Positions 1 through 64,000 of a stretch of 64,000 bases of DNA are shown here, in pieces. Below the pieces are notes generated by a model. It made no database searches and was not told where the DNA came from. It was given only the letters and a program-made list of their open reading frames with translations. Each line of letters opens with the position of its first letter. The stretch's first letter is position 1. The stretch covers positions 8,595 to 72,594 of the forward strand of contig JAJYJH010000008.1 of NCBI GenBank assembly GCA_021789695.1, in the 5' to 3' direction. The position numbers and the translations under genes are program-made. The stretch comes from a bacterium. Lineage in GTDB: Bacteria > Elusimicrobiota > Elusimicrobia > Elusimicrobiales > UBA9959.

Positions 1-101
1 GCGGGGTGCTGATACTTTCGGTCAAGATAGTTTTTCTGCTCGACGGCTGGAAACGCCTGATGCGCATAGTGGCCTCGGCCGGGAAGAAGGAGGACCGATG
101 A
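1..101 (+). CDS. 3' end of an upstream gene (partial, function unknown)
   Basis: Frame 3 is open from the window edge to TGA 99-101, which overlaps the gmhB ATG (ATGA). Hydrophobic tail GVLILSVKIVFLLDGW. Confidence 0.3.
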   Translation, partial: GVLILSVKIVFLLDGWKRLMRIVASAGKKEDR

Positions 102-697
102 GGGCCTGGCCCGCGAAGCTCGACAAGGCTACGCCACGCCCGACCGCGTTTCTGGACAGGGACGGAACGCTGAACCATGACCATCCCGGCGCCTATATAA
201 CCCGTCCTGAACAACTGAAGATCTACGCCAACGCCCCGGCCGCGCTCAGGCTCATGGCCTCCAAGGGCTACCGCATCATAGTGGTCACCAACCAGTCGGC
301 CGTGGGCCGCGGCTACATGACCCTCGAAGCCTCGAAGAGGATAAACCTGCGCCTGGCCCGCGCATTGCGCGCCGCCGGCGCGCCTGTCGACGCCATCTAT
401 TTCTGCCCCCACGCTCCTTCGGAGAACTGCCCCTGCCGCAAGCCGGCTCCAGGCCTTATTGAGGAGGCCTCGTCCGACCTGCCTTTTGTCAAAGCCTCGT
501 CCTTCGTCGCTGGAGACAAGAAGAGCGACCTGGACCTGGCCCGCAACGCCGGCCTCAGAGGCCTGCTGGTGCGTACGGGCCAATGGCGTTCGCTTGGCCC
601 GGCCGTTGCGCAGAAAGGCTACGCCAGCCTGCTGGCGCTGGCGCGGGCCCTGCCGGACATGTCTCGCGCGGAAACGCGCAAAAGGAAAACACCGTGA
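98..697 (+). CDS. gmhB: D-glycero-D-manno-heptose 1,7-bisphosphate phosphatase (HAD family)
   Basis: HAD motif I FLDRDGTLN, then VTNQSAVGRG, the zinc-finger-like CPCRKPAPG insert and GDKKSDLDLARNAG, all typical of GmhB. Confidence 0.8.
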   Translation: MRAWPAKLDKATPRPTAFLDRDGTLNHDHPGAYITRPEQLKIYANAPAALRLMASKGYRIIVVTNQSAVGRGYMTLEASKRINLRLARALRAAGAPVDAIYFCPHAPSENCPCRKPAPGLIEEASSDLPFVKASSFVAGDKKSDLDLARNAGLRGLLVRTGQWRSLGPAVAQKGYASLLALARALPDMSRAETRKRKTP

Positions 698-1245
698 AAA
701 AGCGCATACTTGTATCCCAGATAGTCACGCTGCTCCTGCTGATAGCGGCGCGCCCCGAGAACTGGCGTCTTTTCCGGTACGGACTGGTCGTCATGGCCCT
801 CGGCCAGCTCGTCCGGCTGGCGGCCAGCGCGGCCATAGTAAAATCCAAGACGCTGACCACGACCGGCCCCTACGCCGCCGTCCGCAATCCTCTATACCTG
901 GGAACCCTGCTGATGACCGCCGGCCTGCTCCTGATGCTCTCCTCCCCCTCCCGCCCACTGCTGACGATTTTCATCTGGGTCTTCGGCGCAGCCTCCTTCG
1001 GGTGGATTTACTACGTAACGATAAAGGCAGAGGAAAAATACCTGCGCTCAGTCTACGGTGCGGACTTCGACAAGTACGCGGCGGCGGTCCCCTCCATACT
1101 GCCGCGGCCCGCGGGGCTGGCCGGTTTCTTCGACTTTTCAGCCTACTCCTCTGTCGTCTTCCGCAAGAACAAGGAATGGCGCGGCCTGAGCGCGGCGCTG
1201 CTACTGACGCTGCTGGTCGCAGGACTAATCAGATATGGCGTCTAA
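694..1245 (+). CDS. Isoprenylcysteine carboxyl methyltransferase (ICMT/PEMT) family membrane protein
   Basis: GTG 694 overlaps the gmhB stop (GTGA), with AAAGGAAAA upstream. Multi-TM protein with RNPLYLGTLLM and EEKYLRSVYGADFDKY motifs. Confidence 0.65.
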   Translation: MKKRILVSQIVTLLLLIAARPENWRLFRYGLVVMALGQLVRLAASAAIVKSKTLTTTGPYAAVRNPLYLGTLLMTAGLLLMLSSPSRPLLTIFIWVFGAASFGWIYYVTIKAEEKYLRSVYGADFDKYAAAVPSILPRPAGLAGFFDFSAYSSVVFRKNKEWRGLSAALLLTLLVAGLIRYGV

Positions 1246-2056
1246 ACTGGCGCTTCTCCTCTGCCTGGCCCTGCCCCTGCCGGCCTCTGCCGCGAAGAAA
1301 CTGCTGGAACATCCATATTGGAAAAGCGCCGTCCCCGCCGCTAAGGCCCCGCCGTCCGAAGCGTGGATGACGCCCGGGGAAACGCTGCAGTACAAAATCT
1401 ACTGGGGCATAATCCCCGTCGGAACTTCCTACCTGCGGGTGGAGAGGGCAGTAGACGTCTCCTCCCGCACGGCCTGGCACCTCATCTCCGAAGCCGATTC
1501 GAACTCCTTCATCGGCAATTTTTACCCGGTCGCCGACCGCAATGAATCCTGGATAGACACCTCGGACTTCGATTCCCTGGGCTACTATCGCAAGATATCC
1601 GAGGGCCGCTATTTTTTCAACGAATGGGCCGTCTTCGACAGAGCCGCCGGGCGTTTCTACGGCGAAGAGATGAACCGCAAGGGGAAGGTCTCGCCTTTCG
1701 AGGGCAAGCTGGACGCCCCCGTGCCGGTAAGCGACTACCTGTCGGCCGTCTACCGCCTGCGCGCGACAAAGCTCTCGCCAGGGGACGTAGCGCAGGTGGA
1801 CGTGATGAGCAGGAAACCGTTCCGCCTTACTGTCAAGGCCCGCAAGTTCCAGAAGATCGCGACTCCGTACGGCACAAGGAAATGCCTGCTCCTGGAGCCG
1901 ATGGAGGGCGGGAACGGCCTTTTCGTCTCCAAATCCGGAAAACGTATGTACGTCTGGGTCACGGACGACGAGTTGAGACTGCCGATGATGCTGAAAGCGG
2001 AGATCTTCATCGGCTCGGTCACCGCGAAGCTGGTAAAGCGCACGATAACCCCCTGA
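1235..2056 (+). CDS. DUF3108-like secreted protein
   Basis: Signal peptide LALLLCLALPLPASA. The YKIYWGIIPVGTSYLRV beta-rich pattern is typical of DUF3108. Confidence 0.55.
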   Translation: MASKLALLLCLALPLPASAAKKLLEHPYWKSAVPAAKAPPSEAWMTPGETLQYKIYWGIIPVGTSYLRVERAVDVSSRTAWHLISEADSNSFIGNFYPVADRNESWIDTSDFDSLGYYRKISEGRYFFNEWAVFDRAAGRFYGEEMNRKGKVSPFEGKLDAPVPVSDYLSAVYRLRATKLSPGDVAQVDVMSRKPFRLTVKARKFQKIATPYGTRKCLLLEPMEGGNGLFVSKSGKRMYVWVTDDELRLPMMLKAEIFIGSVTAKLVKRTITP

Positions 2057-2091
2057 AGTCCGCCGCCGGCTTTCCCCCAGTTCCGTTGCTT

Positions 2092-2099
2092 TGTATAAT
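2092..2099 (+). promoter_or_regulatory. Candidate -10 element (TGTATAAT) upstream of hldA
   Basis: TATAAT at 2094-2099 lies 9 nt before ATG 2109, with no Shine-Dalgarno between them. No convincing -35. Confidence 0.3.
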
Positions 2100-2108
2100 A
2101 TCTATATT

Positions 2109-3125
2109 ATGACAAAGGCTGCTTTTAAACGCCTTTCTACCGTCGCGGCCTCGTTCCGCGGCCGCCGTATAGCCGTATTCGGCGACCTGATGCTGGACCG
2201 CTACGTGAAAGGCACCGTAAGAAGGATTTCTCCGGAGGCGCCCGTCCCGGTAGTGAGGGTCACCTCCGAGTCCGCCGTCTGCGGCGGCGCCGCCAACGTG
2301 GCCGTGAACCTGGCCGCGCTGGGCGCCGAGCCGCAGCTGCTCTCCGTCACCGGGCGCGACTCGGCGGCCCAGGAACTGGCCTCGCTGCTTTCCGCGGCCG
2401 GGGTCTCCCCCTCTAGGCTGGTCGCGGACCCCGGTTTTTCCACCATAGAAAAAACCCGCGTGATAGCCGAGCACCAGCAGGTCGTGCGCTTCGACCGGGA
2501 GCAGCCCTCGCTTCTGGGACACTCCGCCAAGAAGGCCGCGCTGGCCGCGCTGGACGAGGCGCTGAAGAACGGCTGCGGCGCGCTGGTACTTTCCGACTAC
2601 GGCAAAGGGCTGCTGGAACCGGCCACGATAAAAGCCGCCGTTTCGATGGCCGCCGCGCGGCGGGTCCCGGTCTTCGTTGACCCGAAGGTGGAACATTTTC
2701 AGCTTTACCGCGGCGTGGACTCCATAACGCCCAATACGAGCGAGGCCTTCGGAGGCATGCGCCTGACGCATAAAGACGGGCAGGAAGCGGCCGAGGAGCT
2801 GGGCAAGGCCATCATGCGCAAGCTCTCCTGCCGCACGCTGCTGGTGACGCAGGGCGAGCACGGCATGACGCTGTTCACGCGCCGCGGCGGGTCGGTGCGC
2901 CCGGAGCACATCCCGACGCGCGCCAGGGAGGTTTTCGACGTGACCGGGGCCGGCGACACCGTTATCTCCACGCTGGCCCTCGCCTGGGCCTCGGGAGCCT
3001 CACCGGAAGAGGCGGCCTCGGCGGCGAATTTCGCTGCCGGCGTGGTGGTGGCCAAGCTCGGGACCGCCTCCGTAAGCGTGGAGGAGCTGCTGGAGAGCGC
3101 CAGATCATGGCTACAACCTGCCTGA
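2109..3125 (+). CDS. hldA: D-glycero-beta-D-manno-heptose-7-phosphate kinase (RfaE domain I, PfkB family)
   Basis: VFGDLMLDRYV, ISPEAPVPVV and DVTGAGDTVI motifs. The track ORF starts at TTG 2091; ATG 2109 is preferred. Confidence 0.8.
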   Translation: MTKAAFKRLSTVAASFRGRRIAVFGDLMLDRYVKGTVRRISPEAPVPVVRVTSESAVCGGAANVAVNLAALGAEPQLLSVTGRDSAAQELASLLSAAGVSPSRLVADPGFSTIEKTRVIAEHQQVVRFDREQPSLLGHSAKKAALAALDEALKNGCGALVLSDYGKGLLEPATIKAAVSMAAARRVPVFVDPKVEHFQLYRGVDSITPNTSEAFGGMRLTHKDGQEAAEELGKAIMRKLSCRTLLVTQGEHGMTLFTRRGGSVRPEHIPTRAREVFDVTGAGDTVISTLALAWASGASPEEAASAANFAAGVVVAKLGTASVSVEELLESARSWLQPA

Positions 3126-3904
3126 TAGTAATACCTGCCCGCTACGGCTCGCAGCGCTTCCCGGGCAAGGTGCTGGCCCCGTTGGCCGGCAAGCCGGTGC
3201 TGCAGTGGTGCTGGGAGGCGGCCGTCAAGGCGCGCCTCGGCAAGGTACTGATAGCCACGGAGCATACCAAGGTGCTGGAGTTCGCGCGCTCCATGGGGGC
3301 CTGCGCCGTGCTGACCAGCCCCGGCTGCCAGTCCGGCACCGACCGCGTCTTTGAGGCTTCGCGCAGCAGCCGCGCGGATTTCATCCTCAACGTGCAGGGC
3401 GACGAGCCTTTCATGACTGCGGCCATACTTAAGAAGGCCCTCGGGAAACTTAAGGCCTCTCCCTCCTGCGAGATCGGCACCGCCTGTACGCGCATCACCT
3501 CCGAGGCCGAGATCCGCGACCCCAACTGCGTGAAAGTCGCGATGAACTCCGAGGGCCGCGCGTTGTACTTCTCGCGCGCCCCGATCCCTTTTCACCACGA
3601 GCTTTCGCCGCTCAGGGACCGCCCGTGGCACAGGCACTGCGGTTTCTACATCTACCGCCGCGGGGCGATAGAGAAGTTCGTCAGACTCCGGCCCAGCCCG
3701 CTGGAGCGCCTGGAACGCCTGGAACAGCTGCGGGCGCTGGAGGCCGGCATGGGTATCGCGGTGGCGGAAGTCACGGCCACAGGGCCGGCCATAGACGTGC
3801 CGGCGGACCTGAGGGCGGCCGAAAGATATCTCAAAGCCCGGCGCCAGGAGGCCGGCGGGCCGGGCCCCCGTTCGCGGAGGCCTTTTCGGGATTATGCGCG
3901 CTAG
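3107..3904 (+). CDS. kdsB: 3-deoxy-manno-octulosonate cytidylyltransferase (CMP-Kdo synthetase)
   Basis: IVIPARYGSQRFPGK and NVQGDEPF motifs. Confidence 0.85.
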   Translation: MATTCLIVIPARYGSQRFPGKVLAPLAGKPVLQWCWEAAVKARLGKVLIATEHTKVLEFARSMGACAVLTSPGCQSGTDRVFEASRSSRADFILNVQGDEPFMTAAILKKALGKLKASPSCEIGTACTRITSEAEIRDPNCVKVAMNSEGRALYFSRAPIPFHHELSPLRDRPWHRHCGFYIYRRGAIEKFVRLRPSPLERLERLEQLRALEAGMGIAVAEVTATGPAIDVPADLRAAERYLKARRQEAGGPGPRSRRPFRDYAR

Positions 3905-3917
3905 CGCGGGGAGCGAC

Positions 3918-5534
3918 ATGACCAGATATATATTCGTGACCGGCGGTGTGGTGAGTTCTCTCGGCAAGGGCATAACGGCCGCCTCGATAGGCCGTCTGCT
4001 GAAAGCCCACGGCTTTTCGGTGAACATCGTGAAATGCGACCCGTACATCAACGTGGATGCCGGCACGATGGCTCCGTTCCAGCACGGAGAGGTGTTCGTC
4101 ACCGACGACGGCGCCGAGACCGACCTGGACCTCGGCTATTACGAGCGCTTTCTCGGGCTGGACACCACGCGGGTCAACATCGTAACGGCGGGCCAGATAT
4201 ACCAGAGCGTCATAGCGCGCGAGCGGGAAGGCGGATACCTGGGCCAGACCGTGCAGGTCATACCGCACATCACCGACGAGATTAAGAGCCGCTTCCTGAA
4301 AGCCGGTGAAGGCTACGACATCGCCATCATCGAGATCGGAGGCACGGTCGGCGACATAGAGAGCCTGCCGTTCCTGGAGGCCGCGCGCCAAATGCGCCCC
4401 GACCGCACGCGCAGCGAAGTGCTGTACCTGCACGTGACGCTGGTGCCTTACCTGTCCGCCTCGGACGAGCTCAAGACCAAACCGACGCAGCACTCGGTCA
4501 ACAAGCTGCGCGAAATCGGCATCGATCCAGACATCATCGTCTGCCGCGCGGAGAAGCCGCTAGCCCGCGACATCAAGAACAAGATCGCGCTGTTCACCAG
4601 CGTGCCCAGGGAGGCCGTGGTGGAGGCTCCCGACGCCCCGTCAATCTACGACGTCCCGGACCTGCTGAAGAAGCAAGGTCTCGACGAACAGATCATGATG
4701 CTGCTGCGGTTGCGCAGCGCCAAGTGGGACTTCGACGAATGGACCGGCTTCGTGCAGCGGATGAGAAAGGCCGCCTCTGCCCAGCCGGTGCGCATAGCGA
4801 TAGCCGGCAAGTACACCAAGCTCAAGGACTCCTATAAATCGCTGGTGGAGGCCATACAGCACGGCTGTATAGCCAACGGCGTAAAGGCGGACCTGGACTA
4901 CGTCGACGTGGAGGCCCCGGATTTCAAGGCCCGCCTCGCGCAGGCGGACGGCCTGATAGTGCCCGGCGGATTCGGGGACCGCGGCATTGAAGGCAAAATA
5001 GAGGCCGTGCGCTATGCCCGCGAGAACGGCCTGCCGTTCCTCGGCATCTGCCTCGGCATGCAGTGCGCCACGATAGAGTTCGCGCGCAACGTGCTGGGTC
5101 TCAAGAAGGCGCATTCCGCCGAGTTCGACTCGAAGACGCCGCACCCGGTGGTGGACCTGATGGAGGCGCAGAAGGGCGTTAAGGACAAGGGCGGCACGAT
5201 GCGCCTGGGCGCCTATCCCTGCGAGATAAAGAAAGGCACGCTGGCGCACCGCGTCTACGGCTCCTCTTCCGTCTCGGAACGCCACCGCCACCGCTACGAG
5301 TTCAACACCAGGTACGCCGCCCAGTACGCGGGCAAGGGCATGACAATCAGCGGCCTCAACAAAAAACTAAACCTGCCCGAGATAGTGGAGATAAAAGCCC
5401 ACCCGTGGTTCGTAGGCGTACAGTTCCACCCGGAATTCAGGTCGCGCCCGCTGATGCCGCACCCGCTGTTCTTCAGCTTCGTGGCGGCGGCGGTAAGCAA
5501 CAGGGGAGCCGGAGCCATAGCGGCCAAGGCCTAG
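3918..5534 (+). CDS. pyrG: CTP synthase
   Basis: YIFVTGGVVSSLGKGI N-terminus, glutamine amidotransferase GICLGMQ and ERHRHRYEFN. Confidence 0.95.
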   Translation: MTRYIFVTGGVVSSLGKGITAASIGRLLKAHGFSVNIVKCDPYINVDAGTMAPFQHGEVFVTDDGAETDLDLGYYERFLGLDTTRVNIVTAGQIYQSVIAREREGGYLGQTVQVIPHITDEIKSRFLKAGEGYDIAIIEIGGTVGDIESLPFLEAARQMRPDRTRSEVLYLHVTLVPYLSASDELKTKPTQHSVNKLREIGIDPDIIVCRAEKPLARDIKNKIALFTSVPREAVVEAPDAPSIYDVPDLLKKQGLDEQIMMLLRLRSAKWDFDEWTGFVQRMRKAASAQPVRIAIAGKYTKLKDSYKSLVEAIQHGCIANGVKADLDYVDVEAPDFKARLAQADGLIVPGGFGDRGIEGKIEAVRYARENGLPFLGICLGMQCATIEFARNVLGLKKAHSAEFDSKTPHPVVDLMEAQKGVKDKGGTMRLGAYPCEIKKGTLAHRVYGSSSVSERHRHRYEFNTRYAAQYAGKGMTISGLNKKLNLPEIVEIKAHPWFVGVQFHPEFRSRPLMPHPLFFSFVAAAVSNRGAGAIAAKA

Positions 5535-5543
5535 GAGACCGCG

Positions 5544-6389
5544 GTGACCAGACAGAAAAAAGTAAAAATCGGCAGCGTGGTCTTTTCCAACGACGGGCCG
5601 CTGGCCTACATTGCCGGCCCCTGCGTAGTGGAAACAGAGCAATCCTACGCGGCGGAGGCGGCGGCCCTGAAAAGGATATTTTCCTCCCTGAGGACCCCCT
5701 TCGTGCTGAAGGCCTCCTTCGACAAGGCTAATCGCACCTCCCACCGCTCCTTCCGCGGCCCGGGCCCGCAGGTACTGCCTTTCCTGAAGGAACTAAAGGA
5801 GCGCCTCGGCGTGCCGCTGCTGGTAGACGTCCACGATCCCGCCCAGGCCGCGCGCGTGGCGGAAGCGGCGGATATCCTTCAGGTGCCGGCCTTCATGTGC
5901 CGCCAGACGGACCTGCTTTTCGCCTGCGCCGACACCGGCCGCCCGGTCAACGTAAAAAAAGGACAGTTCCTCTCCCCCTGGGAAGCGGAAAACATCGTGA
6001 AGAAGCTGGAAGACAGGGGGGCCGCCGGAATCATGCTGACGGAGCGCGGCTCGTCGTTCGGCTACGGGAACCTGGTAGTGGATATGCGCGGCCTTGAAGT
6101 GATGAAGCAGTTCGGGTGGCCCGTAATCTTCGACTGCACCCATTCCGTCCAAAGACCGGGCGGCCTGGGCAGCGCCACCGGAGGAGACAGGCGCTTCGTG
6201 TTGCCGCTGGCCAAGGCGGCGGCCGCCCTGAAGATAGCTGGCATCTTCTTCGAGGCCCATCCCCGTCCCGAGAAGGCGCTTTCTGACGGGCCCAATTCCC
6301 TTAGGCTCGGCTCGGTGATGAAAATGGTCTCCGCGCTAAACCGCGTGGACAGGCTGGCGGCCGATATAGCCAAAGTGACTTCGGACTAA
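5544..6389 (+). CDS. kdsA: 3-deoxy-8-phosphooctulonate (Kdo8P) synthase
   Basis: IAGPCVVE, KASFDKANRTS, QVPAFMCRQTDLL and FDCTHSVQRPGG motifs. Confidence 0.9.
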   Translation: MTRQKKVKIGSVVFSNDGPLAYIAGPCVVETEQSYAAEAAALKRIFSSLRTPFVLKASFDKANRTSHRSFRGPGPQVLPFLKELKERLGVPLLVDVHDPAQAARVAEAADILQVPAFMCRQTDLLFACADTGRPVNVKKGQFLSPWEAENIVKKLEDRGAAGIMLTERGSSFGYGNLVVDMRGLEVMKQFGWPVIFDCTHSVQRPGGLGSATGGDRRFVLPLAKAAAALKIAGIFFEAHPRPEKALSDGPNSLRLGSVMKMVSALNRVDRLAADIAKVTSD

Positions 6390-6406
6390 ACAGCGAGGAC
6401 AAAGAT

Positions 6407-6670
6407 ATGAAATGCACCAACTGCGGTCAGGAGAACCGCCCCAACTTCAGGTTCTGCAAGAAATGCGGCACGGACCTCACCCTTCCTCCGCCCTGGTTCC
6501 CCGGCTGGAGATGGCACCTCAAGGCGCTCAGCTGGATTTACCTCTCGGTAATAGCGGGATTCTTCGTCATCAGCTACCTGCTGCACCAGCTGAAGCCCCC
6601 CTACAACCAGCGCCAGATCCCGCCGGAGATGACGCCATGGCTGAACCCGCACAAGGTCCCGGCGCCCTGA
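6407..6670 (+). CDS. Zinc-ribbon membrane protein
   Basis: MKCTNCGQENRPNFRFCKKCG (CxxC-x11-CxxC) followed by one TM helix. GAGGA lies upstream, and the stop overlaps the kdsD ATG. Confidence 0.5.
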   Translation: MKCTNCGQENRPNFRFCKKCGTDLTLPPPWFPGWRWHLKALSWIYLSVIAGFFVISYLLHQLKPPYNQRQIPPEMTPWLNPHKVPAP

Positions 6671-7650
6671 TGCCCGGCAAGGACGCACTGATACAGAGGA
6701 CGGCCAAGGCCGTCATAAGGTCCGAGGCCCGCGCGGTGGCGGGCCTTACGGCCGCCGTGGACGCCTCGTTCGCCAAAGCCGTGCGTCTGCTAGAGCGCTG
6801 CCCCGGCAAGGCCGTCCTGCTCGGAGTGGGCAAATCCGGTCTCATAGCGCGAAAGGTGGCTGCCACCCTCGCGTCCACAGGCACGCGCAGCGTCTACCTG
6901 CACCCGGTGGAGTCCCTGCACGGCGATCTCGGCATGATAGCTTCCGACGACGTAGCGGTGGCGTTCTCTTATTCCGGCGAGACCGAGGAAACCGCCAAGC
7001 TGCTGCCGATGCTCCGGAAGCAGGGCCTGCCGGTCATCTCCGTCACAAACAACCCCGATTCCCGCATGGCGCGTAATTCCGACGTGGTCCTGCGCCTGAG
7101 GGTCAGGTCGGAGGCCTGCCCGTTCGGCATAGTCCCCACCTCCTCCACCACCGCTATGCTGGCCCTGGGGGACGCGCTGGCGGTGACGCTGATGACCCTT
7201 AAGGGCTTCGGCCGCGACCATTTCGCCAGACTGCACCCCGGGGGCAACCTGGGAAAGCTGCTCAACCTGAAAGTGGGGGACCTCATGCACGAAGGAGCCC
7301 TCAACCCGGTGGTCAGGGAGAGCGACAGCGTGGCCGACGCGCTGCGCGCAATGACCGACACCCGCGCCGGCGCGGTCTCGGTGACTGGCCGCGGCGGCAG
7401 GCTTACCGGTTATTTCACGGACGGCGACCTGCGGCGCAGACTGCAGGACGGCTTCAAAGACCTGTCCGCTCCGGTAAGCTCGGTGATGACGCGCAGGCCT
7501 CTGACCGTGCACCCCGAGACCCCGGCCATGGAAGCCGCTAAGGTTATCTCCGAGAAGAAAATAGACAACCTGCCGGTGACAGATTCCCGCACAGGGCGCC
7601 CGGTAGGCATAGTGGACGAGCGCGACTTGCTGAAGGAAGGACTCGCTTGA
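6670..7650 (+). CDS. kdsD: Arabinose-5-phosphate isomerase (KpsF/GutQ family, SIS + tandem CBS)
   Basis: SIS motif GVGKSGLIARKVAATLASTG, SYSGETEE, and two C-terminal CBS-like segments. ATG 6670 was chosen inside the longer track ORF. Confidence 0.85.
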   Translation: MPGKDALIQRTAKAVIRSEARAVAGLTAAVDASFAKAVRLLERCPGKAVLLGVGKSGLIARKVAATLASTGTRSVYLHPVESLHGDLGMIASDDVAVAFSYSGETEETAKLLPMLRKQGLPVISVTNNPDSRMARNSDVVLRLRVRSEACPFGIVPTSSTTAMLALGDALAVTLMTLKGFGRDHFARLHPGGNLGKLLNLKVGDLMHEGALNPVVRESDSVADALRAMTDTRAGAVSVTGRGGRLTGYFTDGDLRRRLQDGFKDLSAPVSSVMTRRPLTVHPETPAMEAAKVISEKKIDNLPVTDSRTGRPVGIVDERDLLKEGLA

Positions 7651-8150
7651 AGGAGCTGCTGCCACTTTTACTCCTCTCCCTGGCGGCCTGCGGCGGAGGC
7701 GGCGCGCGCGAAGCCGCGCCCGGGGTCAGCCTGTTGGGGGACTTCTCCATAGCGGAGACCTCCCCCGCCGGCGCCAAATGGAAGCTGAACGCGGAAAAAG
7801 GCAGGATGGACGAGAAGAGGAACACGATAATTTTTTCCTCGCCCGACATAAAGTTCTACGACGGCGGCGCTGTCTCGTCGGAAATAACCGCCCGCTTCGG
7901 CTCCCTGAAGATGGGAGAGCGATCGGCGGTCCTCAATGACGACGTCGTAGTGGATACCCGCAAGGACGGCATGCGTCTGACCACCACCAAACTTTACTAC
8001 AGCTCCGCGCGCGGCAAGATCTGGACCGAGAAGCCCCTCACCATCTACAGGGGCAGCACCGTTACCAAAGGCCGCGGCTTCACCGCAAACCCAGACCTTT
8101 CCGAGATAGAGATACACCATCAGGAGACGCGGCTTGGAGGCCAGAAGTGA
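7647..8150 (+). CDS. lptC: LPS export periplasmic protein LptC-like
   Basis: Lipoprotein-type N-terminus LLLLSLAACGG and an OstA/LptC-like beta-jellyroll sequence. Positioned upstream of lptA-lptB. Confidence 0.6.
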   Translation: MKELLPLLLLSLAACGGGGAREAAPGVSLLGDFSIAETSPAGAKWKLNAEKGRMDEKRNTIIFSSPDIKFYDGGAVSSEITARFGSLKMGERSAVLNDDVVVDTRKDGMRLTTTKLYYSSARGKIWTEKPLTIYRGSTVTKGRGFTANPDLSEIEIHHQETRLGGQK

Positions 8151-8881
8151 GGTCGCTCCTGCTAGCCGCCCTCCTGCTGCTGTCGCCCGGCCTGCTGGCG
8201 GCCGAGGACGATTTCCTCAGGGGTTCCGTGGTCAAGAGCGAGAAGTGGACGCTCGACAGGGCGAAGGACCTGGAGATTTTCGACGGCGATGTCTCCTTCA
8301 ACAACCTTCTTTACTCGCTTAAAGCCAACAACGCGGTCTACCGCCGCAAGGACCAGGCCTGGGATATGAGAGGGGACGTCTACATGCTGCGCCGTTTCAC
8401 GGACGGTTCGCAGGTGCAGGTGGACTGCCACCGGGCCCACTACCTGGAACAGCAGGAGCTGGCCACGCTGCTGCGCGGCCAGCTGCCGGTGCGCATGAAG
8501 TACACCGGCCCCGACGGGCGGGTGCTCAGGGGCCGCTCGGACAGCGCGGTGGCCCAGAACAAGAAAGGGCTGATGACCTTCGACGGGGACTTTTCCCTCG
8601 CCACCGAAAACCTGGACATGTACTCCCAAAAGGGGCTCTACGACAACTCCGACGCCACCTTCCTGATGTACGACTCCACTCCGCTCGCCGTCGGGACGCG
8701 CGAGGGTTACGACTTCGCGATAAACGCCGAGACGATAAAGTTCTTCCGGGATAGCCGCGATATAAAGTTCTATAATAGGGTTAAAGGCTGGGTGAAGGAC
8801 CCCGACCACGGCCGCGCGGGGAAGGTGGCCAAGCAGGGGCCCCGGGACGCGGCGCCCGCTTCCGGCGCGCAGGATATATGA
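8147..8881 (+). CDS. lptA: OstA-like/LptA-like periplasmic protein
   Basis: Signal peptide, OstA_N-like repeats, and position between lptC and lptB. Carries a roughly 50-aa C-terminal extension. Confidence 0.55.
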   Translation: MRSLLLAALLLLSPGLLAAEDDFLRGSVVKSEKWTLDRAKDLEIFDGDVSFNNLLYSLKANNAVYRRKDQAWDMRGDVYMLRRFTDGSQVQVDCHRAHYLEQQELATLLRGQLPVRMKYTGPDGRVLRGRSDSAVAQNKKGLMTFDGDFSLATENLDMYSQKGLYDNSDATFLMYDSTPLAVGTREGYDFAINAETIKFFRDSRDIKFYNRVKGWVKDPDHGRAGKVAKQGPRDAAPASGAQDI

Positions 8882-9597
8882 GACTCGAGTGCGAACTTCT
8901 TGAGAAATCCTTTAGCCGCCGCCAGGTGGTCAACGGCATCTCCCTTCACATTGACTCCGGCGAGGTCTGCGGCCTGCTGGGCCCCAACGGCGCCGGCAAG
9001 ACCACCACCTTCCACATGCTGGTCGGTTTCCTCGAGCCCGACTCCGGCAAGGTGTTTCTGGACGGCCGCGACGCGACCAAGGACCCGATGTACGCCCGCG
9101 CGCGCGGAGGCATCGGCTACCTGGCGCAGGAGCCTACCGTCTTCCGCGGCCTGACAGTGGAGGAGAACCTGGAAGCCATACTAGAGCGAACGACTCCGGA
9201 CCGCAACGCCATGAAGGCCCGCGTCGAGTCGCTGCTGGGGGAGTTCGGGCTGTTGAAACTGCGCAAGCAGAAGGCCTGGACGCTGTCGGGCGGAGAGAAG
9301 CGGCGGCTGGAGGTGGCGCGGGTGATGATTAACGACCCGCGTATCATCCTGCTGGACGAGCCCTTCGTGGGCATCGACCCGATTACGGTCAGCGACCTAA
9401 AGAAGATCATCCTGCACCTGAAACAGAAGAGCATCGGGGTGTTGATCACCGACCATAACGTGCGCGAGACGCTCTCTATCACTGACCGCTCCTACCTGAT
9501 CTACAGCGGACAGATCCTGATAGACGGCGACGCGAACGCACTGCTCAGCGACCCCAAGGCCCGCGAGCTCTACCTCGGCTGGGATTTCAAACTGTAA
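8878..9597 (+). CDS. lptB: LPS export ABC transporter ATP-binding protein
   Basis: Walker A GPNGAGKTTTF, signature LSGGEKRRLEVAR and Walker B ILLDEPFVGIDP. Confidence 0.9.
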   Translation: MRLECELLEKSFSRRQVVNGISLHIDSGEVCGLLGPNGAGKTTTFHMLVGFLEPDSGKVFLDGRDATKDPMYARARGGIGYLAQEPTVFRGLTVEENLEAILERTTPDRNAMKARVESLLGEFGLLKLRKQKAWTLSGGEKRRLEVARVMINDPRIILLDEPFVGIDPITVSDLKKIILHLKQKSIGVLITDHNVRETLSITDRSYLIYSGQILIDGDANALLSDPKARELYLGWDFKL

Positions 9598-9671
9598 GCG
9601 GCGCCTGTCATAAACACCGGACTTCGCTTCCGCGGTCCCCGGCGATTCTCCCGGCGGGCACGCTGAAAGGA

Positions 9672-10721
9672 CTAGGTGAAGGTCTCCAGGTGGGTGTGAA
9701 GGCCGTGGTTGCGGATATGCCTCATGGCCGCGGCGTGCTGTTTTTCGGCGCGGGCGGTTTGCCCCATCAGGTAGTAGAGCTCGGCCAGCGAGAGCATCGT
9801 GAGAGCCTCTCCGCGCGGCTCGGAACGGCCTTTGAAGAGCTTCGCCGCGCTCCGGTAGTTCCTAAGCGCGCCAGGGAAGTCCCCGTTCTTTCTGTTTATC
9901 TCCCCCATCCCCCACTCTACGAAACCCAGGTCGGCCCAGTCGGAGAGAGAAGAGTACAACTTGTGTGCGCGCTCGTAACCGGCGAAGGCCTCGTCCAGGC
10001 GGCCGAGCTGGCGCAGAACGTTGGCCGTACCGCACTCGGCGTAGGCCTTGGCGAAAGTATCGTCGGTCTCCGCGAAGAACTTCCTGGCGCGCGCGTAGGA
10101 GTCCAGTGCCCCGCCCATGAAGCCGGCCACCCGCAGTATGCCGCCCAGGCCGAAAAGCGCGTAGGCCGCCGCCGCGCCGTCGCCGGCTTTTTCAGCCGCA
10201 CGCAGCGCTCCCTTGAATGCCGCTATCCCCTTCTCATAACGTCCCTGAAGCCTGTGGAGGCCGCCCAGCGCCCACAGGGCGAAAGCCTGGCCGGCGAGAT
10301 CCTTCTCCCTGCTATAGCCCCTATAAAGCCCTTCCAGCAGTTTCTCGGCCGCGCCCAGGCGGCCAGCAAGCCGCAGCGCCAGCGCCCACTCCAGCCGCGC
10401 GTCCGCTTTGGAGACGCCGAGCTTCGTTGAAAATCCCAGCGCTTTCTTCGCCGCCTTGAAAGCCCCCTTCTCATCCCCCAACGCCCTGAAGCAGCGCGCC
10501 TCGCTCAGCAGCGCCCCCAGCAAAAGCACGGCATCGCTTCCGGCGGCCTTCCGAGCGGCCGCATAATCCTTAAGAGCCTCGCCGAAGAACCCGAGCCCCC
10601 GCAGCGCCTCCCCTCTCATGAAGAGCCAGCGTCCCCGCTCCGCGCCAGGCGGCACATCCCCCAGGGCCTTCAACGCCTTCGCAAATTTCCCGTTATCAAG
10701 GAGCTGTTCTATCTTATCCAT
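9672..10721 (-). CDS. Tetratricopeptide repeat protein
   Basis: Repeated A/G/Y-rich TPR helices throughout. Start taken at MDKIEQLL (10721). Confidence 0.65.
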   Translation of the reverse strand: MDKIEQLLDNGKFAKALKALGDVPPGAERGRWLFMRGEALRGLGFFGEALKDYAAARKAAGSDAVLLLGALLSEARCFRALGDEKGAFKAAKKALGFSTKLGVSKADARLEWALALRLAGRLGAAEKLLEGLYRGYSREKDLAGQAFALWALGGLHRLQGRYEKGIAAFKGALRAAEKAGDGAAAAYALFGLGGILRVAGFMGGALDSYARARKFFAETDDTFAKAYAECGTANVLRQLGRLDEAFAGYERAHKLYSSLSDWADLGFVEWGMGEINRKNGDFPGALRNYRSAAKLFKGRSEPRGEALTMLSLAELYYLMGQTARAEKQHAAAMRHIRNHGLHTHLETFT

Positions 10722-10791
10722 AAAATGTCCCTTTAAACTCCGCTTCGGCGGAACCGGAAGGGGAACCGCGCCGGAAGAATAAAAAACCTCA

Positions 10792-11586
10792 TTAGGCCCG
10801 GCCCCATACAAGCTTCCTGCAAGCCTTATCCAGCGGACAACCGGCGCAGAGAGGATTTGACTTTTTGCAGAAATCCTTGCCCAGCTTCACCAAAAGGGCG
10901 TGATATTCATTATACACTTTTACGTCGGGAACCAGCGCCGCCTCGAACAGTTCCTGCCAAGCGCCGTACGAAAGCCCGCGCCCCAGTCCCAGCCGCTCCC
11001 CGATACGCCGCGTGTATGCGTCCACGACAAAGGAGGCCTTTGCGCCCGCGTAGAGCGCCATGGAATCAGCCGTCTCCGGTCCCACGCCCTTGTAGGAGAG
11101 CAGTTCCGCCCGCAGGTCTTCAGTGCGCGCCGCAGAGAACCAGGCCTCGAGACCCTCGGGGTGCTCCGCCAGGGCCCGCCGGCAAAATTCCCTGAGCCGC
11201 CGCGCCTTCTGCCTGAAATAACCGCTGCTGCGCAGCGCGCGCTCCAGCCGCGGCAAGGGGCAGGACGCTATCTTCTCCGGCGCCATCAGCCCTTCCGCCC
11301 GGAGCGCTTTCAGCGCCTTCTCCACGTTGGTCCAGGCAGTGTTCTGCGTCAGGACGGCCCCCGCGCATATCTCAAACATCCCCCCCTCGGCCACCGGTCC
11401 GTAGAATCCGGGCGTATACACCGGCTCCGGCCGCCCTGCGGGAGTGACCGGCCACCAGCCTTGCGGGCCGAAAGCCTTCAACAGAAGGGAATAGGCCCGT
11501 CTTATTATTCGGGGAGCAGCCGCTTTATCTCCCGGAGCAGGTCGTCCAGGTTGTACGGCTTCTTCATGAAGTTGCGCGCGCCGCAT
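10792..11586 (-). CDS. Endonuclease III-like HhH-GPD base-excision protein with a C-terminal Fe-S Cys cluster
   Basis: FGPQGWWPV, AVLTQNTAWTNVEKAL, and C-terminal CKKSNPLCAGCPLDKAC. Confidence 0.65.
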   Translation of the reverse strand: MRRAQLHEEAVQPGRPAPGDKAAAPRIIRRAYSLLLKAFGPQGWWPVTPAGRPEPVYTPGFYGPVAEGGMFEICAGAVLTQNTAWTNVEKALKALRAEGLMAPEKIASCPLPRLERALRSSGYFRQKARRLREFCRRALAEHPEGLEAWFSAARTEDLRAELLSYKGVGPETADSMALYAGAKASFVVDAYTRRIGERLGLGRGLSYGAWQELFEAALVPDVKVYNEYHALLVKLGKDFCKKSNPLCAGCPLDKACRKLVWGRA

Positions 11587-11876
11587 TGTTTGGCCTTCTC
11601 CATGCTTTCCGGGGTATCCAGGGTCGAAATTATCAGCACCGGGGTGTGGCGGGTCAGGTTGTCGCGCATCAGCGCGTTGCAGACCTCGTAGCCGTTGAGC
11701 TTCGGCAGCAGCAGGTCCAGAAGTATCAGGTCCGGCCTCTCGCGGCGGGCCAGGGCCAGTCCGGAAACGCCGTCGGAAGCGTGCATCACGGCGTAGCCCT
11801 CGGCGGCCAGCACCTCCTTCAGCACCCCGGAAGCGGCCTTACTGTCCTCTATCATCACTATCTTGCGCGGGGTCAT
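11505..11876 (-). CDS. Single-domain response regulator (receiver only)
   Basis: KIVMIEDS, PDLILLDLLLPKLNG (phospho-acceptor Asp) and KKPYNLDDLL. No output domain. Confidence 0.8.
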   Translation of the reverse strand: MTPRKIVMIEDSKAASGVLKEVLAAEGYAVMHASDGVSGLALARRERPDLILLDLLLPKLNGYEVCNALMRDNLTRHTPVLIISTLDTPESMEKAKQCGARNFMKKPYNLDDLLREIKRLLPE

Positions 11877-12385
11877 TTCTTGCCGCCGTCCCTGTAAGCG
11901 GCCATCAGGCGTATGTAGTTCTGCTCCGACTTCAGCAGCCCGCCGCATTCTTCGGCCGTCAGTTCCCGCCTAACCTTGGCCGGCATCCCCATCACCATGC
12001 TGCGCGGCGGTATCCTGGACCCCGGCGGCACCAGGGCGCCGGCGGCGATTATACAGTATTCCCCGATCTCGCTCGCCATCACCACCGCCCCCATCCCTAT
12101 CAGGCAGTGCGCGCCGACGCGCGAGCCGTGCACCACGGCCGAATGACCGATAGTGACGCCCTCGCCTATCTTCACCGGAGTGCCGCCGTCGGGATGAACG
12201 CAGGCCAGGTCCTGCACGTTGGTACCGCGGCCTATTTCTATGCCGTCCACGTCGCCTCGTATGACCGCGCCCGGCCAGACAGAGACGTCGGCAGCCAGCC
12301 GGACCCGGCCGATGACGCAGGCCAAAGGATGCACCCAGGCGCCGGAGGCGATCTCCGGGGCCGTTCCCATGAACTTCTCCGTCAT
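11873..12385 (-). CDS. Gamma-carbonic-anhydrase-like / hexapeptide-repeat (LbH) protein
   Basis: Left-handed beta-helix hexapeptide repeats, GTNVQDLACVH and IGHSAVVHG. Confidence 0.75.
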   Translation of the reverse strand: MTEKFMGTAPEIASGAWVHPLACVIGRVRLAADVSVWPGAVIRGDVDGIEIGRGTNVQDLACVHPDGGTPVKIGEGVTIGHSAVVHGSRVGAHCLIGMGAVVMASEIGEYCIIAAGALVPPGSRIPPRSMVMGMPAKVRRELTAEECGGLLKSEQNYIRLMAAYRDGGKK

Positions 12386-13437
12386 CTTCCCCTCCCGTGG
12401 CGGGAATGCGCGCCGGAGTACTTCGGCTCCGTGGCGTGAAGCCACCAATAGACCAGGATGCTGGCAAAGGCCGGCAGCAGATAATAAAGGAAGCGGAAGA
12501 TGAGGCTGGCGGCCAGGGCCTGAGCCACCGGCACGCCCATTCCGGAGAAAGCCGCCGTCATAGCGGCCTCCATCGCTCCCAGCCCGCCCGGCAATATCGG
12601 TATCACGGTCATCACCATGCCGAACGCGAAGCCCGCGACCAGCATCGTAGCCCCCATGGAGACACCGAGGGCCTTGAAGGCGAAATAGAGTATAAGTATG
12701 TTACTGAGCCAGTCCGCGAAGATATAGCCGATGACCACAGGCAGCTCGAAGCGGCGGCTGTGTATCGTGCGGATACCCTCGTCCAACTGGCTCTCAAACT
12801 TGTCGAAGTTCTCGTGAGGGATCTCCCTCCTGGAAAAGAAATAGATGACCCGGTTGACAGCCAGGAAAATCTTGCGCCCCCAGGACGTGCGCAGTTCGTG
12901 ATGGAAGAAGAGCAGGGTCAGCAGGAAGGCGAAAGTCAGCACGGCCCCCACTCCTATGACCGACTCCAGTATACTGTGGTGGAATTCCGGCGTCTGCAGG
13001 AACTGCAGGACGGCTCCCTGCACCACTATGACGGCCAGCGAAAGGTAGATCAGGACGGTTATAACCACCGAGGAGGTGACGCTGGCGCCGTAGGGGACCT
13101 TGCGCTTGCCCAACAGGTGCGCCCGGGTGGCGAAACCGCTGATACCGGCGGAGGAGACGAAGTAGTTGACCGTGGTGGAGACGAAGGCCACCGAGAAGGT
13201 CTCCAGGAACGGCAGTCTGTGGCCCAGTATGCGCAGGACCTCCCACAGGGACAAACCCATCAGGATATAACTGGCTACGGAGAACAACAGCGAGCAGAAC
13301 AGGAAGAAAACATCGGCGGACTTCAGCGTGACCAGCAGGGAGTCCAGGTTGGGATATACCAGCCAGGCCAGGATGGCCAGGGAGAGCAATATGGGGGCGT
13401 AGACCGCCAGTTTCTTGCCCGCGGAGACCTTTTTCAT
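12382..13437 (-). CDS. Flippase-like / lysylphosphatidylglycerol-synthase TM-region family membrane protein
   Basis: About 8 TM helices and a UPF0104-like pattern ending in ...LPGGLGAMEAAM.... Confidence 0.55.
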   Translation of the reverse strand: MKKVSAGKKLAVYAPILLSLAILAWLVYPNLDSLLVTLKSADVFFLFCSLLFSVASYILMGLSLWEVLRILGHRLPFLETFSVAFVSTTVNYFVSSAGISGFATRAHLLGKRKVPYGASVTSSVVITVLIYLSLAVIVVQGAVLQFLQTPEFHHSILESVIGVGAVLTFAFLLTLLFFHHELRTSWGRKIFLAVNRVIYFFSRREIPHENFDKFESQLDEGIRTIHSRRFELPVVIGYIFADWLSNILILYFAFKALGVSMGATMLVAGFAFGMVMTVIPILPGGLGAMEAAMTAAFSGMGVPVAQALAASLIFRFLYYLLPAFASILVYWWLHATEPKYSGAHSRHGRGR

Positions 13438-13441
13438 AAAT

Positions 13442-13470
13442 TTGATAGAATCAGTTTATATAATTATACC
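13442..13470. promoter_or_regulatory. AT-rich divergent promoter region (flippase-like gene / nadB)
   Basis: The only AT-rich patch locally. TTGATA at 13442-13447 and TATAAT at 13459-13464 on the plus strand; TATAAT on the minus strand at 13468-13463. Confidence 0.35.
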
Positions 13471-13503
13471 CTTTCAGGGAAAGATGCGGGCCCGGAGAAA
13501 TCC

Positions 13504-15088
13504 ATGACGGCGCATGAATTCGACTTTATCGTGGTGGGAAGCGGGGCGGCCGGACTGGTAGCCGCGCGCGAACTGGCGGCTGCAGGCCGGGTGGCGGTCG
13601 TGACCAAGCGGGACCCGGAAATTTCCAACAGCAACCTGGCGCAGGGCGGCATAGCCGCGGTCACCGACCCCAACGACGATTTCAGCCTCCATATCGCAGA
13701 CACTCTACGCACCGGGGCGGGACTTTCCGACCCCCGAATAGTCAGGATGGTGATAACCGAAGGGCCGGAGCGGGTGCGGGAGCTGGTGGACCTGGGCGCC
13801 GAGTTCACGATGCGCAAGGGCAGCTTCGACCTGGGACTGGAGGGCGGCCATTCCCGGCGCCGCGTGCTGCACGCCGCCGACGCGACCGGGCGCGAGATAG
13901 AGCGGGCGCTGCTGGCCGCCTGCAGGGCGGAGCGCAACATCTCGTTCTTCCCCCATTTCTCGGCCGTGGACCTCATACTGGCCCGCCGGCCAAAGCGGGT
14001 CAGGCCGCAAAGCAACCTCTGTCTAGGCGTCTACGCGCTGGAGGAAGCCACCGGCAGAGTGCACAGTTTCCTGGCGCCTGTGACAGTACTGGCCTCCGGA
14101 GGCGCCGGCAAGGTCTACCGATACACGACCAACCCCGACGTCACCACCGGCGACGGCATGGCTATGGCCTGGCGCGCCGGCCTGCCGCTGGTCAACATGG
14201 AGTTCGTGCAGTTCCACCCCACTTGCCTCTACCACCCCCAGGAGAAGTCTTTCCTGATTTCCGAGGCGCTGCGCGGCGAGGGGGGCGTACTGCGCGGCGA
14301 AGACGGCAAGGCTTTCATGAAGGACTATTCCCGCTACCGGGAGCTGGCGCCCAGGGACATCGTGGCCCGGGCTATAGACTCCGAGTTAAAACGCACCGGC
14401 GCGGACTGCGTCTTCCTGGATATGACCCACCTGAAGGCCGCCTTCCTGCGGCGCCGCTTCCCGACCATTCACGCCAAGTGCCTGTCGCTGGGCATAGACA
14501 TGACCAAGGCCCCGATACCCGTGGTGCCGGCCGCCCATTTCTTCTGCGGCGGCGTGGGGACGGACGAGGACGGACGCACAAGACTGCCAGGGCTCTACGC
14601 CATAGGGGAGGCGGCGCACACCGGACTGCACGGTGCCAACCGCCTGGCCTCCAACTCGCTGCTGGAGGCTTGTGTCTTCGGCCACAGGGCGGCCGGAGCG
14701 ATCAAGGCGGCCGGCAAGCCCCCGCGCCGGGGAGCGAGGCCGGCCCATTGGACCACCGGCAACGCGCGCCCTTCGGACGAAGCCGTGGTAATAAAGCACA
14801 ACTGGGACGAGATCCGCACGCTGATGTGGAACTACGTCGGCATCGTGCGAAGTGACAAGCGCCTGGAACGCGCCAGCACCAGGATAAAGATAATCTCGGA
14901 CGAGATAGTGAAGTACTACTGGGATTTCCTGCCCACGCGCGACCTGCTGGAACTGCGCAACATCGCCTGTCTGGCCGACGTGATAATACGCTCCGCCCGC
15001 TCCAGGAAAGAGAGCAGAGGGCTGCATTACACCGTGGACTATCCAGCAGCCTCCGACAGGTTCAGGAGACCGACCGAGGTTGACAGGT

Positions 15089-15096
<8 letters not shown>
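13504..15096 (+). CDS. nadB: L-aspartate oxidase
   Basis: DFIVVGSGAAGL FAD fold, HFFCGGV and GANRLASNSLLE. GGAGAA lies before ATG 13504. The upstream 1.1 kb of the track ORF is rejected. Confidence 0.9.
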
Positions 15097-17898
<2,802 letters not shown>

Positions 17899-17902
<4 letters not shown>

Positions 17903-18642
17903 ACTTCCCCCGGCCCTCTTCGGGCGGTTGGCGCCGGCCGGAGGTCTCGGTCGTCATCCCTTGTCTCGACGAGGCCGAGAACGCAGCCTGCTACCCGGAG
18001 TCCCTTTTCCGCCCCCTCGAGGAAGCCCCCTTCGCCTGCGAACTGATATTCTCCGACGGTGGCAGTTCCGACGGCACCCCAGACGCGCTGGAGGAGGCGG
18101 CCGAAGGACGCTCCTGGGTGCGTGTCCTGCGCTCCGCCCGGAGACTCGCTTTCGGCGCATCCATCGCGCGGGCCCTGCCGTTCTGCTCCGGCGTGCATAT
18201 AGCCCTGATGGAGGCTGACCTCTCCTTCTCCCCGGCCGACCTGGTCCGCCTGCTCTCCGCGGCGGAGGCCGGCGGCTTCGACTGCGTCTGCGGCTCCCCT
18301 TTCCTGGGAAGTTTCGAGGGCCTTCCGCCGCTGCGCCGGCTGCTCACCGGCGCCGCCAACGGGTTGCTGCGGCTGCGTTTCGGGCCTTCGATTACCTCCT
18401 ATACCCAGATCTTCAAACTCTACCGGGCGGACGTTCTCCGCTCGCTGGATTTCGAGAGCACTGGCTTCGCGCTGGATGCCGAGCTGCTGGCCAAGTGCCT
18501 GGCCCGCGGCGGGCGCGTGGGAGAGGTCCCGGTCACGATGCGTGCCAGGACCAGAGGGCGTTCAAAACTGGACATGGCGGGAGAGGTCTTCAGCTCCCTG
18601 CGCCTGCTGGCCAGGGGTGTCGCCTCCGGAGCCCGCCCATGA
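17899..18642 (+). CDS. Family 2 glycosyltransferase (polyprenyl-phosphate sugar synthase-like)
   Basis: VSVVIPCLDEAEN and SDGGSSDGT motifs. GTG overlaps the uvrA stop. Confidence 0.7.
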
Positions 18643-19832
18643 AACGTGCCCGTGTACTGCTGGTCACTCCCCGCTTTCCTTTTCCCTCTATCAGCGGCGG
18701 AGAGAAGTGGGCCGCCTCTCTGGCCTCCGGGCTGTCAGCCGCTCACGAGCTCTCCCTTTTTTCCTTCGCCGTACCCGGAGTCGAGGCTCATCAGACCGCT
18801 CTGGCCATGAGCCTGGAGGGAAAGACCTTCGCCAAGGTTTACCTGCTGCCCAAGCCGGAGCGCCGCGAGGCCGCGCCCCTCCCCTCCCTGCCGGGGGAAT
18901 ACTGGTCCTTTGCCGCCGCCGAGGCGCTACGGACCGCCGCAACCGAGACCGGGGCGGAACTGGTCCACATACTTTTTTCCGAGATGGCCGCCTACCAGGC
19001 CGCCCTTCCCCCCGAATTACCCGTGGTCTACACGGAGATAGATTCCAGTTATCTCTATCCCTGGAAGTATTACCTGCGCGGGAGCGCCGGTCTTAAAGGC
19101 TTCTTTAAGGCTGGGGAGTTCCTGCGCTCAAGGGCCTACGCCCGCCGCCACTACGGACGCTTCAGGGCGGTGACCGCCATCACGGCCAGCGACGGCAGGG
19201 ACATAGCCCGTTACCACCGGGCCGCCTTCACCGCGGTCACTCCCAACGCCGTGGTCCCGGAAGACTTCGCCCCCGTCCCCGGAGAGCAGCGCAGGCCCGG
19301 AAGTCTGCTCTTCGTCGGACATTACCCCCACTATCCCAACGAGGACGCGGCCCTGCGTCTTGCGCGCCGCATCTTCCCGCTGGTCAAGGCAGAGGTGCGC
19401 GGCGCCGCGCTGACGCTGGCCGGCTCCTCACCCACTCTTCCAGTGGCCGCCCTGGCCGGGCGCGACGTCTCGGTGCCCGGCACGGTAGCGGACATCCGCC
19501 CCTTCCTGCGCCGCGCCTCGGTGTTCGCCGCTCCGGTACGCTACGGCCTCGGTACGAAAGGCAAGATACTGGAGGCTTTCGCCGCTGGGCTGCCGGTGGT
19601 AGCCTCCCGCGAGGCGGCCGCCGGGGTCGAGCACGCCCGCATCGGAGAGCACCTGCTGGCGGCTTCCTCCGACTCGGATTTCGCGGCCAAGACCGCCGCC
19701 CTGCTAAAAGACTCCGCCCTGCGTGAAAGGCTGGCAGAAGCAGCCCTGGCGCTGGTCGACAGGGAATATTCCTTTTCCTCCGTCGTCTCGACGGTGTCGG
19801 AACTCTACCGAAGGGTCCTCGATGTCGCCTGA
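18639..19832 (+). CDS. Family 4 (GT-B) glycosyltransferase
   Basis: PRFPFPSISGGEKW N-terminus and C-terminal GLGTKGKILEAFAAGLPVVAS. ATGA overlap with GT2. Confidence 0.75.
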   Translation: MKRARVLLVTPRFPFPSISGGEKWAASLASGLSAAHELSLFSFAVPGVEAHQTALAMSLEGKTFAKVYLLPKPERREAAPLPSLPGEYWSFAAAEALRTAATETGAELVHILFSEMAAYQAALPPELPVVYTEIDSSYLYPWKYYLRGSAGLKGFFKAGEFLRSRAYARRHYGRFRAVTAITASDGRDIARYHRAAFTAVTPNAVVPEDFAPVPGEQRRPGSLLFVGHYPHYPNEDAALRLARRIFPLVKAEVRGAALTLAGSSPTLPVAALAGRDVSVPGTVADIRPFLRRASVFAAPVRYGLGTKGKILEAFAAGLPVVASREAAAGVEHARIGEHLLAASSDSDFAAKTAALLKDSALRERLAEAALALVDREYSFSSVVSTVSELYRRVLDVA

Positions 19833-20691
19833 AGCCCTGCACATAGAGCTGCTGCACTCCTGCCGGATGCGTTGCAGGGCATGCGACCACCGCCTGCTGG
19901 GCGGGGCCAGGCTGAAGACGGCGGACCTGCGCCGGGTTTTCTCCATGCCGGAACTTAAGGGACTCAGGCTGGTCTCCTTCTCCGGCGGCGAGCCGCTGCT
20001 CTACCCGGGACTGGCAGCGGCGCTGAAGAAGGCCGCGGCCGCTTTTCCAGCCGCGCGTCTGGTACTCCTCTCCTCTCTTTACGACACATCCGGGGCGCTG
20101 CGCCTGCTGCGCTCATTGCCCCCCCCCCTGCTGGCGCGTCTGCACCTGGGTTCGTCGCTGGACGGAAGCCCACGGATGCACGACGTCATGAGGGGACGCC
20201 CCGGCGCTTTCGCCGCCCTCAGGGCCTCGCTGACCGCGATCAAGCGGGAATTTCCCTCGCTCTCCGCCGGGCTCACCTTCACCGCCACGCGGCTCAATGC
20301 AGCGGTCTTTTACGAAGCCTGGGAACAGGCACGGGCGCTGGGAGTACCGCTGCTCCCCCAGTTCCTGGTCCCTAATCAAAACACCGCAGGCCTGGAACTG
20401 GACGAGCGCGCCAGGGTCCGGATGGCCGCCGGTCTCAGGCGCGTCCTGAGGCGGCGCCCAGAAGGCGCGGCCGAACTGCGCCAAGCGCTGGATTTTATAT
20501 CCGGGGGGCCGACCGGCCCGTGCGGGGCCGGGCTAACCTTCCTGATGCTTTCCCCGGAAGCCGAGTTCTACCTCTGCCCTCTCCACAAGGAGATACGGGC
20601 CCCGCTGAACAAGCCGGCCGCGCTGCGGCCTGCGGGCCCCGGCTACAGGTCCCGCCACTGTGCGGGCTGCTTTCTGCGCTGCGCCAGATAG
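19822..20691 (+). CDS. Radical SAM protein with a Cys-rich C-terminal (twitch/SPASM-like) region
   Basis: CRMRCRAC (CX3CX2C), GGEPLLYP, and C-terminal CGAG...LCPLH...HCAGCFLRC. Confidence 0.7.
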   Translation: MSPEALHIELLHSCRMRCRACDHRLLGGARLKTADLRRVFSMPELKGLRLVSFSGGEPLLYPGLAAALKKAAAAFPAARLVLLSSLYDTSGALRLLRSLPPPLLARLHLGSSLDGSPRMHDVMRGRPGAFAALRASLTAIKREFPSLSAGLTFTATRLNAAVFYEAWEQARALGVPLLPQFLVPNQNTAGLELDERARVRMAAGLRRVLRRRPEGAAELRQALDFISGGPTGPCGAGLTFLMLSPEAEFYLCPLHKEIRAPLNKPAALRPAGPGYRSRHCAGCFLRCAR

Positions 20692-20710
20692 GCTTTGATA
20701 TAATTGTGTT

Positions 20711-21463
20711 ATGAGGACGGCTTCCAGAAAACTCGTCGCGCTGGCCAGGGCGGAATGGAGACTGCGCCAGCAGAGCACCTTTCTCGGCTTCCTGTGGACG
20801 CTGCTCAATCCGGCGCTCATGTTCGCCGTGCTCTACGGGCTGTTCGTGAAATGGCTCGGAAGGGCGCAGGAAGGGTACGCCGTATTCCTGCTGATCGGCA
20901 TAGTGGAGTGGAATTTCTTCGCCACGGCCAGCACCTACGCCCTTTCCAGCCTGCTGCGGCGCGGAGCGCTGCTCAAGAACTACCCGCTGGCGCTGGAGGT
21001 GCCGGTCCTGGCCTCGGTACTGAGCGTCTATTTTTCGCACCTGCTCGAGTTGGCGGCTCTCGCCGGCTTACTCTCCGTCTTTCTGTCCCCGCCTTCAGGC
21101 TCGTGGCTGTGGCTGCTGCCGGTGGACGCCGCCTACCTGTTACTGACCGCCGGCGCCGGCCTGCTGCTGGCCGGGGCCTTCGTCTTCTTCTCGGACATGG
21201 AGCGTATCTGGAACATACTGCTCACCGCCGGCTTCTTCCTTACACCGGTCTTTTACCCGCTCGCCGTGATCGCCCCTGATAAACGCAGGCTGCTGGCGCT
21301 GAACCCGCTCACCTCTATAATAGAGGCGGCCCGCGCGGCCTTTTCTGGCGCATCCCCAGAGCCGGAGCGGCTGGCCGGGGCCTGGCTCTGGGGCGCCGCC
21401 GTCCTCGCCGGCGGCTTTCTTTTCATCAGGCTCAAGCGCGGCCCCATGGCTGACAGCCTATGA
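20711..21463 (+). CDS. ABC-2 type polysaccharide export permease (Wzm/TagG-like)
   Basis: FLGFLWTLLNPALMF signature region and six TM helices. Confidence 0.75.
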   Translation: MRTASRKLVALARAEWRLRQQSTFLGFLWTLLNPALMFAVLYGLFVKWLGRAQEGYAVFLLIGIVEWNFFATASTYALSSLLRRGALLKNYPLALEVPVLASVLSVYFSHLLELAALAGLLSVFLSPPSGSWLWLLPVDAAYLLLTAGAGLLLAGAFVFFSDMERIWNILLTAGFFLTPVFYPLAVIAPDKRRLLALNPLTSIIEAARAAFSGASPEPERLAGAWLWGAAVLAGGFLFIRLKRGPMADSL

Positions 21464-23037
21464 GCGGCCTTTCCGTTTCCGGAGTGGCAAAAGCCTACCG
21501 CGTGGAGCTTCCGCGCGAGGACGCGCTATCATCCCTTGTGCGCTTCTTCAGCGGGCGCTCTCCCTCGCGCCCTTTCCTCGCGCTGGATGGAATCTCGTTC
21601 GAGCTCGCACCCGGAAAGGCGCTGGCTCTGCGGGGGCACAACGGCTCCGGCAAGACCACGCTGCTGAAGATTCTGGCAGGCATAACGGCGCCGACCTCCG
21701 GTTTTGTCTCTTTCTCGGGCAAAAGGGCCTGCCTTCTGGGCTTCGCCTCGATACTGCAGGACCGCCTCAGCGTAAAGGAGAACGCACGGCTTTGCGCCAT
21801 TTTTTTTGAGTTGCCGGGGGACCCCGCCGAGAACGCGGAGAGGATAATGGCCGCGGCGGGGCTGGAGCATCTGCGCAACGCGCGCGCTGGAGAGCTCTCC
21901 TCGGGCATGCGGCTGCGGCTGCCCTTCATGGCGGCCCTCTCGTCCGGGGCGGACCTCTTCCTGCTGGACGAGACGCTGGCCGTTGGCGATGCCGATTTCA
22001 GGCGCGAATGTCTAGCCAGGCTGGCCGGGCTAAAGCGCTCCGGGGCCATGCTGGTATTCGCTACCCACGACGACGCGCTGGCCATGGCGCTGGCCGACGA
22101 GGCACTGCTGCTGGAAGCCGGCAGGCCGCTTTACCTGGGGCCTGCGCACGGTATGCCGGGCGCGGCGCAACCAGCCGAAGGAGCCCTCGCGCGCGCTCTC
22201 GCCCGGTTCGCCATCCTTTTCGCCAGGCTCCGCTCTGAAGGGTTCGAGCTGCGCGAGGCGCCGCCGGCTTCCGACGAGGACCTGCTGCTCGTCCACACTC
22301 CGGTCTGGCTGGCCAGGCTGAAGGCCAACGATCTCTCTCCAGACGAAGAGCGCCTGCTGCTGCTCCCTTCGTCGCGCACGCTCCTGCCGCGTGCCTGGCG
22401 CATGGCCGGCGGTACGCTGGCCGCGGCCAGAAGGGCCCTGGCCTCCGGGCTTGGCGTATATCCGCCCGGAGGAGGGCACCATGCCTTCCCGGACCGCGGG
22501 GCCGGTTTCTCCGCGGTCAACGACATAGCCATAGCCGCGCGCCGCCTGCTAAAGGACGGCCTTGTTCGCCGCCCGGCCGTGATAGATCTGGACGCCCACC
22601 AGGGCAACGGCACCGCTTTCATCTTTCCTTTGGGAGAGGTCGCCACCTTTTCCGCTCACCGGGCCGGCGGCTACCCCATTAACAGGCACCGCTCGACGCT
22701 GGACGTGGAGCTCCCCCCGGGCGCCGGCGACGCAGACTATCTGGCCGCCGTGGAGAAAGGCCTAGGAGATTTTCTGGCCGCCTCCGCTCCGGACTTCGTT
22801 TTCGCGCTCTGCTCAGGGGACCCCTACGAAAAAGACCCGCTGGGCGGGCTGAAACTCTCCAGGAACGGCCTGCGGGGGCGCGACGAGCTCTTGTTCCGCC
22901 TGCTGAAGGAAGTGCCGGTCTGCCTTCTGCTCGGGGCCTCCTACTCACCACCCGAGGAGGCGGCTGAAATAGACCTGGCCGCCGTCAAAGCGGCGTTTTC
23001 GGCCCGTCCTTCGGCCGAGCGCGTGATAGACGTCTGA
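21460..23037 (+). CDS. Wzt/TagH-like ABC ATPase fused to an HDAC-family (arginase/deacetylase fold) domain
   Basis: N-terminal GHNGSGKTTLLK, LSSGMRLRL and LFLLDETLAVGD. C-terminal PPGGGHHAFPDRGAGFSAVNDIA, VIDLDAHQGNGT and SGDPYEKDPLGGLKLS. One uninterrupted ORF. Confidence 0.8.
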   Translation: MSGLSVSGVAKAYRVELPREDALSSLVRFFSGRSPSRPFLALDGISFELAPGKALALRGHNGSGKTTLLKILAGITAPTSGFVSFSGKRACLLGFASILQDRLSVKENARLCAIFFELPGDPAENAERIMAAAGLEHLRNARAGELSSGMRLRLPFMAALSSGADLFLLDETLAVGDADFRRECLARLAGLKRSGAMLVFATHDDALAMALADEALLLEAGRPLYLGPAHGMPGAAQPAEGALARALARFAILFARLRSEGFELREAPPASDEDLLLVHTPVWLARLKANDLSPDEERLLLLPSSRTLLPRAWRMAGGTLAAARRALASGLGVYPPGGGHHAFPDRGAGFSAVNDIAIAARRLLKDGLVRRPAVIDLDAHQGNGTAFIFPLGEVATFSAHRAGGYPINRHRSTLDVELPPGAGDADYLAAVEKGLGDFLAASAPDFVFALCSGDPYEKDPLGGLKLSRNGLRGRDELLFRLLKEVPVCLLLGASYSPPEEAAEIDLAAVKAAFSARPSAERVIDV

Positions 23038-23058
23038 GCTGATAGGACCCTCCCCCCC

Positions 23059-23076
23059 AAAGGCGCGCCCGCTTTT
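23059..23076. terminator. Possible bidirectional hairpin in the convergent gap
   Basis: AAAGGCG-CGCC-CGCTTTT forms a 7-bp stem with a flanking A-run/T-run in the 46-bp gap between convergent genes. Short stem. Confidence 0.3.
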
Positions 23077-23083
23077 CCTGGCC

Positions 23084-23923
23084 TCAGCGCTGGAACTCGT
23101 AGGAATAGAGGATATAGAGCAACGCCCGGACCGCGAAAGCCGGGGTCATGAAGGATTCCGTGCCGGAGGCGTTTTTCAGCGCCGCCCGGGCCGCCCAGTA
23201 GGAGGCCGTCGGACTAGTAAGGTCGCGGGTCAGGCGTAGCCTCCAGCCGGAGCCGGCGGCCCCGTTCAGGTACTCCTCCCGTGAATGTATCCGCGTGACG
23301 TAGGCCTTATCCGCCAACGTGGCGTACCTGCGTCCGAGGCGGTGCGCCGAATTTCGCGTCCAGGCTATTACTACCAGCCTGGCCCCCGGCCTTGCCACGC
23401 GGGCCGTTTCGCGGAAGAAAGCTGGCAGGGCGGGCACGTGTTCGGTGGACTCGCAGGCCCAGACCAGGTCGAAGGAACCGCGCCCGAAGGGCAGGTCAAG
23501 CATGGAGGCCTTAGAAAAACGCACACGTCCGGAGAGACCACGCGCCCTGGCGGCGGCCCTGGCGGCCGAGGCCTGATAGCCGGATAGAGTAACGCCGCGC
23601 ACCGTCAGGGCCGGATACCTCTCCGCCAGCAGCAGGCTAGATCCGCCGCGGCCGCACCCGGCGTCCAGCAGACTGGCGCCTGGACGCGGCCTGCCCAGGT
23701 ACCTGAAGCCCAACTTTGCAAGCGCCGTCTCGGAATCGTGTATCATCCTTTCCGCCCCGGCGGGAGCGGCCTTGGCGAAGCGCCGCAGGAAGGAGACCCT
23801 GTCGGCTACCAGCCCGTTGTGATGGTGTATTATCCCGTCTGAGGCCAGACGCCAGTTAAAGTCCTTGCGCTTGGAGTCGTAGAGGGCCGCCACCTTTGCC
23901 AGCCAAGGGTCCCCGGCCCTCAC
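23084..23923 (-). CDS. Class I SAM methyltransferase resembling prenyl-diphosphate (GPP 2-C-) methyltransferases
   Basis: LLDAGCGRGGSS SAM motif, N-terminal IIHHHNG, then VRGVTLS, MLDLPF and IHSREEYL. From memory this pattern matches the GPP C-methyltransferase family. Confidence 0.65.
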   Translation of the reverse strand: MRAGDPWLAKVAALYDSKRKDFNWRLASDGIIHHHNGLVADRVSFLRRFAKAAPAGAERMIHDSETALAKLGFRYLGRPRPGASLLDAGCGRGGSSLLLAERYPALTVRGVTLSGYQASAARAAARARGLSGRVRFSKASMLDLPFGRGSFDLVWACESTEHVPALPAFFRETARVARPGARLVVIAWTRNSAHRLGRRYATLADKAYVTRIHSREEYLNGAAGSGWRLRLTRDLTSPTASYWAARAALKNASGTESFMTPAFAVRALLYILYSYEFQR

Positions 23924-24435
23924 GCAGCCCCCTTCAGCGCGGCAGCGAAGGCAAGAGCCAGGCGCCGCGCCGAGGCGGATGGGCAGAAGCGCTCACGCGG
24001 CCTCGGCAGCGCCATGGCGGCTGGCATCGCAGCCATCTCTCCGGAGAACGCGGCGTGCAGGGCCAGGGCCGCCCGGGCCGGCAGCCGCGGGCCGGAAAAG
24101 AGGAAGAAGCGGGAATAGTTCCCCAGAGCCATCGCGAAATTGAGGGTCATCGGCATATCCATGCCGGGAAGCGGCCCGCCGCCGCGCGCATAGGCCGCGG
24201 CAATCTCCTGGGAGGCCTGCCAGAGACGCAGCGAAATCACTAGACGGCGGCGCAGTGACGCCGGGAGGGAACGCGGAATATCTTTTTCAGCGGTAACCGG
24301 CCTGCGGCAAAGCCGCGAGGCCGGCCCGAAGAAGGCGGCGCGGGCGGCGTGTGGGTCACAGGAAAAAGGCAGGGGTCCCAGGACGGCCCTGTGCCAGGCC
24401 GGCACCGAGCGCTTAACCGGAAAAATGGCCCTCAT
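23920..24435 (-). CDS. Hypothetical protein
   Basis: ATGA overlaps at both ends tie it into the operon. No recognisable motif. Confidence 0.45.
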   Translation of the reverse strand: MRAIFPVKRSVPAWHRAVLGPLPFSCDPHAARAAFFGPASRLCRRPVTAEKDIPRSLPASLRRRLVISLRLWQASQEIAAAYARGGGPLPGMDMPMTLNFAMALGNYSRFFLFSGPRLPARAALALHAAFSGEMAAMPAAMALPRPRERFCPSASARRLALAFAAALKGAA

Positions 24436-25142
24436 CCGCCGAAGGCCTCCCGCACCGAGGCCAGCCTGGCGGCGCTCACCGAGCGGGAACGGTCGGAGCC
24501 GAAACAGACGGCGCCGCGCAGGCCGACTATGTCGGGCCCCAGCCCCCGCAGTACCGGCAGCATCCGCACTCCTACGGAGCCGGCGAGGGCGGTCTTAAGG
24601 CCGGCGGCGCGGGCCAGGCGCAAAAAGCGCGCCAGCTCCGGGCGCGTCATGTTGTCGAAAAGGGAACGCCCGTCCTTAAGGGCTGTGTCCAGCATGACGG
24701 CGGCGGCTCCGGCCCTCTTAGCCGCACGCACCAGGGGCCAGGGCGCCAGCCCGCCGAAACGGCGCCAGTCCGCATAGCCGGCTATGACCGGCAGCGCGCG
24801 TGGCGCCGCCGAGCGTACGCCTTTGACCACGGCGCTGGCCAGCTCGAAGGCCCTGGCCTCGGTCCTGACGCCGTAGAGCCCGGCCTTGACGTAATCCGCG
24901 CCTATCGAGGCCGCGGCGTAGGCCGCAAGCGCTGCTGTGCCCGGCTTGAAATCCAGGTCGCCTATCGCGGCGCTGAACTCTACGGGATAACGCCGAAGCC
25001 GGCGGACTATCCCGGCCAGCACCCAGGGGAAATTGGCCCCCAGCGAGCCTTCATTGACGTTCTTGAGGTCCAGGATATCGGCCCCGCCGCGGGCCACGAG
25101 CAGGGCCTCGCGCAGGTCCACAGGGCTGACTAGAAGTTTCAT
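24432..25142 (-). CDS. (5-formylfuran-3-yl)methyl phosphate synthase homologue (MfnB / DUF556 family)
   Basis: MKLLVSP start, GSLGANFPWV, AAIGDLDFKPGTA, GADYVKAGLYG, AGYAD, MLDTALKDGRSLFD, ALAGS and IVGLRGAVC. An alternative ATG lies at 25160. Confidence 0.7.
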   Translation of the reverse strand: MKLLVSPVDLREALLVARGGADILDLKNVNEGSLGANFPWVLAGIVRRLRRYPVEFSAAIGDLDFKPGTAALAAYAAASIGADYVKAGLYGVRTEARAFELASAVVKGVRSAAPRALPVIAGYADWRRFGGLAPWPLVRAAKRAGAAAVMLDTALKDGRSLFDNMTRPELARFLRLARAAGLKTALAGSVGVRMLPVLRGLGPDIVGLRGAVCFGSDRSRSVSAARLASVREAFGG

Positions 25143-25143
25143 C

Positions 25144-26199
25144 TTATTTGTCGCGTTCATCGGCCATGTAATACGCCAGAGAGCGGAGCAGCGAAAGTTC
25201 CCGCAGGCGCAGGCGGCAGGAACCCAGTTCGCTGAGCGCCCTTCGGCGGAACACGTCTATCATGCGGCGGTTCTCCTCCACCGCGCCGCTCCGGCGGACT
25301 ATATCTATAACATTTTTAAGGGCCGCCATGGAAATGGACGCGTCCCCCAGCGCCGCTCCCAGCGCCGCCCGCTGCGCCGGGGCGGAAAAGCGCATGGCGG
25401 TAAGGTAGAGATACGTGTACCGTCCTGCGGTTATATCGTCGGCCAGCGGTTTTCCCCAGGCCTCGGAACGCGGGAAGAGGTTCAGCTCGTCGCCGTGCAG
25501 GTGATAGGCCATGCCGAGCCAGGAGCCGGCCGCCTCGAAGCGCGGCAGTTCCCGGCGGCCGCAGCCGCCAAGCAGCGCCCCTATCCTGAAGGGACCGGTG
25601 AAGGAGAGGAAACGGATACGGTCCCAGCTCATGGAGAGATACTCCTCCGCTGACGGCGCCCTGCGCCCCGCCGTCCACCAGAGTTCCACGGACTGCCCGT
25701 AACCGTAGGCGAAGATCTCCGAGGAGAACGTGCGCAGTATGTACTCCCGGCGCCAGTCCTCCAGCCGCAGGGACGGGGAAAGGAAAACGCGCCAAGCCCA
25801 GTTATAGGACGCCTGATACGCCAGGTAGGCGTTCTTCTCGCCGTAGAGCCTGTGCGCGGCAGGGCCCCCGCGGCGGAGGGCGGAGCCGTCTATTATGTCG
25901 TCGAAACTGACCGTGGAGGCCTCCATTAGTTCGATGGCGCCGAAGACCTCCTCGTAATCCGCCGGCGCCTTGCCGAAAGCCTCCAGCAGCAGGCGGGCTA
26001 TCAGCGGACGCAGCAGTTTTCCCGGTCGCTCAAGGTAAAGACGCGCGGGCGCGTTGATCCCGCGGCGGAGGGCGGCGGAGGCGGAGAGACCGGCCGCCCT
26101 GAGCCAGTCGGTAGGGAAGACGCGCGGGAAAGCCGCGCGCGAAGCCCGCAGCAGCTGCGGCAGCGCCGCGGCGTAATAGGCCGCCAGGGCGGGGGACAT
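25144..26199 (-). CDS. Polyprenyl synthase-family paralogue with a degenerate second Asp-rich motif
   Basis: RPGKLLRP, first motif FDDIID plus RRGGPAAH, and second motif HGDELN in place of DDxxD. Confidence 0.7.
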   Translation of the reverse strand: MSPALAAYYAAALPQLLRASRAAFPRVFPTDWLRAAGLSASAALRRGINAPARLYLERPGKLLRPLIARLLLEAFGKAPADYEEVFGAIELMEASTVSFDDIIDGSALRRGGPAAHRLYGEKNAYLAYQASYNWAWRVFLSPSLRLEDWRREYILRTFSSEIFAYGYGQSVELWWTAGRRAPSAEEYLSMSWDRIRFLSFTGPFRIGALLGGCGRRELPRFEAAGSWLGMAYHLHGDELNLFPRSEAWGKPLADDITAGRYTYLYLTAMRFSAPAQRAALGAALGDASISMAALKNVIDIVRRSGAVEENRRMIDVFRRRALSELGSCRLRLRELSLLRSLAYYMADERDK

Positions 26200-26237
26200 T
26201 CCGCCGCCCTGCCGCCGGAGATGGACGGGGCAGTTTT

Positions 26238-27269
26238 TCAAGACGCCCTCCCGGCGAGGCGGCGGACGAAAGCCTTTAGCGCCTCCCCGTAGCCGCCGTT
26301 CATGGCCGGAAGCAAGGCCCGCTCCAGCACCGCCATGGCGGAGCCTGTCCTCGCGGCCGCGGTGGAACGGCAATACGCCGCGGCACCGCTGGCGATCATC
26401 GCCTCCCGGGCACGGGTCACGTCCGCCTCCCGTGGCACGGTCCCGGGAGGCCGCGAATAAAGGCGGAGCAGGAAGGAACGGCCGACGGAGGAGGAGCGCC
26501 GCAGGGCGTGCCAGAGCAGCAGCGTGCGCTTGCCTTCCCGTATGTCGTTGCCCGGAGCTTTTCCGAAGCCGGTCCCGCCGTCGTTCTCCAGGTCCAGAAC
26601 GTCGTCCATGAGCTGAAAAGCGGCGCCGAGGTGCCGTCCAAAAACATTAATCGCACCGAAGAGGTCGTAACGTCCGGCGAGGACGGCGGCCAGCCTGCAC
26701 GGGCCCGTGGTGGTATAGGAGGACGTCTTCATGTCCGCCAGGCGGAAGTAAGCGCGCGGCGAAAATTCTCGCGGCGGCCTACCCCGCCAGACCAGCTCCA
26801 GGTGCTGTCCCTGGAGCGCGCGCCGGACAGCGGTATAAAACTCGCCGAATACCGGACCGAACTCCCGCGGCCCGAGCAGACAGTTGCCGTAGAGCATCTC
26901 CGGTATGTAGGTGGCTGTGAGGTCCAGCGCGTTGATAGCGGCCTCCTCGCCGCACAGGCGGTGGAGCGCCGGGCCGCCGCGTCTCGTCTCGGCGTGATCC
27001 ATAAGGTCGTCGCGGCCGAGACCCCAGTTCTCAAGAAGTTCGTAGGCCGCCGCGAGGCGGGAGGCCTTCCTGTAGCTCCCCCCGAGCCCTCCGGCGAACA
27101 GGCACAGCAGGACGGAGCGCAGCGCCTTGCCGCGGCGCCGCGGATAGGCCGTGATGCATCCGCGCAGGCCGGGGTCCATGCCCGCCGTCTTTTTCTCAAG
27201 CCAGCCGTCCATGACCGCGAAGACGTCCCGGCGCACTTTCACGGCATAGGCGTCAAGACTTATCGCCAT
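26238..27269 (-). CDS. Polyprenyl diphosphate synthase (canonical motifs)
   Basis: RDDLMD...RRGGPALH and FQLMDDVLDLE...GK...NDIREGKRT. GGGAGG Shine-Dalgarno. Confidence 0.8.
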   Translation of the reverse strand: MAISLDAYAVKVRRDVFAVMDGWLEKKTAGMDPGLRGCITAYPRRRGKALRSVLLCLFAGGLGGSYRKASRLAAAYELLENWGLGRDDLMDHAETRRGGPALHRLCGEEAAINALDLTATYIPEMLYGNCLLGPREFGPVFGEFYTAVRRALQGQHLELVWRGRPPREFSPRAYFRLADMKTSSYTTTGPCRLAAVLAGRYDLFGAINVFGRHLGAAFQLMDDVLDLENDGGTGFGKAPGNDIREGKRTLLLWHALRRSSSVGRSFLLRLYSRPPGTVPREADVTRAREAMIASGAAAYCRSTAAARTGSAMAVLERALLPAMNGGYGEALKAFVRRLAGRAS

Positions 27270-27873
27270 AAACCTCCCTCAGGGTCGAACCTAGAAAGCC
27301 GCGCGGAAGAAGAAGGGCGGACTCGGCCCGGGAGCGGCGCGCAGACCAACCGGCGCCGACGGCGAGCGCGGCCTCTCGGCAAGCGCGCGCGCCGCCTTCC
27401 CCCAGGCCCAGTTCCAGCGCGCGGAAAAAGAAGGCGGCCCGCAGGGCCCACCCCTCAGGAGAAACTTCTTTCGCCACGCCTGGGCGCAGCAGAGATCCGG
27501 AAATGGCAGCTCCGGCCTCCACGAAGAAACCCTCAAGAGCCTGGCGGCGTTCCGCCGGGAAGCAGCGCGCGGCCAGGCGCTCCGCCAACGAAACGGCCGA
27601 AAGCAGCAGCAGGATATCGCCCCCCCGCAGGGCGGCGGTTGCGCGCCTGCCGCAGGCCTCCCTGGACCTCAGCCATGGCTGCTGCGCAGCCGAGAGGGCG
27701 TCTGCGGAAGCCAGCAGCCGGGGCGGGACGCGCGTCCCAGGCCAGAGCAGCCTCACCGCCCTGCCAGCAGGGGTGCGCGCAAGGAGGAGCCGTGCCTCGG
27801 AAGAAGGCCATGGCCTTCCCGGCGGTCCGGCCAGGAGGGCCGCGGCAAGCTGGGCCACTGGGCCGCGCTTCAT
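27253..27873 (-). CDS. Hypothetical Ala/Leu-rich helical protein
   Basis: Operon-embedded, with overlaps at both ends. No motif recognised. Confidence 0.4.
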   Translation of the reverse strand: MKRGPVAQLAAALLAGPPGRPWPSSEARLLLARTPAGRAVRLLWPGTRVPPRLLASADALSAAQQPWLRSREACGRRATAALRGGDILLLLSAVSLAERLAARCFPAERRQALEGFFVEAGAAISGSLLRPGVAKEVSPEGWALRAAFFFRALELGLGEGGARACREAALAVGAGWSARRSRAESALLLPRGFLGSTLREVYGDKS

Positions 27874-28973
27874 TTCGTCCTCCGTGCCGAAAGATAAAGC
27901 GGCAGGCGCAAAAAAAGGGCGCGAGAAGCCCGCGGCAGGCTAAGCTCCGCGACGAGGCGCAGGGCGCGGGCATTGAGGGACGCGATAGAGGCTTCCGTTT
28001 CCTCCACCGCGCCGCAGTCGCGGGCCGCCCGGATGGCGCGCTGCAAGGCGCTGCGGGAAGGTTTCCCCGAAAGGACGGAATCCGCCGCGCGGGGGTCGTC
28101 CCGTTTCAGGCGAGCCAGAGCCGCCGAGGTCAGGAAGGTGGCTTTGCCGGCCAGAAAGTCGTCGCCGGGGAGTTTCCCCCAGGAAGGGTCTTCCGGAAAG
28201 AGGTTGAGCATATCGCCGCGCAGGTGATAGGCCGCGCCAAGGGTCTCTCCGAGAGCGCAGAACTCGGCCTGCCTGGCGCGCGGAAGGCCGGCGCAGACCG
28301 CCGCCGCGCCGAGCGGGCCGGCGAAGGAAAGGATCGAGATCCTGTCGCGCACGTTATCGAGATAGGCGGCCATGGTTACGGGCCCTTGAGCTTCGGCCAG
28401 GAGCGGTTCCGACAGGTGGCCGCGACAAGCCCTGAAATAATAGGAATTCATGAGCTCGTGAAGGTGTAGCCTCTGCCTGGACCCGAGGGGCAGCGCCGGG
28501 TGGTCCGGCACTCCCAGGCAGAGATGAAAGACGGCCATGGCGGCCGCGGCCGCCCGGGGGCCGTATACCAGCTGCGCCGCGCGGGCCCCGCGCCGGCGCG
28601 GAGAGGAGTCCAGTGCATCGTCGAGCATCACGGTGGCGGACTCCATCACCTCGAGCATCCACAGCAGGGGACGGAACTCTTCCGGGGCGCGCCCAGCCGC
28701 CTGCAGAGCCAGCATGGCCAGGTAAGGGCGAAGCAGCTTGCCCGGCCTGTCCAGATAATAGCGCAGCACCGACCAGTCCGTCCCCGCCAGCCCGGCGCGC
28801 CCTGGCCTGGCCAGAAGTTCCGGCACCGCGGAAAAGGAATACTCTGCCAAAGCGCCCCGGATGACCGGCAGACAGGCCCGGTAATGCCCGGCCAGTTCCG
28901 GCCCCATCTCGCCGGCCGCCTCCGGAGATGGTTCCCCCCAGCCCGGGCCGAAAGGCTTTGGACGCCCGGCCAT
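27870..28973 (-). CDS. Polyprenyl synthase-family paralogue with a degenerate second Asp-rich motif
   Basis: RPGKLLRP, MLDDALD...RRRGARAA, and RGDMLN in place of DDxxD. Clear paralogue of 25144-26199. Start taken at 28973 (a 1-nt overlap with the upstream stop). Confidence 0.7.
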   Translation of the reverse strand: MAGRPKPFGPGWGEPSPEAAGEMGPELAGHYRACLPVIRGALAEYSFSAVPELLARPGRAGLAGTDWSVLRYYLDRPGKLLRPYLAMLALQAAGRAPEEFRPLLWMLEVMESATVMLDDALDSSPRRRGARAAQLVYGPRAAAAAMAVFHLCLGVPDHPALPLGSRQRLHLHELMNSYYFRACRGHLSEPLLAEAQGPVTMAAYLDNVRDRISILSFAGPLGAAAVCAGLPRARQAEFCALGETLGAAYHLRGDMLNLFPEDPSWGKLPGDDFLAGKATFLTSAALARLKRDDPRAADSVLSGKPSRSALQRAIRAARDCGAVEETEASIASLNARALRLVAELSLPRASRALFLRLPLYLSARRTK

Positions 28974-29797
28974 CAGGATACCAGCCAGCCCGCCAGCACG
29001 CAAAGCAGCATCAGGTTGGCGGAAAGAAGATAAAGCTCGTAGAACCAGCGCGGCGGGCGGAAGGAGGCGGCCGCCGCGGCGGCCATCGTCCAGAGGGTCC
29101 AGGCGGAATCGGCCTTCTCCCCGAGAAGAAGATGCCGGAGCAGGACCGGCGCCAGCAGCAAGGCCAGCGCCGCGGCTGTAGCCCTCAGACCGAGAAGTAC
29201 GGGCACGCTGCGCACGCCGGCTTCGGCGTCCCCGCTGTAGTCGCGCATATCCAGGATCACACTAAGGGCCAGGATGAACGGGATAAGCATCCATGTCGCA
29301 CGGATCAGGGCCGCAGCGGCCGTCCACGAGAAGGCGTGGTGCAGCAGGAACGGGGCAAGAACCCCGACGCCCCAGAACGCGGCCAGGTTCACCAGGGTCT
29401 TGAGCGCCGGCACCCTCTTTATAAGAGTTACGCCGTTGAAAGGGACCGCGTACAGCGGCACGAAAACCACGGAGAGGACCAAAAGCGGGCGGAAGGGGGT
29501 AAGCAGCAGGATATAGAGCGAGTCGGCCAGCAGCAGCGCGCCGAAGAAGGCCGGCGGGGGCGGGGAAATCCTCAGTTCCCCGGCCGGCACGTTGACGGAA
29601 TCCTCTTTCTGCGAGAACAGGCGGTCCAGCAGATAAGCCAGCTGGATCATGACGGCCAGCGCGCCGCCGGCCGCGATGGCGGCGGCCTTCAGCCCCCCCA
29701 TGGCCGAGGCCATATTGAGAAAAAGCAGGAAAGCCGCCAGCGGGAGCTGGACCCGGAACGAGGAAACGAACCCGTAGACAGCGGAGAATGCCCTCAT
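28973..29797 (-). CDS. UbiA-superfamily-like membrane prenyltransferase (divergent first motif)
   Basis: Eight or nine TM helices. The second motif DMRDYSGDAEAGVRSVP fits DxxDxxxD-x3-G-x2-[ST]-x-P. The first motif YLLDRLFSQKEDSVN is degenerate. Confidence 0.55.
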   Translation of the reverse strand: MRAFSAVYGFVSSFRVQLPLAAFLLFLNMASAMGGLKAAAIAAGGALAVMIQLAYLLDRLFSQKEDSVNVPAGELRISPPPPAFFGALLLADSLYILLLTPFRPLLVLSVVFVPLYAVPFNGVTLIKRVPALKTLVNLAAFWGVGVLAPFLLHHAFSWTAAAALIRATWMLIPFILALSVILDMRDYSGDAEAGVRSVPVLLGLRATAAALALLLAPVLLRHLLLGEKADSAWTLWTMAAAAAASFRPPRWFYELYLLSANLMLLCVLAGWLVS

Positions 29798-30807
29798 ATA
29801 AAAAAACGCGGCTTCTGGCCCCAGACTATGGTCTCGGGCTGCACCACCATGGTGACTTGCACTCCCGAAAAAACGGCCGCCAAGTCCGGGGCGCCGACGC
29901 CGCGGCGCAGAGCGAAGAAAGGCGCCGCCAGCAAGGCCTCCAAAGGGTTCAGGCGCCTGAGCCTTCCCAGATATCGTCCACGCCATCTGCGGCTCAGCTC
30001 CTGCGCTGCGGAAAAGAACTCCGGAGAATGGAAACGCCGGCCGCGCCCGGAGGACACTGCGAAGAACCATTTATTCTTCCCGGTGGAAGAGGACGGGAGC
30101 GTGGCGCAGAGGCGGAAGCCGGGGACCGCGCCGGAAAGGGCCGACAGCACGGCCCCGGCCCCGCACTCCGACTCCAGCAGTGCGGCCCGCTCCGGGCCGG
30201 AAACGCTCTCGGGGGTCTTAAAGGCCACGAAAAGGACCAGGTCGGCAAGATCGGGCCTGGACAGGGCCCAGGAGTGGACCGCCGGCGCTCCGTCGAGGTT
30301 GCGCCTGGAGACGGTCATGTTGAAATAGCAGGAGCCTACTCCGGCGTCGCGCACCATCCCCCCGAGGCGCGCGCGCAGGGAATTGAGCGCGGCCTCGTCG
30401 GCTCCTTTCCAGCCCTCCCGGTCCTGCATGGAGTCCACGTGAAGACAGACCCCGGCTAGGCCCGCGGATTTAAGCGCCTTCAGGCGCGCCGGGGACAGCA
30501 GGGAACCGTTGGTATTTACGAAGGGGCGCAGTCCGGCTCTGGCCGCGTGCCTGACCGCCTCCTCGATATGCGGGTAGCACAACGGATCGCCTCCTGCGAA
30601 AGCCAGGACGTCCGTGCGCACCCCCGAGGCCACCGAGTCTATCTCGGCCAGGACTTCTGGCAAAGACCTGTGCTTACCCGGAAAATTGGAGGAAAAGCAG
30701 CCAGGGCAGTGCATATTGCACTCCTTCGTAGGCTCCAGCCAGGTAATTATAGTGTCGGCAAGAGTCCAAGGCAGGCGGTATGGCCGCGGCGTTGCGGATA
30801 AGGTCAT
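29794..30807 (-). CDS. Radical SAM protein
   Basis: ECNMHCPGCF (CX3CX2C), FAGGDPLCYP, and GGAGGA/GGAGAA Shine-Dalgarno. First gene of the operon. Confidence 0.75.
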   Translation of the reverse strand: MTLSATPRPYRLPWTLADTIITWLEPTKECNMHCPGCFSSNFPGKHRSLPEVLAEIDSVASGVRTDVLAFAGGDPLCYPHIEEAVRHAARAGLRPFVNTNGSLLSPARLKALKSAGLAGVCLHVDSMQDREGWKGADEAALNSLRARLGGMVRDAGVGSCYFNMTVSRRNLDGAPAVHSWALSRPDLADLVLFVAFKTPESVSGPERAALLESECGAGAVLSALSGAVPGFRLCATLPSSSTGKNKWFFAVSSGRGRRFHSPEFFSAAQELSRRWRGRYLGRLRRLNPLEALLAAPFFALRRGVGAPDLAAVFSGVQVTMVVQPETIVWGQKPRFFI

Positions 30808-30921
30808 TTATTCTCCGTCCTCCGCAAGAAAATGCGCCTCGTCGCCGGCCGGATGCCGGTCATTCTCCTGGCACGGAGAGATCTCGCGGGCTGCATCGAT
30901 AGCGGCTTTTCCTTAAGTCCC

Positions 30922-30927
30922 ATTATA
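30922..30927 (-). promoter_or_regulatory. Candidate -10 (TATAAT) for the radical SAM-to-methyltransferase operon
   Basis: Minus-strand TATAAT about 115 nt upstream of ATG 30807 in the 165-bp gap. No clear -35. Confidence 0.3.
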
Positions 30928-30972
30928 TTAAATGCCTCGCCGCCGGGGCGCTTGGGCCGCGTCGGAATGCGG

Positions 30973-31743
30973 TCAGGCGCGGCCTGGCCCGAGCAGCGTA
31001 CCCGGCCGGGACCGTCCGGCGAGAAAGGAAACGAGGCCCTCCGGGCGCCTGCCGTCGAGCACGAGGGCCCGCCCCCCTCCTCGCACTATCTCCAGCAGTT
31101 CGGCAGCCTTGCCGCGCATCCCCCCGCTTACGTCTCCCGGCTCCCGGGGACAGGCGCGGGAGAACGCCTCCAGGCCCGGCTCGTCCAGCTCCGGCAGCAC
31201 CGCGCCGGCGGCGTCCAGCAACCCCGGCGCGTCGGTGAAGAATACCGCCAGGCGCGGCCGCAGCAGCCCGCAGAGCCCGACGGCCAACGCGTCGCTGGAG
31301 ACCACTACGCCGCCCCCAGTCCCGTCGGGAAATATACCGCTGGAGACCACCGGCACGAGTCCTGACGCCAGCGGGGCCTCGATAGCAGAAGCATCCGCGG
31401 GCACGGGGCGCCCCCCCCTCAATAAAAAATACTCCGGCCCCGGCACACTTCCGACCACCAGCCCGGCCGAGCGCAGTTCCCGGAGAAATGCCAGATGAAG
31501 GCGCAGAAGGGAAGTATTGATGGCGTCTACGGGCGCCCCGCCCGGAGGTACCCTGCCGGACAGGTAGCCGTAGCGAAGGGCCGGAGGCTTGCCGAAGGAA
31601 CCGGTGCCGTGGACCAGCGCGAAAGGCTCGCGCAGTTCTGCCAGAGAGGCCGCCAGGCGCGAGGCGGCCGCCCGGTCAAAGACCGGAGACTCCCCTTTGC
31701 GGGTTATCACGCTGCCACCGGCTTTTATCACCAGCATCGCCAT
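30973..31743 (-). CDS. Isopentenyl phosphate kinase family (amino-acid-kinase fold) protein
   Basis: VIKAGGSVITRK, LVHGTGSFGK, LVPVVSSG, FFTDAPGLL and DVSGGMRGK, aligned by eye to archaeal IPK motifs. Confidence 0.65.
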   Translation of the reverse strand: MAMLVIKAGGSVITRKGESPVFDRAAASRLAASLAELREPFALVHGTGSFGKPPALRYGYLSGRVPPGGAPVDAINTSLLRLHLAFLRELRSAGLVVGSVPGPEYFLLRGGRPVPADASAIEAPLASGLVPVVSSGIFPDGTGGGVVVSSDALAVGLCGLLRPRLAVFFTDAPGLLDAAGAVLPELDEPGLEAFSRACPREPGDVSGGMRGKAAELLEIVRGGGRALVLDGRRPEGLVSFLAGRSRPGTLLGPGRA

Positions 31744-31761
31744 ATATTATAAAATTTTGGT

Positions 31762-32814
31762 ATGAGCTCCGGAGCCAAAGACGGGAAGGGCGGGCCTGAG
31801 CCGGGGAAGCCGTCACCCCGCGCGCTGCTTGAGCTGGCCGCGCTTAAGGCCAGACTCCTGAAACTGCCTGAAGGCGCCCCCGGCACGCTCTATATCGCGC
31901 TCACCTACCGCTGCGATCTCTCCTGCCGTCACTGCAAGTACCGTTCCTCGGCGCCGGGCCCGGATATGCCGTTCGGAGACCTGAGGCGGCTGCTGGAAAA
32001 CGCCGCCGCCTCCGGCATACCCCGCGTCGCCTTTTTCGGCGGAGAACCGCTACTCTACCCGCGCCTGGAACAGGCCGTGCGCCTGGCCTCGGGACTTGGG
32101 CTTTTTACGCAGCTGGACACCAACGGCCAGACGCTGGGCGCCCGGAGGGCCTTGGAACTTGCAGCCGCCGGGCTCTCCCTTGCCACTATCAGCCTGCACT
32201 CCGCCGATGAGGCCGGGCACGACGCCCTAAGCGGACTTGGCTCATTCCGCAAGGCCATCGCGGCGGTTTCGGCGGCCCTGCGCGCCGGGCTCTTCGTCCA
32301 CGTCTCCTCTTGTTTCTTCTCGGCCGGGCTTTCCTCCGGAGAACCGGGCCGGCTGGCGGCCTTCGCCCGCGGCCTGGGCGCCCACGGCGCAAGGGCGCTG
32401 CTCTATTCCCCGCCGGAGGGCGGTTCCGCGGACCTGCCGCGCCGCTTGTCAAAGGCCTTGGCCGCGGCCGACCTGGACGGCTTCTCGCGCGGCTGCGTCC
32501 GCTCCGGCCGGCGAGCCTGCGCCGCAGCCGCCGGGGACATACTTTTCACGGACGCAGGATTGAACGTGAAGAGCTGCCCCTACTCCGTCCGGTCGCTGGG
32601 AAAGGCCACGGCCGGGCTGCGCCGCTTCTTCGGCGGCGAGCGCGCTCCCGCCGGTCTCTTCCCCTGCCATTCCCCACGCCCATCCTGCCGCGCAGCTAGC
32701 GCAGGCCGTAATTTTGCTAAAATAATCAGATGCGAGAGGCTAGGAAGAACAAAGCCATATCCGAATCCGTCAGCTGGCGCAAGACCGGTGAAGAGGCCGT
32801 CCTCCTTGACCTAG
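31762..32814 (+). CDS. Radical SAM peptide-maturase-like enzyme with a partial SPASM/twitch region
   Basis: YRCDLSCRHCKY (CX3CX2C), FFGGEPLLYP, and C-terminal C-x12-G-x5-C (ACAAAAGDILFTDAGLNVKSC). The last ~30 codons run across an AT-rich spacer into the PqqD gene. Confidence 0.75.
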   Translation: MSSGAKDGKGGPEPGKPSPRALLELAALKARLLKLPEGAPGTLYIALTYRCDLSCRHCKYRSSAPGPDMPFGDLRRLLENAAASGIPRVAFFGGEPLLYPRLEQAVRLASGLGLFTQLDTNGQTLGARRALELAAAGLSLATISLHSADEAGHDALSGLGSFRKAIAAVSAALRAGLFVHVSSCFFSAGLSSGEPGRLAAFARGLGAHGARALLYSPPEGGSADLPRRLSKALAAADLDGFSRGCVRSGRRACAAAAGDILFTDAGLNVKSCPYSVRSLGKATAGLRRFFGGERAPAGLFPCHSPRPSCRAASAGRNFAKIIRCERLGRTKPYPNPSAGARPVKRPSSLT

Positions 32815-33014
32815 AAACCTCGGAGTATTACTCCCTTAACGACACCGGCACGTTCATATGGGAGCGTTTCGCCGCCGGCAAGCCGCTCTCCTCGATAACC
32901 GAAGAACTGGCCGCCGAATACGGCATATCCGCCGGCCAGGCCGAGCGCGACGCCGAGGCCTTTCTCAAGGACCTATCCGTCCTGAAGATCCTGAACGAGG
33001 GGGACGCTAAATGA
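32730..33014 (+). CDS. PqqD-family peptide chaperone (stand-alone RRE)
   Basis: EAVLLDLETSEYYSLNDTGTFIWE followed by a winged-helix-like tail. 94 aa. Confidence 0.8.
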   Translation: MREARKNKAISESVSWRKTGEEAVLLDLETSEYYSLNDTGTFIWERFAAGKPLSSITEELAAEYGISAGQAERDAEAFLKDLSVLKILNEGDAK

Positions 33015-33115
33015 AACGCCAGAAGACCAGCCAGCCCAAACAGAAAAAATACCGCAAACCGCAGATAAAATCCCACGGCAAGCTAAGTGAAGTCGCCTCG
33101 GCGTTCAAGCCCTAA
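33011..33115 (+). CDS. Candidate RiPP precursor peptide, 34 aa (MKRQKTSQPKQKKYRKPQIKSHGKLSEVASAFKP)
   Basis: Not in the ORF track (below 60 aa). The ATG overlaps the PqqD stop (ATGA), and GAGGGGG lies 7 nt upstream. The Y14-P17-I19-G23 spacing equals the RRE-recognised leader motif YxxPxL-x3-G. Locally A-rich. Confidence 0.55.
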   Translation: MKRQKTSQPKQKKYRKPQIKSHGKLSEVASAFKP

Positions 33116-34070
33116 GCGGAAGACCGCTTTTCTTTTCCCGGGCTCCGGGGCGCAATACCCCGGGATGGGGCGCGCGTTGCGGAACGCCTTCCCCCCGATA
33201 GAGCGGCAGCTCGCCTTCATCGACCGCGCCGCGCTGCGTCCCCTTTCCGCCGCGATGGACGGGCCGGCCAGTCTCCTTTTTCCGGAGAAGACGCACGCGG
33301 ACCCGACCGTGTTCATGGAAGTAGTAATGGAACTGTCGCTGGCCGTGGCCTTGTCCATGACGGAGGCCGGCGCCCATCCTGACGCGGCAGCAGGGCGCAG
33401 CATGGGCGAATACAGCGCCGCCGCCTTCACCGGTGTATTAACGATGAGCGACTGCTTTGAACTGGTCCGCTTCGTGACGCTGAAGGGGCAGGAGGACTGC
33501 CTGGCGCAGCCGAGCGTTCTCGCGACGGTTTACGGCCTGACCAGGCGCGAGCTCGCGGCGGCGGCGGCAAAAGTGGCCGCTGCCGGTGAACCCTGCGAAG
33601 TGACAGTCTTCTACGACAAGGCCCGCCTCGGAGTGGCCGGCCTGCGCGAAAGCGCCCTGCCGTTGCTAAAGAAGGCCCTCTTACCGCTGCGCCACCGACT
33701 GAGCCTTTCGCGGGAACCCGGGGCCTTCCACACAAGCCTTTTCGACAGGCTGGCCGCCGGGGCGGCCGCGAAATTCGGGGAAACGCCCTTCTCCGCGCCG
33801 GCCATGCCACTTTACATGAACGCCGACGCGCGCAGGGCCACCTCCGCGCGGACCGTCAGGGAGAAGTTGGCAGCGGCGCTGAACAGCCCCGTACTCTGGC
33901 AGGAGACCATAGAGCGCATGCTGGCCGACGGGGTGCGTAACTTCGTGGAGCTGGCGCCAGGCGCGATGCTGACCGAGTTCGTCTGCGAACTGCCGCCCGA
34001 CGCCGAGGTCCTGCGCACGGACACTCCCGGGAACTACGCCAGAACCCTGCAAAGGCTGGCCGGGAAATGA
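33087..34070 (+). CDS. FabD-like acyltransferase (malonyl-CoA:ACP transacylase family)
   Basis: FLFPGSGAQYPGMG and nucleophile elbow GRSMGEYSA. The only in-frame start is GTG 33087, inside the small ORF. Confidence 0.75.
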   Translation: MKSPRRSSPKRKTAFLFPGSGAQYPGMGRALRNAFPPIERQLAFIDRAALRPLSAAMDGPASLLFPEKTHADPTVFMEVVMELSLAVALSMTEAGAHPDAAAGRSMGEYSAAAFTGVLTMSDCFELVRFVTLKGQEDCLAQPSVLATVYGLTRRELAAAAAKVAAAGEPCEVTVFYDKARLGVAGLRESALPLLKKALLPLRHRLSLSREPGAFHTSLFDRLAAGAAAKFGETPFSAPAMPLYMNADARRATSARTVREKLAAALNSPVLWQETIERMLADGVRNFVELAPGAMLTEFVCELPPDAEVLRTDTPGNYARTLQRLAGK

Positions 34071-35086
34071 TCCCGACGGAAGAACTTCACTTCGACCTCG
34101 GCGGCTGCAGGGTACTATTCTCCTGCGGGGACCCGCTCCTCTCCTTCGCCGTAGCCGCAAGCCTGTCCGCTTTCTCGGCCCCGCCCGGACACCCGGACAT
34201 CAGCATATCCGCCGAACTCGGCACAGTCTCCTCCGCGGGCCTCTCCCCAGCCCTCTTCTCCACGCGGCGCTGGAAAGTACTCAAGGCCCCGGCCGGCAGA
34301 CGCCTGGTCTGGTACCCGGAAGGGGCCGTCTGCGAATACGATTTCAGGACGCGCACCGGACGGCTGCGCTCCGCCGACCGCGCGCTGTTGGAGGAACTCT
34401 CCTATCTGCTGATACTGTCGCGGGCCGGGGAGGAACTAGACCTGGCCGGACTGCACAGGCTGCACGCCGGCGCGCTGGGCCACTCCGGGCAGGCGCTGCT
34501 CTTCTGCGGCCCGCGCGGCTCGGGTAAGACCACGCTGTTGCTGGAGCTGCTCAAGGACTCCGCTTTTTCGCTGCTTTCCGACGACACGCCGCTGGTGAGC
34601 GCGGACGGGTCGGTGCTGCCTTTTCCGGCCCGCGTCGGCCTTGCGCTCGACAGCCCACATCTGCCCGGCTTCGGCGGTCTGCGCCGGCTGGAGCGCCGCC
34701 ATTATCCGCCCAAGCGCCTGCTTGACACCGTCAAGGCGGGCTTCAGGCTGGCGGGCCCGCTGCCGCCCGGGGCTCTTTTCCTGCTCAGGCGCTCGGAACG
34801 GGCGCGGATACGCCGCGCGGCCATTCCCGCCGCCGCGGCGGAACTGGCCGTCTCGCTGGCCGTCGGCTGGGGCGTGCCGCAGCTGGCCGAATACTTCCTG
34901 AGGGCGGAACCGGAAGATCTCCTGCGCAAGGGCGGCATACTGGCCTCCAGGCTTCGGGCCGCGGCCCGCCTGCTCCGGCGCTCCGGCCGCTATATCTTCG
35001 AACTTTCCCCCGACCACGCGAGAAACGCGCAGGAACTCAGGGCCTTCCTTGGCAGCGGCAGCGCGCAGGGCGCGCGCGGCCTCTGA
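34067..35086 (+). CDS. HprK-related kinase (HPr kinase C-terminal-domain-like P-loop protein)
   Basis: LFCGPRGSGKTTLLLEL followed by LLSDDTPLV. ATGA overlap with the acyltransferase. Confidence 0.6.
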   Translation: MIPTEELHFDLGGCRVLFSCGDPLLSFAVAASLSAFSAPPGHPDISISAELGTVSSAGLSPALFSTRRWKVLKAPAGRRLVWYPEGAVCEYDFRTRTGRLRSADRALLEELSYLLILSRAGEELDLAGLHRLHAGALGHSGQALLFCGPRGSGKTTLLLELLKDSAFSLLSDDTPLVSADGSVLPFPARVGLALDSPHLPGFGGLRRLERRHYPPKRLLDTVKAGFRLAGPLPPGALFLLRRSERARIRRAAIPAAAAELAVSLAVGWGVPQLAEYFLRAEPEDLLRKGGILASRLRAAARLLRRSGRYIFELSPDHARNAQELRAFLGSGSAQGARGL

Positions 35087-36053
35087 ACGTTTCCAACAGT
35101 TCCTCCAAAGCTCCGAATATCCAGCCCGCGCCGTAAGCAGCGTGCAGCGCCGGGTAAAGGCAGAACACAAGCGGCGCGTCAGACGCGCCTGCACCGGATA
35201 AAATCGCGGAAACCGCGCAGGCCGAAAGATAGAGAAGGCCGAGCGCGCAGGCCGTCCCCGGCGCCGCCGCGGCCAGCACCGGCCCGGCCGCGAGGGCCGC
35301 CGGCGGCAGCAGCGTGAAGGCGCAGAAACCGCTGCGGGCCTGGACCGTTATCTGGCCCCTCCCCCGCCCGGAGGAAAAGACCTGACGGACGAAAGCCCCT
35401 GCGGAGGTCCTGCGGCGGTGCACCAGATTGAGGTCCCCGCTCAGCAGCATACGCGCTCCGTCCGCGGCCATTCTGCCCAGCAGCAGGTTCTCCTCGGCGC
35501 TACTCAGATGTCCCTCAAAGGAAAGCCCGCGCGCGGCCAGGAATTCCCTGTCCAGCGTCAGATTGCAGAGCACGAACTTGCCGGGACCGGCCTCGTAGGA
35601 GCCGGAAACGGGGGCGAACCTGGGCGTGAACGGCCCGCTTGCCCAGCGCGAGCGCAGCAGCCGGTAGACCGCGCGCTCGAAACGGCCGGCCCCGGAGTAA
35701 AGTTCCTGCCCGCCGCCGAATACGGAAAAGCCGCCGCCCGCCTCTATCAGCGCCCTCAACCGCCAAAAGTACCCCGGCGGCAGAACGGTGTCGTCGTCCA
35801 GGAAACAGAGCCAGCGCCCGGAAGCCAGGCGGACCAGCTCGTTGCGGGCCTCCCCGCGGCAGCCCCGTGGCAGCTGTACGGCGCGGGTGCCCGGGAACTT
35901 TCCCAGCACTCCGGAGGAGGCTGGATCGGCCCCGTCGATCCCCACCAGCACTTCGCCGGGGACTCCGGCTGCCCGCAGGCTCTCCAGGCATCGGGCCAGC
36001 AGCTCCGGCCTGCCGCGTGTAAGTATGATAACGCTTATCTCAGCGCCCGGCAT
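35037..36053 (-). CDS. Family 2 glycosyltransferase with a C-terminal membrane region
   Basis: ISVIILTRGRPELL and CFLDDDTV, plus hydrophobic C-terminal helices. Confidence 0.7.
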   Translation of the reverse strand: MPGAEISVIILTRGRPELLARCLESLRAAGVPGEVLVGIDGADPASSGVLGKFPGTRAVQLPRGCRGEARNELVRLASGRWLCFLDDDTVLPPGYFWRLRALIEAGGGFSVFGGGQELYSGAGRFERAVYRLLRSRWASGPFTPRFAPVSGSYEAGPGKFVLCNLTLDREFLAARGLSFEGHLSSAEENLLLGRMAADGARMLLSGDLNLVHRRRTSAGAFVRQVFSSGRGRGQITVQARSGFCAFTLLPPAALAAGPVLAAAAPGTACALGLLYLSACAVSAILSGAGASDAPLVFCLYPALHAAYGAGWIFGALEELLETFRGRARPARCRCQGRP

Positions 36054-39000
36054 CGTCCAGCCTCCCGGCCGCCGCGGCGGTCTGGGCCGCCGTGAACAGA
36101 TAATTCTCCCGGTTATAACCGCCTTTCAGAAAGGCGTTCCAGTCCGGAGAAGCCGCCCCGAAAGCCGCGCGGAACCGCTCCGCCAGTTCGGCGGGGCGGG
36201 AGAACGGAACCGCCTCCCCGGTCTCCAGCAGCAGACGCAAGCCGGCGGCCCGCGTAAAAAAATAATGCGGCGGCATGGTCCCCCAGAAAGAGCGCCAGGA
36301 AACCGCGAAATGCCTGGCCGCCAGCACGGCGCCGCCCTTCAGCGCCTCCGCAGTGGGCGCCGGCAGGACGTCCACTCCTGAAGAATAGATCCCGCCGTCC
36401 TCCGGCCGCGCCCCGCGGCCGCCGTAAAGCAGGTCCAGCGCCAGCGACGGATTGTTGAGATACGGCAAGCCGCACAGGGCCGCGAAGGAGGCGCGGGTAA
36501 GCAGCAGCGGAGCCGCAGAAAAATAGTGGAACGAACCGCGCGCCTTCAGGAAAGCTTCTGCGGCGCGCAGGAAGAAGTCCCTGTCTGCGGCTGCCTCGTC
36601 CGGCAGCACGACGTAGACCCGGTAGAGCGGGTCCAGGACGACCCCGGCCTGGCCGCCGGCTCCGGCCGCCAGTTCCGCGCACGCGGCTTCGAAAGCGTGG
36701 GTATTGAAAAGGCCGGCGGCGGGGGGCGGCGCGGGGCGACCGCCGGAGAAAGGAGGGCAGGCGGCGTGCAACGAGGCGAAAGCGGCGAAGGCCGAGTCGG
36801 CCGGGGCCGGTGAAAAGGCCGGGCCTGCGCCGAAATGCGAGGCGGTGTAGGCGGACCGGCTCTCCCTCTCCGGGGAGCCCGGGTCCGTGTAGCGCCTGAC
36901 GTCTATCATGCTTTTGGCGCAGTTGCGGCGGCGGAAGGCCGGCGGCAGATCTGGAGACAAAAAATGGCCCAGCAGCAGAGTGTAGGCGTAGAAGGCCTCG
37001 GTCAGATCGGCCTGGGGAGAGTTCTCCGGAGGCTGCATCACGAGCCGCGCCCCGCCAAGCAGGCGGGAAGCCCTCTCGAACTCCGCTCCCTTCACCCCCC
37101 AGCAGCGCATAAAGGAGGAGAACTCCGCCGCCGGGGACTGCAGCGCCTCTCCGGTGAATGGGAACAGCGCGCGAAAAAAACGCAGCTTCCGGCGCAGCGA
37201 AACGAAAAGTTCCCAATCCGCCGCGGGAGGTCCCGGCGGGAACAGCAGCGCCAGGTCCATGTCGCTCAGCCCCGGAACCCAGCCGCCTGAAACCATGCCG
37301 CGGTACAGGTAAACCGAGCCGCCCCGCCCCGGGCGGAGCAGTAGCCCCGCGGCGCCGGCGGCGGCCAGGTAGAGCGCTCTATAGAAGCCGCTGAAAAACG
37401 GGAAGCGGGAGGTGGCGGCCGCGAAACGGAACAGCGCGGAGCGCAGCGCGGACCGGGACGGCCGCCGGAGTGGCGCCTCCCAGGGCAGCCCGTCGAAAGA
37501 CACGTCAGAGCAGCGCAGGTTTGCGCCGTCCCCTGCGGCCAAGCCCGGATAGGGGGAACCGGAAAGGACGCAGCCGCGCAGGAATGCGCTCCCCCCGGAG
37601 ACCCGGAGCCCGCCGTGGGAGCCGCCCAGCACTATCAGGCCGCGGGCGCGCAGCCTCGCGCCGCGCAGTTCCGCCCCGTATTCCTCGCCACGCAGCGTCA
37701 GGTTCTCAGCCTCTATGTCCGCGGGCGCAGAAGCGGAGAGCCCCCCTTTGCCGGAGGCGCTCACGGAAAGCAGTCTGACTCGCCGCGCCGAAATATCCAG
37801 ACCGGCCCCGGCGCCGGCCGCCAGAGAGGAGTTGGATAGTTCCACCGAAGTTCCCGCCGCGGCGCGCAGCGCGGACGAGGCAGAGACGAACTCCGAGGAA
37901 ACCGCGCGGAGGGAGGAGGCCCCTTCCGCCGAGACCGCAGGCCCGCCCACCCCCTCCGCTTTCAGGGCATCGAGCGAAGCCGAGGAGCGCCCCGAAATGG
38001 CCAGCGCCGGAAATCCGCCGCAAGAGCGCAGGACGCAGGAATAGGCCCGCAGTCCAGCCAGACCGCCGGCGGCAACGACCGGGCCGCCGGAACTTTCCGC
38101 GTTCACCCTGGTCACCGATGCCGAGGAGCGTTCAGAAAGGACCAGCGCCGGCGGAGCGCCGGAGGAACGACAGGAGGAAAAGAACAGCGAAGCGCGGCCT
38201 GCCAGTTCCGCGGCCGGTCCGGAGTTGCCGAAAAACTCCGAGTTCTCCGCGCGCAAGCCGGCTCTGCCGGCGGCGTAAAGCCCGGCGCCGCAGTTCTTCA
38301 CGGAACAGCCGTCCAGAGAGGCGGACACGGAACCTTCGGCATAGAGGGCCGGCCCGGCCAGGTCGGAGAACGCGCACTTCCCCGCCCGCAGCAGGGAGCG
38401 CCCGGCCGCCATTATCCCAGCGGCGCAGCCGTGGACGGAAAGGCCAAAGAACCCCGCCGAGGCGTCCCCCCAGAGCTCGGCCGCGGGGCCGGAAGAGGCA
38501 GAAATCAAGCCGCTCCGGAAAAGGACGACGGCCGCTCCAGAGACCAGCAGAGCCGGCCCTCTGCCGGCCGAAAAAGAGCAGTCCTCCAGCGAGGCCGAGG
38601 AGCGCCCATAGAGCTCGGCGCCGCGTTCGACGGATTCTACCGCGCAGGAGCGCGCATCCACCCGCCCCCGGTCCCTGGCCGACAGAGCGCAGCCGGAAAC
38701 CGCGCGCAGCGTGCAGCGGGACAGTTCCAGTACGGCGTCCCCAAGCGCGTGAAGACCGGCGAAGCCAGGCCCGGAAAAGGTTATCCCCGCGGCCGGGCCG
38801 CCAGCGGCCTTGAGAGCGCCATAGACCAGCAGTTTGGCCCCGGCACTCTCGAGGGAAAGCGTCCCGCCGCCGGCCGAGGCGCGCAGGACCGGAAAGAACC
38901 ATGGTTCGCGGCGTTCAAAGAACACCTCGGTGCCAGGCAGGACCGTCACTGTGACTCCGCGCTCTATGGTAAGATAGTCCGCCACCGTCACCCGGCCGCT

Positions 39001-39591
39001 CCAGGTCTCGTCGCAGGAGATACGTCCGCTCTTCAGCAGCCCGGCCGGAGCGGGGCCGGAGGAAGGCAGGCGGGCGGGAAGGGCGGCCAGCGCGGAGAGG
39101 GCAGGGTAGACGCGGGACTCCCAGGCCAGCCAGAGGGGGTCCAGCAGCGAGCCCTCGCGGCCGGGCAGCAGGCGGCAGAGCAGGCGGAACGCCGACGAAG
39201 CGACGGCCACCGAGAGGTAGAGCAGCTTCGCGGCCGCGGCGGAATAGACGGCCAGGAAAAAACCGCGCGCCCCTCCGCGCGGCAGCCGCCGGCGCGTCCC
39301 CGCCCGGTCGAAGGCCGTCACGAGACCGCCGGGTTTAAAGGCGGAAGGCGGCCAGTCCGGCAGCAGATTGGCGTCGCCCTTGCAGAGAAAAAGGCGCCGC
39401 CCCAGGAACGAAGCGTTCAGCAGCACCCGGTGTATGACGTAGCCGCAGGGAAGGGCGCCCCGCCATTTAACCAATAGCGCAACGTCTCCGGAAACGACCT
39501 CGGCCGGCGCGCAGCGGCGCACGTGCGCCGCGTCTCCCGGCTCCAGGAGAAAACGCATCGAATGCCCAAGAACCGGGTAGGTCTTTTCCAA
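36040..39591 (-). CDS. 1183-aa multidomain protein: S24/S26 (SipW/Sec11-like) peptidase, TM segment, parallel beta-helix repeats, TM segment, nucleotidyltransferase-fold domain
   Basis: GHSMRFLLEPGD, VIHRV and CKGDANLLPD at the N-terminus. About 500 aa of Gly/Ala/Ser/Cys periodic repeats follow. Then YRGMVSGGWVPGLSDMDLALLF (NTase G-S/DxD pattern). Confidence 0.7.
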   Translation of the reverse strand: MEKTYPVLGHSMRFLLEPGDAAHVRRCAPAEVVSGDVALLVKWRGALPCGYVIHRVLLNASFLGRRLFLCKGDANLLPDWPPSAFKPGGLVTAFDRAGTRRRLPRGGARGFFLAVYSAAAAKLLYLSVAVASSAFRLLCRLLPGREGSLLDPLWLAWESRVYPALSALAALPARLPSSGPAPAGLLKSGRISCDETWSGRVTVADYLTIERGVTVTVLPGTEVFFERREPWFFPVLRASAGGGTLSLESAGAKLLVYGALKAAGGPAAGITFSGPGFAGLHALGDAVLELSRCTLRAVSGCALSARDRGRVDARSCAVESVERGAELYGRSSASLEDCSFSAGRGPALLVSGAAVVLFRSGLISASSGPAAELWGDASAGFFGLSVHGCAAGIMAAGRSLLRAGKCAFSDLAGPALYAEGSVSASLDGCSVKNCGAGLYAAGRAGLRAENSEFFGNSGPAAELAGRASLFFSSCRSSGAPPALVLSERSSASVTRVNAESSGGPVVAAGGLAGLRAYSCVLRSCGGFPALAISGRSSASLDALKAEGVGGPAVSAEGASSLRAVSSEFVSASSALRAAAGTSVELSNSSLAAGAGAGLDISARRVRLLSVSASGKGGLSASAPADIEAENLTLRGEEYGAELRGARLRARGLIVLGGSHGGLRVSGGSAFLRGCVLSGSPYPGLAAGDGANLRCSDVSFDGLPWEAPLRRPSRSALRSALFRFAAATSRFPFFSGFYRALYLAAAGAAGLLLRPGRGGSVYLYRGMVSGGWVPGLSDMDLALLFPPGPPAADWELFVSLRRKLRFFRALFPFTGEALQSPAAEFSSFMRCWGVKGAEFERASRLLGGARLVMQPPENSPQADLTEAFYAYTLLLGHFLSPDLPPAFRRRNCAKSMIDVRRYTDPGSPERESRSAYTASHFGAGPAFSPAPADSAFAAFASLHAACPPFSGGRPAPPPAAGLFNTHAFEAACAELAAGAGGQAGVVLDPLYRVYVVLPDEAAADRDFFLRAAEAFLKARGSFHYFSAAPLLLTRASFAALCGLPYLNNPSLALDLLYGGRGARPEDGGIYSSGVDVLPAPTAEALKGGAVLAARHFAVSWRSFWGTMPPHYFFTRAAGLRLLLETGEAVPFSRPAELAERFRAAFGAASPDWNAFLKGGYNRENYLFTAAQTAAAAGRLDDAGR

Positions 39592-39611
39592 AAGACTCTC
39601 CTCGCCCCGCC

Positions 39612-40412
39612 TCAGGCGGCCTTCAGGCTGCTCGGGTCGCTCTCAAGATACGGGTCCAGCTCGTCCAGGAATTCCAGCGCCTTGCGGCACCATTTATCCA
39701 CGAAGACCTCGCGATTCTTGACCGCGCAGGAATGGAAATGCTCGTGTCCGTCGAAGCTGGCGTGGTGGCGGTGCCAGACGAAGACTTCCTTGGCGACCTT
39801 AAGTTGCCAGCCGGCCTGCCGCAGGCGCAGAGAATAGTCGAAGTCCTCGAAACAGCCGGTGCCGAAGCGCTCGTCGAACAGGCCCACGCTCTCGTAGGCC
39901 CGGCGGCGCAGCATGAGGCAGAAACCGACAAGGCGGTGCGCCTCGAAGCTCTCGGCCCGGAACCTGAGACGCATGGCCTGGGAGAAGGCGGACAGGGACT
40001 TCCTGTCTTTTTCCACTGTTGGGGCCAGAACTACGCGCTGCACGCCTACGGTACGGTTGGTTAGCGGGCCGCAGGCCCCGACCGCGGGATAGGCGTCGAG
40101 GCAGGCGGCCAGGCCCTGCAGGCCGCCTTCGAAGAAAGCCACGTCGCTGTTCACCACCGCGATGTACTCACCTGTAGCGGCCCTTAGGCCCCGGTTGACG
40201 GCCTTGGCGAAGCCCAGATTAGAGGCGTTGCGCAGCCGCAACGCGCCGCGCTTTGCAGCTACGTAGCGCCGCGTCTCCGGGCGCGAGCCGTTGTCGACCA
40301 GTATGAGCTCGTAAAGCCCGCCAGCCGTGCGTTCCAGGCTATCCAGGCAGGACCTGAGGTCCGGGAGTGCGTTGAAAACAGGAATAACCACGCTTATTTT
40401 CTTGTCTGGCAT
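39612..40412 (-). CDS. Family 2 glycosyltransferase
   Basis: ISVVIPVFNALPDL, LILVDNGS and VVNSDV. Confidence 0.8.
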   Translation of the reverse strand: MPDKKISVVIPVFNALPDLRSCLDSLERTAGGLYELILVDNGSRPETRRYVAAKRGALRLRNASNLGFAKAVNRGLRAATGEYIAVVNSDVAFFEGGLQGLAACLDAYPAVGACGPLTNRTVGVQRVVLAPTVEKDRKSLSAFSQAMRLRFRAESFEAHRLVGFCLMLRRRAYESVGLFDERFGTGCFEDFDYSLRLRQAGWQLKVAKEVFVWHRHHASFDGHEHFHSCAVKNREVFVDKWCRKALEFLDELDPYLESDPSSLKAA

Positions 40413-40453
40413 AAAGAGATCTCCGTCCGACCCAGGCGGGATGGCGAAGCAAA

Positions 40454-40464
40454 TATTATAGAAT
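40454..40464. promoter_or_regulatory. Face-to-face -10 elements in a divergent gap
   Basis: Plus-strand TAGAAT (40459-40464) lies 7 nt before ATG 40472, with no Shine-Dalgarno. Minus-strand TATAAT (40460-40455) lies about 42 nt before ATG 40412, which has GGAG. Confidence 0.4.
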
Positions 40465-40471
40465 TTTAGAC

Positions 40472-42241
40472 ATGGCCACGGCGCCCGGACAGCGTAAACA
40501 TATTCTTTTTGCCTTCCTTGCCTTCGCCGCCGGTCTGACCGCCCAGCTCCCAGCCGTGACCGACAGGCTGCTGTGGGACGACGCGCAGTTCGTCGCGCGG
40601 AATCCCTTCGTCTCCGACTGCGCCAACCTCGCCAAGGCGCTGGACCCCGTCTATCTCTTCAAGGTCCTGCCAGTACGCATGAGCGCCAGGCCGGTGGTGA
40701 ATGCCGCGCTGCTGGCGGACGTCTGCTCCGGCGCAGGGCCGCGCGGTATGCGGATCACGAACGTGCTGCTGCACGCCTGCGGCGCGGCCATGCTCTTCGC
40801 TCTGTTGCTGGTTTTATGCGGCTCTCCGCCGGCGGCCCTGTTCGGAGCGCTGGTCTTCGCCATCCATCCGGCCGTCTCGGAAGCCGTGCAGATAGTCGCG
40901 TTCCGCTCCCACCTGCTCGGATTCTTTTTCTTTTCAGGGGCGCTCGCGCTGGCGGTCCTGGCCGGACGCGGGGCCGGGACCGCAGCCTCCCTGGCGGGCG
41001 CGGCGTGCTATTTGCTGGCCGTCCTGAGCGTGGAGACGACCGCGGTCCTGCCCCTCTCAGCGGCCCTGGCCGTCTGGTTCGATTCGGGGAGGGATGGCCT
41101 CAGGCGCGCCGCCCCGCTCTTCGCGGCCCTGGCGCTGATTGGGGCCTTCTACCTGTGGTTCAGGGTCCCGCGCTCGGGTTACGAACTGCCCGGCTCGAAG
41201 CCGGGCGTCTCCGCCCCGTCAGTTCTCTACCCGGCCGGCCTTCTTCCGCCCCCCTCCGCGCCGCAGGCAGCCGGGCGAGGCTGGAGCGAGCTGCCTCCCT
41301 GGCGCGCTGTTTACGCCAGCGGCAGCGCCAACCTCTACACGATGTCAGCGGTCACGCTGGACTACCTGCGAGAGCTGGTCCTGCCCCTTGGCCTGAAAGC
41401 GGACTATGCGCCCAAGGTAATAACTGACCCGCGGCGCGGCCTGAGGGCGCTGGCGATCTGCCTGGCGGTACTGGCGTCTGGGCTGATCCTTTTTTTCAGG
41501 AGGCGGCTCTCCGGGCTGGGGCTGATGCTGACGTTGATAGCCCTGCTGCCGGCCCTGGACCTGGTGCACATCTACAACCTGCGGGCGGACCGCTATCTTT
41601 ACCTGCCGCTGGCGGGCTTCGCGCTGCTTGCCGCGGCCGCTTTCAGGCGGGCGGACAATCTGGGCGGGCCCCTCAGGGCGGCGGTCCTGGCCGCCGGGGC
41701 CGCCTGGCTGGCCGGCCTCGGCGCGCTCACCGTCTCGCGCTGGCCGCAGTTCGCCGACGACAAAGCGCTCTTTTCGGCGGCAGCCGCCGGAGGCTCGCCC
41801 AGGGCGCACGCCAACCTGGCTGGAACGCTGCTGCGGGATGGCGACTGCGGCGGAGCGGTCAAAGAATCGGCCGAGGCGGCAAGGCTAGACCCAGGGGATC
41901 CCTTCCTGCGTCTTAGGCTGGGTTACGCGCTGGCCTGGTGCGACCGCGGTAGGGAGGCCATAATCGCCATAGGCAGCGTCCCCGAGACCCCCGACACGGT
42001 TTTCCTGCACGGTCTGGCTTATATGGAAAGCGATCCGGAAAAGGCGGCGGGGCTGATAAACGCCGCGCTCAAAAAGGAGCCGGGACGCGCGGATATGCGG
42101 CTGGCCCTGGCCTTAGCCCTGGGCAGGGCGCCGGCCGGGTTGGACCCCGCCTCCGCGGCCGAATTCGCCGCGGTGCAGGCCTCCTTTAAGAAAGGCGGCC
42201 TGCGCGGCGCGACGCTCAGTGCTTTAGGCCGAAATTGGTGA
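40472..42241 (+). CDS. Polytopic membrane protein with C-terminal TPR repeats (PMT_2/TMTC-like GT-C candidate)
   Basis: LLWDDAQFVARNPFV N-terminal motif, about 10 TM helices, and a TPR tail. Confidence 0.55.
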   Translation: MATAPGQRKHILFAFLAFAAGLTAQLPAVTDRLLWDDAQFVARNPFVSDCANLAKALDPVYLFKVLPVRMSARPVVNAALLADVCSGAGPRGMRITNVLLHACGAAMLFALLLVLCGSPPAALFGALVFAIHPAVSEAVQIVAFRSHLLGFFFFSGALALAVLAGRGAGTAASLAGAACYLLAVLSVETTAVLPLSAALAVWFDSGRDGLRRAAPLFAALALIGAFYLWFRVPRSGYELPGSKPGVSAPSVLYPAGLLPPPSAPQAAGRGWSELPPWRAVYASGSANLYTMSAVTLDYLRELVLPLGLKADYAPKVITDPRRGLRALAICLAVLASGLILFFRRRLSGLGLMLTLIALLPALDLVHIYNLRADRYLYLPLAGFALLAAAAFRRADNLGGPLRAAVLAAGAAWLAGLGALTVSRWPQFADDKALFSAAAAGGSPRAHANLAGTLLRDGDCGGAVKESAEAARLDPGDPFLRLRLGYALAWCDRGREAIIAIGSVPETPDTVFLHGLAYMESDPEKAAGLINAALKKEPGRADMRLALALALGRAPAGLDPASAAEFAAVQASFKKGGLRGATLSALGRNW

Positions 42242-43106
42242 ACTGGAAAGAGGAGAGTTGCATAGACTTGAACTGAAGAGCGTCGCCGGAGTCTGCCTCC
42301 GTTCCGCCGGGGGCCGCCTTGTCCGATAAATTCTGCAGCCAGGCGGTCCATTTGCCGCTTAAATCGGCCCCCTCCCTGGTCCGGTAATAGGCCCAGAGCG
42401 CATCGTTAACGCTTTCCCCGTCCCGGACAGCATCGCAGAAAGCCTTGAACTGCAGCCGTTTATGCGGCTGGTACAGGTACTTGACGATACCGAAAGCCTG
42501 CAGGTACCAGTCGGCTATCTGCGCGTCCGAATGCAGGTCGTCCGTGCGGGTGTCGAAGAAACGGTTTAACGGGATGCGCCGGTCCGGGGAGAAATAAGGC
42601 AGGGCCCTGGTCCAAGGTCCGCCGTTAGGATAGACCGACTCCTCCATGTTGACGGCCAGGCCCTCGTTAAGCCATTGCGGCGGGTATTTCAGTTTCTCGG
42701 CGAAGTAGCTTTCGAAGTACAGATGCGTCAGTTCGTGGGCTATCACGGCCTTCAGTTTTATCATGTCCCCGGTATCGTAGACGACGATGGTCTTCTTCTG
42801 GACGAAGGCCAGCCCCTTGGACCAGGGCGGAGGGTGGAACTCCCCCCGCAGGTAGTCCTCGGCGGAGGAATAGATATAGATGTTGCTGCGCTCACGCACC
42901 ATCCACGGGGCGAACATCGCCAGGTTGAGGCGCATTGAAGAGTACATCCTCTCCATCTCCAGGGAGATGGAAGAGGGCGACCAGGAGGACTCGTACATTA
43001 TCCTGAAATGCGGGGAGGTGAGTACGTGCCAGCGCAAGGGAACCCGGGGCGGCGGCGCGGCGGTGGCCGGCGCCGTCAGCGCCAGCAGCAGCAGGGCATG
43101 AATCAT
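42216..43106 (-). CDS. Secreted MA-clan zinc metallopeptidase-like protein
   Basis: Signal peptide, HELTH zinc motif, and WLNEGLAVNME 19 aa downstream (gluzincin third ligand). Confidence 0.6.
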   Translation of the reverse strand: MIHALLLLALTAPATAAPPPRVPLRWHVLTSPHFRIMYESSWSPSSISLEMERMYSSMRLNLAMFAPWMVRERSNIYIYSSAEDYLRGEFHPPPWSKGLAFVQKKTIVVYDTGDMIKLKAVIAHELTHLYFESYFAEKLKYPPQWLNEGLAVNMEESVYPNGGPWTRALPYFSPDRRIPLNRFFDTRTDDLHSDAQIADWYLQAFGIVKYLYQPHKRLQFKAFCDAVRDGESVNDALWAYYRTREGADLSGKWTAWLQNLSDKAAPGGTEADSGDALQFKSMQLSSFQFTNFGLKH

Positions 43107-43119
43107 AGATGCCGGAGCG

Positions 43120-43455
43120 TCACTGGTCCTCGTTGGTGGTTATGCTGACGGGAAAAGAGCCATAGGGGTCTATGCCGGTACGGCTATACTGGACGGTAAC
43201 TCCGTCGGGATAGATATAGCCCGTGGAGGGAATAGAGGACAGCGTGGGATAGGCTCCGGTCGGGCTCCAGGCCAGCATCGTATACCCCATAATGGAATGC
43301 GCGTGCGTGACGGACGCCGCTGCCCGGTAATCGCGAGAGGCCAGCAGGTAACGGGCCATGACCCACTTCATTACCATCACGGCAATCATAGAAAGGATAA
43401 TTGCCATGACCAGCGTCTGAAGCATTATCATGCCTTCGCGGCGCGCGGTTCTCAT
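43120..43455 (-). CDS. Small pilus-operon membrane protein with a degenerate prepilin-like N-terminus
   Basis: REG/MIMLQTLVMAIIL: Gly followed by a hydrophobic helix, with Gln where Glu+5 is expected. Confidence 0.4.
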   Translation of the reverse strand: MRTARREGMIMLQTLVMAIILSMIAVMVMKWVMARYLLASRDYRAAASVTHAHSIMGYTMLAWSPTGAYPTLSSIPSTGYIYPDGVTVQYSRTGIDPYGSFPVSITTNEDQ

Positions 43456-43511
43456 CTTAATAGTCTAGCAGAGAAATACGCCGCCGGCAAGCGGACGGAC
43501 GGGAATGTGGC

Positions 43512-44195
43512 TCACGGGGTGTAAGGAACCTGCCCCTGCAGCAGGGTGTTCATGGAGAAGTCCACGTCGTGCTGCGCTCTGCCGAAGCTGTGCGCGGTGG
43601 CCTGCCAGAAGGAACGAAGCGAAACCCGCACCGCGCCGGGAGCGGCGGCTCCGTCCGCCGGTATGCGGGAGAAGATGTAGCCGGCGGAAGGAACGGCGTA
43701 CTGCATCAGTTTGGTGGCGCCAGGGGTGCCGCCGCAGTTGGGAACCGCGTAATACAGGTTGGGGTTGAAGATGGCAGGCGCGGCCTTGCCGCAGGCGGTG
43801 GCCGCGGAACTCCCGCCGACGTTGCCGTTGTAGTAGTAAAGGCTCTGGTAGCCGGGAGTAGAGGCGTCGTTGCCCAGACAGAACAGGTACCAGGTGGACG
43901 GAAGGGCGGGGTTAATAGGGTAGCAGCCGGTGAGCTGGTCCACGTTGGAGGCGAACTTCAGCACGGTGTCCCTGGCGTTCCTGGCGGGCCAATCGATGCG
44001 GGTGGCCGTGGGAAGCGTGTTCTGCAGCGCCTTCATCGCCACGACCACACCCGTTTTGATGACGTCGCTGCGGTAGTTCTGGAAGAAGTGTCTCTGGCTG
44101 GTGGAATAGATAGTGGCGAGGGAGGCGATCATGTAACTGAAGATGAGGACGGCCACCATCACCTCTATCAGTGTAAAAGCGCCTCTGGTCTTCAT
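43512..44195 (-). CDS. Prepilin-type N-terminal cleavage/methylation domain protein (minor pilin)
   Basis: MKTRGAFTLIEVMVAVLIF. Confidence 0.7.
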   Translation of the reverse strand: MKTRGAFTLIEVMVAVLIFSYMIASLATIYSTSQRHFFQNYRSDVIKTGVVVAMKALQNTLPTATRIDWPARNARDTVLKFASNVDQLTGCYPINPALPSTWYLFCLGNDASTPGYQSLYYYNGNVGGSSAATACGKAAPAIFNPNLYYAVPNCGGTPGATKLMQYAVPSAGYIFSRIPADGAAAPGAVRVSLRSFWQATAHSFGRAQHDVDFSMNTLLQGQVPYTP

Positions 44196-44197
44196 GA

Positions 44198-44698
44198 TCA
44201 GTCCGTATAGCTTAGCCTGAACGTAACCGCCTTGCAGGCGGTGGGATAGTCCGGAGGCGACCCCATAGGGAAGCCGCCGCAGGGCTGGCTCTGCACCGTG
44301 TAGGTGAAGCTGGCCTGGTGCGAAGGGTCCGGGCTCAGAATATTGGAGGGGTCGGAGGGATTGTACGGATCGTATGCCACCAGCGAGGAGATGTCGTGCG
44401 TGATATTGGGACGCAGCGCCCAGACATGGGAGGAATCCGCCGGCCAGAGGCCGTTGTTCGGCGAGCCCGGGATGCCGTTCACCATGTTCGGATTGGTCGG
44501 GTCCACGCTCACGTAGGCCTGCAGCGCCTGCTGGGCGTACTTGATGGCCATGGCCGCCGCGTCGCGCTTGTCCGCCTTGGCGCTGGAGACGAAGCTGGAG
44601 AGCATGACCGAGAAGACCGCCGTGCTCGTCATGGCGGCCACCATCGTGGCCATAGAGACCTCGATCAGCGTCTGGCCAGGTCTTCCGCGCAGTCTCAT
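44198..44698 (-). CDS. Pilin-like protein (minor pilin)
   Basis: RPG/QTLIEVSMATMV: Gly-1 and Glu+5. Confidence 0.55.
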   Translation of the reverse strand: MRLRGRPGQTLIEVSMATMVAAMTSTAVFSVMLSSFVSSAKADKRDAAAMAIKYAQQALQAYVSVDPTNPNMVNGIPGSPNNGLWPADSSHVWALRPNITHDISSLVAYDPYNPSDPSNILSPDPSHQASFTYTVQSQPCGGFPMGSPPDYPTACKAVTFRLSYTD

Positions 44699-44705
44699 AA
44701 GGTCC

Positions 44706-45170
44706 CTAGAACTGGGGACAGGAAGGAGCCCCGTTCAGATTAAAGCAGGCGCCGGCCGAGTCGAAATTATAGCCCCAGTTTGCGTAGACGCCGTTCCCGT
44801 TATTCCTGTGCGTGCAGGCGGTATTGCCGCCCCCGCAACTGAGCCCCACGGAGAAAATATAGGCGGAGGAGTCCCAGTCCTGCGGCGCCACGTAATTGCA
44901 GCGGACCAGGCGGCAGGCCGTGTAGTCAGAGGTGCTGCAGCCGCCTGAGTTGCAGCCGTTGGACAGGCTCCCCGAAAGGTTGACTCCGGGATAGTCCAGC
45001 TCGAACATCCGGTAGGAGTTGGAAAGCATGTGGCCGATGGCTATAGAGTCGGTGGCCTTGGAGGTCTCTATCGTTTTCTTGTAGTACGGCAGCCCTATGG
45101 AGGCGAGTATGCCGATAATCAGCACCACCACCATCATCTCTATCAGCGTAAAAGCAGGATATCCTTTCAT
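44706..45170 (-). CDS. Type IV pilin / pseudopilin (probable major subunit), Cys-rich
   Basis: MKGYPAFTLIEMMVVVLIIGILASIGLP, strong GGGGGAGAG Shine-Dalgarno, and eight Cys in the globular domain. Confidence 0.8.
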   Translation of the reverse strand: MKGYPAFTLIEMMVVVLIIGILASIGLPYYKKTIETSKATDSIAIGHMLSNSYRMFELDYPGVNLSGSLSNGCNSGGCSTSDYTACRLVRCNYVAPQDWDSSAYIFSVGLSCGGGNTACTHRNNGNGVYANWGYNFDSAGACFNLNGAPSCPQF

Positions 45171-45186
45171 TCTCTCCCCCCCCGCG

Positions 45187-46410
45187 TCAGCCGCCGCCGA
45201 TCTGTGACAATTTGAAGATGGGCATAAAGATGCTCATCACGATGACAGCGACTATACCGCCGACGCCGACGACCAGTATCGGGTCTATCAGCGCCGAGAA
45301 CCGGCGCAGCCACTGGTCTATCTGCTCCTGATAGTATTTGGAAAGCACCCCGATGATGTCCGGCAGTTTGCCGGACTCCTCGCCCATCCACATCATCTCG
45401 GTGACCATCGGCGGGAACATTGCTGTCTTCTTGAATGACTCCGAGATCGAGCGGCCGCTGGCGATATCATTCTTGGCCTGCTTCAGCGCGTTCTGGAAGA
45501 TCAGGTTCTTCTTGAAGGCCCCCTCCAGCACCGACACGGCGTTCAGGATGCTGACGCCGGAACGGATCAGCGTGGACATCGTCGTCAACATGCGCTCGGT
45601 CTGCATCGCCCGGACCAGGCCTCCGAAAAGTGGCATATTGAACTGAGCGTGGTTCCAGGTCAGGCGGCCGGCCGGGGTGGCGATATAGGCGCGGATGGCG
45701 AAGACGGAGCCTATGACCACCACCAGCATCAGCACGAAATATTTCGTGACCACGGCCGAAAAGGCGACGATGACGCGGGTGAGGATGGGCAGCTGCAGGT
45801 GGAAGTCGCGGAAGATGCCGGCGAAGACCGGCACGATGTAGACGATAAAATAGGTCAGCACGCCCATCGACATCGTGAACAGCACGGCCGGATAGGAGAC
45901 CGCGGTGATAATCTTGGATTTGACGGCTTCCTGCGACTCGCTATAGGCCGTTATCTGGCGCAGCACGGACGGCAACTGGCCGGAAACCTCCCCCGCCTGG
46001 ACCAGCGAGATCCAAATCTCGTTGAAGACCTTCGGATGCTTCTCAAGGGCTTTGTGGAAGGCGCCCCCGGCGGAGACCTCCTTGGTCACCGAGGAAAGGA
46101 CGGCCCCCAGAGCCTTGTTCTCGGCGTGCTCGGAAAGCAGCGAAAGCGCGCGGACCAGCGGGATGCCGCCGCCTATCAGCGTGGACATCTGCTCCCCGAA
46201 GAAGACCATCTCCCTGCCGGAGATCTTGCCCCCGCCCTTCTTCTTCAGGCTCAACAAGCCCTTGGACTTGGTGTCCTCGGCCTGGATTGAAAGTATGAAG
46301 AGGCCTTTGGTCTGCAGCGTCTGTACCGCGCCGTCCTCGTCCTCCGCGTCGACAGCCCCGGTAGTCACCGTGCCCTGAGCATCCTGAACCGTGTAGATAA
46401 ACCTGCCCAT
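45187..46410 (-). CDS. pilC: Type II secretion / type IV pilus platform protein (GspF/PilC family)
   Basis: Two T2SSF repeats and three TM segments. Confidence 0.9.
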   Translation of the reverse strand: MGRFIYTVQDAQGTVTTGAVDAEDEDGAVQTLQTKGLFILSIQAEDTKSKGLLSLKKKGGGKISGREMVFFGEQMSTLIGGGIPLVRALSLLSEHAENKALGAVLSSVTKEVSAGGAFHKALEKHPKVFNEIWISLVQAGEVSGQLPSVLRQITAYSESQEAVKSKIITAVSYPAVLFTMSMGVLTYFIVYIVPVFAGIFRDFHLQLPILTRVIVAFSAVVTKYFVLMLVVVIGSVFAIRAYIATPAGRLTWNHAQFNMPLFGGLVRAMQTERMLTTMSTLIRSGVSILNAVSVLEGAFKKNLIFQNALKQAKNDIASGRSISESFKKTAMFPPMVTEMMWMGEESGKLPDIIGVLSKYYQEQIDQWLRRFSALIDPILVVGVGGIVAVIVMSIFMPIFKLSQIGGG

Positions 46411-46456
46411 ATATATATAGAAGTCTAACAGAAAGCGTGGATAGGCGCAATCCCCC

Positions 46457-48202
46457 CTACCTCTCGGTCATCGTGATGGACGTCATGTCGTCCACGGAAG
46501 TGACGCCGGCCATCACCTTGCGCCAGCCGCTGGCCCGCAGATCCCAGGCGCCGCTCTTGGCGACGGCCTCGCGCAGCTTAGGGATATCGGCGTCTTTGGA
46601 GATGATGTGCTTCATCTCTTCGGTTATGAAGTAAACCTCGTAGATGGCCTTGCGGCCCTTGTAGCCCATATTGCCGCACTTGGGACAGCCCCGTGCTTTG
46701 TAAAAGGTCAGGCGCGTCAGGTCCGGCAACGGGTTGAGTCTGGACTCCTTGGCGAACATATCTATCTCGTCCTGCGGAGGCCTGTAGGGGACCTTGCAGT
46801 CCGGGCACAGCACGCGGACGAGGCGCTGGGCCGCCACCAGCAGCAGCGTGCTGGCCAGCAGGTAGGGCTCGATATCCATATCTATCAGGCGCGGGATGGC
46901 CTCCAGCGCGCTGTTCGTGTGCAGCGTCGAGAGCACCAGGTGGCCCGTCATGGCGGCCTTCAGACAGGACTCGGCCGTCTCGTTGTCGCGCGTTTCGCCT
47001 ACGAGGATTACGTCGGGGTCCTGCCGCAGGAAAGAACGCAGGCCGCTGGCGAAGGTCAGCCCTATCTGCGGCTTTATCTGCACCTGGCTGATGCCCTCCA
47101 TCTTGACCTCTACAGGGTCCTCCAGCGTCATGATATTTATTTCTGGAGACTTGATCGTGTTGAGCACGGCGTTGAGCGTCGTGGTCTTGCCGGAGCCGGT
47201 CGGGCCGGTCAGCAGGATAAGGCCGTGCGGGGACTGGGCCGCCTTCAGGAAGTCCTCCTTCTGGCGCGTCTCGAAGCCGATCTTGTCCACGTTGAACTCC
47301 ACGTTGCCCTTGTCGAGCAGACGCATGACCAGTTTTTCGCCGAAAACCGTAGGGCAGATGCTGACGCGGGTCTCGATGTTGCGGTTCTGGTACTTGATCG
47401 TGAAACTGCCGTCCTGCGGCAGGCGGCGCTCGGAGATGTCGAGCTTTGAGAGAATCTTCACGCGCGAGATGATGGCGTCGAACAGCTCGGACTGGGGCGC
47501 GCTCCTCTCGTAGAGCGAGCCATCTATGCGGAAGCGCAGTGCCACCTTCTCGTCGTACTTCTCCAGGTGGATGTCTGAAGTGCGCTCGGCTATAGCCTGC
47601 TTTATCATCGCATTGACGAGTTTTATGGACTGGGCGCCCTTGGAGTCGCCGATGATGATTTTATCCAGGTCCAGCTTGCCGTCCGCGGTCATCACGTCGG
47701 CGTCGGAACCGCCCTCGCCGCCCTCGCCGCCCTTGTCCAGCACCCTGTCTATCAGGCTGCCCTGGCCAGCGTAAAAAGCGTCTATGACCTTCAGTATCTG
47801 CGCTTTCGTGGAGACGAACGGCGTGATCTCCATGCCGGAGACCAGTTTCAGGTTGTCCAGCAGCAGGATATTGGCCGGGTCCGTCATCGCGGTGGCCAGC
47901 GTATTGTTCTCGATGAACAGCGGGACCACGGCGTTCTCCCTGGCGAACTTCTCCGGGATCAGCTTCTCAAGCCCCTGTGTCTTCTCCGGGATCAGAATCT
48001 GGTTCTCGCGCGAGGCGTACGGAATGCCCATCTGCTTGGCAAGCGCCTGTGCCACCTGCTCCTCGGTGGCGTAGTGCAGCTTGACCAGCGCCTCGCCTAT
48101 CAGGCAGCTCTGCTGCTGCTGGAATTTAAGGGCTTTCTGAAGCTGTTCTTCGGTGATCCATTTGGCCAGGATCATTATCTCGCCGAGGAGTTTCTGTGCC
48201 AT
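46457..48202 (-). CDS. pilB: Type II/IV secretion ATPase (GspE/PilB family)
   Basis: Walker A GPTGSGKTTTL, Asp and His boxes, tetracysteine CPDC...CPKC, and an N-terminal MshEN-like region. Confidence 0.95.
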   Translation of the reverse strand: MAQKLLGEIMILAKWITEEQLQKALKFQQQQSCLIGEALVKLHYATEEQVAQALAKQMGIPYASRENQILIPEKTQGLEKLIPEKFARENAVVPLFIENNTLATAMTDPANILLLDNLKLVSGMEITPFVSTKAQILKVIDAFYAGQGSLIDRVLDKGGEGGEGGSDADVMTADGKLDLDKIIIGDSKGAQSIKLVNAMIKQAIAERTSDIHLEKYDEKVALRFRIDGSLYERSAPQSELFDAIISRVKILSKLDISERRLPQDGSFTIKYQNRNIETRVSICPTVFGEKLVMRLLDKGNVEFNVDKIGFETRQKEDFLKAAQSPHGLILLTGPTGSGKTTTLNAVLNTIKSPEINIMTLEDPVEVKMEGISQVQIKPQIGLTFASGLRSFLRQDPDVILVGETRDNETAESCLKAAMTGHLVLSTLHTNSALEAIPRLIDMDIEPYLLASTLLLVAAQRLVRVLCPDCKVPYRPPQDEIDMFAKESRLNPLPDLTRLTFYKARGCPKCGNMGYKGRKAIYEVYFITEEMKHIISKDADIPKLREAVAKSGAWDLRASGWRKVMAGVTSVDDMTSITMTER

Positions 48203-48257
48203 AGTTATGCGCCTGCCAAGAGGGCCGCTTCCGGACCGAGCCCCGATCCCGGCGGAG

Positions 48258-50060
48258 TTAGTCCACCAGGATGGTCGGGGTTATAAAGATCACCAGATCT
48301 GTGTTAGTGCGACTCTCGCTGACACTGGTGAACAACCACCCGATTATCGGTATGTAGCCGAGCAGCGGGACCTTGCGGATCGTCTTGTTCTCCGTGGAGG
48401 AGAGCATGCCGCCAATGACCACCGTCTGACCGTTCTTGACCCGCACCATCGTGGAGGCGCCGCGGCTGACCGGGTCGTAGACTGTCTGCCCGTTGACGGT
48501 CACCGCGGAGGCCACCGCGTTGGAATAGGCGGGCTGGACCGACATCGTTATGTAGCCGTCCTTGTTGACCTGCGGGGTGACCTTGAGCGTCAGGCCTATG
48601 CGGCGGCGCTCGACTCCGGTGGAACTGCTGCCGACCGAGCCGCCCGCGGAGGAGAGCGTGCTGGTGGTGCCCATCGCGGCGTCCTGCGAGATGGCTATCA
48701 CCGCAGTCTTATTGTTCATCGCCACGATCTTGGGCTTGCCCAGATAGCGGGCCTCGCCGCGCGAGACAAGGGCCCGGAAAACGGCTTGAAGCTGCGCGAG
48801 GCTGAAGATGCCGTAGTAGACGCCCCTGGAACTCTGCTGGCCGGTGGAGAAGATAGGGTTTATGCTGGAAGCGCCGCCGCCGCTGCTGCTGCTGCTGCCG
48901 CTGCTGCCGCTGCTGGAGGAACTGCCGCTCCCTATGTCAGTGGTGTCGGGGAAGAACTGCTTCCAAGAGTTGCCGGAGAAGAAACCGGGGCGCAGGCCGT
49001 AGTCGGTCAGGCGGGCAGGGCCCGCGAAGTAGGCCATCTCGCCGCGCGAGCCGCCCCACTCTATACCCAGTTCATTGGTACGGTCCGTGTTAATCTCCAC
49101 GATTTGGGCCTCGATCAATATCTGCGGGGCTTTCTTGTCCAGTTCGGAGATGATCTGCTCCACCTGGGGGAAGACCTCGGGCACGTCGGTGATTATCAGC
49201 GTATTGGTGCGCGGGTCCGTGGCCAGCGTGCCGTACTTCTTGGTCAGCACGCTGCGGATAATCTTGATAATCGGGATGGAGTTGTCTGAGCCGGAACCGG
49301 AACCGGAATTGGAGTTGGAATTGGAACCGGACTGCTGGCCGCCTCCGGAACTGCCGGGCATACCGCCGCCCTGCTGCGACATATCGTTGCCGGAGGAGAC
49401 GTCCTGCGAGGTGATTGCCGCGATGTCCTGGCTCAGCGAGTCGAGCGGGATGAGCGGGATATAGTTCAGAGTGTAGATCTTGGTTATAAGGTTGGGCGCG
49501 TTGGCGGAGCGCTTCTGCACGACGTAGGTATTGCTCTTGCCGATGCGCTGATAGGTGAGCCCCTTGACGCGCAACAACAGCTCCAGCGCCTCGCGGACCG
49601 TGGTCTTGCGCAAGAAGACCGTCACGGTCTTCTTCTCGAGGCCCTCGGTTATTATGAAGTTTACCTTAGATTGCGCGGAGATGACGTCCAGGAAAGTGGA
49701 AAGCGGGGCTTCCTTGAGGCGTATTGGGCCGATCTTACGATCGAGCGGCGAGGTGTTCTCAGAGTTCTCGTACATCGGAGGCTCTTGGGGCGTTCCCCCG
49801 CCAACCTGCACGGAACTTATAGGCGTCCCCGGGGTCTGGGCCTGCGGCATAGTGGAGGGAGGGGCCGAGTCAGGGGAGGAGCCGCTGTCGAGTATCGGAC
49901 CGCCGCCGTCTCCGCCGGAAGGTCCCTGAAGGTCCTGGGCAAAGCTCCTGTCGGAAGACGACTGAGAGGAGGATCCGGTCTGCGCGAAGAGCGGAACTAC
50001 CGGAAAGAGCAGCGGTTCGGCCGCCAAGGCCAGCGAGATTAGGATGCGAATGCTTTTCAT
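48258..50060 (-). CDS. Secretin (PilQ/GspD family)
   Basis: Signal peptide, N-domains, and a C-terminal secretin domain ending in VPLLGYIPIIGWLF. GGAGGAG Shine-Dalgarno before ATG 50060. Confidence 0.85.
   Translation of the reverse strand: MKSIRILISLALAAEPLLFPVVPLFAQTGSSSQSSSDRSFAQDLQGPSGGDGGGPILDSGSSPDSAPPSTMPQAQTPGTPISSVQVGGGTPQEPPMYENSENTSPLDRKIGPIRLKEAPLSTFLDVISAQSKVNFIITEGLEKKTVTVFLRKTTVREALELLLRVKGLTYQRIGKSNTYVVQKRSANAPNLITKIYTLNYIPLIPLDSLSQDIAAITSQDVSSGNDMSQQGGGMPGSSGGGQQSGSNSNSNSGSGSGSDNSIPIIKIIRSVLTKKYGTLATDPRTNTLIITDVPEVFPQVEQIISELDKKAPQILIEAQIVEINTDRTNELGIEWGGSRGEMAYFAGPARLTDYGLRPGFFSGNSWKQFFPDTTDIGSGSSSSSGSSGSSSSSGGGASSINPIFSTGQQSSRGVYYGIFSLAQLQAVFRALVSRGEARYLGKPKIVAMNNKTAVIAISQDAAMGTTSTLSSAGGSVGSSSTGVERRRIGLTLKVTPQVNKDGYITMSVQPAYSNAVASAVTVNGQTVYDPVSRGASTMVRVKNGQTVVIGGMLSSTENKTIRKVPLLGYIPIIGWLFTSVSESRTNTDLVIFITPTILVD
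48871..48929 (-). repeat. Imperfect GCN trinucleotide tract encoding a Ser/Gly run inside the secretin
   Basis: gccgccgccgctgctgctgctgctgccgctgctgccgctgctgga encodes GSGSSSSSGSSGSSSSSGGG. Confidence 0.8.
49290..49331 (-). repeat. Hexanucleotide-like tract (ccggaa/ttggag) encoding SGSNSNSNSGSGSGS in the secretin
   Basis: gccggaaccggaaccggaattggagttggaattggaaccgga. Confidence 0.8.
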
Positions 50061-50119
50061 AACTCCTCCGTTCAGAATCCTCTTATTATACGTTAACCGG
50101 CGCCGGCAAGCCAGCCCGG

Positions 50120-50905
50120 TCACCTCATGATCTTGCGGAACCTTTTGCCCTTGTACTCGCAGAGCACGTAGTCAGGCCCCACCCTCAGGATTTTTATGCC
50201 GCGCACCGTCTGGCCGGCCCTGTACATATCGCCGTTAATGATTGCGGCCGTCCCGACTATTCCCTGCAGAGAGATCAGGGTCTCCGGCCCGGGTGGCCGG
50301 TGGCGTATCTCCGCCAGACGCTGTTGTCTCTCTTCCTGCAGACGCTGGTACTCCTGCTCCCGTATCTTGCGGTAGTCCTCGGGAGTGAGCGTCGGGTCCC
50401 TCGTGGCCGTAGGGGCGTAATAAGAAAGCGGCTGCGGCGCGGTGGAGGTCCTCACAGACAGGGAATCGGCCCCTGGTCCCTGCAGCACAGGCCCGGTAGC
50501 GGGCCGGGGCGCCGGGCCTGGCGACGCCGCTGGCCTGGCGGCTGAAACTGCTTGGGCCACCAGAGGGGCGGCTGCGGGCGGCCTGGGGGCCGGCTGCTCT
50601 CCGGACGAGGGAGCCAGGGAAGCCGGAACGGCCTTGAACGCCGGCTCTGCGGGAGCGTCGGCCGTCTGGCTGGAAACGCCGACGGGAGCGGCGGGAGCGT
50701 TTCTGGCCGGCTGCGGCGCCACGGAAGGCGGAGCGGCTGCAGCGGGGACCGACGCCGGAAATACGTCGGTGGTCACCGGACCGCGGGTCACCTCCGTGGA
50801 GGCCTGCTGCCGGCTCTTACTCCACCAGTTGTAGAAAAGGAAAGACGGCACCGCCAGGACCGCGACCAGGAGGAGCCAGCCAAGAATGGAGGAAAAGCTC
50901 TTCAT
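50120..50905 (-). CDS. Membrane-anchored Pro/Ala-rich protein in the PilP position
   Basis: N-terminal TM helix, a roughly 130-aa P/A-rich linker, and a small C-terminal beta domain. ATGA overlap with the pilO-like gene. Confidence 0.45.
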   Translation of the reverse strand: MKSFSSILGWLLLVAVLAVPSFLFYNWWSKSRQQASTEVTRGPVTTDVFPASVPAAAAPPSVAPQPARNAPAAPVGVSSQTADAPAEPAFKAVPASLAPSSGEQPAPRPPAAAPLVAQAVSAARPAASPGPAPRPATGPVLQGPGADSLSVRTSTAPQPLSYYAPTATRDPTLTPEDYRKIREQEYQRLQEERQQRLAEIRHRPPGPETLISLQGIVGTAAIINGDMYRAGQTVRGIKILRVGPDYVLCEYKGKRFRKIMR

Positions 50906-51516
50906 CTTGCCCCCGCCGCCCCCGGGCCGCCGGACTTGGGGAAGACCGTCGCTATGGTGAACGACACCTTCACCGTCCCTGGCCTGGAATCGTCCCGGTT
51001 TATGCTGAGATCGGTCAGGTGCACGAAAATAGGGGAATTCTCCATGTCCGCCAGCCATTTGCCGAACTGCGCGTAAGTCGTGGTGGCCGTGACCGGCCTG
51101 GAGGCCACCACATAGGTTCCCACCTCAGTCTCGGTCTGCGCGCCCTGGGAGTCGATGGACACTCCGACTTTTCTGGCGCTGTCGTTTATCAGGTAGCTGA
51201 GCCAGTCCGCCTTATCCTTGAGGAGCGGCAGTTTGCGCTGCATGGCCATCAGCCGCGTCTTAGCGTCGTTATAATCGTCGGCGTAGAGCGCCACGGCCTT
51301 CATGCCTTCTATACGACGCTGCGTGTGGCTCAGGCTTGAGGAGAGCGGGCTGTAGACCCCTGCGTAGAGCACCAGCAGGGAAGGCACGGCTATCATCAGC
51401 GGCTTCTTGAAAGGGGCTATGCCCTTCTCCCCGTAGATTATGAGGATATCCGACACCATGTCCTTGAAGTAAGACCTGATTTTTTCCGCGGCATCGGACG
51501 CCGTTATGGAAGCCAT
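50902..51516 (-). CDS. PilO-like pilus assembly protein
   Basis: N-terminal TM helix, coiled coil, and a ferredoxin-like C-terminus. Position after pilMN. Confidence 0.6.
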   Translation of the reverse strand: MASITASDAAEKIRSYFKDMVSDILIIYGEKGIAPFKKPLMIAVPSLLVLYAGVYSPLSSSLSHTQRRIEGMKAVALYADDYNDAKTRLMAMQRKLPLLKDKADWLSYLINDSARKVGVSIDSQGAQTETEVGTYVVASRPVTATTTYAQFGKWLADMENSPIFVHLTDLSINRDDSRPGTVKVSFTIATVFPKSGGPGAAGAR

Positions 51517-51519
51517 ATC

Positions 51520-53085
51520 CTATTTCCTCTTATAGCTGCAGACGATAGTGAACCCGCTGGTATCCATGGGCTGGGCCGAGGCTGCGCCGCCGGTATTGCC
51601 GGTGTTCACACCTTCGCCCATCGTGTTGTCCATGGTACCGAAGGGAGGCGAGTATATCTTAAACTCCTTGGACTTCTTGAGCGCGTCCATAAAAGCGTTC
51701 ACGAGATGTATTTTGGCCTGCCCGCGCAGGAAGGTCGCCCCGGAAATGGTGAACTGCTTCTCCGGGGGTTGCCCCTGGGAGATGGAGAACGGGCTGGAAT
51801 AACTGATGACCGTCACCCAGAGGTCTTGCGGGATGTTGTCCGCTATGGCCTGAAGTTTGGGAGCCACGGGGTCGGTATCGGAGATAAGATCCTTGAGCAG
51901 GTCCGCGTTGTTCTGCATGGCGACCAGGCTGGTATGGACCATTTCCGCGTCCGAGTCGGAGAGCTCCGGGGCGACCATAAGCTTGTTGCGCAGGGATGCG
52001 GCCGTCGAGGAGGCCATGTAAAGCCGCATCTGGGCCATGATGGACAGCAGAAGCAACATGCCGCCTAGCAGGAAGGTTACCACCCAGACGTAGGTTTGCA
52101 CCTTCTTCTCCAGCGTGGCAGCCGTGCTAAGACCGGATATGTCGGGGAGCACCGGGCCCGAGGTCCGCCCGCGCAGGGCGGCGGCGCAGGAGAGCAGCGA
52201 GGCGAAATCGTTATCCTTAAGCCCGCAGAGCGCGGAGGCGTTCCAGACGGAGACCTTGATAGGCTCGGCCTCTTTGGAGGCCAGGTTATGCCAGACCTCG
52301 ACCCCGTCGCCGCTGAGCATTATCTCCTTGTATTCCTTTCCTCCGACGTAACGGTCCACGAACTGCACCGCGCCCTTGATATCCAGACGCTTTCGCTCGC
52401 TCATCGCGCCGCCGGAGTCGGATTCGGTCTCCCGGTAAAGCACAGGGGCACCGGCGTGGGAGAAGAGCATCGCGCTGGAATTGCCGCTGAAATGCACGTA
52501 GCCCCTTGCGTCGTGGTCCTTCTGGTCGAGCAGACCGAAAAGGCGCTCCATCGAAAGAGGAGAGGTCTCGATACCCGCCAGGGCCAGCCCCGCGGACTTC
52601 AGGGTCTCGGAGATGAACTCCACGCTCTTGCGCTGCGTGAGGCCGAACAGTACGCCGAGCTTTTTGCCGCCTTCCGCCGGGGAGGCCTTGAAGTCGTAAA
52701 CGACTTCCTCGAAGGAGACAGGGATATATTTTTTGGATTCCAGCGGGATGGACTTGTTCCAGAACCTGCGGTCCACGGCCGGCATCACGAAATAGCGCAG
52801 TATCACGAACTGCGGCGACAGGGTGACCACGGCGGAGGAGGTGTCCCATTTCACCTTCTTCACGGCCTGCGCGAAAGACGCGACCCACGAGGCCTTTTCG
52901 CTGAAGAACTCGTGGTTCAGGGAGAGCGGGCGCAGCATGCCCTCCTTCACGGGGAACCCCGTGGGGAACTTTATCAAATGCTCGGGCTCCGGCTTTGAGT
53001 CCTTCCCGAGTTTTACCTGGGAGATGCAGATCTCCTTCGGGGAGATATAGATGCCCAGGCTGTTGTGCCCCTCCGGTTTAGACAT
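51520..53085 (-). CDS. PilM-PilN fusion-like pilus assembly protein
   Basis: An actin-like ATPase-fold N-terminal ~330 aa, then a TM helix (VWVVTFLLGGMLLLLSIM) and a ~150-aa periplasmic domain. Confidence 0.65.
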   Translation of the reverse strand: MSKPEGHNSLGIYISPKEICISQVKLGKDSKPEPEHLIKFPTGFPVKEGMLRPLSLNHEFFSEKASWVASFAQAVKKVKWDTSSAVVTLSPQFVILRYFVMPAVDRRFWNKSIPLESKKYIPVSFEEVVYDFKASPAEGGKKLGVLFGLTQRKSVEFISETLKSAGLALAGIETSPLSMERLFGLLDQKDHDARGYVHFSGNSSAMLFSHAGAPVLYRETESDSGGAMSERKRLDIKGAVQFVDRYVGGKEYKEIMLSGDGVEVWHNLASKEAEPIKVSVWNASALCGLKDNDFASLLSCAAALRGRTSGPVLPDISGLSTAATLEKKVQTYVWVVTFLLGGMLLLLSIMAQMRLYMASSTAASLRNKLMVAPELSDSDAEMVHTSLVAMQNNADLLKDLISDTDPVAPKLQAIADNIPQDLWVTVISYSSPFSISQGQPPEKQFTISGATFLRGQAKIHLVNAFMDALKKSKEFKIYSPPFGTMDNTMGEGVNTGNTGGAASAQPMDTSGFTIVCSYKRK

Positions 53086-53133
53086 AAATAGTTATTTTAC
53101 AATAATAGGCCGTCCGTTGCGACAGAACCGGCG

Positions 53134-54921
53134 CTATCCCCCGGCCAGTCTTATCTCCACCATCGGTTTCGTGGCCTCGGTGACCTTTGACGAAAGCTGC
53201 ATGCGGGAACGGTCTATCTTGTATTTCTCGGCGAGCCTGTCCGCCACCTTATTTACGCGACTCTGAGCCACCGCGGCGGCGTCGGCTTCCCCGGAATAGG
53301 CAAAGCCGGTAAGCTGGATGCTGGCCATCGGGTAATAGCCCATGGTCTCGGCTACCTGCTCCAGCCTCTTCTCGCTGGCGTTGGTCAGGGCGTTCCGGTC
53401 GGTGAAGAATATCCTGTAGCTCACCTGCCCGGACAGTTGCCCCGGTTTCTCCGCGGCGGGATTGTCCCCCCCGGAGCGCGCGGGAGAAGCCCGCTTGAGT
53501 TTGCGGACGGCGGCAGGGCGGAATTTCCGCGGCGGGTATTTCTTATGAGTCTTGACGCGCTTCAAAAGTTTACCCGAAGTCCCCCCTCTCTTGCCGCCTT
53601 TGGCCAGGGACCTGCTCTTCAGGCCCGTTGGCGCTACGCTCTCGTTCTGTACGGGCTGACGAGCCGCAACTGAGCGCATAGCCGCCTCCTCCTGCGGCGT
53701 CGGACGGACCAGCAACCAGCGGCTAAGGCTCGTCTTCTGCCCTTGCGGGTCTGCCGCGGTTACGGTGAACATATAGCGTCCCGAAGGATAGGAAGGGCCG
53801 AAAAACTTCTGGCGGCCGTTCCAGTAGCTCTGGTTGTACATCGGCCCCGAGCCGGAGACCTCTTGCAGCAGCAACCGGCTGCCGTCCCCGCGGATCTCGA
53901 AGATCTGGAACTTCCACGTAGGAGTGCCGACCGGCGACTGGAAGACGGAGAATTCGACTATGGACCCTTCGTTCTTATAAACCGAGATGGCCGTCGGATA
54001 AATACCGAGCGACACCCTTGGGCCTTTTGTCGTCATATCGGCGCTATCTTCCAGGCGGGGGTGCTTATCGTAATCGAATAATATGATGATACCGCTTATG
54101 TTCGTCAGTTCCGAGGGATAGTGAACTTCTGAACCGGTCAGATTGACGTTAAGACGGGCTTTAGAGATGCCGCGGGACTCGAAGTAGGAGTCGATGGCGA
54201 GCGCCTTGCGGATGCTCTGTATCTTCATCTCCCCTTCCGTGGCCCCGTCGGGAAGGATCATGATATTGGCCTTGCCGAGCGTGAACATCAGACCGGAAAC
54301 CATCGAGAGCAGGTTCTCCGAGCCGGAACGAAAACTCGTGTCCCCGGAGAAGAAGTAAGAGGGGTCCAGCGTCATGGCGACCGGCATGCCGTCGGAACCC
54401 ATGTATATCTGCACAGGACGCGAGCGTCCGAGCGCAAGCAGCAGGTCGCGGCGCATGACCGAGATCCTCTCGGTAATCCTGGCGTTGGCCCGCTCGCGCT
54501 GGGCCGCGTCGTCTCCGCCCTGCTGGGACTGGGCCTCGTCCCCGGATGCGGCGGCGGGGTAACCAAGCGGCGCCGCTTTCTGGGTCTCTACCGCGGGAGC
54601 GGCGACCTCGCTCAGGGCCGTAGGCTGCGCGCCCCTGTCCTTCACGGTGGGGACTCCGCTGTTCATGCGGAGCGTTATCTTGGAAATATATTCGTTGGCC
54701 AGCGCCTTTTCGGAAGGACTCCCCTTCACAAGGATATCCATGAACCTATCCATCGCATCAGAATCCTGCCCATTGTTGTAAAGCCTTATGGCCTGCTCCA
54801 TAGCGCGGCTGGAGGCGCTGGCAGACTGGGCGCAGAGGTCACTCGGCAGCCTGCCGGAAACTGCGAAAAGCAGAATCAGGGCTGACGAAAAAGCGATTTT
54901 CAGAACTGCATTAGTTTTCAT
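53134..54921 (-). CDS. OmpA-family peptidoglycan-binding protein (first gene of the pilus operon)
   Basis: Signal peptide, an Ig-like middle region, a basic linker, and a C-terminal OmpA-like domain (QLTGFAYSGEADAAAVAQSRVNKVADRL). Confidence 0.7.
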   Translation of the reverse strand: MKTNAVLKIAFSSALILLFAVSGRLPSDLCAQSASASSRAMEQAIRLYNNGQDSDAMDRFMDILVKGSPSEKALANEYISKITLRMNSGVPTVKDRGAQPTALSEVAAPAVETQKAAPLGYPAAASGDEAQSQQGGDDAAQRERANARITERISVMRRDLLLALGRSRPVQIYMGSDGMPVAMTLDPSYFFSGDTSFRSGSENLLSMVSGLMFTLGKANIMILPDGATEGEMKIQSIRKALAIDSYFESRGISKARLNVNLTGSEVHYPSELTNISGIIILFDYDKHPRLEDSADMTTKGPRVSLGIYPTAISVYKNEGSIVEFSVFQSPVGTPTWKFQIFEIRGDGSRLLLQEVSGSGPMYNQSYWNGRQKFFGPSYPSGRYMFTVTAADPQGQKTSLSRWLLVRPTPQEEAAMRSVAARQPVQNESVAPTGLKSRSLAKGGKRGGTSGKLLKRVKTHKKYPPRKFRPAAVRKLKRASPARSGGDNPAAEKPGQLSGQVSYRIFFTDRNALTNASEKRLEQVAETMGYYPMASIQLTGFAYSGEADAAAVAQSRVNKVADRLAEKYKIDRSRMQLSSKVTEATKPMVEIRLAGG

Positions 54922-54997
54922 GGCGCGATTCCTGCGGAACGTTCTTCCTGCGCTATATTTAATCTTTTCCTGTTTGCCTAATTATTGCAGGATTGTT

Positions 54998-55038
54998 ACA
55001 AAAAACAACCTCCCTCCGGGGTCCACCGGCGGGAGAGG
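54998..55038 (-). terminator. Rho-independent terminator after the Wzy_C-TPR gene
   Basis: Minus-strand CCTCTCCCGCCGG-TGGACC-CCGGAGGGAGG followed by TTGTTTTTTG, 17 nt after the stop at 55055. Confidence 0.6.
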
Positions 55039-55054
55039 CGCAGGCGAGTCCGCC

Positions 55055-57658
55055 CTAGCGCAGGGCGTTCAGCCGCGCGCGAACGGCGGCGTTACCCGGC
55101 TCCTGCTGCAGAAAACGCTCCCACTGCGCCCGCGCCAGGTCGTTGCGGCCCTCTTTCTCGTAGATGACGGCCAGACCGTACCTGGCCTGGTTATCGGAGT
55201 CGTTCTCAGCGAGCAGCGCCTGCAGATCGGCCTGCGCCTCCTCCAGCTTTCCGGCGCGGAAATAGAGCTTGGCCCTGAGCAGGCGCGCCTTGGACGAGGC
55301 CGGGGCCTCGGCAACGAGCTCGTCCGCCCGCGCCAGCTCCGTCTTGGAAGGGGCGGAGGTCTCCACGCTACCGGACAGACTCCTGTAGGAGCGCAGCCAT
55401 TCAAGCGCCGCGTCGTCCTTTATCCCAAGCTGGCGGGAAACGCCCAAAAGGTTCTCGTCGAGCGCCGGGTTGTCTGGATCCGCGTGAACGCCGCCTATAT
55501 ACGCCTTCCGCGCTTTCTTATATTCCTTCAGCACCGTGTAGAAATAGCCCTCGGCATTCCAGAGCTCGGCGTCCTGCGGGAAGATGGAAACCGCTTCAGG
55601 CAGATCTTTCAGGGCGGCCGGCGCGGCCGCGGCCTTGTCGGGCATGGCCAGGTATACCTCGGCCAGGGCGTGCCAGGTCATCGGGTTGAGCGGGTTTATG
55701 AAGGAGGAGAGCTGCAGGTCTTTCAGAGCCTCGTCCGCGCGTCCGAGACGTTTAAGGACTATCGCCCGGTTGAAGAAGATTTCGTCGTAACCCGGGTTGG
55801 CGCGCAGCGCCTGCGTGTACGCCCAGACCCCCTTCTGCAAGTCCCCCGCCCGCACATAGGCGTTGCCGTACTCGTAATCGCAGTTCACCTCGTGCGAATC
55901 GGCCTTCCAAGCGGCGGTCAGGGAATCTATAGCCGCGGTGATGGGGCCTGTGCGCACTTCCCTGAATCCGCGGAAGAAATAGAACTCGCGAGCCATCTGG
56001 CGCTCCCAGCCCCGGGCGCCCAAGACGCAGAATGCGATAAGCGCCCAGGCCGCCGCGACGCCGGCCGCCGGGCGGCGCCATGGTGCGCGCTGGCGCGTGC
56101 CGGAGGTTCTGAGCGCCAGCGCCCCCGCCAGCCACCAGAACGCCAGGGCTGGTACCGCAAAATGTATCGAGACGTTTATCGTATTGTCGGCCAGCGCGCC
56201 GGCCAGTCCCGCCGCCAGCGGCACCGCCGAATAGCGGGCCTCCTCGCCGGCAGAACGGTAGAAGCGCAGGAAGCCGGCGAACAGGGCGGCCAGGAACCAG
56301 AGGTACGCTCCCAGCCCGAGTATCCCGGACTGGGAGAACTGTTCAAGCACTTCGTCGTGCGCGTTATTAGCGTGCGTGCGCAGTCCGCGTATCGCCGGAT
56401 AGTCCACCAGTAGTCGGCCCTGGAAAAAAGGATAGAAAAGTTCAAACTGCCCCCAGCCGTTGCCGAGCATCGGGTTCTGCAGCCCCATCTGCCAGGCGCT
56501 GGCCCAAATCAGAAGGCGCTGGTGGAACGAGGCGTAAACGCGCCCGTGGTCGCCGGATAGGCTCACAGCCGAAGGGCTCTTTATACCGGAGGCGGCCTCC
56601 TCGACGCGCTCCGCCAGCCCCGAGCTGAACGGTTTCAGGTTGTCCGAAGGCCAGAAAACCACGAACAGCAGCAGCGCTGCTAGCAGCGGGTAAAGGAACC
56701 GGCCGTTGGCCTTCAACTGGGCGCGGTGAGAACCGAACACAAAAAGGAAAGAGACCGCGACGGCCGCGCCCAGCCACGACGAGCGCGTCAGGCTGGCCAT
56801 CAGCATTCCGGCCAGGGAAAAAAGCGCGAAAGAGTAGAAGACCCGCTTAACGGCGGTATCGGCCTTCATCAGCAGCGAGAGGGTGAAGGGCAGAAACATC
56901 ACCGCGTAGGTGGAGACGAAATTCGGGTTGCCGAAGGTGGAGACGGAGCGGTTGCCGTACGGATTAAGCAGCTTGCCCCAGACCAGTTCCAGATGGAAGT
57001 ACTGCAGTATGCCGTAGAGGGAGGCCAGAACGCCCGCGGACAGGCCCAGGTGCAGTATGTCCTCCTGGCGGCAGCGGCGCACCAGCAGCCAGGCCGTCGT
57101 GATCCCGGTGACCCAGACAAGGAAGCCGTAAGGGTCGAAGAAGCGGTCGAAGAAGGAGTCCCCTACCGCGGGACCCTTCAGCCAGGGGAAGAAAAACCAC
57201 AGCGAGCCCCAGCCCAGTATAAAAAACAGCCATTTACCCGCCGAGACCGGCGCCTCTTGCCCGGCGTACGGCACGGAAAGGGACAGGTAGAAGACGGCCA
57301 GGCAGTTCACGAGGAAGAAAAGGCCGGCCTTTAAGCCTTCGGAAGCCATCGCCGGGTGGAAGAACGGAGCGTGCCCGAACCAGGACCAGACGAAGGATAC
57401 CAGATACACCAGGGCCAGGACGCCGAGCGGCCTGGAGAGGTGCGTCGAGGGCATCAGCCAGCGGCCGCGCCTGACAGAATAGAACAGAAAAAGAGCCGCC
57501 GAGGCCAGCACCGCGACGTTGAGCAGCGCGATCTGAAAATAATAGGGGTTGCGGGTAAGCCCGGTGAAGAAGATCAGCGGCGACACCAGAAAAGCCGCCG
57601 TAAGCAGCAGCGCGAGAGGTCCGCGGGGGACAGGGAGATCATTGCCGGGTTCAGCCAT
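55055..57658 (-). CDS. O-antigen-ligase-family (Wzy_C) membrane protein with a C-terminal TPR domain
   Basis: STFGNPNFVSTY, NNAHDEVLEQFSQSGILG, more than 10 TM helices, and about 300 aa of TPR. Confidence 0.75.
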   Translation of the reverse strand: MAEPGNDLPVPRGPLALLLTAAFLVSPLIFFTGLTRNPYYFQIALLNVAVLASAALFLFYSVRRGRWLMPSTHLSRPLGVLALVYLVSFVWSWFGHAPFFHPAMASEGLKAGLFFLVNCLAVFYLSLSVPYAGQEAPVSAGKWLFFILGWGSLWFFFPWLKGPAVGDSFFDRFFDPYGFLVWVTGITTAWLLVRRCRQEDILHLGLSAGVLASLYGILQYFHLELVWGKLLNPYGNRSVSTFGNPNFVSTYAVMFLPFTLSLLMKADTAVKRVFYSFALFSLAGMLMASLTRSSWLGAAVAVSFLFVFGSHRAQLKANGRFLYPLLAALLLFVVFWPSDNLKPFSSGLAERVEEAASGIKSPSAVSLSGDHGRVYASFHQRLLIWASAWQMGLQNPMLGNGWGQFELFYPFFQGRLLVDYPAIRGLRTHANNAHDEVLEQFSQSGILGLGAYLWFLAALFAGFLRFYRSAGEEARYSAVPLAAGLAGALADNTINVSIHFAVPALAFWWLAGALALRTSGTRQRAPWRRPAAGVAAAWALIAFCVLGARGWERQMAREFYFFRGFREVRTGPITAAIDSLTAAWKADSHEVNCDYEYGNAYVRAGDLQKGVWAYTQALRANPGYDEIFFNRAIVLKRLGRADEALKDLQLSSFINPLNPMTWHALAEVYLAMPDKAAAAPAALKDLPEAVSIFPQDAELWNAEGYFYTVLKEYKKARKAYIGGVHADPDNPALDENLLGVSRQLGIKDDAALEWLRSYRSLSGSVETSAPSKTELARADELVAEAPASSKARLLRAKLYFRAGKLEEAQADLQALLAENDSDNQARYGLAVIYEKEGRNDLARAQWERFLQQEPGNAAVRARLNALR

Positions 57659-57670
57659 CGCCAGGGCCGG

Positions 57671-60121
57671 TCAGCGCGGCGCGCCAGCCGCGGACTGCCC
57701 GCCGCCCACCACGCTCTTTATCTCCGAGGTGCTCACACTCTTAGCGCGGCCGGCCTTTATCCTTGCCTCTACTATGGCCAGGTTGTGCTTGGCCTGAGCG
57801 TAGTTGGGATCGAGCTTCAGCGCAAGGTAGTAGTTTCTGGCCGCCTCGTCGAACTCCCTCAGCGCGTACTGCACGTTTGCCAGAAGGGTATAGCCTTCCG
57901 GCGTGCCGTGGTTATGATTGGGCACAAAGCACTTCCACGCGTCCACGTTATGCAGATACTCGGTCTCGGCGGCCTTGTAGTCGCCGCGCAGGATGTCTAT
58001 CTGCGCCTTACGGTAATAGGTAGGCGCGTAAACCGGGTCAAGGTTCTCGTAGAGGTTGAAGCGGGCCATCGCCTTGTCCAGGTATTCATTGGCCTTCTTC
58101 ATGTCCCCCTTCTGCACATAGTAGTCGTGCATCTTAAGGTAGAGAGTCCCCACCTGGAAATGCATCTGTACGTAGTTCGGCGCTATGCTGCGGACGTACT
58201 CGTAGGCGGCCATCGCGCGCTCGAAGTCGTCGCGGGGGACGTCGTTCTTATCCCCCCACTCCGGATGGTAGGACTTCTCCATGTTGAAGCGGTCGTTGAA
58301 AACGTTGCCGGTAAAATAATAGGGCATGATGAAGTACTTATCCAGTTCGTTCACCTTGCGGTAGTAGGTGATCGCGTCCTCCCACTTGCCCTGCTTGGAG
58401 AAGAAGATGGCCATGTTATGGTAGACGTCGCCCCTGAACCAGCCCCAGAAATAGTACATCGGCAGCAGCGTCATCAGGATGACAGCTGGAACGGCGACGG
58501 AAACCCCGCGCAGGAGCACGCCGCCGAAAGCGTAGACCGCGTAGCCCACGCAAACCAGCATAATGGCCCAGGAAACGTACCACTGCAATATCTCCCCGCC
58601 CGCGACGTAGTTCCGGATCGGGCCCTGCAGGTCGGAGAACTCGCCCAGTACCAGATAAGCCGTGTAAAGGACGGCCACTATGCCGGCCGCTCTGGCGATC
58701 CAGACCGCCAGCATATAGAACCCGCCTTTCTCCGGAGCGGCTACTTCGGGGGCCTTTTTCTGCTCCGGCTCGTCGCAGTGCAGTTCCCAGAGCGCGTGCC
58801 CCCGCGAAATATTGACGATCACCCCCGGCAGCAGGCCGAAGAAAATCCCGGAGGAGACAAAGCGCATACTGACGTCCGTGAAGTTATGTGCCAGCATGGC
58901 CAGGAGCGACGTAAGGTAGCCCAGCAAGTCATAGGCCACGGGCGGAGGCCTGGAACCTTTCAGGTTGGAGGTGAGGATACTCAAACCGCGCAGGCCGACT
59001 ACGGTGACGAACGCGATTATCCAGAGGTAGAGCCCGAAGCCGATGACGCCGTTGTCCATCCACTCCTCAAGGTGCTCGTCCTCGGCGTGGTCCGTTTCGG
59101 TGTTATGCTTCCCCTCTATGTGGAAGATGGCCGGCCTGCGATAGGCGGGATAGATTATCTTGAAACTGCCCACTCCCACGCCTACCAGCGGGTGCGTTTC
59201 TATCATCTCCCACGTGGACAGCCAGGTATTGATGCGGAAACTGTAAGAAACGGGATTCCCGAACTTGTAGATGATGAACAGGGCCGCCACGGGGATAACG
59301 GAAGCCAGTCCCAGGAAAGCGGCCTTGCCTATCCTCAACTTCTCGCGCAGGAAGAAGTAGCCGTAAAAGAGAACGAAAAGAAAGGAGGAAACCCCGAAGC
59401 CGAGGAAGGCGCCCTTGGTCTGTGTCCCGTACAGACACAGCAGTGACATCAGGACCAGCGGCAGCAGAAGCACAGACCTCTTCTTAAGGTACTGGGCCAC
59501 TATCAGCGGCAGTATCAGCACAATGAAGTTCCCGAAAAAATTTGGATTGCCGTAGGTCGAAAAGACGCGCGGGCCGAAGGCTCCGCGCCAGACGAACGGG
59601 TCGATACCCAGCCCCGGCCCCGGAGGGAAGAACCTGGTGTCGAAGAACTGGATTACTCCGTAAGTCATCGAGATATAGGCCGTCAACATCAGTATCTTCG
59701 TCAGGCGGTCTACGGCTTCGGAGGTGAACTCGCGTATCACTATCAAGGTCACCGACATATATAGGATGTAACGGACGAAATCATCAACGCTGGGGCCCTT
59801 ATAAGGCACGTGCGTAAACGAAACAATCACGTAGAGAAGATAGGCGAAGAACGGTGCCAGGAAGACGAAGTCCTGCCTGTGGAAGGCCCGCCGCCCTTCC
59901 AATATCAGCAGCGAGACCCATAGTCCAAGCAGACCGATGCCGCCCATCTGCAGCAGTGTTATCTTGACCTGCGCGGAATCGTAGGTGCGCAGGTAGAAGG
60001 TGTCGGAGACCAGGAGGTAGAGTATCGGCAACCACCACCAGATGACCTTTCTGGCGAAGCTTACCCCAGGTGCTGCTGCCACATAGTCGTCCGCGGCTGG
60101 GAGATTGTATTTTTTAGCCAT
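57671..60121 (-). CDS. O-antigen-ligase-family (Wzy_C) membrane protein with a C-terminal TPR domain
   Basis: STYGNPNFFGNF, DHAEDEHLEEWMDNGVIG, more than 10 TM helices, and a TPR tail. Confidence 0.75.
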   Translation of the reverse strand: MAKKYNLPAADDYVAAAPGVSFARKVIWWWLPILYLLVSDTFYLRTYDSAQVKITLLQMGGIGLLGLWVSLLILEGRRAFHRQDFVFLAPFFAYLLYVIVSFTHVPYKGPSVDDFVRYILYMSVTLIVIREFTSEAVDRLTKILMLTAYISMTYGVIQFFDTRFFPPGPGLGIDPFVWRGAFGPRVFSTYGNPNFFGNFIVLILPLIVAQYLKKRSVLLLPLVLMSLLCLYGTQTKGAFLGFGVSSFLFVLFYGYFFLREKLRIGKAAFLGLASVIPVAALFIIYKFGNPVSYSFRINTWLSTWEMIETHPLVGVGVGSFKIIYPAYRRPAIFHIEGKHNTETDHAEDEHLEEWMDNGVIGFGLYLWIIAFVTVVGLRGLSILTSNLKGSRPPPVAYDLLGYLTSLLAMLAHNFTDVSMRFVSSGIFFGLLPGVIVNISRGHALWELHCDEPEQKKAPEVAAPEKGGFYMLAVWIARAAGIVAVLYTAYLVLGEFSDLQGPIRNYVAGGEILQWYVSWAIMLVCVGYAVYAFGGVLLRGVSVAVPAVILMTLLPMYYFWGWFRGDVYHNMAIFFSKQGKWEDAITYYRKVNELDKYFIMPYYFTGNVFNDRFNMEKSYHPEWGDKNDVPRDDFERAMAAYEYVRSIAPNYVQMHFQVGTLYLKMHDYYVQKGDMKKANEYLDKAMARFNLYENLDPVYAPTYYRKAQIDILRGDYKAAETEYLHNVDAWKCFVPNHNHGTPEGYTLLANVQYALREFDEAARNYYLALKLDPNYAQAKHNLAIVEARIKAGRAKSVSTSEIKSVVGGGQSAAGAPR

Positions 60122-60134
60122 GATCTCTTGCAGG

Positions 60135-60169
60135 AAAGGGCCGGCACAGCCGCCCTCCTGCGGCCCTTT
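60135..60169 (-). terminator. Possible hairpin downstream of the tRNA
   Basis: A perfect 9-bp inverted repeat (AAAGGGCCG / CGGCCCTTT) with a 17-nt loop. Weak U-tract. Confidence 0.3.
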
Positions 60170-60221
60170 GAGCGCGCCCCGGACGCGCCGGGCCTGGAAA
60201 AGCGCATCCGAAAATATCTTC

Positions 60222-60293
60222 AGCCGAGGATGGGACTCGAACCCACAACCTGTCGCTTACGAAGCGAATGCTCTACCATTGAGCTACCTCGGC
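60222..60293 (-). tRNA. tRNA-Thr (anticodon CGU)
   Basis: A 72-nt cloverleaf folded by hand: acceptor GCCGAGG/CCTCGGC, D-arm GCTC/GAGC, anticodon loop TTCGTAA, T-arm GTGGG-TTCGAGT-CCCAT. No encoded CCA. Confidence 0.9.
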
Positions 60294-60304
60294 AACGATT
60301 GTAA

Positions 60305-60333
60305 ATTATATAGTAATTTTTAAAAAAATTCAA
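60305..60333 (-). promoter_or_regulatory. Sigma70-type promoter of the tRNA-Thr
   Basis: Minus-strand TTGAAT, a 17-nt spacer, then TATAAT. The -10 ends 11 nt before the tRNA 5' end. Confidence 0.65.
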
Positions 60334-60572
60334 AGTTCCGCAAGGAGAACGTTCCCGCCCGCCTTCTGCGGGAACAGAAAAGCACGATACTCGAGCTTCC
60401 CTAATATTCTTGACGTCAGTACCGCAAAGTGCCGCGGCGCAAAAGGGCGCAGGACGCTCCCTGCCGGGCTTTTAAGGCCGCTCTCGAGCGGACCGCGGCG
60501 CAGCCAGGACAAGCGGGACAGGGGGCGTTTTTTGTATAGTATGAGGCAGGAAAACGCGACAAGGAGCCGAAA

Positions 60573-62117
60573 GTGAACCCCTCAGCAGCAGAGCCTGCCG
60601 CGGACCCGATGGCCGCCGAATCCCTGCCGGAGCTGCCGCGCCAGCAGACCAACCCCTCGCGCTGGAACGGCGCGGGCTGGGCCGCTTTCGCGACGCGTCT
60701 ACGCTCCAGCGGGATAGAGATCTCCGAAAAAAGGCCGGCCCTGGCCGTCTACGCCACCGACAGCGGCGGGCTGGCCTGCGGTATGCCCCACGGCGTGGCG
60801 CTAGCCCGCAGCACGGAACAGATATCGGAAATCATGAAGGCCGCTCAGAAGTACCGCGTGCCGGTCACCGTCAAGGGCGGCGGGCTCACCACCGAGGGAG
60901 AGACCGTCGCCTACGGAGGGCTGCTGCTGGATATGAGAGGCATGAGCGAGGTGCTCTCAGTAAACAAAGCGGCCCTGACGGTGCGGACCCAGGCCGGCAT
61001 CTACTGGCATTCGCTCGCCGAGGCGCTAAGGCGCGAAGGCCTGGACTATCTCTCCGCCCCCCTCAACATGACCTCCTCCGTAGGCGGCACTCTGCAGGTG
61101 GGCGGCATCGACGTAAATTCCCCGCGGCTCGGCTGCAGCGCCGACCAGGCCGTGAGTCTGAAGGTAGTGACCCCGACCGGGGAAATAAAGGAATGCTCGG
61201 AGACCGAGAACCCGGAGCTCTTCGAGCGGGTACTGCTGGGCTACGGACAGTTCGGAATAGTAACCGAGGCCGTAATGAGGGTGCGCCCATTCACTCCGAT
61301 AACGATGCGTTATTTCTATTATTCCTCCATAGTCGAAGCGATGGAGGACCTGAAGATGCTCGTGCGCGGCGACGCGGCGGACTACTGCGGAATTCTGACC
61401 ATAATGGATAAGGCCGTGAACCTGCTGGTGGCCTTCGACTCCGACGGGCGGGAGGAGAACTTCTTACGGACCTGGCGAAAAAAATTACGCGGCCACGGCG
61501 AGGCGGGCTTCGCGCTGCGCATGGCCGTCCACTACGCCCTGCGCCCGTGGAAGTTCCAGGAGGCGCTCTACCTGCTTTCGCGCAAGAACGCCATGCAGCC
61601 CGAGTTCTTTCCTTATCACCACATGGAGAAAGGAAAGATCGTGGACCGCACCGTTGTCTTCAGCAACGCCGTCTGGAAGTTCTGGGGCGGCAAGAAGATG
61701 GTAATCCCCGACCTGGCCACCAGCGAAGAGAAATTTGTGGAAGCCATAGTGCGCGGCAACGAGGTCTGCAGGAAGTACTTCAAGCACTACACGCTCTACT
61801 GCGTGGCGATAAAGCTCAGGGACGGCCTGCCCCGCTACGAACTATCCTGTATACCGCCCGACGCGCGGGGCTACGCCTACGGCTGCGAATTCGAACCAAT
61901 GCTGGGAGACAGGGAGTACAGCCGCGACTATCTGCAGAGTTTTAAGAACGAGATTTACGACATCGGCGCGGATATGAAGACCAGCTACTACCGTTTCGGC
62001 GGGGGTATGAAGGGCTACATACGCCGCGCCTTCGGCAACGAACTGGTGGACAGGCACCTGGCGCTCAAGCGCGAAGCCGATCCAGCCATGGTACTCAATC
62101 CCGACGTTATCTTCTGA
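60573..62117 (+). CDS. FAD-binding (PCMH/FAD_binding_4 type) oxidoreductase
   Basis: VPVTVKGGGLTTEGE, VGGTLQVGGID and GYGQFGIVTEAVMRVRP. AAGGAG before GTG 60573. Confidence 0.7.
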   Translation: MNPSAAEPAADPMAAESLPELPRQQTNPSRWNGAGWAAFATRLRSSGIEISEKRPALAVYATDSGGLACGMPHGVALARSTEQISEIMKAAQKYRVPVTVKGGGLTTEGETVAYGGLLLDMRGMSEVLSVNKAALTVRTQAGIYWHSLAEALRREGLDYLSAPLNMTSSVGGTLQVGGIDVNSPRLGCSADQAVSLKVVTPTGEIKECSETENPELFERVLLGYGQFGIVTEAVMRVRPFTPITMRYFYYSSIVEAMEDLKMLVRGDAADYCGILTIMDKAVNLLVAFDSDGREENFLRTWRKKLRGHGEAGFALRMAVHYALRPWKFQEALYLLSRKNAMQPEFFPYHHMEKGKIVDRTVVFSNAVWKFWGGKKMVIPDLATSEEKFVEAIVRGNEVCRKYFKHYTLYCVAIKLRDGLPRYELSCIPPDARGYAYGCEFEPMLGDREYSRDYLQSFKNEIYDIGADMKTSYYRFGGGMKGYIRRAFGNELVDRHLALKREADPAMVLNPDVIF

Positions 62118-62125
62118 GGCGAAAA

Positions 62126-63046
62126 ATGGACCAGGATATACCCGCCGTAACAGGCTTCGGGAACTGCACCGGCTGCGCGGTCTGTCTGCTTACCTGCCCG
62201 GTCTGGCGCCGGACTCACGACGTGCTGATGACCAACTGCGGCCGTACCCGCTCGCTGCAGGCCGGCGCCGTCCCTGAGGACCTGGAGGCGTCCGCCGAGG
62301 CCTGCCTGTTCTGCGGCGCCTGCGCCGCCGTCTGCCCGTCCGGGGTCGACACCCTGTCGCTCACTGCCGCCCTGCGCGCGGCGCTCTCCTCGAAGCGCAA
62401 GGCCGCCGAACGCCGCCGTTGCGAGACTTCCTTTGCCTATGCCGGCAGGACAGTCCTCCTTCCGGGTCCTGACCTGCGGGCCGACGCGCTGCTGCTGGAG
62501 AAGCTGGCTTTGCTCCTGGGCGCGGCCGTCCCACCCGGCGACGAACTGCCAGACCTGGCCGCCGACCTTGACGCGGGCCTGCGCGCCGCGCCGGAGGAAC
62601 TGCGCGCCGCTACGGCGGCCGCGGACGGAGCCTCGGCTTTTGTGGCGGCGGAAGGCTTTGCGCTCAGGCACCTGAGGAAATGGTTCCCCGCCCTCCCCTC
62701 AAAAGGGCTGGGAGAGGCGCTGCTGGGGAGCTGCCGGGGAGGCCTGAGGCACGGCGACCTATACGTGGTGGATGCGCGCGCGTTCAACTCCGACCGCGGG
62801 CGCCTCGTAAGGTTCTACGACGCGATGAGGCAGGAGACCGGCTGCACGCTCAGCATCAGCCTGCAGCGCGCGGCCATTCCCGCCGGCCCGGCCCGCGGGA
62901 CGCCCTCCGCCGACAGCAAAGCCCAGGCGCGGTGGGTCCTGGACCACTTCCGGCCTCGGCGCATCGTAGTTGAAGCCCCCTCGGAACTGGGACTCTACCG
63001 CATGGTAGCAGGAGTACCGGTACTGCACCTGGGAGAGCTGGCGTGA
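62126..63046 (+). CDS. 4Fe-4S dicluster domain protein with an uncharacterised C-terminal domain
   Basis: CTGCAVCLLTCP and CLFCGACAAVCP. Confidence 0.65.
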   Translation: MDQDIPAVTGFGNCTGCAVCLLTCPVWRRTHDVLMTNCGRTRSLQAGAVPEDLEASAEACLFCGACAAVCPSGVDTLSLTAALRAALSSKRKAAERRRCETSFAYAGRTVLLPGPDLRADALLLEKLALLLGAAVPPGDELPDLAADLDAGLRAAPEELRAATAAADGASAFVAAEGFALRHLRKWFPALPSKGLGEALLGSCRGGLRHGDLYVVDARAFNSDRGRLVRFYDAMRQETGCTLSISLQRAAIPAGPARGTPSADSKAQARWVLDHFRPRRIVVEAPSELGLYRMVAGVPVLHLGELA

Positions 63047-64000
63047 GCGCGACAAAGACCGACGTGGTGATAGTCGGTTCCGGCCCTTCGGGCGCGGCAG
63101 CGGCCAAGCGCCTTACCGACGCCGGCTACGAGGCGGTAATGCTGGAGCGCAAGGCGATGCCGCGCCACAAGCCCTGCAGCGGAATCATCTCCCCGCGCGG
63201 CCACCGTTTCCTGATAGAGAACTTCGGCCCGCTGCCCGGCGAGACCATGCATGAGCCGCGCTACTGCCGCGGCGTCACGTTCCACTTCCCGCGCGGCGGC
63301 GCGCTACCGATGGACTTCGACGGAGGCCCCACCCCGCACATGCACAGGAAATACTGCGACGCCTGGGCCGTCAAGCGCAGCGGGGCCGTGCTGCACGCCG
63401 CCACGGAGTTCCTATCGCTGGAGGACGACGGCAGGCGCGTGCGTGTGCGCGCCAGCAGGAACGGAGAGCCACTCACGTACGACGCTCGCTACGTGATAGG
63501 GGCGGATGGCCCGCGCCTTGCGGTGGTAAAGTCCCTCTACCCGGAATACGCCAAGAGCATCCCATGGTTCGTCGTCGGACAGAAGTTCCACGCGATAAAG
63601 GAGTGCCCGCTGGACGAGGAATATTTCCATTTCTGGTTCGACCCTGGGCTCGGCCATTACACCTGGAGCCACGCCCGGGACGGCAGGCAGATCGTGGGCG
63701 TAGGCTTCAGGAGCGGCGAAGTCTTCGACACGAAGCACGCCCGGGTGGTGGAGCACCTGGAGCGCCGCCACGGAGTCAGGCTGGGGCCGGGTGAGGACAC
63801 GGAGATAGTTACCGCTAATTTCGGGCCGTCGCTGATAAACCGCTACGTCTTCGGCCGGGGGAACACGCTGATAACCGGGCAGGCGGCCGGCTTTTTCAAT
63901 ATGATAGCCGAGGGCATGAGCTGCGCGCTGCATTCCGGCGCCATAGCCGGCGAGGCGGCGGTGCAGGCGTTCCGCTACGGTTCCGACGTGCAAACGGTCT
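63043..64000 (+). CDS. Geranylgeranyl-reductase-family FAD-dependent oxidoreductase (partial, runs off the window)
   Basis: Hand translation from GTG 63043 (GTGA overlap): DVVIVGSGPSGAAAAKRL, HKPCSGIIS, YVIGADGPRL and GQAAGFFNMIAEGMSCALHSG. Open to the window end. Confidence 0.7.
   Translation, partial: MSATKTDVVIVGSGPSGAAAAKRLTDAGYEAVMLERKAMPRHKPCSGIISPRGHRFLIENFGPLPGETMHEPRYCRGVTFHFPRGGALPMDFDGGPTPHMHRKYCDAWAVKRSGAVLHAATEFLSLEDDGRRVRVRASRNGEPLTYDARYVIGADGPRLAVVKSLYPEYAKSIPWFVVGQKFHAIKECPLDEEYFHFWFDPGLGHYTWSHARDGRQIVGVGFRSGEVFDTKHARVVEHLERRHGVRLGPGEDTEIVTANFGPSLINRYVFGRGNTLITGQAAGFFNMIAEGMSCALHSGAIAGEAAVQAFRYGSDVQTV

Follow-up and report, generated by a model that had tools for sequence, protein, structure and literature searches.

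A short open reading frame (ORF) of 34 codons directly follows a gene of the PqqD family in the window, the whole stretch of 64,000 nucleotides of Elusimicrobia DNA that was analysed. The locus raises the question of whether this ORF is a gene at all and, if so, which kind of peptide pathway it serves. The ORF and its two recognizable segments are as follows.

33011–33115, plus strand: putative precursor peptide gene of 34 amino acids, comprising an N-terminus, an RRE-binding motif and an invariant tail
33050–33079, plus strand: YxxPx[IV]xxHG leader recognition motif, codons 14–23, with Y, P, H and G unchanged across 25 DNA versions
33074–33112, plus strand: nearly invariant tail HGK(I/L)SEVASAFKP, codons 22–34, with the presumed cleavage site and a 5–8-residue core

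The ATG start codon (33011–33013) overlaps the PqqD stop codon TGA (33012–33014) as ATGA, and a Shine-Dalgarno-like GAGGGGG (32997–33003) lies 7 nt 5' of it. Both features had been reported in a sequence-only reading of this DNA and are confirmed by the coordinates. A GGAG/GAGG-type site at positions -9 to -13 of the peptide start is found in 22 of the 26 orthologous loci. The product, MKRQKTSQPKQKKYRKPQIKSHGKLSEVASAFKP, has a very basic N-terminus of 13 variable residues rich in K, R and Q, followed by the motif Y14-x-x-P17-x-I19-x-x-H22-G23, with Y14, P17, I19 and G23 at the positions assigned earlier, and by the invariant tail H22–P34. The A-richness that had been remarked on amounts to 39% A in the ORF versus 18.8% in the window, and the first 66 nt of the ORF (47% A) rank 10 among 63,935 sliding windows. 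Across the six reading frames of the window (128,000 residues), the pattern Y..P.[ILV]...G has just two matches, which puts the probability of a chance match inside a 34-codon ORF at ∼5e-4. The peptide gene is nameless in public sources, yet a gene with the exact product has been called on two contigs. No family is assigned to the peptide in Pfam or NCBIfam, and an exhaustive HMMER search among 1.84e9 proteins retrieved only its own family, in three clusters at 50% identity. A terminator-like hairpin (33114–33129) after the peptide stop codon was discounted, since such hairpins are in no excess over shuffled sequence (three found versus 1.9 expected).

The ORF belongs to a conserved block that contains radical SAM, PqqD, peptide, FabD-like and kinase genes and, on the opposite strand, genes for a GT2 glycosyltransferase and a fusion protein. 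The synteny of the block holds for PqqD identities from 91% to 41%. An isoprenoid/furan block is always adjacent and encodes a 4-HFC-P synthase, three polyprenyl-synthase paralogues, UbiA, radical SAM enzymes, IPK, a methyltransferase and the ABC::HDAC transporter. The sequence-only reading had the radical SAM and PqqD neighbours right and overlooked the kinase, the peptidase/NTase fusion, the GT2 enzymes and the FabD-like enzyme. The neighbouring features are listed below.

20711–23037, plus strand: ABC-2 permease and ABC ATPase::histone-deacetylase-like fusion, recurring near the peptide block
31762–32814, plus strand: radical SAM enzyme with CxxxCxxC and 4–5 conserved C-terminal Cys, twitch-like, no fused RRE
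32730–33014, plus strand: discrete PqqD-family RRE of 94 amino acids (Pfam PqqD, 3e-19)
33087–34070, plus strand: FabD-like Ser-His acyltransferase with a GTG start inside the peptide gene; malonyl-binding Arg absent
34067–35086, plus strand: P-loop kinase of PEPCK/HprK fold (ScmC/HprK-related family)
35037–36053, minus strand: GT2 glycosyltransferase, syntenic in all loci
36040–39591, minus strand: 1183-aa fusion with a TTG start, made up of a signal-peptidase-I-like domain of archaeal type, a beta-helix and an NTase-like domain
39612–40412, minus strand: second GT2 glycosyltransferase, syntenic

A conserved short ORF with YxxPx[LI]xxxG and a conserved C-terminus, which the sequence-only reading had proposed to look for in homologous loci, is present 3' of PqqD in all related Elusimicrobia loci whose sequence can be read at that spot. 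The family comprises 25 distinct DNA versions and one variant; the most distant PqqD is 41% identical, and each locus has one peptide copy. The precursor length varies from 34 to 49 residues across loci with an invariant tail. The tail, Y.KP.[IV]K.HGKISEVASAFKP, is almost invariant although codon third positions vary, and 13 of its residues are invariant across the 25 DNA versions, most of them with synonymous codon variation. Because the ORF follows PqqD in all related loci with sequence there and combines an invariant tail with synonymous change, it is not a chance ORF. These substitution patterns show a real coding gene under strong purifying selection. Nothing else in the locus is as well conserved as the (EVA)SAFKP-type core of 5–8 residues, and so invariant a tail suggests a single product that is fixed and conserved, not an antibiotic that diversifies. 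The single variant peptide (locus L077) diverges after HGKIS; its locus lacks the radical SAM and FabD-like genes and keeps the trio of PqqD, peptide and kinase.

The tight gene overlaps admit a reading in which the peptide is no RiPP substrate; it would be either a basic protein of small size or an upstream ORF through which the translation of PqqD is linked with that of the FabD-like gene. The ATGA overlap upstream, the GTG start of the FabD-like gene inside the peptide 3' end, the almost fixed nucleotides ATAAGTGAAGTC around that start and the basic N-terminus would all fit such a role. However, amino-acid conservation with synonymous change extends outside the overlap, and the tail is unchanged in two loci (L013 and L078) that have a 200-nt spacer between the peptide and the next gene. 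Moreover, the RRE-binding motif in the peptide is exactly that of the RRE class to which its neighbour belongs. A coupling or basic-protein role is highly improbable.

The RRE class of PqqD was assigned by comparison with known structures. The closest PDB relatives of PqqD are TbiB1 (5.4e-9), TfuB1, LppB (6e-5) and PbaB1, and an exact look-up of the window's PqqD gave no match. PqqD residues N37, D74 and F78 align to LppB N33, D70 and F74, which hold the Tyr and Pro residues of the leader (PMC13381572). Among 40 PqqD sequences, N37 is nearly invariant and D74 and F78 are invariant. The single PDB match of the peptide is the TbiA leader, the ligand of TbiB1, and the peptide leader KKYRKPQIKSHG aligns to KEYRSPELKEYG of TbiA. 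PqqD is thus closest to the lasso/LPP-type RREs (TbiB1 and LppB) and has their predicted Tyr- and Pro-binding residues. The peptide is translationally coupled to this lasso/LPP-type RRE and carries, by alignment, the YxxPx[IV] leader motif of the same class. The proposal of a precursor-type peptide that has a YxxPx[IL] leader of lasso type and lies beside such an RRE is supported.

The likeness to lasso systems includes the B1 pairs (TbiB1–TbiA, 5V1V; TfuB1, 6JX3) as the best structural relatives of PqqD and, for phosphorylated lasso peptides of the paeninodin type, the kinase and NTase accessory enzymes. The peptide nevertheless cannot be a lasso peptide. At most eight residues follow the leader motif, versus a ring of 7–9 residues with an Asp/Glu acceptor plus a tail, and no Asp/Glu acceptor stands at a ring-forming position. 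Neither a lasso Asn-synthetase-like macrolactam cyclase (C) nor a transglutaminase-like B2 protease was found among the sizeable window ORFs scanned or in the 20-kb orthologous loci. On both the short core and the missing enzymes, the sequence-only reading was correct. A decayed lasso cluster, with a precursor that has lost most of its core, would explain the lasso-type leader and B1-type RRE, and more distant PqqD loci do carry ordinary lasso-like precursors. The lack of a cyclase or B2 protease in the window and in the orthologous loci argues against decay, and clade-wide strong purifying selection is incompatible with it; the probability of this explanation is close to negligible.

The radical SAM gene lies 10–20 nt 5' of PqqD in most loci, and its product in the window has a 38-aa tail caused by a 1-nt deletion. 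It had been described as a radical SAM/SPASM enzyme. The radical SAM assignment holds (Pfam, 1.2e-19) but the SPASM assignment does not, as Pfam gives no match to a SPASM domain. The enzyme looks twitch-like or partial SPASM rather than full SPASM, because only 4–5 extra Cys residues are conserved. It is not linked to the peptide in all loci, since the gene is absent beside PqqD in the variant locus L077 and in a subclade of three loci (L003, L063 and L065) that keeps the same tail EVASAFKP.

These observations bear on a reading of the PQQ or mycofactocin type, in which the radical SAM enzyme, guided by PqqD, would cross-link or rearrange the last ∼4 residues (AFKP) for excision as a small molecule or cofactor, and the kinase, NTase and glycosyltransferases would be secondary or unrelated. 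The locus resembles the PqqA/D/E and MftA/B/C systems in its small precursor, its discrete PqqD chaperone, its radical SAM enzyme without an RRE of its own, operonic with PqqD in most loci, and its invariant C-terminal end. Tail invariance over deep divergence is typical of cofactor precursors, and a single peptide copy per locus agrees with this. The best-scoring model for the GT2 enzymes is the mycofactocin glycosyltransferase, although the scores lie far below its cut-off. However, the radical SAM enzyme is no orthologue of PqqE (58.5 bits; cut-off 381) or MftC (44.2 bits; cut-off 265), and its PDB profile matches are limited to the generic core. The peptide has neither the E-x3-Y of PqqA nor the C-terminal GVY of MftA, no PqqB/C/F or MftD/E homologues were found in the ORF scans, and the set of kinase, peptidase and NTase belongs to neither pathway. 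The subclade that retains EVASAFKP without an adjacent radical SAM enzyme and the PqqD–peptide–kinase trio of the variant locus also argue against this reading. Membership in either pathway was rejected on the radical SAM scores, the precursor motif and the downstream genes. The sequence-only analogy to PQQ and mycofactocin, built on the radical SAM neighbour, is not supported as it was put, given the scores and the absent SPASM match, and chemistry of this type is rather unlikely, although a small excised product is possible. What stands of the earlier core assignment is a very short C-terminal segment beyond the leader motif. The AFKP register is only one of several; the LPP register yields SAFKP, and the variant peptide suggests EVASAFKP.

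The remaining genes of the block point elsewhere. The kinase matches NCBIfam HprK_rel_A in six of six orthologues and hpr-ser in five of six, both below cut-off, and many of its homologues have faint precomputed matches to PF27840 (ScmC). Its AF2 model (pLDDT 93) has PEPCK structures as the top Foldseek matches (5e-11); the HprK catalytic domain has a PEPCK-like fold by established structural classification. In the fusion protein, the two halves of which are separate genes in one locus (L139), the peptidase domain matches TIGR02228 in all six orthologues (best E 2.2e-7, below cut-off). Its GxS11M, H54RV and GD73AN segments are invariant and provide a candidate Ser/His/Asp triad. The peptidase domain matched nothing in a PDB profile search, and the isolated peptidase and NTase-like segments matched nothing in Pfam. 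The NTase-like domain contains the invariant motifs RGM..W.PGLSD.DL and FPFxGE; its only PDB profile match is the minimal nucleotidyltransferase 1YLQ (E 0.13), a protein search returned a single match and its AF2 model (pLDDT 37) is unusable. The ABC-2 permease and ABC::HDAC fusion are a candidate exporter/deacylase.

A PqqD homologue, one or more radical SAM enzymes and a P-loop protein related to HprK also occur together in the SynChlorMet cassette (ScmC/D/E/F) and HPr-rel-A families. Membership, judged for HPr-rel-A by the curated cut-offs of TIGR04352/04353, was rejected because all matches fall far below the cut-offs (ScmD 27/100, ScmF 51/400, HprK_rel_A 28/200, PqqD_rel_X 20.6/35), and the partner genes differ. 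To our knowledge, these are bioinformatic families (NCBIfam/Pfam) without a described precursor or product. Literature searches on Elusimicrobia with PqqD, on SynChlorMet and on PqqD with HPr kinase and radical SAM found nothing.

The closest counterpart is the pathway of linear polyphosphorylated peptides (LPP), reported to be restricted to Bacillota, in which an RRE, a kinase resembling HprK, an SpI-like peptidase and an NTase process a precursor of 35–200 residues with the motif YxxPxVLxHQxIxFET|xxS and a variable C-terminal core (Popov et al., Nat Commun 2026; PMC13381572). The Elusimicrobia locus shares with LPP a discrete RRE of the Tyr-specific type with the same Asn/Asp/Phe contact residues, a predicted HprK-like kinase, a predicted archaeal-type (SipW-like) Ser/His/Asp signal-peptidase-like domain, the lack of a cyclase and surrounding glycosyltransferases; the NTase-like domain may be a further likeness. 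In the LPP motif, Y14, P17, I19, H22 and I25 match in register, whereas L-10, Q-7, F-3, E-2, T-1 and S3 are unmatched; the matches at H and I might be fortuitous (about 0.1). The differences are also clear. Besides the phylum, the peptidase and NTase are joined around a beta-helix in one 1183-aa protein, radical SAM and FabD-like enzymes occur here while LPP clusters contain neither, and an ABC-2/HDAC-fusion transporter takes the place of an MsbA-like exporter. The core consists of 5–8 invariant residues versus long variable C-termini, and the F-E-T|x-x-S cleavage/phosphorylation motif is not conserved. The gene set nevertheless appears to be essentially that of the LPP family and not that of PQQ or mycofactocin.

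The FabD-like and NTase-like proteins allow one more reading, by analogy with the ACP systems of malonate decarboxylase and citrate lyase, which use a Ser residue, a nucleotidyltransferase-fold holo-synthase and MdcH. The peptide would be a miniature acyl or prosthetic-group carrier, with a phosphodiester-linked group installed on an invariant Ser by the kinase and NTase and an acyl group loaded by the FabD-like enzyme. This enzyme scores equally to MdcH and FabD (4e-29 versus 1e-29), the ORF scans of the window found no ACP or KS, the peptide offers invariant Ser residues beside an NTase-like domain and the tail differs in the one variant locus that lacks FabD. However, the model is pure analogy. 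Genes like MdcB/CitG for a thiol-bearing cofactor were not seen, the leader peptidase domain argues for cleavage and an unstructured 34-aa peptide is unlike known carriers. A carrier function is very unlikely.

Overall, the ORF probably encodes the precursor for a RiPP pathway that depends on an RRE and draws on the LPP/phosphorylated-lasso tool kit, a reading in which the SpI, HprK and NTase matches all lie below curated cut-offs and the chemistry is deduced from the genes. PqqD would clamp Y14, P17 and I19 and offer the tail to the partner enzymes. The kinase would phosphorylate an invariant Ser residue (S30 or S26), and the Ser/His/Asp peptidase domain would cut off the leader at some point from S26 to A31; VASA|F also has the form of a classical AxA site. 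The remaining 5–8 residues, (EVA)SAFKP, may then be decorated by the radical SAM enzyme, NTase, GT2 enzymes and acyltransferase before the product is exported or passed to the envelope.

A wider proposal, in which the peptide block and the adjacent isoprenoid/furan block form one pathway to a fixed, clade-wide peptide-derived conjugate, is tentative and on present evidence unlikely. The phosphorylated (EVA)SAFKP stub would be linked through the NTase, a glycosyltransferase or the acyltransferase to a lipid or cofactor-like moiety. If true, the product would not be an antibiotic-type RiPP; it would found a new class, an envelope molecule or cofactor anchored on a ribosomal peptide.

A real but nameless gene is thus added to these genomes, and the starts of neighbouring genes are corrected. 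The peptide pathway, previously undescribed and found in uncultured Elusimicrobia, most resembles LPP. It would extend the RRE/kinase/signal-peptidase logic of LPP, which was described only in 2026 and reported as limited to Bacillota, into an uncultured phylum, in a new architecture with radical SAM, FabD-like acyltransferase and peptidase–beta-helix–NTase fusion proteins. The short core makes the locus a compact system for finding what LPP-type pathways finally make. From its near invariance, unusual for RiPPs, one would expect a single conserved product that serves a housekeeping or envelope function.

The peptide gene belongs to a block that is syntenic across the clade, with the radical SAM, PqqD, peptide, FabD-like and P-loop genes on the forward strand and a GT2 gene, a gene for a 1183-1443-residue protein and a further GT2 gene on the opposite strand.

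Genes of the block in the window
31762-32814, forward strand, radical SAM protein
32730-33014, forward strand, PqqD protein
33011-33115, forward strand, 34-codon peptide gene
33087-34070, forward strand, FabD-like protein
34067-35086, forward strand, kinase/P-loop protein
35037-36053, reverse strand, GT2
36040-39591, reverse strand, 1183-residue fusion protein
39612-40412, reverse strand, second GT2

The start signals described in the sequence-only reading are present. ATG 33011 overlaps the PqqD stop codon (ATGA), and GAGGGGG is located 7 nt upstream (32997-33003). The product is MKRQKTSQPKQKKYRKPQIKSHGKLSEVASAFKP. The reported A-richness also holds, with 39% A in the ORF versus 18.8% in the window (64% G+C), and the first 66 nt rank 10 of 63,935 sliding windows by A content. 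The Y..P.[ILV]...G pattern occurs only twice in the six-frame translation of the whole window. The exact peptide is gene-called, without a name, on two public contigs. It matches no Pfam or NCBIfam model, and only three clusters, all from its own family, were returned when 1.84 billion representative proteins were searched exhaustively with HMMER.

A PqqD protein search yielded 39 homologues (41-97% identity), and wherever a source name is given it is that of an Elusimicrobia metagenome-assembled genome (MAG). Scanning collections of genomes and metagenomes gave 134 loci. The proposed short ORF with a conserved motif and C-terminus recurs: a small ORF follows PqqD in every clade locus with downstream sequence, the ATGA overlap is kept in most of them, and a GGAG/GAGG site is located at -9 to -13 of the peptide start in 22 of 26 loci. 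The peptide gene is represented by 25 distinct DNA versions. The first 13 residues are variable and rich in K, R, Q, P and T, and an insertion of 15 residues occurs in one subclade. The final 21 residues follow the pattern Y-x-K-P-x-[IV]-K-[SAP]-H-G-K-[IL]-S-[ED]-V-A-S-A-F-K-P. Thirteen positions are invariant in amino acid while their third codon positions vary, with four codons each for Gly and Ala, three for Pro and two each for Lys, Tyr, His and Phe. No other element of the locus comes close to the tail in conservation. In the deepest comparison (locus L014), 19 of 21 tail residues are identical, and the identities of the PqqD, acyltransferase, kinase and fusion proteins are 41%, 41%, 33% and 27%, respectively.

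The tail partly overlaps GTG 33087, the sole possible start of the FabD-like gene, and the nucleotides ATAAGTGAAGTC at this overlap are nearly fixed. Gene overlap does not explain the tail conservation because the tail is unchanged in two loci (L013 and L078) where a 200-nt spacer separates the peptide gene from the next gene. The comparisons indicate a real gene that encodes a selected peptide. A mere coupling ORF, as an alternative role, is highly improbable, being contradicted by the selection at the amino-acid level.

The 94-residue upstream protein is a PqqD domain (Pfam, 3e-19). In NCBIfam it scores best, though under cut-off, against the two lasso B1 models, and its closest solved structures are TbiB1 (5.4e-9), TfuB1, LppB (9X8Z, 6e-5) and PbaB1. 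In LppB, N33 fixes the kink that the leader makes at its Pro, D70 forms a hydrogen bond with the leader Tyr, and F74 stacks against the Pro (PMC13381572). These residues correspond to N37, D74 and F78 of the window PqqD (HMMER alignment with the PMC13381572 numbering); D74 and F78 are invariant and N37 is nearly invariant in 40 family members. Searched against 177,635 PDB sequences, the peptide has a single match, not significant alone (E 1.1), to the leader of TbiA (KKYRKPQIKSHGKLSE versus KEYRSPELKEYGRVED), the cognate ligand of TbiB1, the top PDB match of PqqD. In distant PqqD loci, the [YF]xxPx[ILV]xxxG leader recurs on ordinary lasso-type precursors, such as KKTYTKPEVTVYG in L023.

Lasso-like precursors in distant PqqD loci
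L023, 8810-8959, cyanobacterium
L084, 959-1114, soil metagenome
L015, 814-951, Roseithermus

The PqqD relatives, the N37/D74/F78 residues, the TbiA match and the distant leaders support the proposed RRE-leader pairing well at the sequence level, and the peptide is very probably a genuine RRE-bound precursor. Neither an Asn-synthetase-like cyclase nor a transglutaminase-like B2 protease was found in the window, as first noticed, or in the 20-kb orthologous loci. This absence and the selection on the peptide both contradict a decayed lasso cluster, an origin that we consider close to untenable.

The radical SAM protein (~300-320 residues) contains CxxxCxxC and four or five more conserved Cys residues. 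It lacks a fused RRE and matches no SPASM model in Pfam, and the SPASM label given to it earlier was not upheld; its sequence appears twitch-like. The family profile matches only the generic core of BlsE, PqqE, GDGT-MAS, SkfB and MoaA. The architecture had been likened to that behind PQQ and mycofactocin. None of the membership features tested was found, and the scores for PqqE (58 bits, cut-off 381) and MftC (44 bits, cut-off 265) are far under the cut-offs, leaving such a small-molecule pathway as a minor possibility. Without an RRE of its own and at a 10-20-nt spacing from PqqD, the radical SAM protein is argued to use this PqqD RRE. Its role may be accessory because the L003/L063/L065 subclade keeps the EVASAFKP tail without a radical SAM gene adjoining upstream of PqqD. 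In that subclade PqqD has 93 residues, and in L003 an ABC::HDAC gene abuts it. Compared with locus L001, the window radical SAM gene is missing 1 nt after the last conserved Cys (32690-32814, forward strand), resulting in a 38-residue tail and an 85-nt overlap with PqqD, while orthologues stop 10-20 nt before PqqD. Either an error in sequencing or assembly or a harmless stop loss may account for this.

The FabD-like protein retains the Ser-His dyad (S105 and H215, invariant). FabD Arg117 binds the malonyl carboxylate, and this position is V, F, Y or T in all FabD-like orthologues. A carrier role for the peptide, along the lines of the malonate-decarboxylase ACP system, is speculative and very unlikely. 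GTG 33087 (33087-33130, forward strand) lies within the peptide gene, and public calls (L135-L139) begin at an ATG further downstream, without the conserved FLFPGSGAQ oxyanion-hole motif.

The P-loop protein matches HprK_rel_A in 6/6 orthologues, HprK_rel_B in 5/6 and HprK in 5/6, all under cut-off, and many homologues carry PF27840 (ScmC). Its AF2 model (pLDDT 93) matches PEP carboxykinases in Foldseek (5e-11). In the established structural classification, the PEPCK fold also houses the HprK catalytic domain.

The large protein begins with an archaeal/ER-type signal-peptidase-I-like (SpI-like) domain (TIGR02228 in 6/6 orthologues, best 2.2e-7) in which GxS11M, H54RV and GD73AN are invariant. 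This domain is followed by hydrophobic segments and a right-handed beta-helix (Pfam, 3e-20). The C-terminal domain has an invariant RGM..W.PGLSD.DL / FPFxGE signature, and its sole PDB profile match is weak, to the minimal nucleotidyltransferase 1YLQ (E 0.13). L139 encodes the two halves as separate genes. To include the conserved sequence, translation must begin at a TTG/CTG ~10 codons upstream (39559-39591, reverse strand) of the internal ATG (MRFLLEPGD) used in public calls (L135, L137, L138 and L139), which cut off the conserved YPVLGHSM and the catalytic Ser. The last five precursor residues, SAFKP, also occur in the SpI-like domain (residues 83-87; 39331-39345, reverse strand), just past the GDAN motif, where orthologues have PPSAFQP, PPSDYQP or PPSRFQP. 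The identity may be fortuitous (about 1e-3) or may reflect a pseudo-substrate.

Linear polyphosphorylated peptides (LPPs) were reported from Bacillota in 2026, with core genes for a SipW-like signal peptidase I LppS (Ser/His/Asp), a discrete RRE LppB, an HprK-like kinase LppK, an NTP transferase LppN and an MsbA-like exporter, in glycosyltransferase-rich loci (PMC13381572). The precursors bear the motif YxxPxVLxHQxIxFETxxS; LppB presents the leader to LppS, which cuts after T-1, and LppK polyphosphorylates S3; the final product is not known (PMC13381572). The Elusimicrobia block appears to encode four of the five core functions, and Y14, P17, I19, H22 and I25 of the peptide match Y, P, V/I, H and I of the motif in register. 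We estimate the probability of this agreement beyond the generic YxxPx[VI] arising by chance at about one in ten. The peptide does not match L-10, Q-7, F-3, E-2, T-1 or S3. The system differs from LPPs in the variability of the core and the type of exporter and matches their full leader motif only in part. It also belongs to another phylum and adds a radical SAM protein, a FabD-like acyltransferase and a peptidase-beta-helix-NTase fusion. Literature, Pfam and NCBIfam searches returned no paper or family model for this peptide or architecture.

The predicted core comprises 4-8 residues. The short core proposed earlier stands, with AFKP, obtained in the lasso register, as one of several registers. 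In the LPP register, the leader would end at A29, leaving SAFKP. The VASA-F junction is a classical AxA signal-peptidase site. The divergent low-GC locus L077 (374-1464) has the order GT, PqqD, peptide (MKKTKKNAPVKDKKYQKPKVEAHGKISVLVSATFTSTQ) and kinase, with neither a radical SAM nor a FabD-like gene. In its peptide the leader is intact through HGKIS, and the sequence continues with VLVSATFTSTQ, a divergence point that suggests a boundary after S26.

On sequence grounds, the locus combines a translated, selected peptide, a Tyr-type RRE translationally coupled to it and a fixed partner set, and we favour an LPP-like mechanism as probable. The LPP, paeninodin and lasso systems suggest by analogy that PqqD would clamp Y14/P17/I19, the kinase would phosphorylate an invariant Ser (S30 is retained in L077 as well), the peptidase domain would take off the leader, and the NTase, GT2s, FabD-like and radical SAM proteins would decorate the stub.

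A second gene set always adjoins the peptide block, also in L135-L138.

Second gene set and further neighbours in the window
23084-31743, reverse strand, second gene set, including:
within 23084-31743, reverse strand, 4-HFC-P synthase (MfnB family, 3.5e-71)
within 23084-31743, reverse strand, three polyprenyl-synthase paralogues, the second Asp-rich motif being degenerate in two of them
within 23084-31743, reverse strand, UbiA, isopentenyl-phosphate-kinase-like AA_kinase and CMAS-like methyltransferase
second gene set, radical SAM enzymes (with a B12-binding member in other loci)
21460-23037, forward strand, ABC transporter ATPase fused to a histone-deacetylase-like domain (ABC::HDAC)
43120-50123 and 55055-60121, reverse strand, pseudopilin genes, PilC, T2SS/T4P ATPase, secretin and two Wzy_C (O-antigen-ligase-like) TPR proteins

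A furan synthase among prenyl enzymes in Elusimicrobia is unexplained. In many loci the ABC::HDAC gene keeps its place near the peptide block and, given the invariant Lys33 and the neighbouring acyltransferase, could encode an export-coupled deacylase. The genes downstream of the cluster make up an envelope glycoconjugate and pilus neighbourhood. Because the tail is invariant, the gene is single-copy per locus and its distribution is apparently vertical, the family is suggested to make a single conserved product and not a toxin that diversifies.

What the first reader, a model, noticed from the sequence alone, without database searches (positions are those of the whole stretch)
36040..39591. 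A 1183-aa protein fusing a SipW/Sec11-type signal-peptidase domain, a long parallel beta-helix and a nucleotidyltransferase domain
Seen in sequence:
- The N-terminus has GHSMRFLLEPGD (nucleophile Ser), VIHRV (His) and CKGDANLLPD. This is the motif order of S26B (SipW/Sec11-like) peptidases.
- A hydrophobic segment follows, then about 500 aa of periodic G/A/S/C-rich repeats of the type ...SGPAAEL.G.AS..F..C... that are typical of right-handed beta-helices.
- A second hydrophobic segment comes next, followed by YRGMVSGGWVPGLSDMDLALLF. This is a polymerase-beta-type NTase signature.
- The gene is flanked on both sides by GT2 genes and converges on the peptide operon.

I am not aware of a described protein with this domain order.

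Inference: it may be a membrane-embedded processing/tailoring hub, combining leader removal with nucleotidylylation or glycan handling, for the peptide or for a secreted glycoconjugate.
Basis: partly seen in the sequence, partly recalled or inferred. Interest (0 to 1): 0.7.

Follow-up and report, generated by a model that had tools for sequence, protein, structure and literature searches.

The report
Anchorless signal-peptidase, β-helix, nucleotidyltransferase fusion
A conserved 1,183-residue protein of Elusimicrobia really does join a signal-peptidase-like serine protease, a long β-helix and an unclassified nucleotidyltransferase-fold domain. Its gene neighbours suggest it helps cut and decorate a small ribosomal peptide together with sugar-adding enzymes.

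Summary
ORF 36040-39591(-) is a real, conserved gene. At least 60 protein clusters share its architecture, almost all from Elusimicrobia.

- **Residues 1-105:** an S26B (SEC11/SipW)-type fold with Ser11, His54, Asp73 and Asp79, the first three invariant and Asp79 nearly so. It has no N-terminal membrane anchor.
- **Residues about 187-705:** a right-handed β-helix whose length varies between homologues.
- **Residues 714-1183:** a roughly 475-residue domain with an intact polymerase-β-type nucleotidyltransferase (NTase) motif set. It matches no Pfam family, yet 655 clusters carry it, either alone or fused to a β-helix, to GT2, or to the peptidase domain.

- The "second hydrophobic segment" is the first helices of the C-terminal domain, not a membrane span.
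- The first hydrophobic segment is only a marginal membrane span. Relatives without signal peptides argue that the β-helix and C-terminal domain are cytoplasmic.

Context: GT2–protein–GT2 is one operon. It converges on a cassette of radical-SAM enzyme, PqqD, 34-residue peptide, FabD-like acyltransferase and HprK-like kinase. The peptide carries a lasso-type leader motif. That motif places cleavage after Val-Ala-Ser, a classic signal-peptidase site.

Best reading (about 0.4): a peptidase–NTase tailoring enzyme, analogous to the lasso B2–N fusions, working with the GT2s. Function is inferred, not shown.

The parts
39277..39591 (-). N-terminal S26B (SEC11/SipW)-like Ser/His peptidase domain, aa 1-105. 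Catalytic candidates: Ser11 (39559-39561), His54 (39430-39432), Asp73 (39373-39375), Asp79 (39355-39357). No membrane anchor precedes it.
   Evidence: Profile against PDB hits SEC11C/A at E=3e-4. AF2 pLDDT 90.5, with Foldseek top hit 7p2q_A. TIGR02228 is weak at 8.5e-5, below its cut-off. S/H/D/D are conserved in distant members.
39589..39602 (-). Ribosome-binding site AGGAG (39598-39602) and TTG start codon (39589-39591).
   Evidence: Sequence read. The upstream 11 codons are conserved in 24/24 loci.
39166..39261 (-). Hydrophobic helix, aa 111-142. It is a marginal membrane span or peripheral anchor, followed by a conserved amphipathic helix with W157/E158/P163.
   Evidence: Hessa ΔG +2.9 here and -2.5 to +6.7 in homologues. 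The following helix scores +6 to +14.
37477..39033 (-). Right-handed parallel β-helix, aa about 187-705. It has a conserved N-cap (SGRIxxDETWSG...) followed by about 18-19 coils of 22-23 aa. Its length varies between homologues, and some lack it altogether.
   Evidence: Pfam PF13229 at 3.3e-20. Period 45/22-23 aa. The C-terminal domain starts anywhere from residue 540 to 1118 in homologues. P0064, P0131 and P0165 lack the β-helix.
36043..37452 (-). C-terminal domain of about 470 aa (aa 714-1183). It comprises two N-terminal helices, a polymerase-β-type NTase core (motif aa 757-786 = 37234-37323; G765, S776, D777, D779, E815), a helical domain (K893, D897, R900) and a second α/β region. No Pfam family covers it.
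   Evidence: AF2 pLDDT 89.3, pTM 0.90. Most of the best Foldseek PDB matches have the NTase fold, but all are weak. Profile hit to 1ylq at E=1.6e-3. 655 clusters in 1.84 billion representatives. No Pfam hit.
39612..40412 (-). Upstream GT2 glycosyltransferase (GT2a, 266 aa), first gene of the operon.
   Evidence: Pfam Glycos_transf_2 at 1.5e-26. The best NCBIfam match is MftF-like at 8.8e-26, below its cut-off. A GT2 sits immediately upstream of the protein in most complete loci, including several distant phyla.
35037..36053 (-). Downstream GT2 glycosyltransferase (GT2b, 338 aa). Its ATG overlaps the end of the big ORF by 14 nt, which suggests translational coupling.
40472..42241 (+). Divergent multi-span membrane protein with an LLWDD motif and C-terminal TPR repeats, probably a GT-C/PMT_2-like glycosyltransferase. 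In other lineages the S26-like domain is fused to this protein instead.
   Evidence: Sequence. The L008 relative hits PMT_2 at 3.7e-4 and carries an N-terminal S26-like domain.
31762..35086 (+). Convergent peptide cassette: radical SAM (31762-32814), PqqD (32730-33014), 34-aa precursor (33011-33115), FabD-like acyltransferase (33087-34070), and an HprK-related/ScmC-like P-loop kinase (34067-35086).
   Evidence: The cassette has the same order and orientation in about 22 Elusimicrobia loci.

Best explanation
The protein is a three-module tailoring enzyme of a peptide-plus-glycan pathway. It most likely works on the cytoplasmic side, held near the membrane by one weakly hydrophobic helix.

**Peptidase module (inferred).** The N-terminal domain is a Ser11/His54(/Asp79) endopeptidase of the SEC11/SipW type that has lost its membrane anchor. 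The proposed substrate is the neighbouring 34-residue peptide. That peptide is K-rich, with a leader or scaffold carrying Tyr(-17), Pro(-14) and Ile(-12). PqqD would bind it, and the radical-SAM enzyme would modify it. The peptidase would then cut after Val28-Ala29-Ser30, which gives small residues at -1 and -3, and so release the tiny C-terminal part (AFKP).

**NTase module (inferred).** The C-terminal domain has a complete Mg2+/NTP-binding carboxylate triad. It would use an NTP or NDP-sugar to add a nucleotidyl or phospho-sugar group. It would do so in concert with the HprK-like kinase, as PsmK and PsmN do in the lasso peptide pseudomycoidin.

**β-helix and GT2s (inferred).** The variable-length β-helix would be a spacer or glycan-binding platform between the two catalytic ends. 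The two co-transcribed MftF-like GT2 enzymes would build or extend the sugar part.

**Shown versus inferred.** Shown: the domain identities, the conserved catalytic residues, the operon structure, the conserved neighbourhood and the alternative fusions. Inferred: substrate, chemistry, order of steps and topology.
For: **Domains and catalytic residues:**

**Operon:** an SD sequence with a TTG start, and a 14-nt overlap with GT2b.

**Fixed locus layout:** about 20 complete Elusimicrobia loci, down to 32% identity, show GT-C/TPR <- -> GT2a–protein–GT2b -> <- kinase–acyltransferase–peptide–PqqD–rSAM.

**Peptide evidence:**
- The peptide is conserved.
- Its Y14/P17/I19 match the lasso leader YxxPxL at -17/-14/-12 (PMC10368454). 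This predicts cleavage after S30.
- Variant peptides end VAS|AFKP, VAG|ADDDPVR, VAG|IIVRE, VTG|HAK, VEG|D and NVA|DAYY. All have a small residue at -1, and five of six have Val at -3. This is the specificity known for type I signal peptidases (established knowledge).

**Kinase:** the neighbouring kinase carries the lasso-kinase motif H..G..GSGKT..DD.

**Precedent:** lasso clusters combine an HprK-like kinase, an NTase, PqqD and GT2. The NTase is sometimes fused to the leader peptidase B2. PsmN adds hexoses to a phosphorylated Ser (PMC8498205; PMC7533575).

**Coupling shown by alternative architectures:**
- Peptidase plus C-terminal domain without a β-helix (P0064).
- A C-terminal-domain gene followed by a separate S26-like gene (L006, L028).
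- The S26-like domain fused to the GT-C/TPR protein (L008, L030).
- GT2 fused to the C-terminal domain (P0089, P0093, P0098, P0102).
- The C-terminal domain next to an HprK-like gene in Terriglobia, Pirellulales, Ignavibacteria, Bdellovibrionota and KSB1.

**Cytoplasmic location:**
- Stand-alone and β-helix-only relatives, and the 160-aa stand-alone S26-like protein, have no signal peptide or membrane span.
- The N-side of the hydrophobic helix is more positive than the C-side.
Against: - No experiment exists, and none of the chemistry is shown.
- The S26-like domain also occurs where no such peptide, PqqD or rSAM was found within 10 kb (L004, L005, L027, L008, L030).
- The peptide occurs near C-terminal-domain genes with no S26-like domain in the fetched flanks (L031, L033).
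- The partner conserved most deeply is GT2, not the peptide cassette.
- The predicted cores contain no Ser or Thr for a PsmK/PsmN-like phospho-glycosylation.
- The C-terminal domain matches no Pfam NTase family. That includes any family the lasso N proteins belong to.
- The structural matches to NTases are weak (E>=0.27).
- All characterised S26 peptidases act on the far side of the membrane, so a cytoplasmic one would be unprecedented.
- In many homologues the hydrophobic helix could be a true membrane span (ΔG down to -2.5).
Confidence: 0.4

Rival explanations
1. The protein is a glycan-assembly factor that does not depend on the peptide. Together with the two GT2s and the GT-C/TPR membrane protein, it makes or finishes a polysaccharide or glycoconjugate.
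- The β-helix binds the growing chain and, through its variable length, could set spacing in the manner of a ruler.
- The NTase-fold domain caps or decorates the glycan, for example with a phospho-substituent as LicD or WbdD-type terminators do.
- The S26-like domain processes a protein partner.
For: - GT2 adjacency is the most deeply conserved feature, and GT2–C-terminal-domain fusions exist.
- Distant loci are full of GT4, GT2, methyltransferase and ABC-2 (Wzm/Wzt-like) genes.
- PF13229 β-helices are typical of carbohydrate-active proteins (family knowledge).
- β-helix length varies from 0 to more than 1000 aa while both ends stay fixed.
- The S26-like domain is fused to a PMT_2-like GT-C protein in L008 and L030.
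Against: - rSAM, PqqD and HprK-like genes recur next to the C-terminal domain in several phyla.
- The K-rich peptide is strictly conserved in Elusimicrobia.
- No similarity to LicD, WbdD or any known glycan-modifying family was detected.
Confidence: 0.3
2. The protein is a true membrane protein with the peptidase outside (N-out, C-in). The hydrophobic helix spans the membrane once. This places the S26 domain on the periplasmic face, where it acts as a dedicated signal peptidase (as SipW does) for an exported substrate of the neighbouring GT-C/TPR or type II secretion/pilus genes. The β-helix and NTase domain stay in the cytoplasm.
For: - All known S26 enzymes cut on the far side of the membrane (family knowledge).
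- The helix scores as a plausible membrane span in many homologues (ΔG -2.5 to +2).
- This topology is consistent with a cytoplasmic C-terminal domain.
- The type II secretion/pilin operon and the GT-C/TPR gene are syntenic.
Against: - No signal peptide or N-terminal anchor exists in any member.
- The N-domain is basic (net +9 here, mean +3), and its flank is more positive than the C-side flank. This disfavours export of the N-terminus.
- In the short relatives (P0131, P0165) the hydrophobic stretch is only 12-15 residues long.
- The stand-alone 160-aa S26-like protein and the L008 fusion show no membrane span between the S26 domain and the cytoplasmic side.
Confidence: 0.13
3. The fusion is an artefact or a dead domain. 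On this view the ORF joins separate genes through an assembly or frameshift error, or the peptidase and NTase motifs are relics without activity.
For: - One related MAG (L016) has the gene split into two overlapping frames within the β-helix.
- Split arrangements exist in other lineages (L006, L028).
Against: - The same uninterrupted architecture occurs in at least 60 clusters from independent assemblies at 27-84% identity.
- The split versions have the opposite gene order (C-terminal domain, then S26), so they are different architectures.
- The catalytic residues of both end domains are invariant or nearly so across the family.
Confidence: 0.02

Closest known systems
S26B signal peptidases (eukaryotic SEC11A/C, Bacillus SipW, archaeal signal peptidase I)
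   Same: - Same fold.
- Same order of boxes: GxSM..., HR, GDxN...D.
- Ser/His(/Asp) catalytic residues rather than Ser/Lys.
- A hydrophobic helix follows the domain, as in SipW.
   Different: - No N-terminal membrane anchor; the domain starts at residue 1.
- It is fused to about 1,080 further residues and is probably cytoplasmic.
- It scores below the curated family thresholds.
- Pro of the SMxP box is Phe in this clade; Pro is kept in distant members.
Lasso-peptide tailoring set: B1 (PqqD RRE), B2 leader peptidase, K (HprK-like kinase), N (nucleotidyltransferase; PsmN/BsfN) and B2–N fusions, sometimes with GT2
   Same: - Leader motif YxxPx[L/I] at -17 to -12.
- A PqqD partner.
- A kinase with the H..GxxGxGK[ST]..DD motif.
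- An NTase-fold enzyme physically fused to the presumed leader peptidase.
- GT2 genes in the cluster.
   Different: - The peptidase is Ser/His S26-like, not the Cys transglutaminase-like B2.
- There is no lasso cyclase.
- The core is only 1-7 residues.
- A radical-SAM enzyme and a FabD-like acyltransferase are present.
- A β-helix is inserted.
- The NTase domain is about 475 aa and hits no Pfam NTase family.
Mycofactocin pathway (MftA/B/C/E/F)
   Same: - A small precursor whose extreme C-terminus is the business end.
- PqqD-type RRE plus radical-SAM enzyme.
- A peptidase that releases the C-terminal piece.
- GT2 enzymes whose best curated match is MftF.
   Different: - The peptidase type differs (creatininase-like MftE versus S26-like).
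- The GT2s score far below the MftF cut-off.
- No MftD is present.
- Extra kinase, NTase and β-helix modules are present.
Minimal and aminoglycoside nucleotidyltransferases (AF0614/1ylq, MNT antitoxins, ANT(9), AadA)
   Same: - hG[GS]...[DE]x[DE] motif.
- A third carboxylate on the next strand.
- An NTase core followed by a helical domain.
- These are the top-ranking confident structural matches.
   Different: - It is two to five times larger, with a second α/β region and many extra invariant Arg, His and Tyr residues.
- Matches are weak (sequence E=1.6e-3 at the motif only; Foldseek E>=0.27).

Membership tests
Peptidase family S26B (SEC11/SipW type) | Nucleophile Ser in box B (SMxP) | tested here: met
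   GHS11M. Ser is invariant in every member with a complete N-terminus. It aligns to the SEC11A/C Ser.
Peptidase family S26B (SEC11/SipW type) | General-base His (not Lys) in box D, and GDxNxxxD in box E | tested here: met
   VIH54RV and KGD73ANLLPD79 are invariant or nearly so. They align to the SEC11 HRV and KGDNNAVDD.
Peptidase family S26B (SEC11/SipW type) | LexA/signal-peptidase β-fold | tested here: met
   AF2 pLDDT 90.5. The top Foldseek hit is SEC11C 7p2q_A (prob 1.00, TM 0.59), followed by LexA, UmuD' and SPase I.
Peptidase family S26B (SEC11/SipW type) | N-terminal membrane anchor that places the active site on the far side of the membrane | tested here: not met
   Ser is at residue 11. 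No hydrophobic N-terminus exists in any of about 65 members.
Peptidase family S26B (SEC11/SipW type) | Score above curated HMM thresholds (TIGR02228, PF10502, PF00717) | tested here: not met
   TIGR02228 scores 22.5 bits against a cut-off of 51.85. No Pfam S24/S26 hit at E<=1. A stand-alone relative (L006, 160 aa) just passes PF00717.
Peptidase family S26B (SEC11/SipW type) | Peptidase activity with -1/-3 small-residue specificity | not testable with these tools
   Only indirect evidence: the predicted cut sites of the neighbouring peptides have S/G/A at -1 and mostly V at -3.
Polymerase-β-type nucleotidyltransferase superfamily | hG[GS] ... [DE]h[DE]h motif plus a third carboxylate | tested here: met
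   YRG765M...GLS776D777MD779LA, and E815 on the next predicted strand. S, D and D are invariant in 29 diverse members, and the Glu is >=90% conserved.
Polymerase-β-type nucleotidyltransferase superfamily | Significant sequence-profile match to a known member | tested here: inconclusive
   1ylq (AF0614) scores E=2.7 with a single sequence, 0.5 with the close profile and 1.6e-3 with the diverse profile. The match covers the motif region only. No Pfam or NCBIfam NTase family hits.
Polymerase-β-type nucleotidyltransferase superfamily | α/β NTase fold | tested here: inconclusive
Right-handed parallel β-helix (PF13229) | Match above the Pfam gathering score, with a coil period of about 22 aa | tested here: met
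   72.7 bits against a cut-off of 25.9, in 3 stretches. Period 22-23/45 aa.
Lasso-peptide N-type nucleotidyltransferase (PsmN/BsfN) | Detectable sequence homology to the family | not tested
No Pfam NTase model hit any of 16 members at E<=10. The resemblance is by context and fold only.
   Segment 1 is marginal (ΔG +2.9; family range -2.5 to +6.7). Segment 2 scores +3.7 to +10.6 and is Arg-rich in stand-alone homologues. True topology is not testable here.

The most novel reading that the evidence does not exclude
A signal-peptidase-type (S26B) protease has been recruited to the cytoplasm as the release or leader peptidase of a new, cyclase-less relative of the lasso tailoring systems. In this reading, a conserved K-rich scaffold peptide carries a 1-7-residue C-terminal piece. 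That piece is modified by a radical-SAM enzyme, then phospho-, nucleotidyl- or glycosyl-decorated by the fused NTase-fold domain, the HprK-like kinase and the two GT2s. It is then cut off. The variable-length β-helix would act as a platform or ruler for the attached glycan. The product would be a peptide-derived glycoconjugate or cofactor of a kind not yet described.
Probability: 0.2. Interest if true: 0.85.

Novelty: new variant of a known kind. Interest (0 to 1): 0.62.

Why it matters
**A misannotated family.** Public records call this protein family only "β-helix repeat protein" or "hypothetical". Half of the gene calls cut off the catalytic serine.

**An anchorless S26B domain.** If it is confirmed, it would be the first signal-peptidase-type enzyme working away from protein export. 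It would also add a new class of leader or scaffold peptidase to ribosomal peptide natural products.

**An unclassified NTase-fold family.** The C-terminal domain defines a widespread family of 655 clusters across at least eight phyla. It travels with GT2, HprK-like kinase, PqqD and radical-SAM genes. That defines a testable biosynthetic cassette in poorly studied phyla.

Tried and rejected
**Searches that gave nothing or could not run**
- Pfam and NCBIfam scans of the whole protein and of 16 C-terminal domains found no family for the C-terminal part.
- A single-sequence search and a close-profile search of the PDB gave only non-significant NTase hits. A diverse profile was needed.
- Profile queries to the word-indexed protein database returned only one fragment, probably because Ala-rich words swamped the candidate list.
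- Literature searches for SynChlorMet, for Elusimicrobia β-helix/GT, and for HprK+PqqD+NTase+rSAM returned nothing.

**Ideas rejected**
- A four-helix membrane domain, or two membrane spans flanking a periplasmic β-helix: helices 144-178, 708-732 and 726-758 are too polar. Relatives also lack export signals.
- GT2a as a polyprenyl-phosphate sugar synthase feeding the GT-C protein: its best matches are MftF/EpsD-like, and ArnC-like reaches only 4e-4.
- LexA-like self-cleavage: no sequence lies N-terminal to the catalytic core.
- A lasso pathway proper: no Asn-synthase-like cyclase or transglutaminase-like B2 was found among neighbours.

**Limitation**


Full report
**The ORF and its start.** ORF 36040-39591 on the minus strand encodes 1183 residues. 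The first-listed start is a TTG at 39591. Three lines of evidence say it is the real start.
- AGGAG lies 6 nt upstream, just after the TGA of the preceding GT2 gene.
- The eleven residues before Met12 (M-E-K-x-Y-P-V-L-G-H-S) are conserved at the protein level.
- Those residues are encoded in frame in all 24 related loci examined, often again from a Leu-type start codon.

About half of the public gene calls, including the 100%-identical NCBI record of 1172 aa, begin at Met12 and so delete the proposed nucleophile. The stop of the ORF overlaps the ATG of the next GT2 gene by 14 nt. GT2a, the large protein and GT2b therefore form one operon.

**The fusion is genuine.** A search of 5.8 billion proteins found 47 homologues at 27-84% identity, all from Elusimicrobia assemblies. 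They are annotated, if at all, as 'right-handed parallel beta-helix repeat-containing protein' or hypothetical. A second, exhaustive search found more distant members with the same three parts. In all, about 60 clusters share the architecture. Only one related assembly (L016) shows the gene broken, and the break is inside the β-helix, not at a domain border.

**N-terminal domain (aa 1-105).**
- Pfam finds nothing. NCBIfam gives only a sub-threshold hit to archaeal signal peptidase I (E=8.5e-5, 22.5 bits against a 51.85 cut-off).
- A profile of 21 family members hits human SEC11C and SEC11A in the PDB (E=3e-4 and 1e-3). It aligns Ser11, His54 and the GD73xNxxxD79 box with the SEC11 catalytic residues.
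- The AlphaFold2 model is confident (pLDDT 90.5). Its best structural match is SEC11C, followed by LexA, UmuD', λ repressor and bacterial signal peptidases.
- Ser, His and both Asp are kept in every member down to the most distant ones. Those distant members also restore the canonical SMxP proline.

This is a Ser/His enzyme of the S26B type under purifying selection. What is unusual is that the domain begins at residue 1. No member has a membrane anchor or signal peptide in front of it.

**β-helix (aa about 187-705).** Pfam Beta_helix matches at E=3.3e-20. The sequence has a 22-23/45-residue period far above shuffled controls. Only its N-terminal cap is well conserved. The number of coils differs greatly: the C-terminal domain starts anywhere between residue 540 and 1118. 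Some relatives join the peptidase domain to the C-terminal domain with no β-helix at all (P0064, P0131, P0165). This behaviour fits a spacer or binding platform better than a catalytic domain.

**C-terminal domain (aa 714-1183).**
- Its length is fixed at about 475 aa, and it has many invariant residues. These include R764, G765, S776, D777, D779 and E815, plus K893, D897 and R900 in the following helices.
- No Pfam or NCBIfam model matches it in any of the 16 members tested, nor in 15 more distant relatives.
- The AlphaFold2 model is confident (pLDDT 89, pTM 0.90).
- In the PDB, most of the best matches have the polymerase-β NTase fold: ANT(9), AadA, TUTases, NF45/NF90, MNT antitoxins and LinB. 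All are weak (E>=0.27, probability <=0.69), and the two lowest E-values belong to unrelated, low-probability hits.
- A profile built from 29 diverse family members raises the match to the minimal NTase AF0614 (1ylq) to E=1.6e-3, over the G...SDxD motif only.

I accept the NTase-fold assignment as probable. It rests on an intact carboxylate triad on the expected secondary-structure elements, but family membership below the superfamily level is open. The exhaustive search shows that this is a large unclassified family: 655 clusters at E<=1e-3 and 301 at E<=1e-10. In genomes it occurs mostly in Elusimicrobia. It is also found in Terriglobia/Acidobacteriia, Pirellulales, Ignavibacteria, Dadabacteria, Gammaproteobacteria, Bdellovibrionota and KSB1.

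**Hydrophobic segments and topology.** On the Hessa scale, segment 111-142 scores +2.9 kcal/mol here and between -2.5 and +6.7 in homologues. It may or may not span the membrane. The 'second hydrophobic segment' (aa 731-752) scores +3.7 to +10.6 and carries an invariant Tyr and a nearly invariant Arg. It is modelled as part of the C-terminal domain. In stand-alone relatives it is an Arg-rich amphipathic helix at the very N-terminus. It is not a membrane span.

Several observations place the β-helix and C-terminal domain in the cytoplasm.
- Relatives made of β-helix plus C-terminal domain start directly with the β-helix cap.
- Stand-alone C-terminal domains have no export signal.
- GT2–C-terminal-domain fusions exist.
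- An NTase needs NTP.

For the peptidase domain, the evidence also leans towards the cytoplasm, though I cannot prove it.
- The flank before the helix is more basic than the one after it, and the domain is basic overall.
- The hydrophobic stretch is only 12-15 residues long in the short relatives (P0131, P0165).
- A 160-aa stand-alone S26-like protein has no membrane span.
- In L008 the S26-like domain sits before the first, inward-to-outward helix of a GT-C protein, with no convincing span between them.

**Conserved neighbourhood.** In about 20 complete Elusimicrobia loci, down to 32% identity, the layout is fixed.
- A divergent multi-span TPR protein sits upstream.
- GT2a, the large protein and GT2b follow.
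- Converging on them are an HprK-related (ScmC-like) P-loop protein, a FabD-like acyltransferase, a 34-aa ORF, PqqD and a radical-SAM enzyme.

More distant relatives keep GT2 immediately next to the gene. They often also keep an HprK-like gene directly adjacent to the C-terminal-domain gene (L037, L043, L047; also L035, L038, L046), or have PqqD with rSAM/SPASM nearby (L007, L009, L043, L045).

The S26-like domain appears in three other arrangements.
- A small separate gene after the C-terminal-domain gene (L006, L028).
- Fused to the N-terminus of the TPR membrane protein (L008, L030).
- Fused directly to the C-terminal domain (P0064).

These alternative fusions tie the peptidase domain, the C-terminal domain, GT2 and the TPR membrane protein into one functional unit.

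**The peptide.** The 34-aa ORF (33011-33115) reads MKRQKTSQPKQKKYRKPQIKSHGKLSEVASAFKP and is conserved across the Elusimicrobia loci. Tyr14, Pro17 and Ile19 reproduce the YxxPxL motif that sits at -17 to -12 in lasso-peptide leaders and is read by the PqqD-like B1 protein (PMC10368454). Counting from it puts the cleavage site after Ser30 (V-A-S|AFKP). Variant peptides in other loci end VAG|ADDDPVR, VAG|IIVRE, VTG|HAK, VEG|D and NVA|DAYY. In other words, a conserved K-rich body carries a very short, variable tail. The junction has Ser, Gly or Ala at -1 and usually Val at -3. That is the classic specificity of type I signal peptidases (established knowledge of the family).

The HprK-like neighbour carries the motif described for lasso-peptide kinases. 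In lasso clusters an HprK-like kinase, a nucleotidyltransferase, PqqD and GT2 co-occur. The nucleotidyltransferase is sometimes fused to the B2 leader peptidase. In pseudomycoidin it adds hexoses to a phosphorylated serine (PMC8498205; PMC7533575). No lasso cyclase or B2-type protease is present here.

**Most likely mechanism and its weak points.** I propose the protein is the counterpart of a B2–N fusion in a cyclase-less, radical-SAM-containing relative of these systems.
- An S26-type peptidase releases the short modified tail or removes the leader.
- An NTase-fold transferase works with the kinase.
- A β-helix platform sits between the two.
- The two MftF-like GT2 enzymes work alongside.

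I put this at about 0.4, for these reasons.
- Nothing has been tested experimentally.
- The link between the peptide and the S26 domain is not strict outside the core clade.
- The short cores lack Ser and Thr.
- GT2 is the more deeply conserved partner.

The main rival (0.3) is a role in glycan assembly or capping that does not depend on the peptide. A periplasm-facing dedicated signal peptidase (0.13) is the next rival.

**Comparison and novelty.** The three folds are known. The combination, the anchorless S26B domain and the unclassified NTase-fold family have not been described, so far as the databases and literature searched here show. I rate it a new variant of known kinds, with moderately high interest.

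Noticed in passing
window 33011-33115 (+): A 34-aa ORF lies between PqqD and the acyltransferase. It has a K-rich N-terminus, a lasso-type YxxPxI...G leader motif and a 4-residue tail (AFKP) after a V-A-S junction. It is conserved in about 22 loci. Variant tails of 1-7 residues (D, HAK, DAYY, IIVRE, ADDDPVR) suggest a scaffold peptide whose extreme C-terminus is the product.
   Followed up: partly
window 40472-42241 (+): The 'TPR protein' is a multi-span membrane protein with an LLWDD motif near its N-terminus, so it is probably a GT-C/PMT_2-like glycosyltransferase with C-terminal TPRs. Pfam sees only the TPRs. In L008 and L030 its homologue carries the S26-like domain at its N-terminus.
   Followed up: partly
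window 34067-35086 (+) and 35037-36053 (-): The HprK-related/ScmC-like gene and GT2b overlap by 50 nt at their convergent 3' ends. The same overlap (38 nt) is present in L001. The kinase has the lasso-kinase motif H..GPRGSGKT..SDD.
   Followed up: partly
window 26508-31500 (+ strand ORFs): The long plus-strand ORFs of 653, 466 and 177/188 aa have no family hits and low-complexity, Arg/Gln-rich translations. They are shadows of real minus-strand genes: radical SAM 29794-30807, isopentenyl-phosphate-kinase-like 30973-31743, and three polyprenyl synthetases at 25144-26373, 26238-27269 and 27870-29003.
   Followed up: yes
window 39559-39591 (-); public records P0001, P0004 and others: About half of the public gene models for this family start at Met12, one residue after the catalytic Ser. 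The conserved start is a TTG, or another Leu-type codon, 11 codons upstream.
   Followed up: yes
window 42216-48202 (-); L001 1-7406; L003 1-7296: A type II secretion/type IV pilus-like operon lies next to the locus. It comprises T2SSE, T2SSF, several N-methyl pseudopilins and a Peptidase_MA_2 protein. It is in the same position in homologous loci at 32-53% identity. Whether this is functional linkage or inherited synteny is unknown.
   Followed up: no
window 21460-23037 (+); L001 20835-22418; L003 19369-20988: An ABC-transporter ATPase fused to a histone-deacetylase-like domain, next to an ABC-2 permease, recurs in the wider neighbourhood of the locus in three species.
   Followed up: no
L018 3-4492: One Elusimicrobiaceae MAG carries two family members in tandem. 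The end of one gene is followed directly by a second, shorter copy (893-aa ORF) with the S26-like and C-terminal domains. Its peptide variant ends VTG|HAK.
   Followed up: no
window 24432-25160 (-): A strong match to 4-HFC-P synthase (MfnB-like, E=3.5e-71) sits among the polyprenyl synthetase and methyltransferase genes. This is unexpected in a bacterium of this phylum.
   Followed up: no
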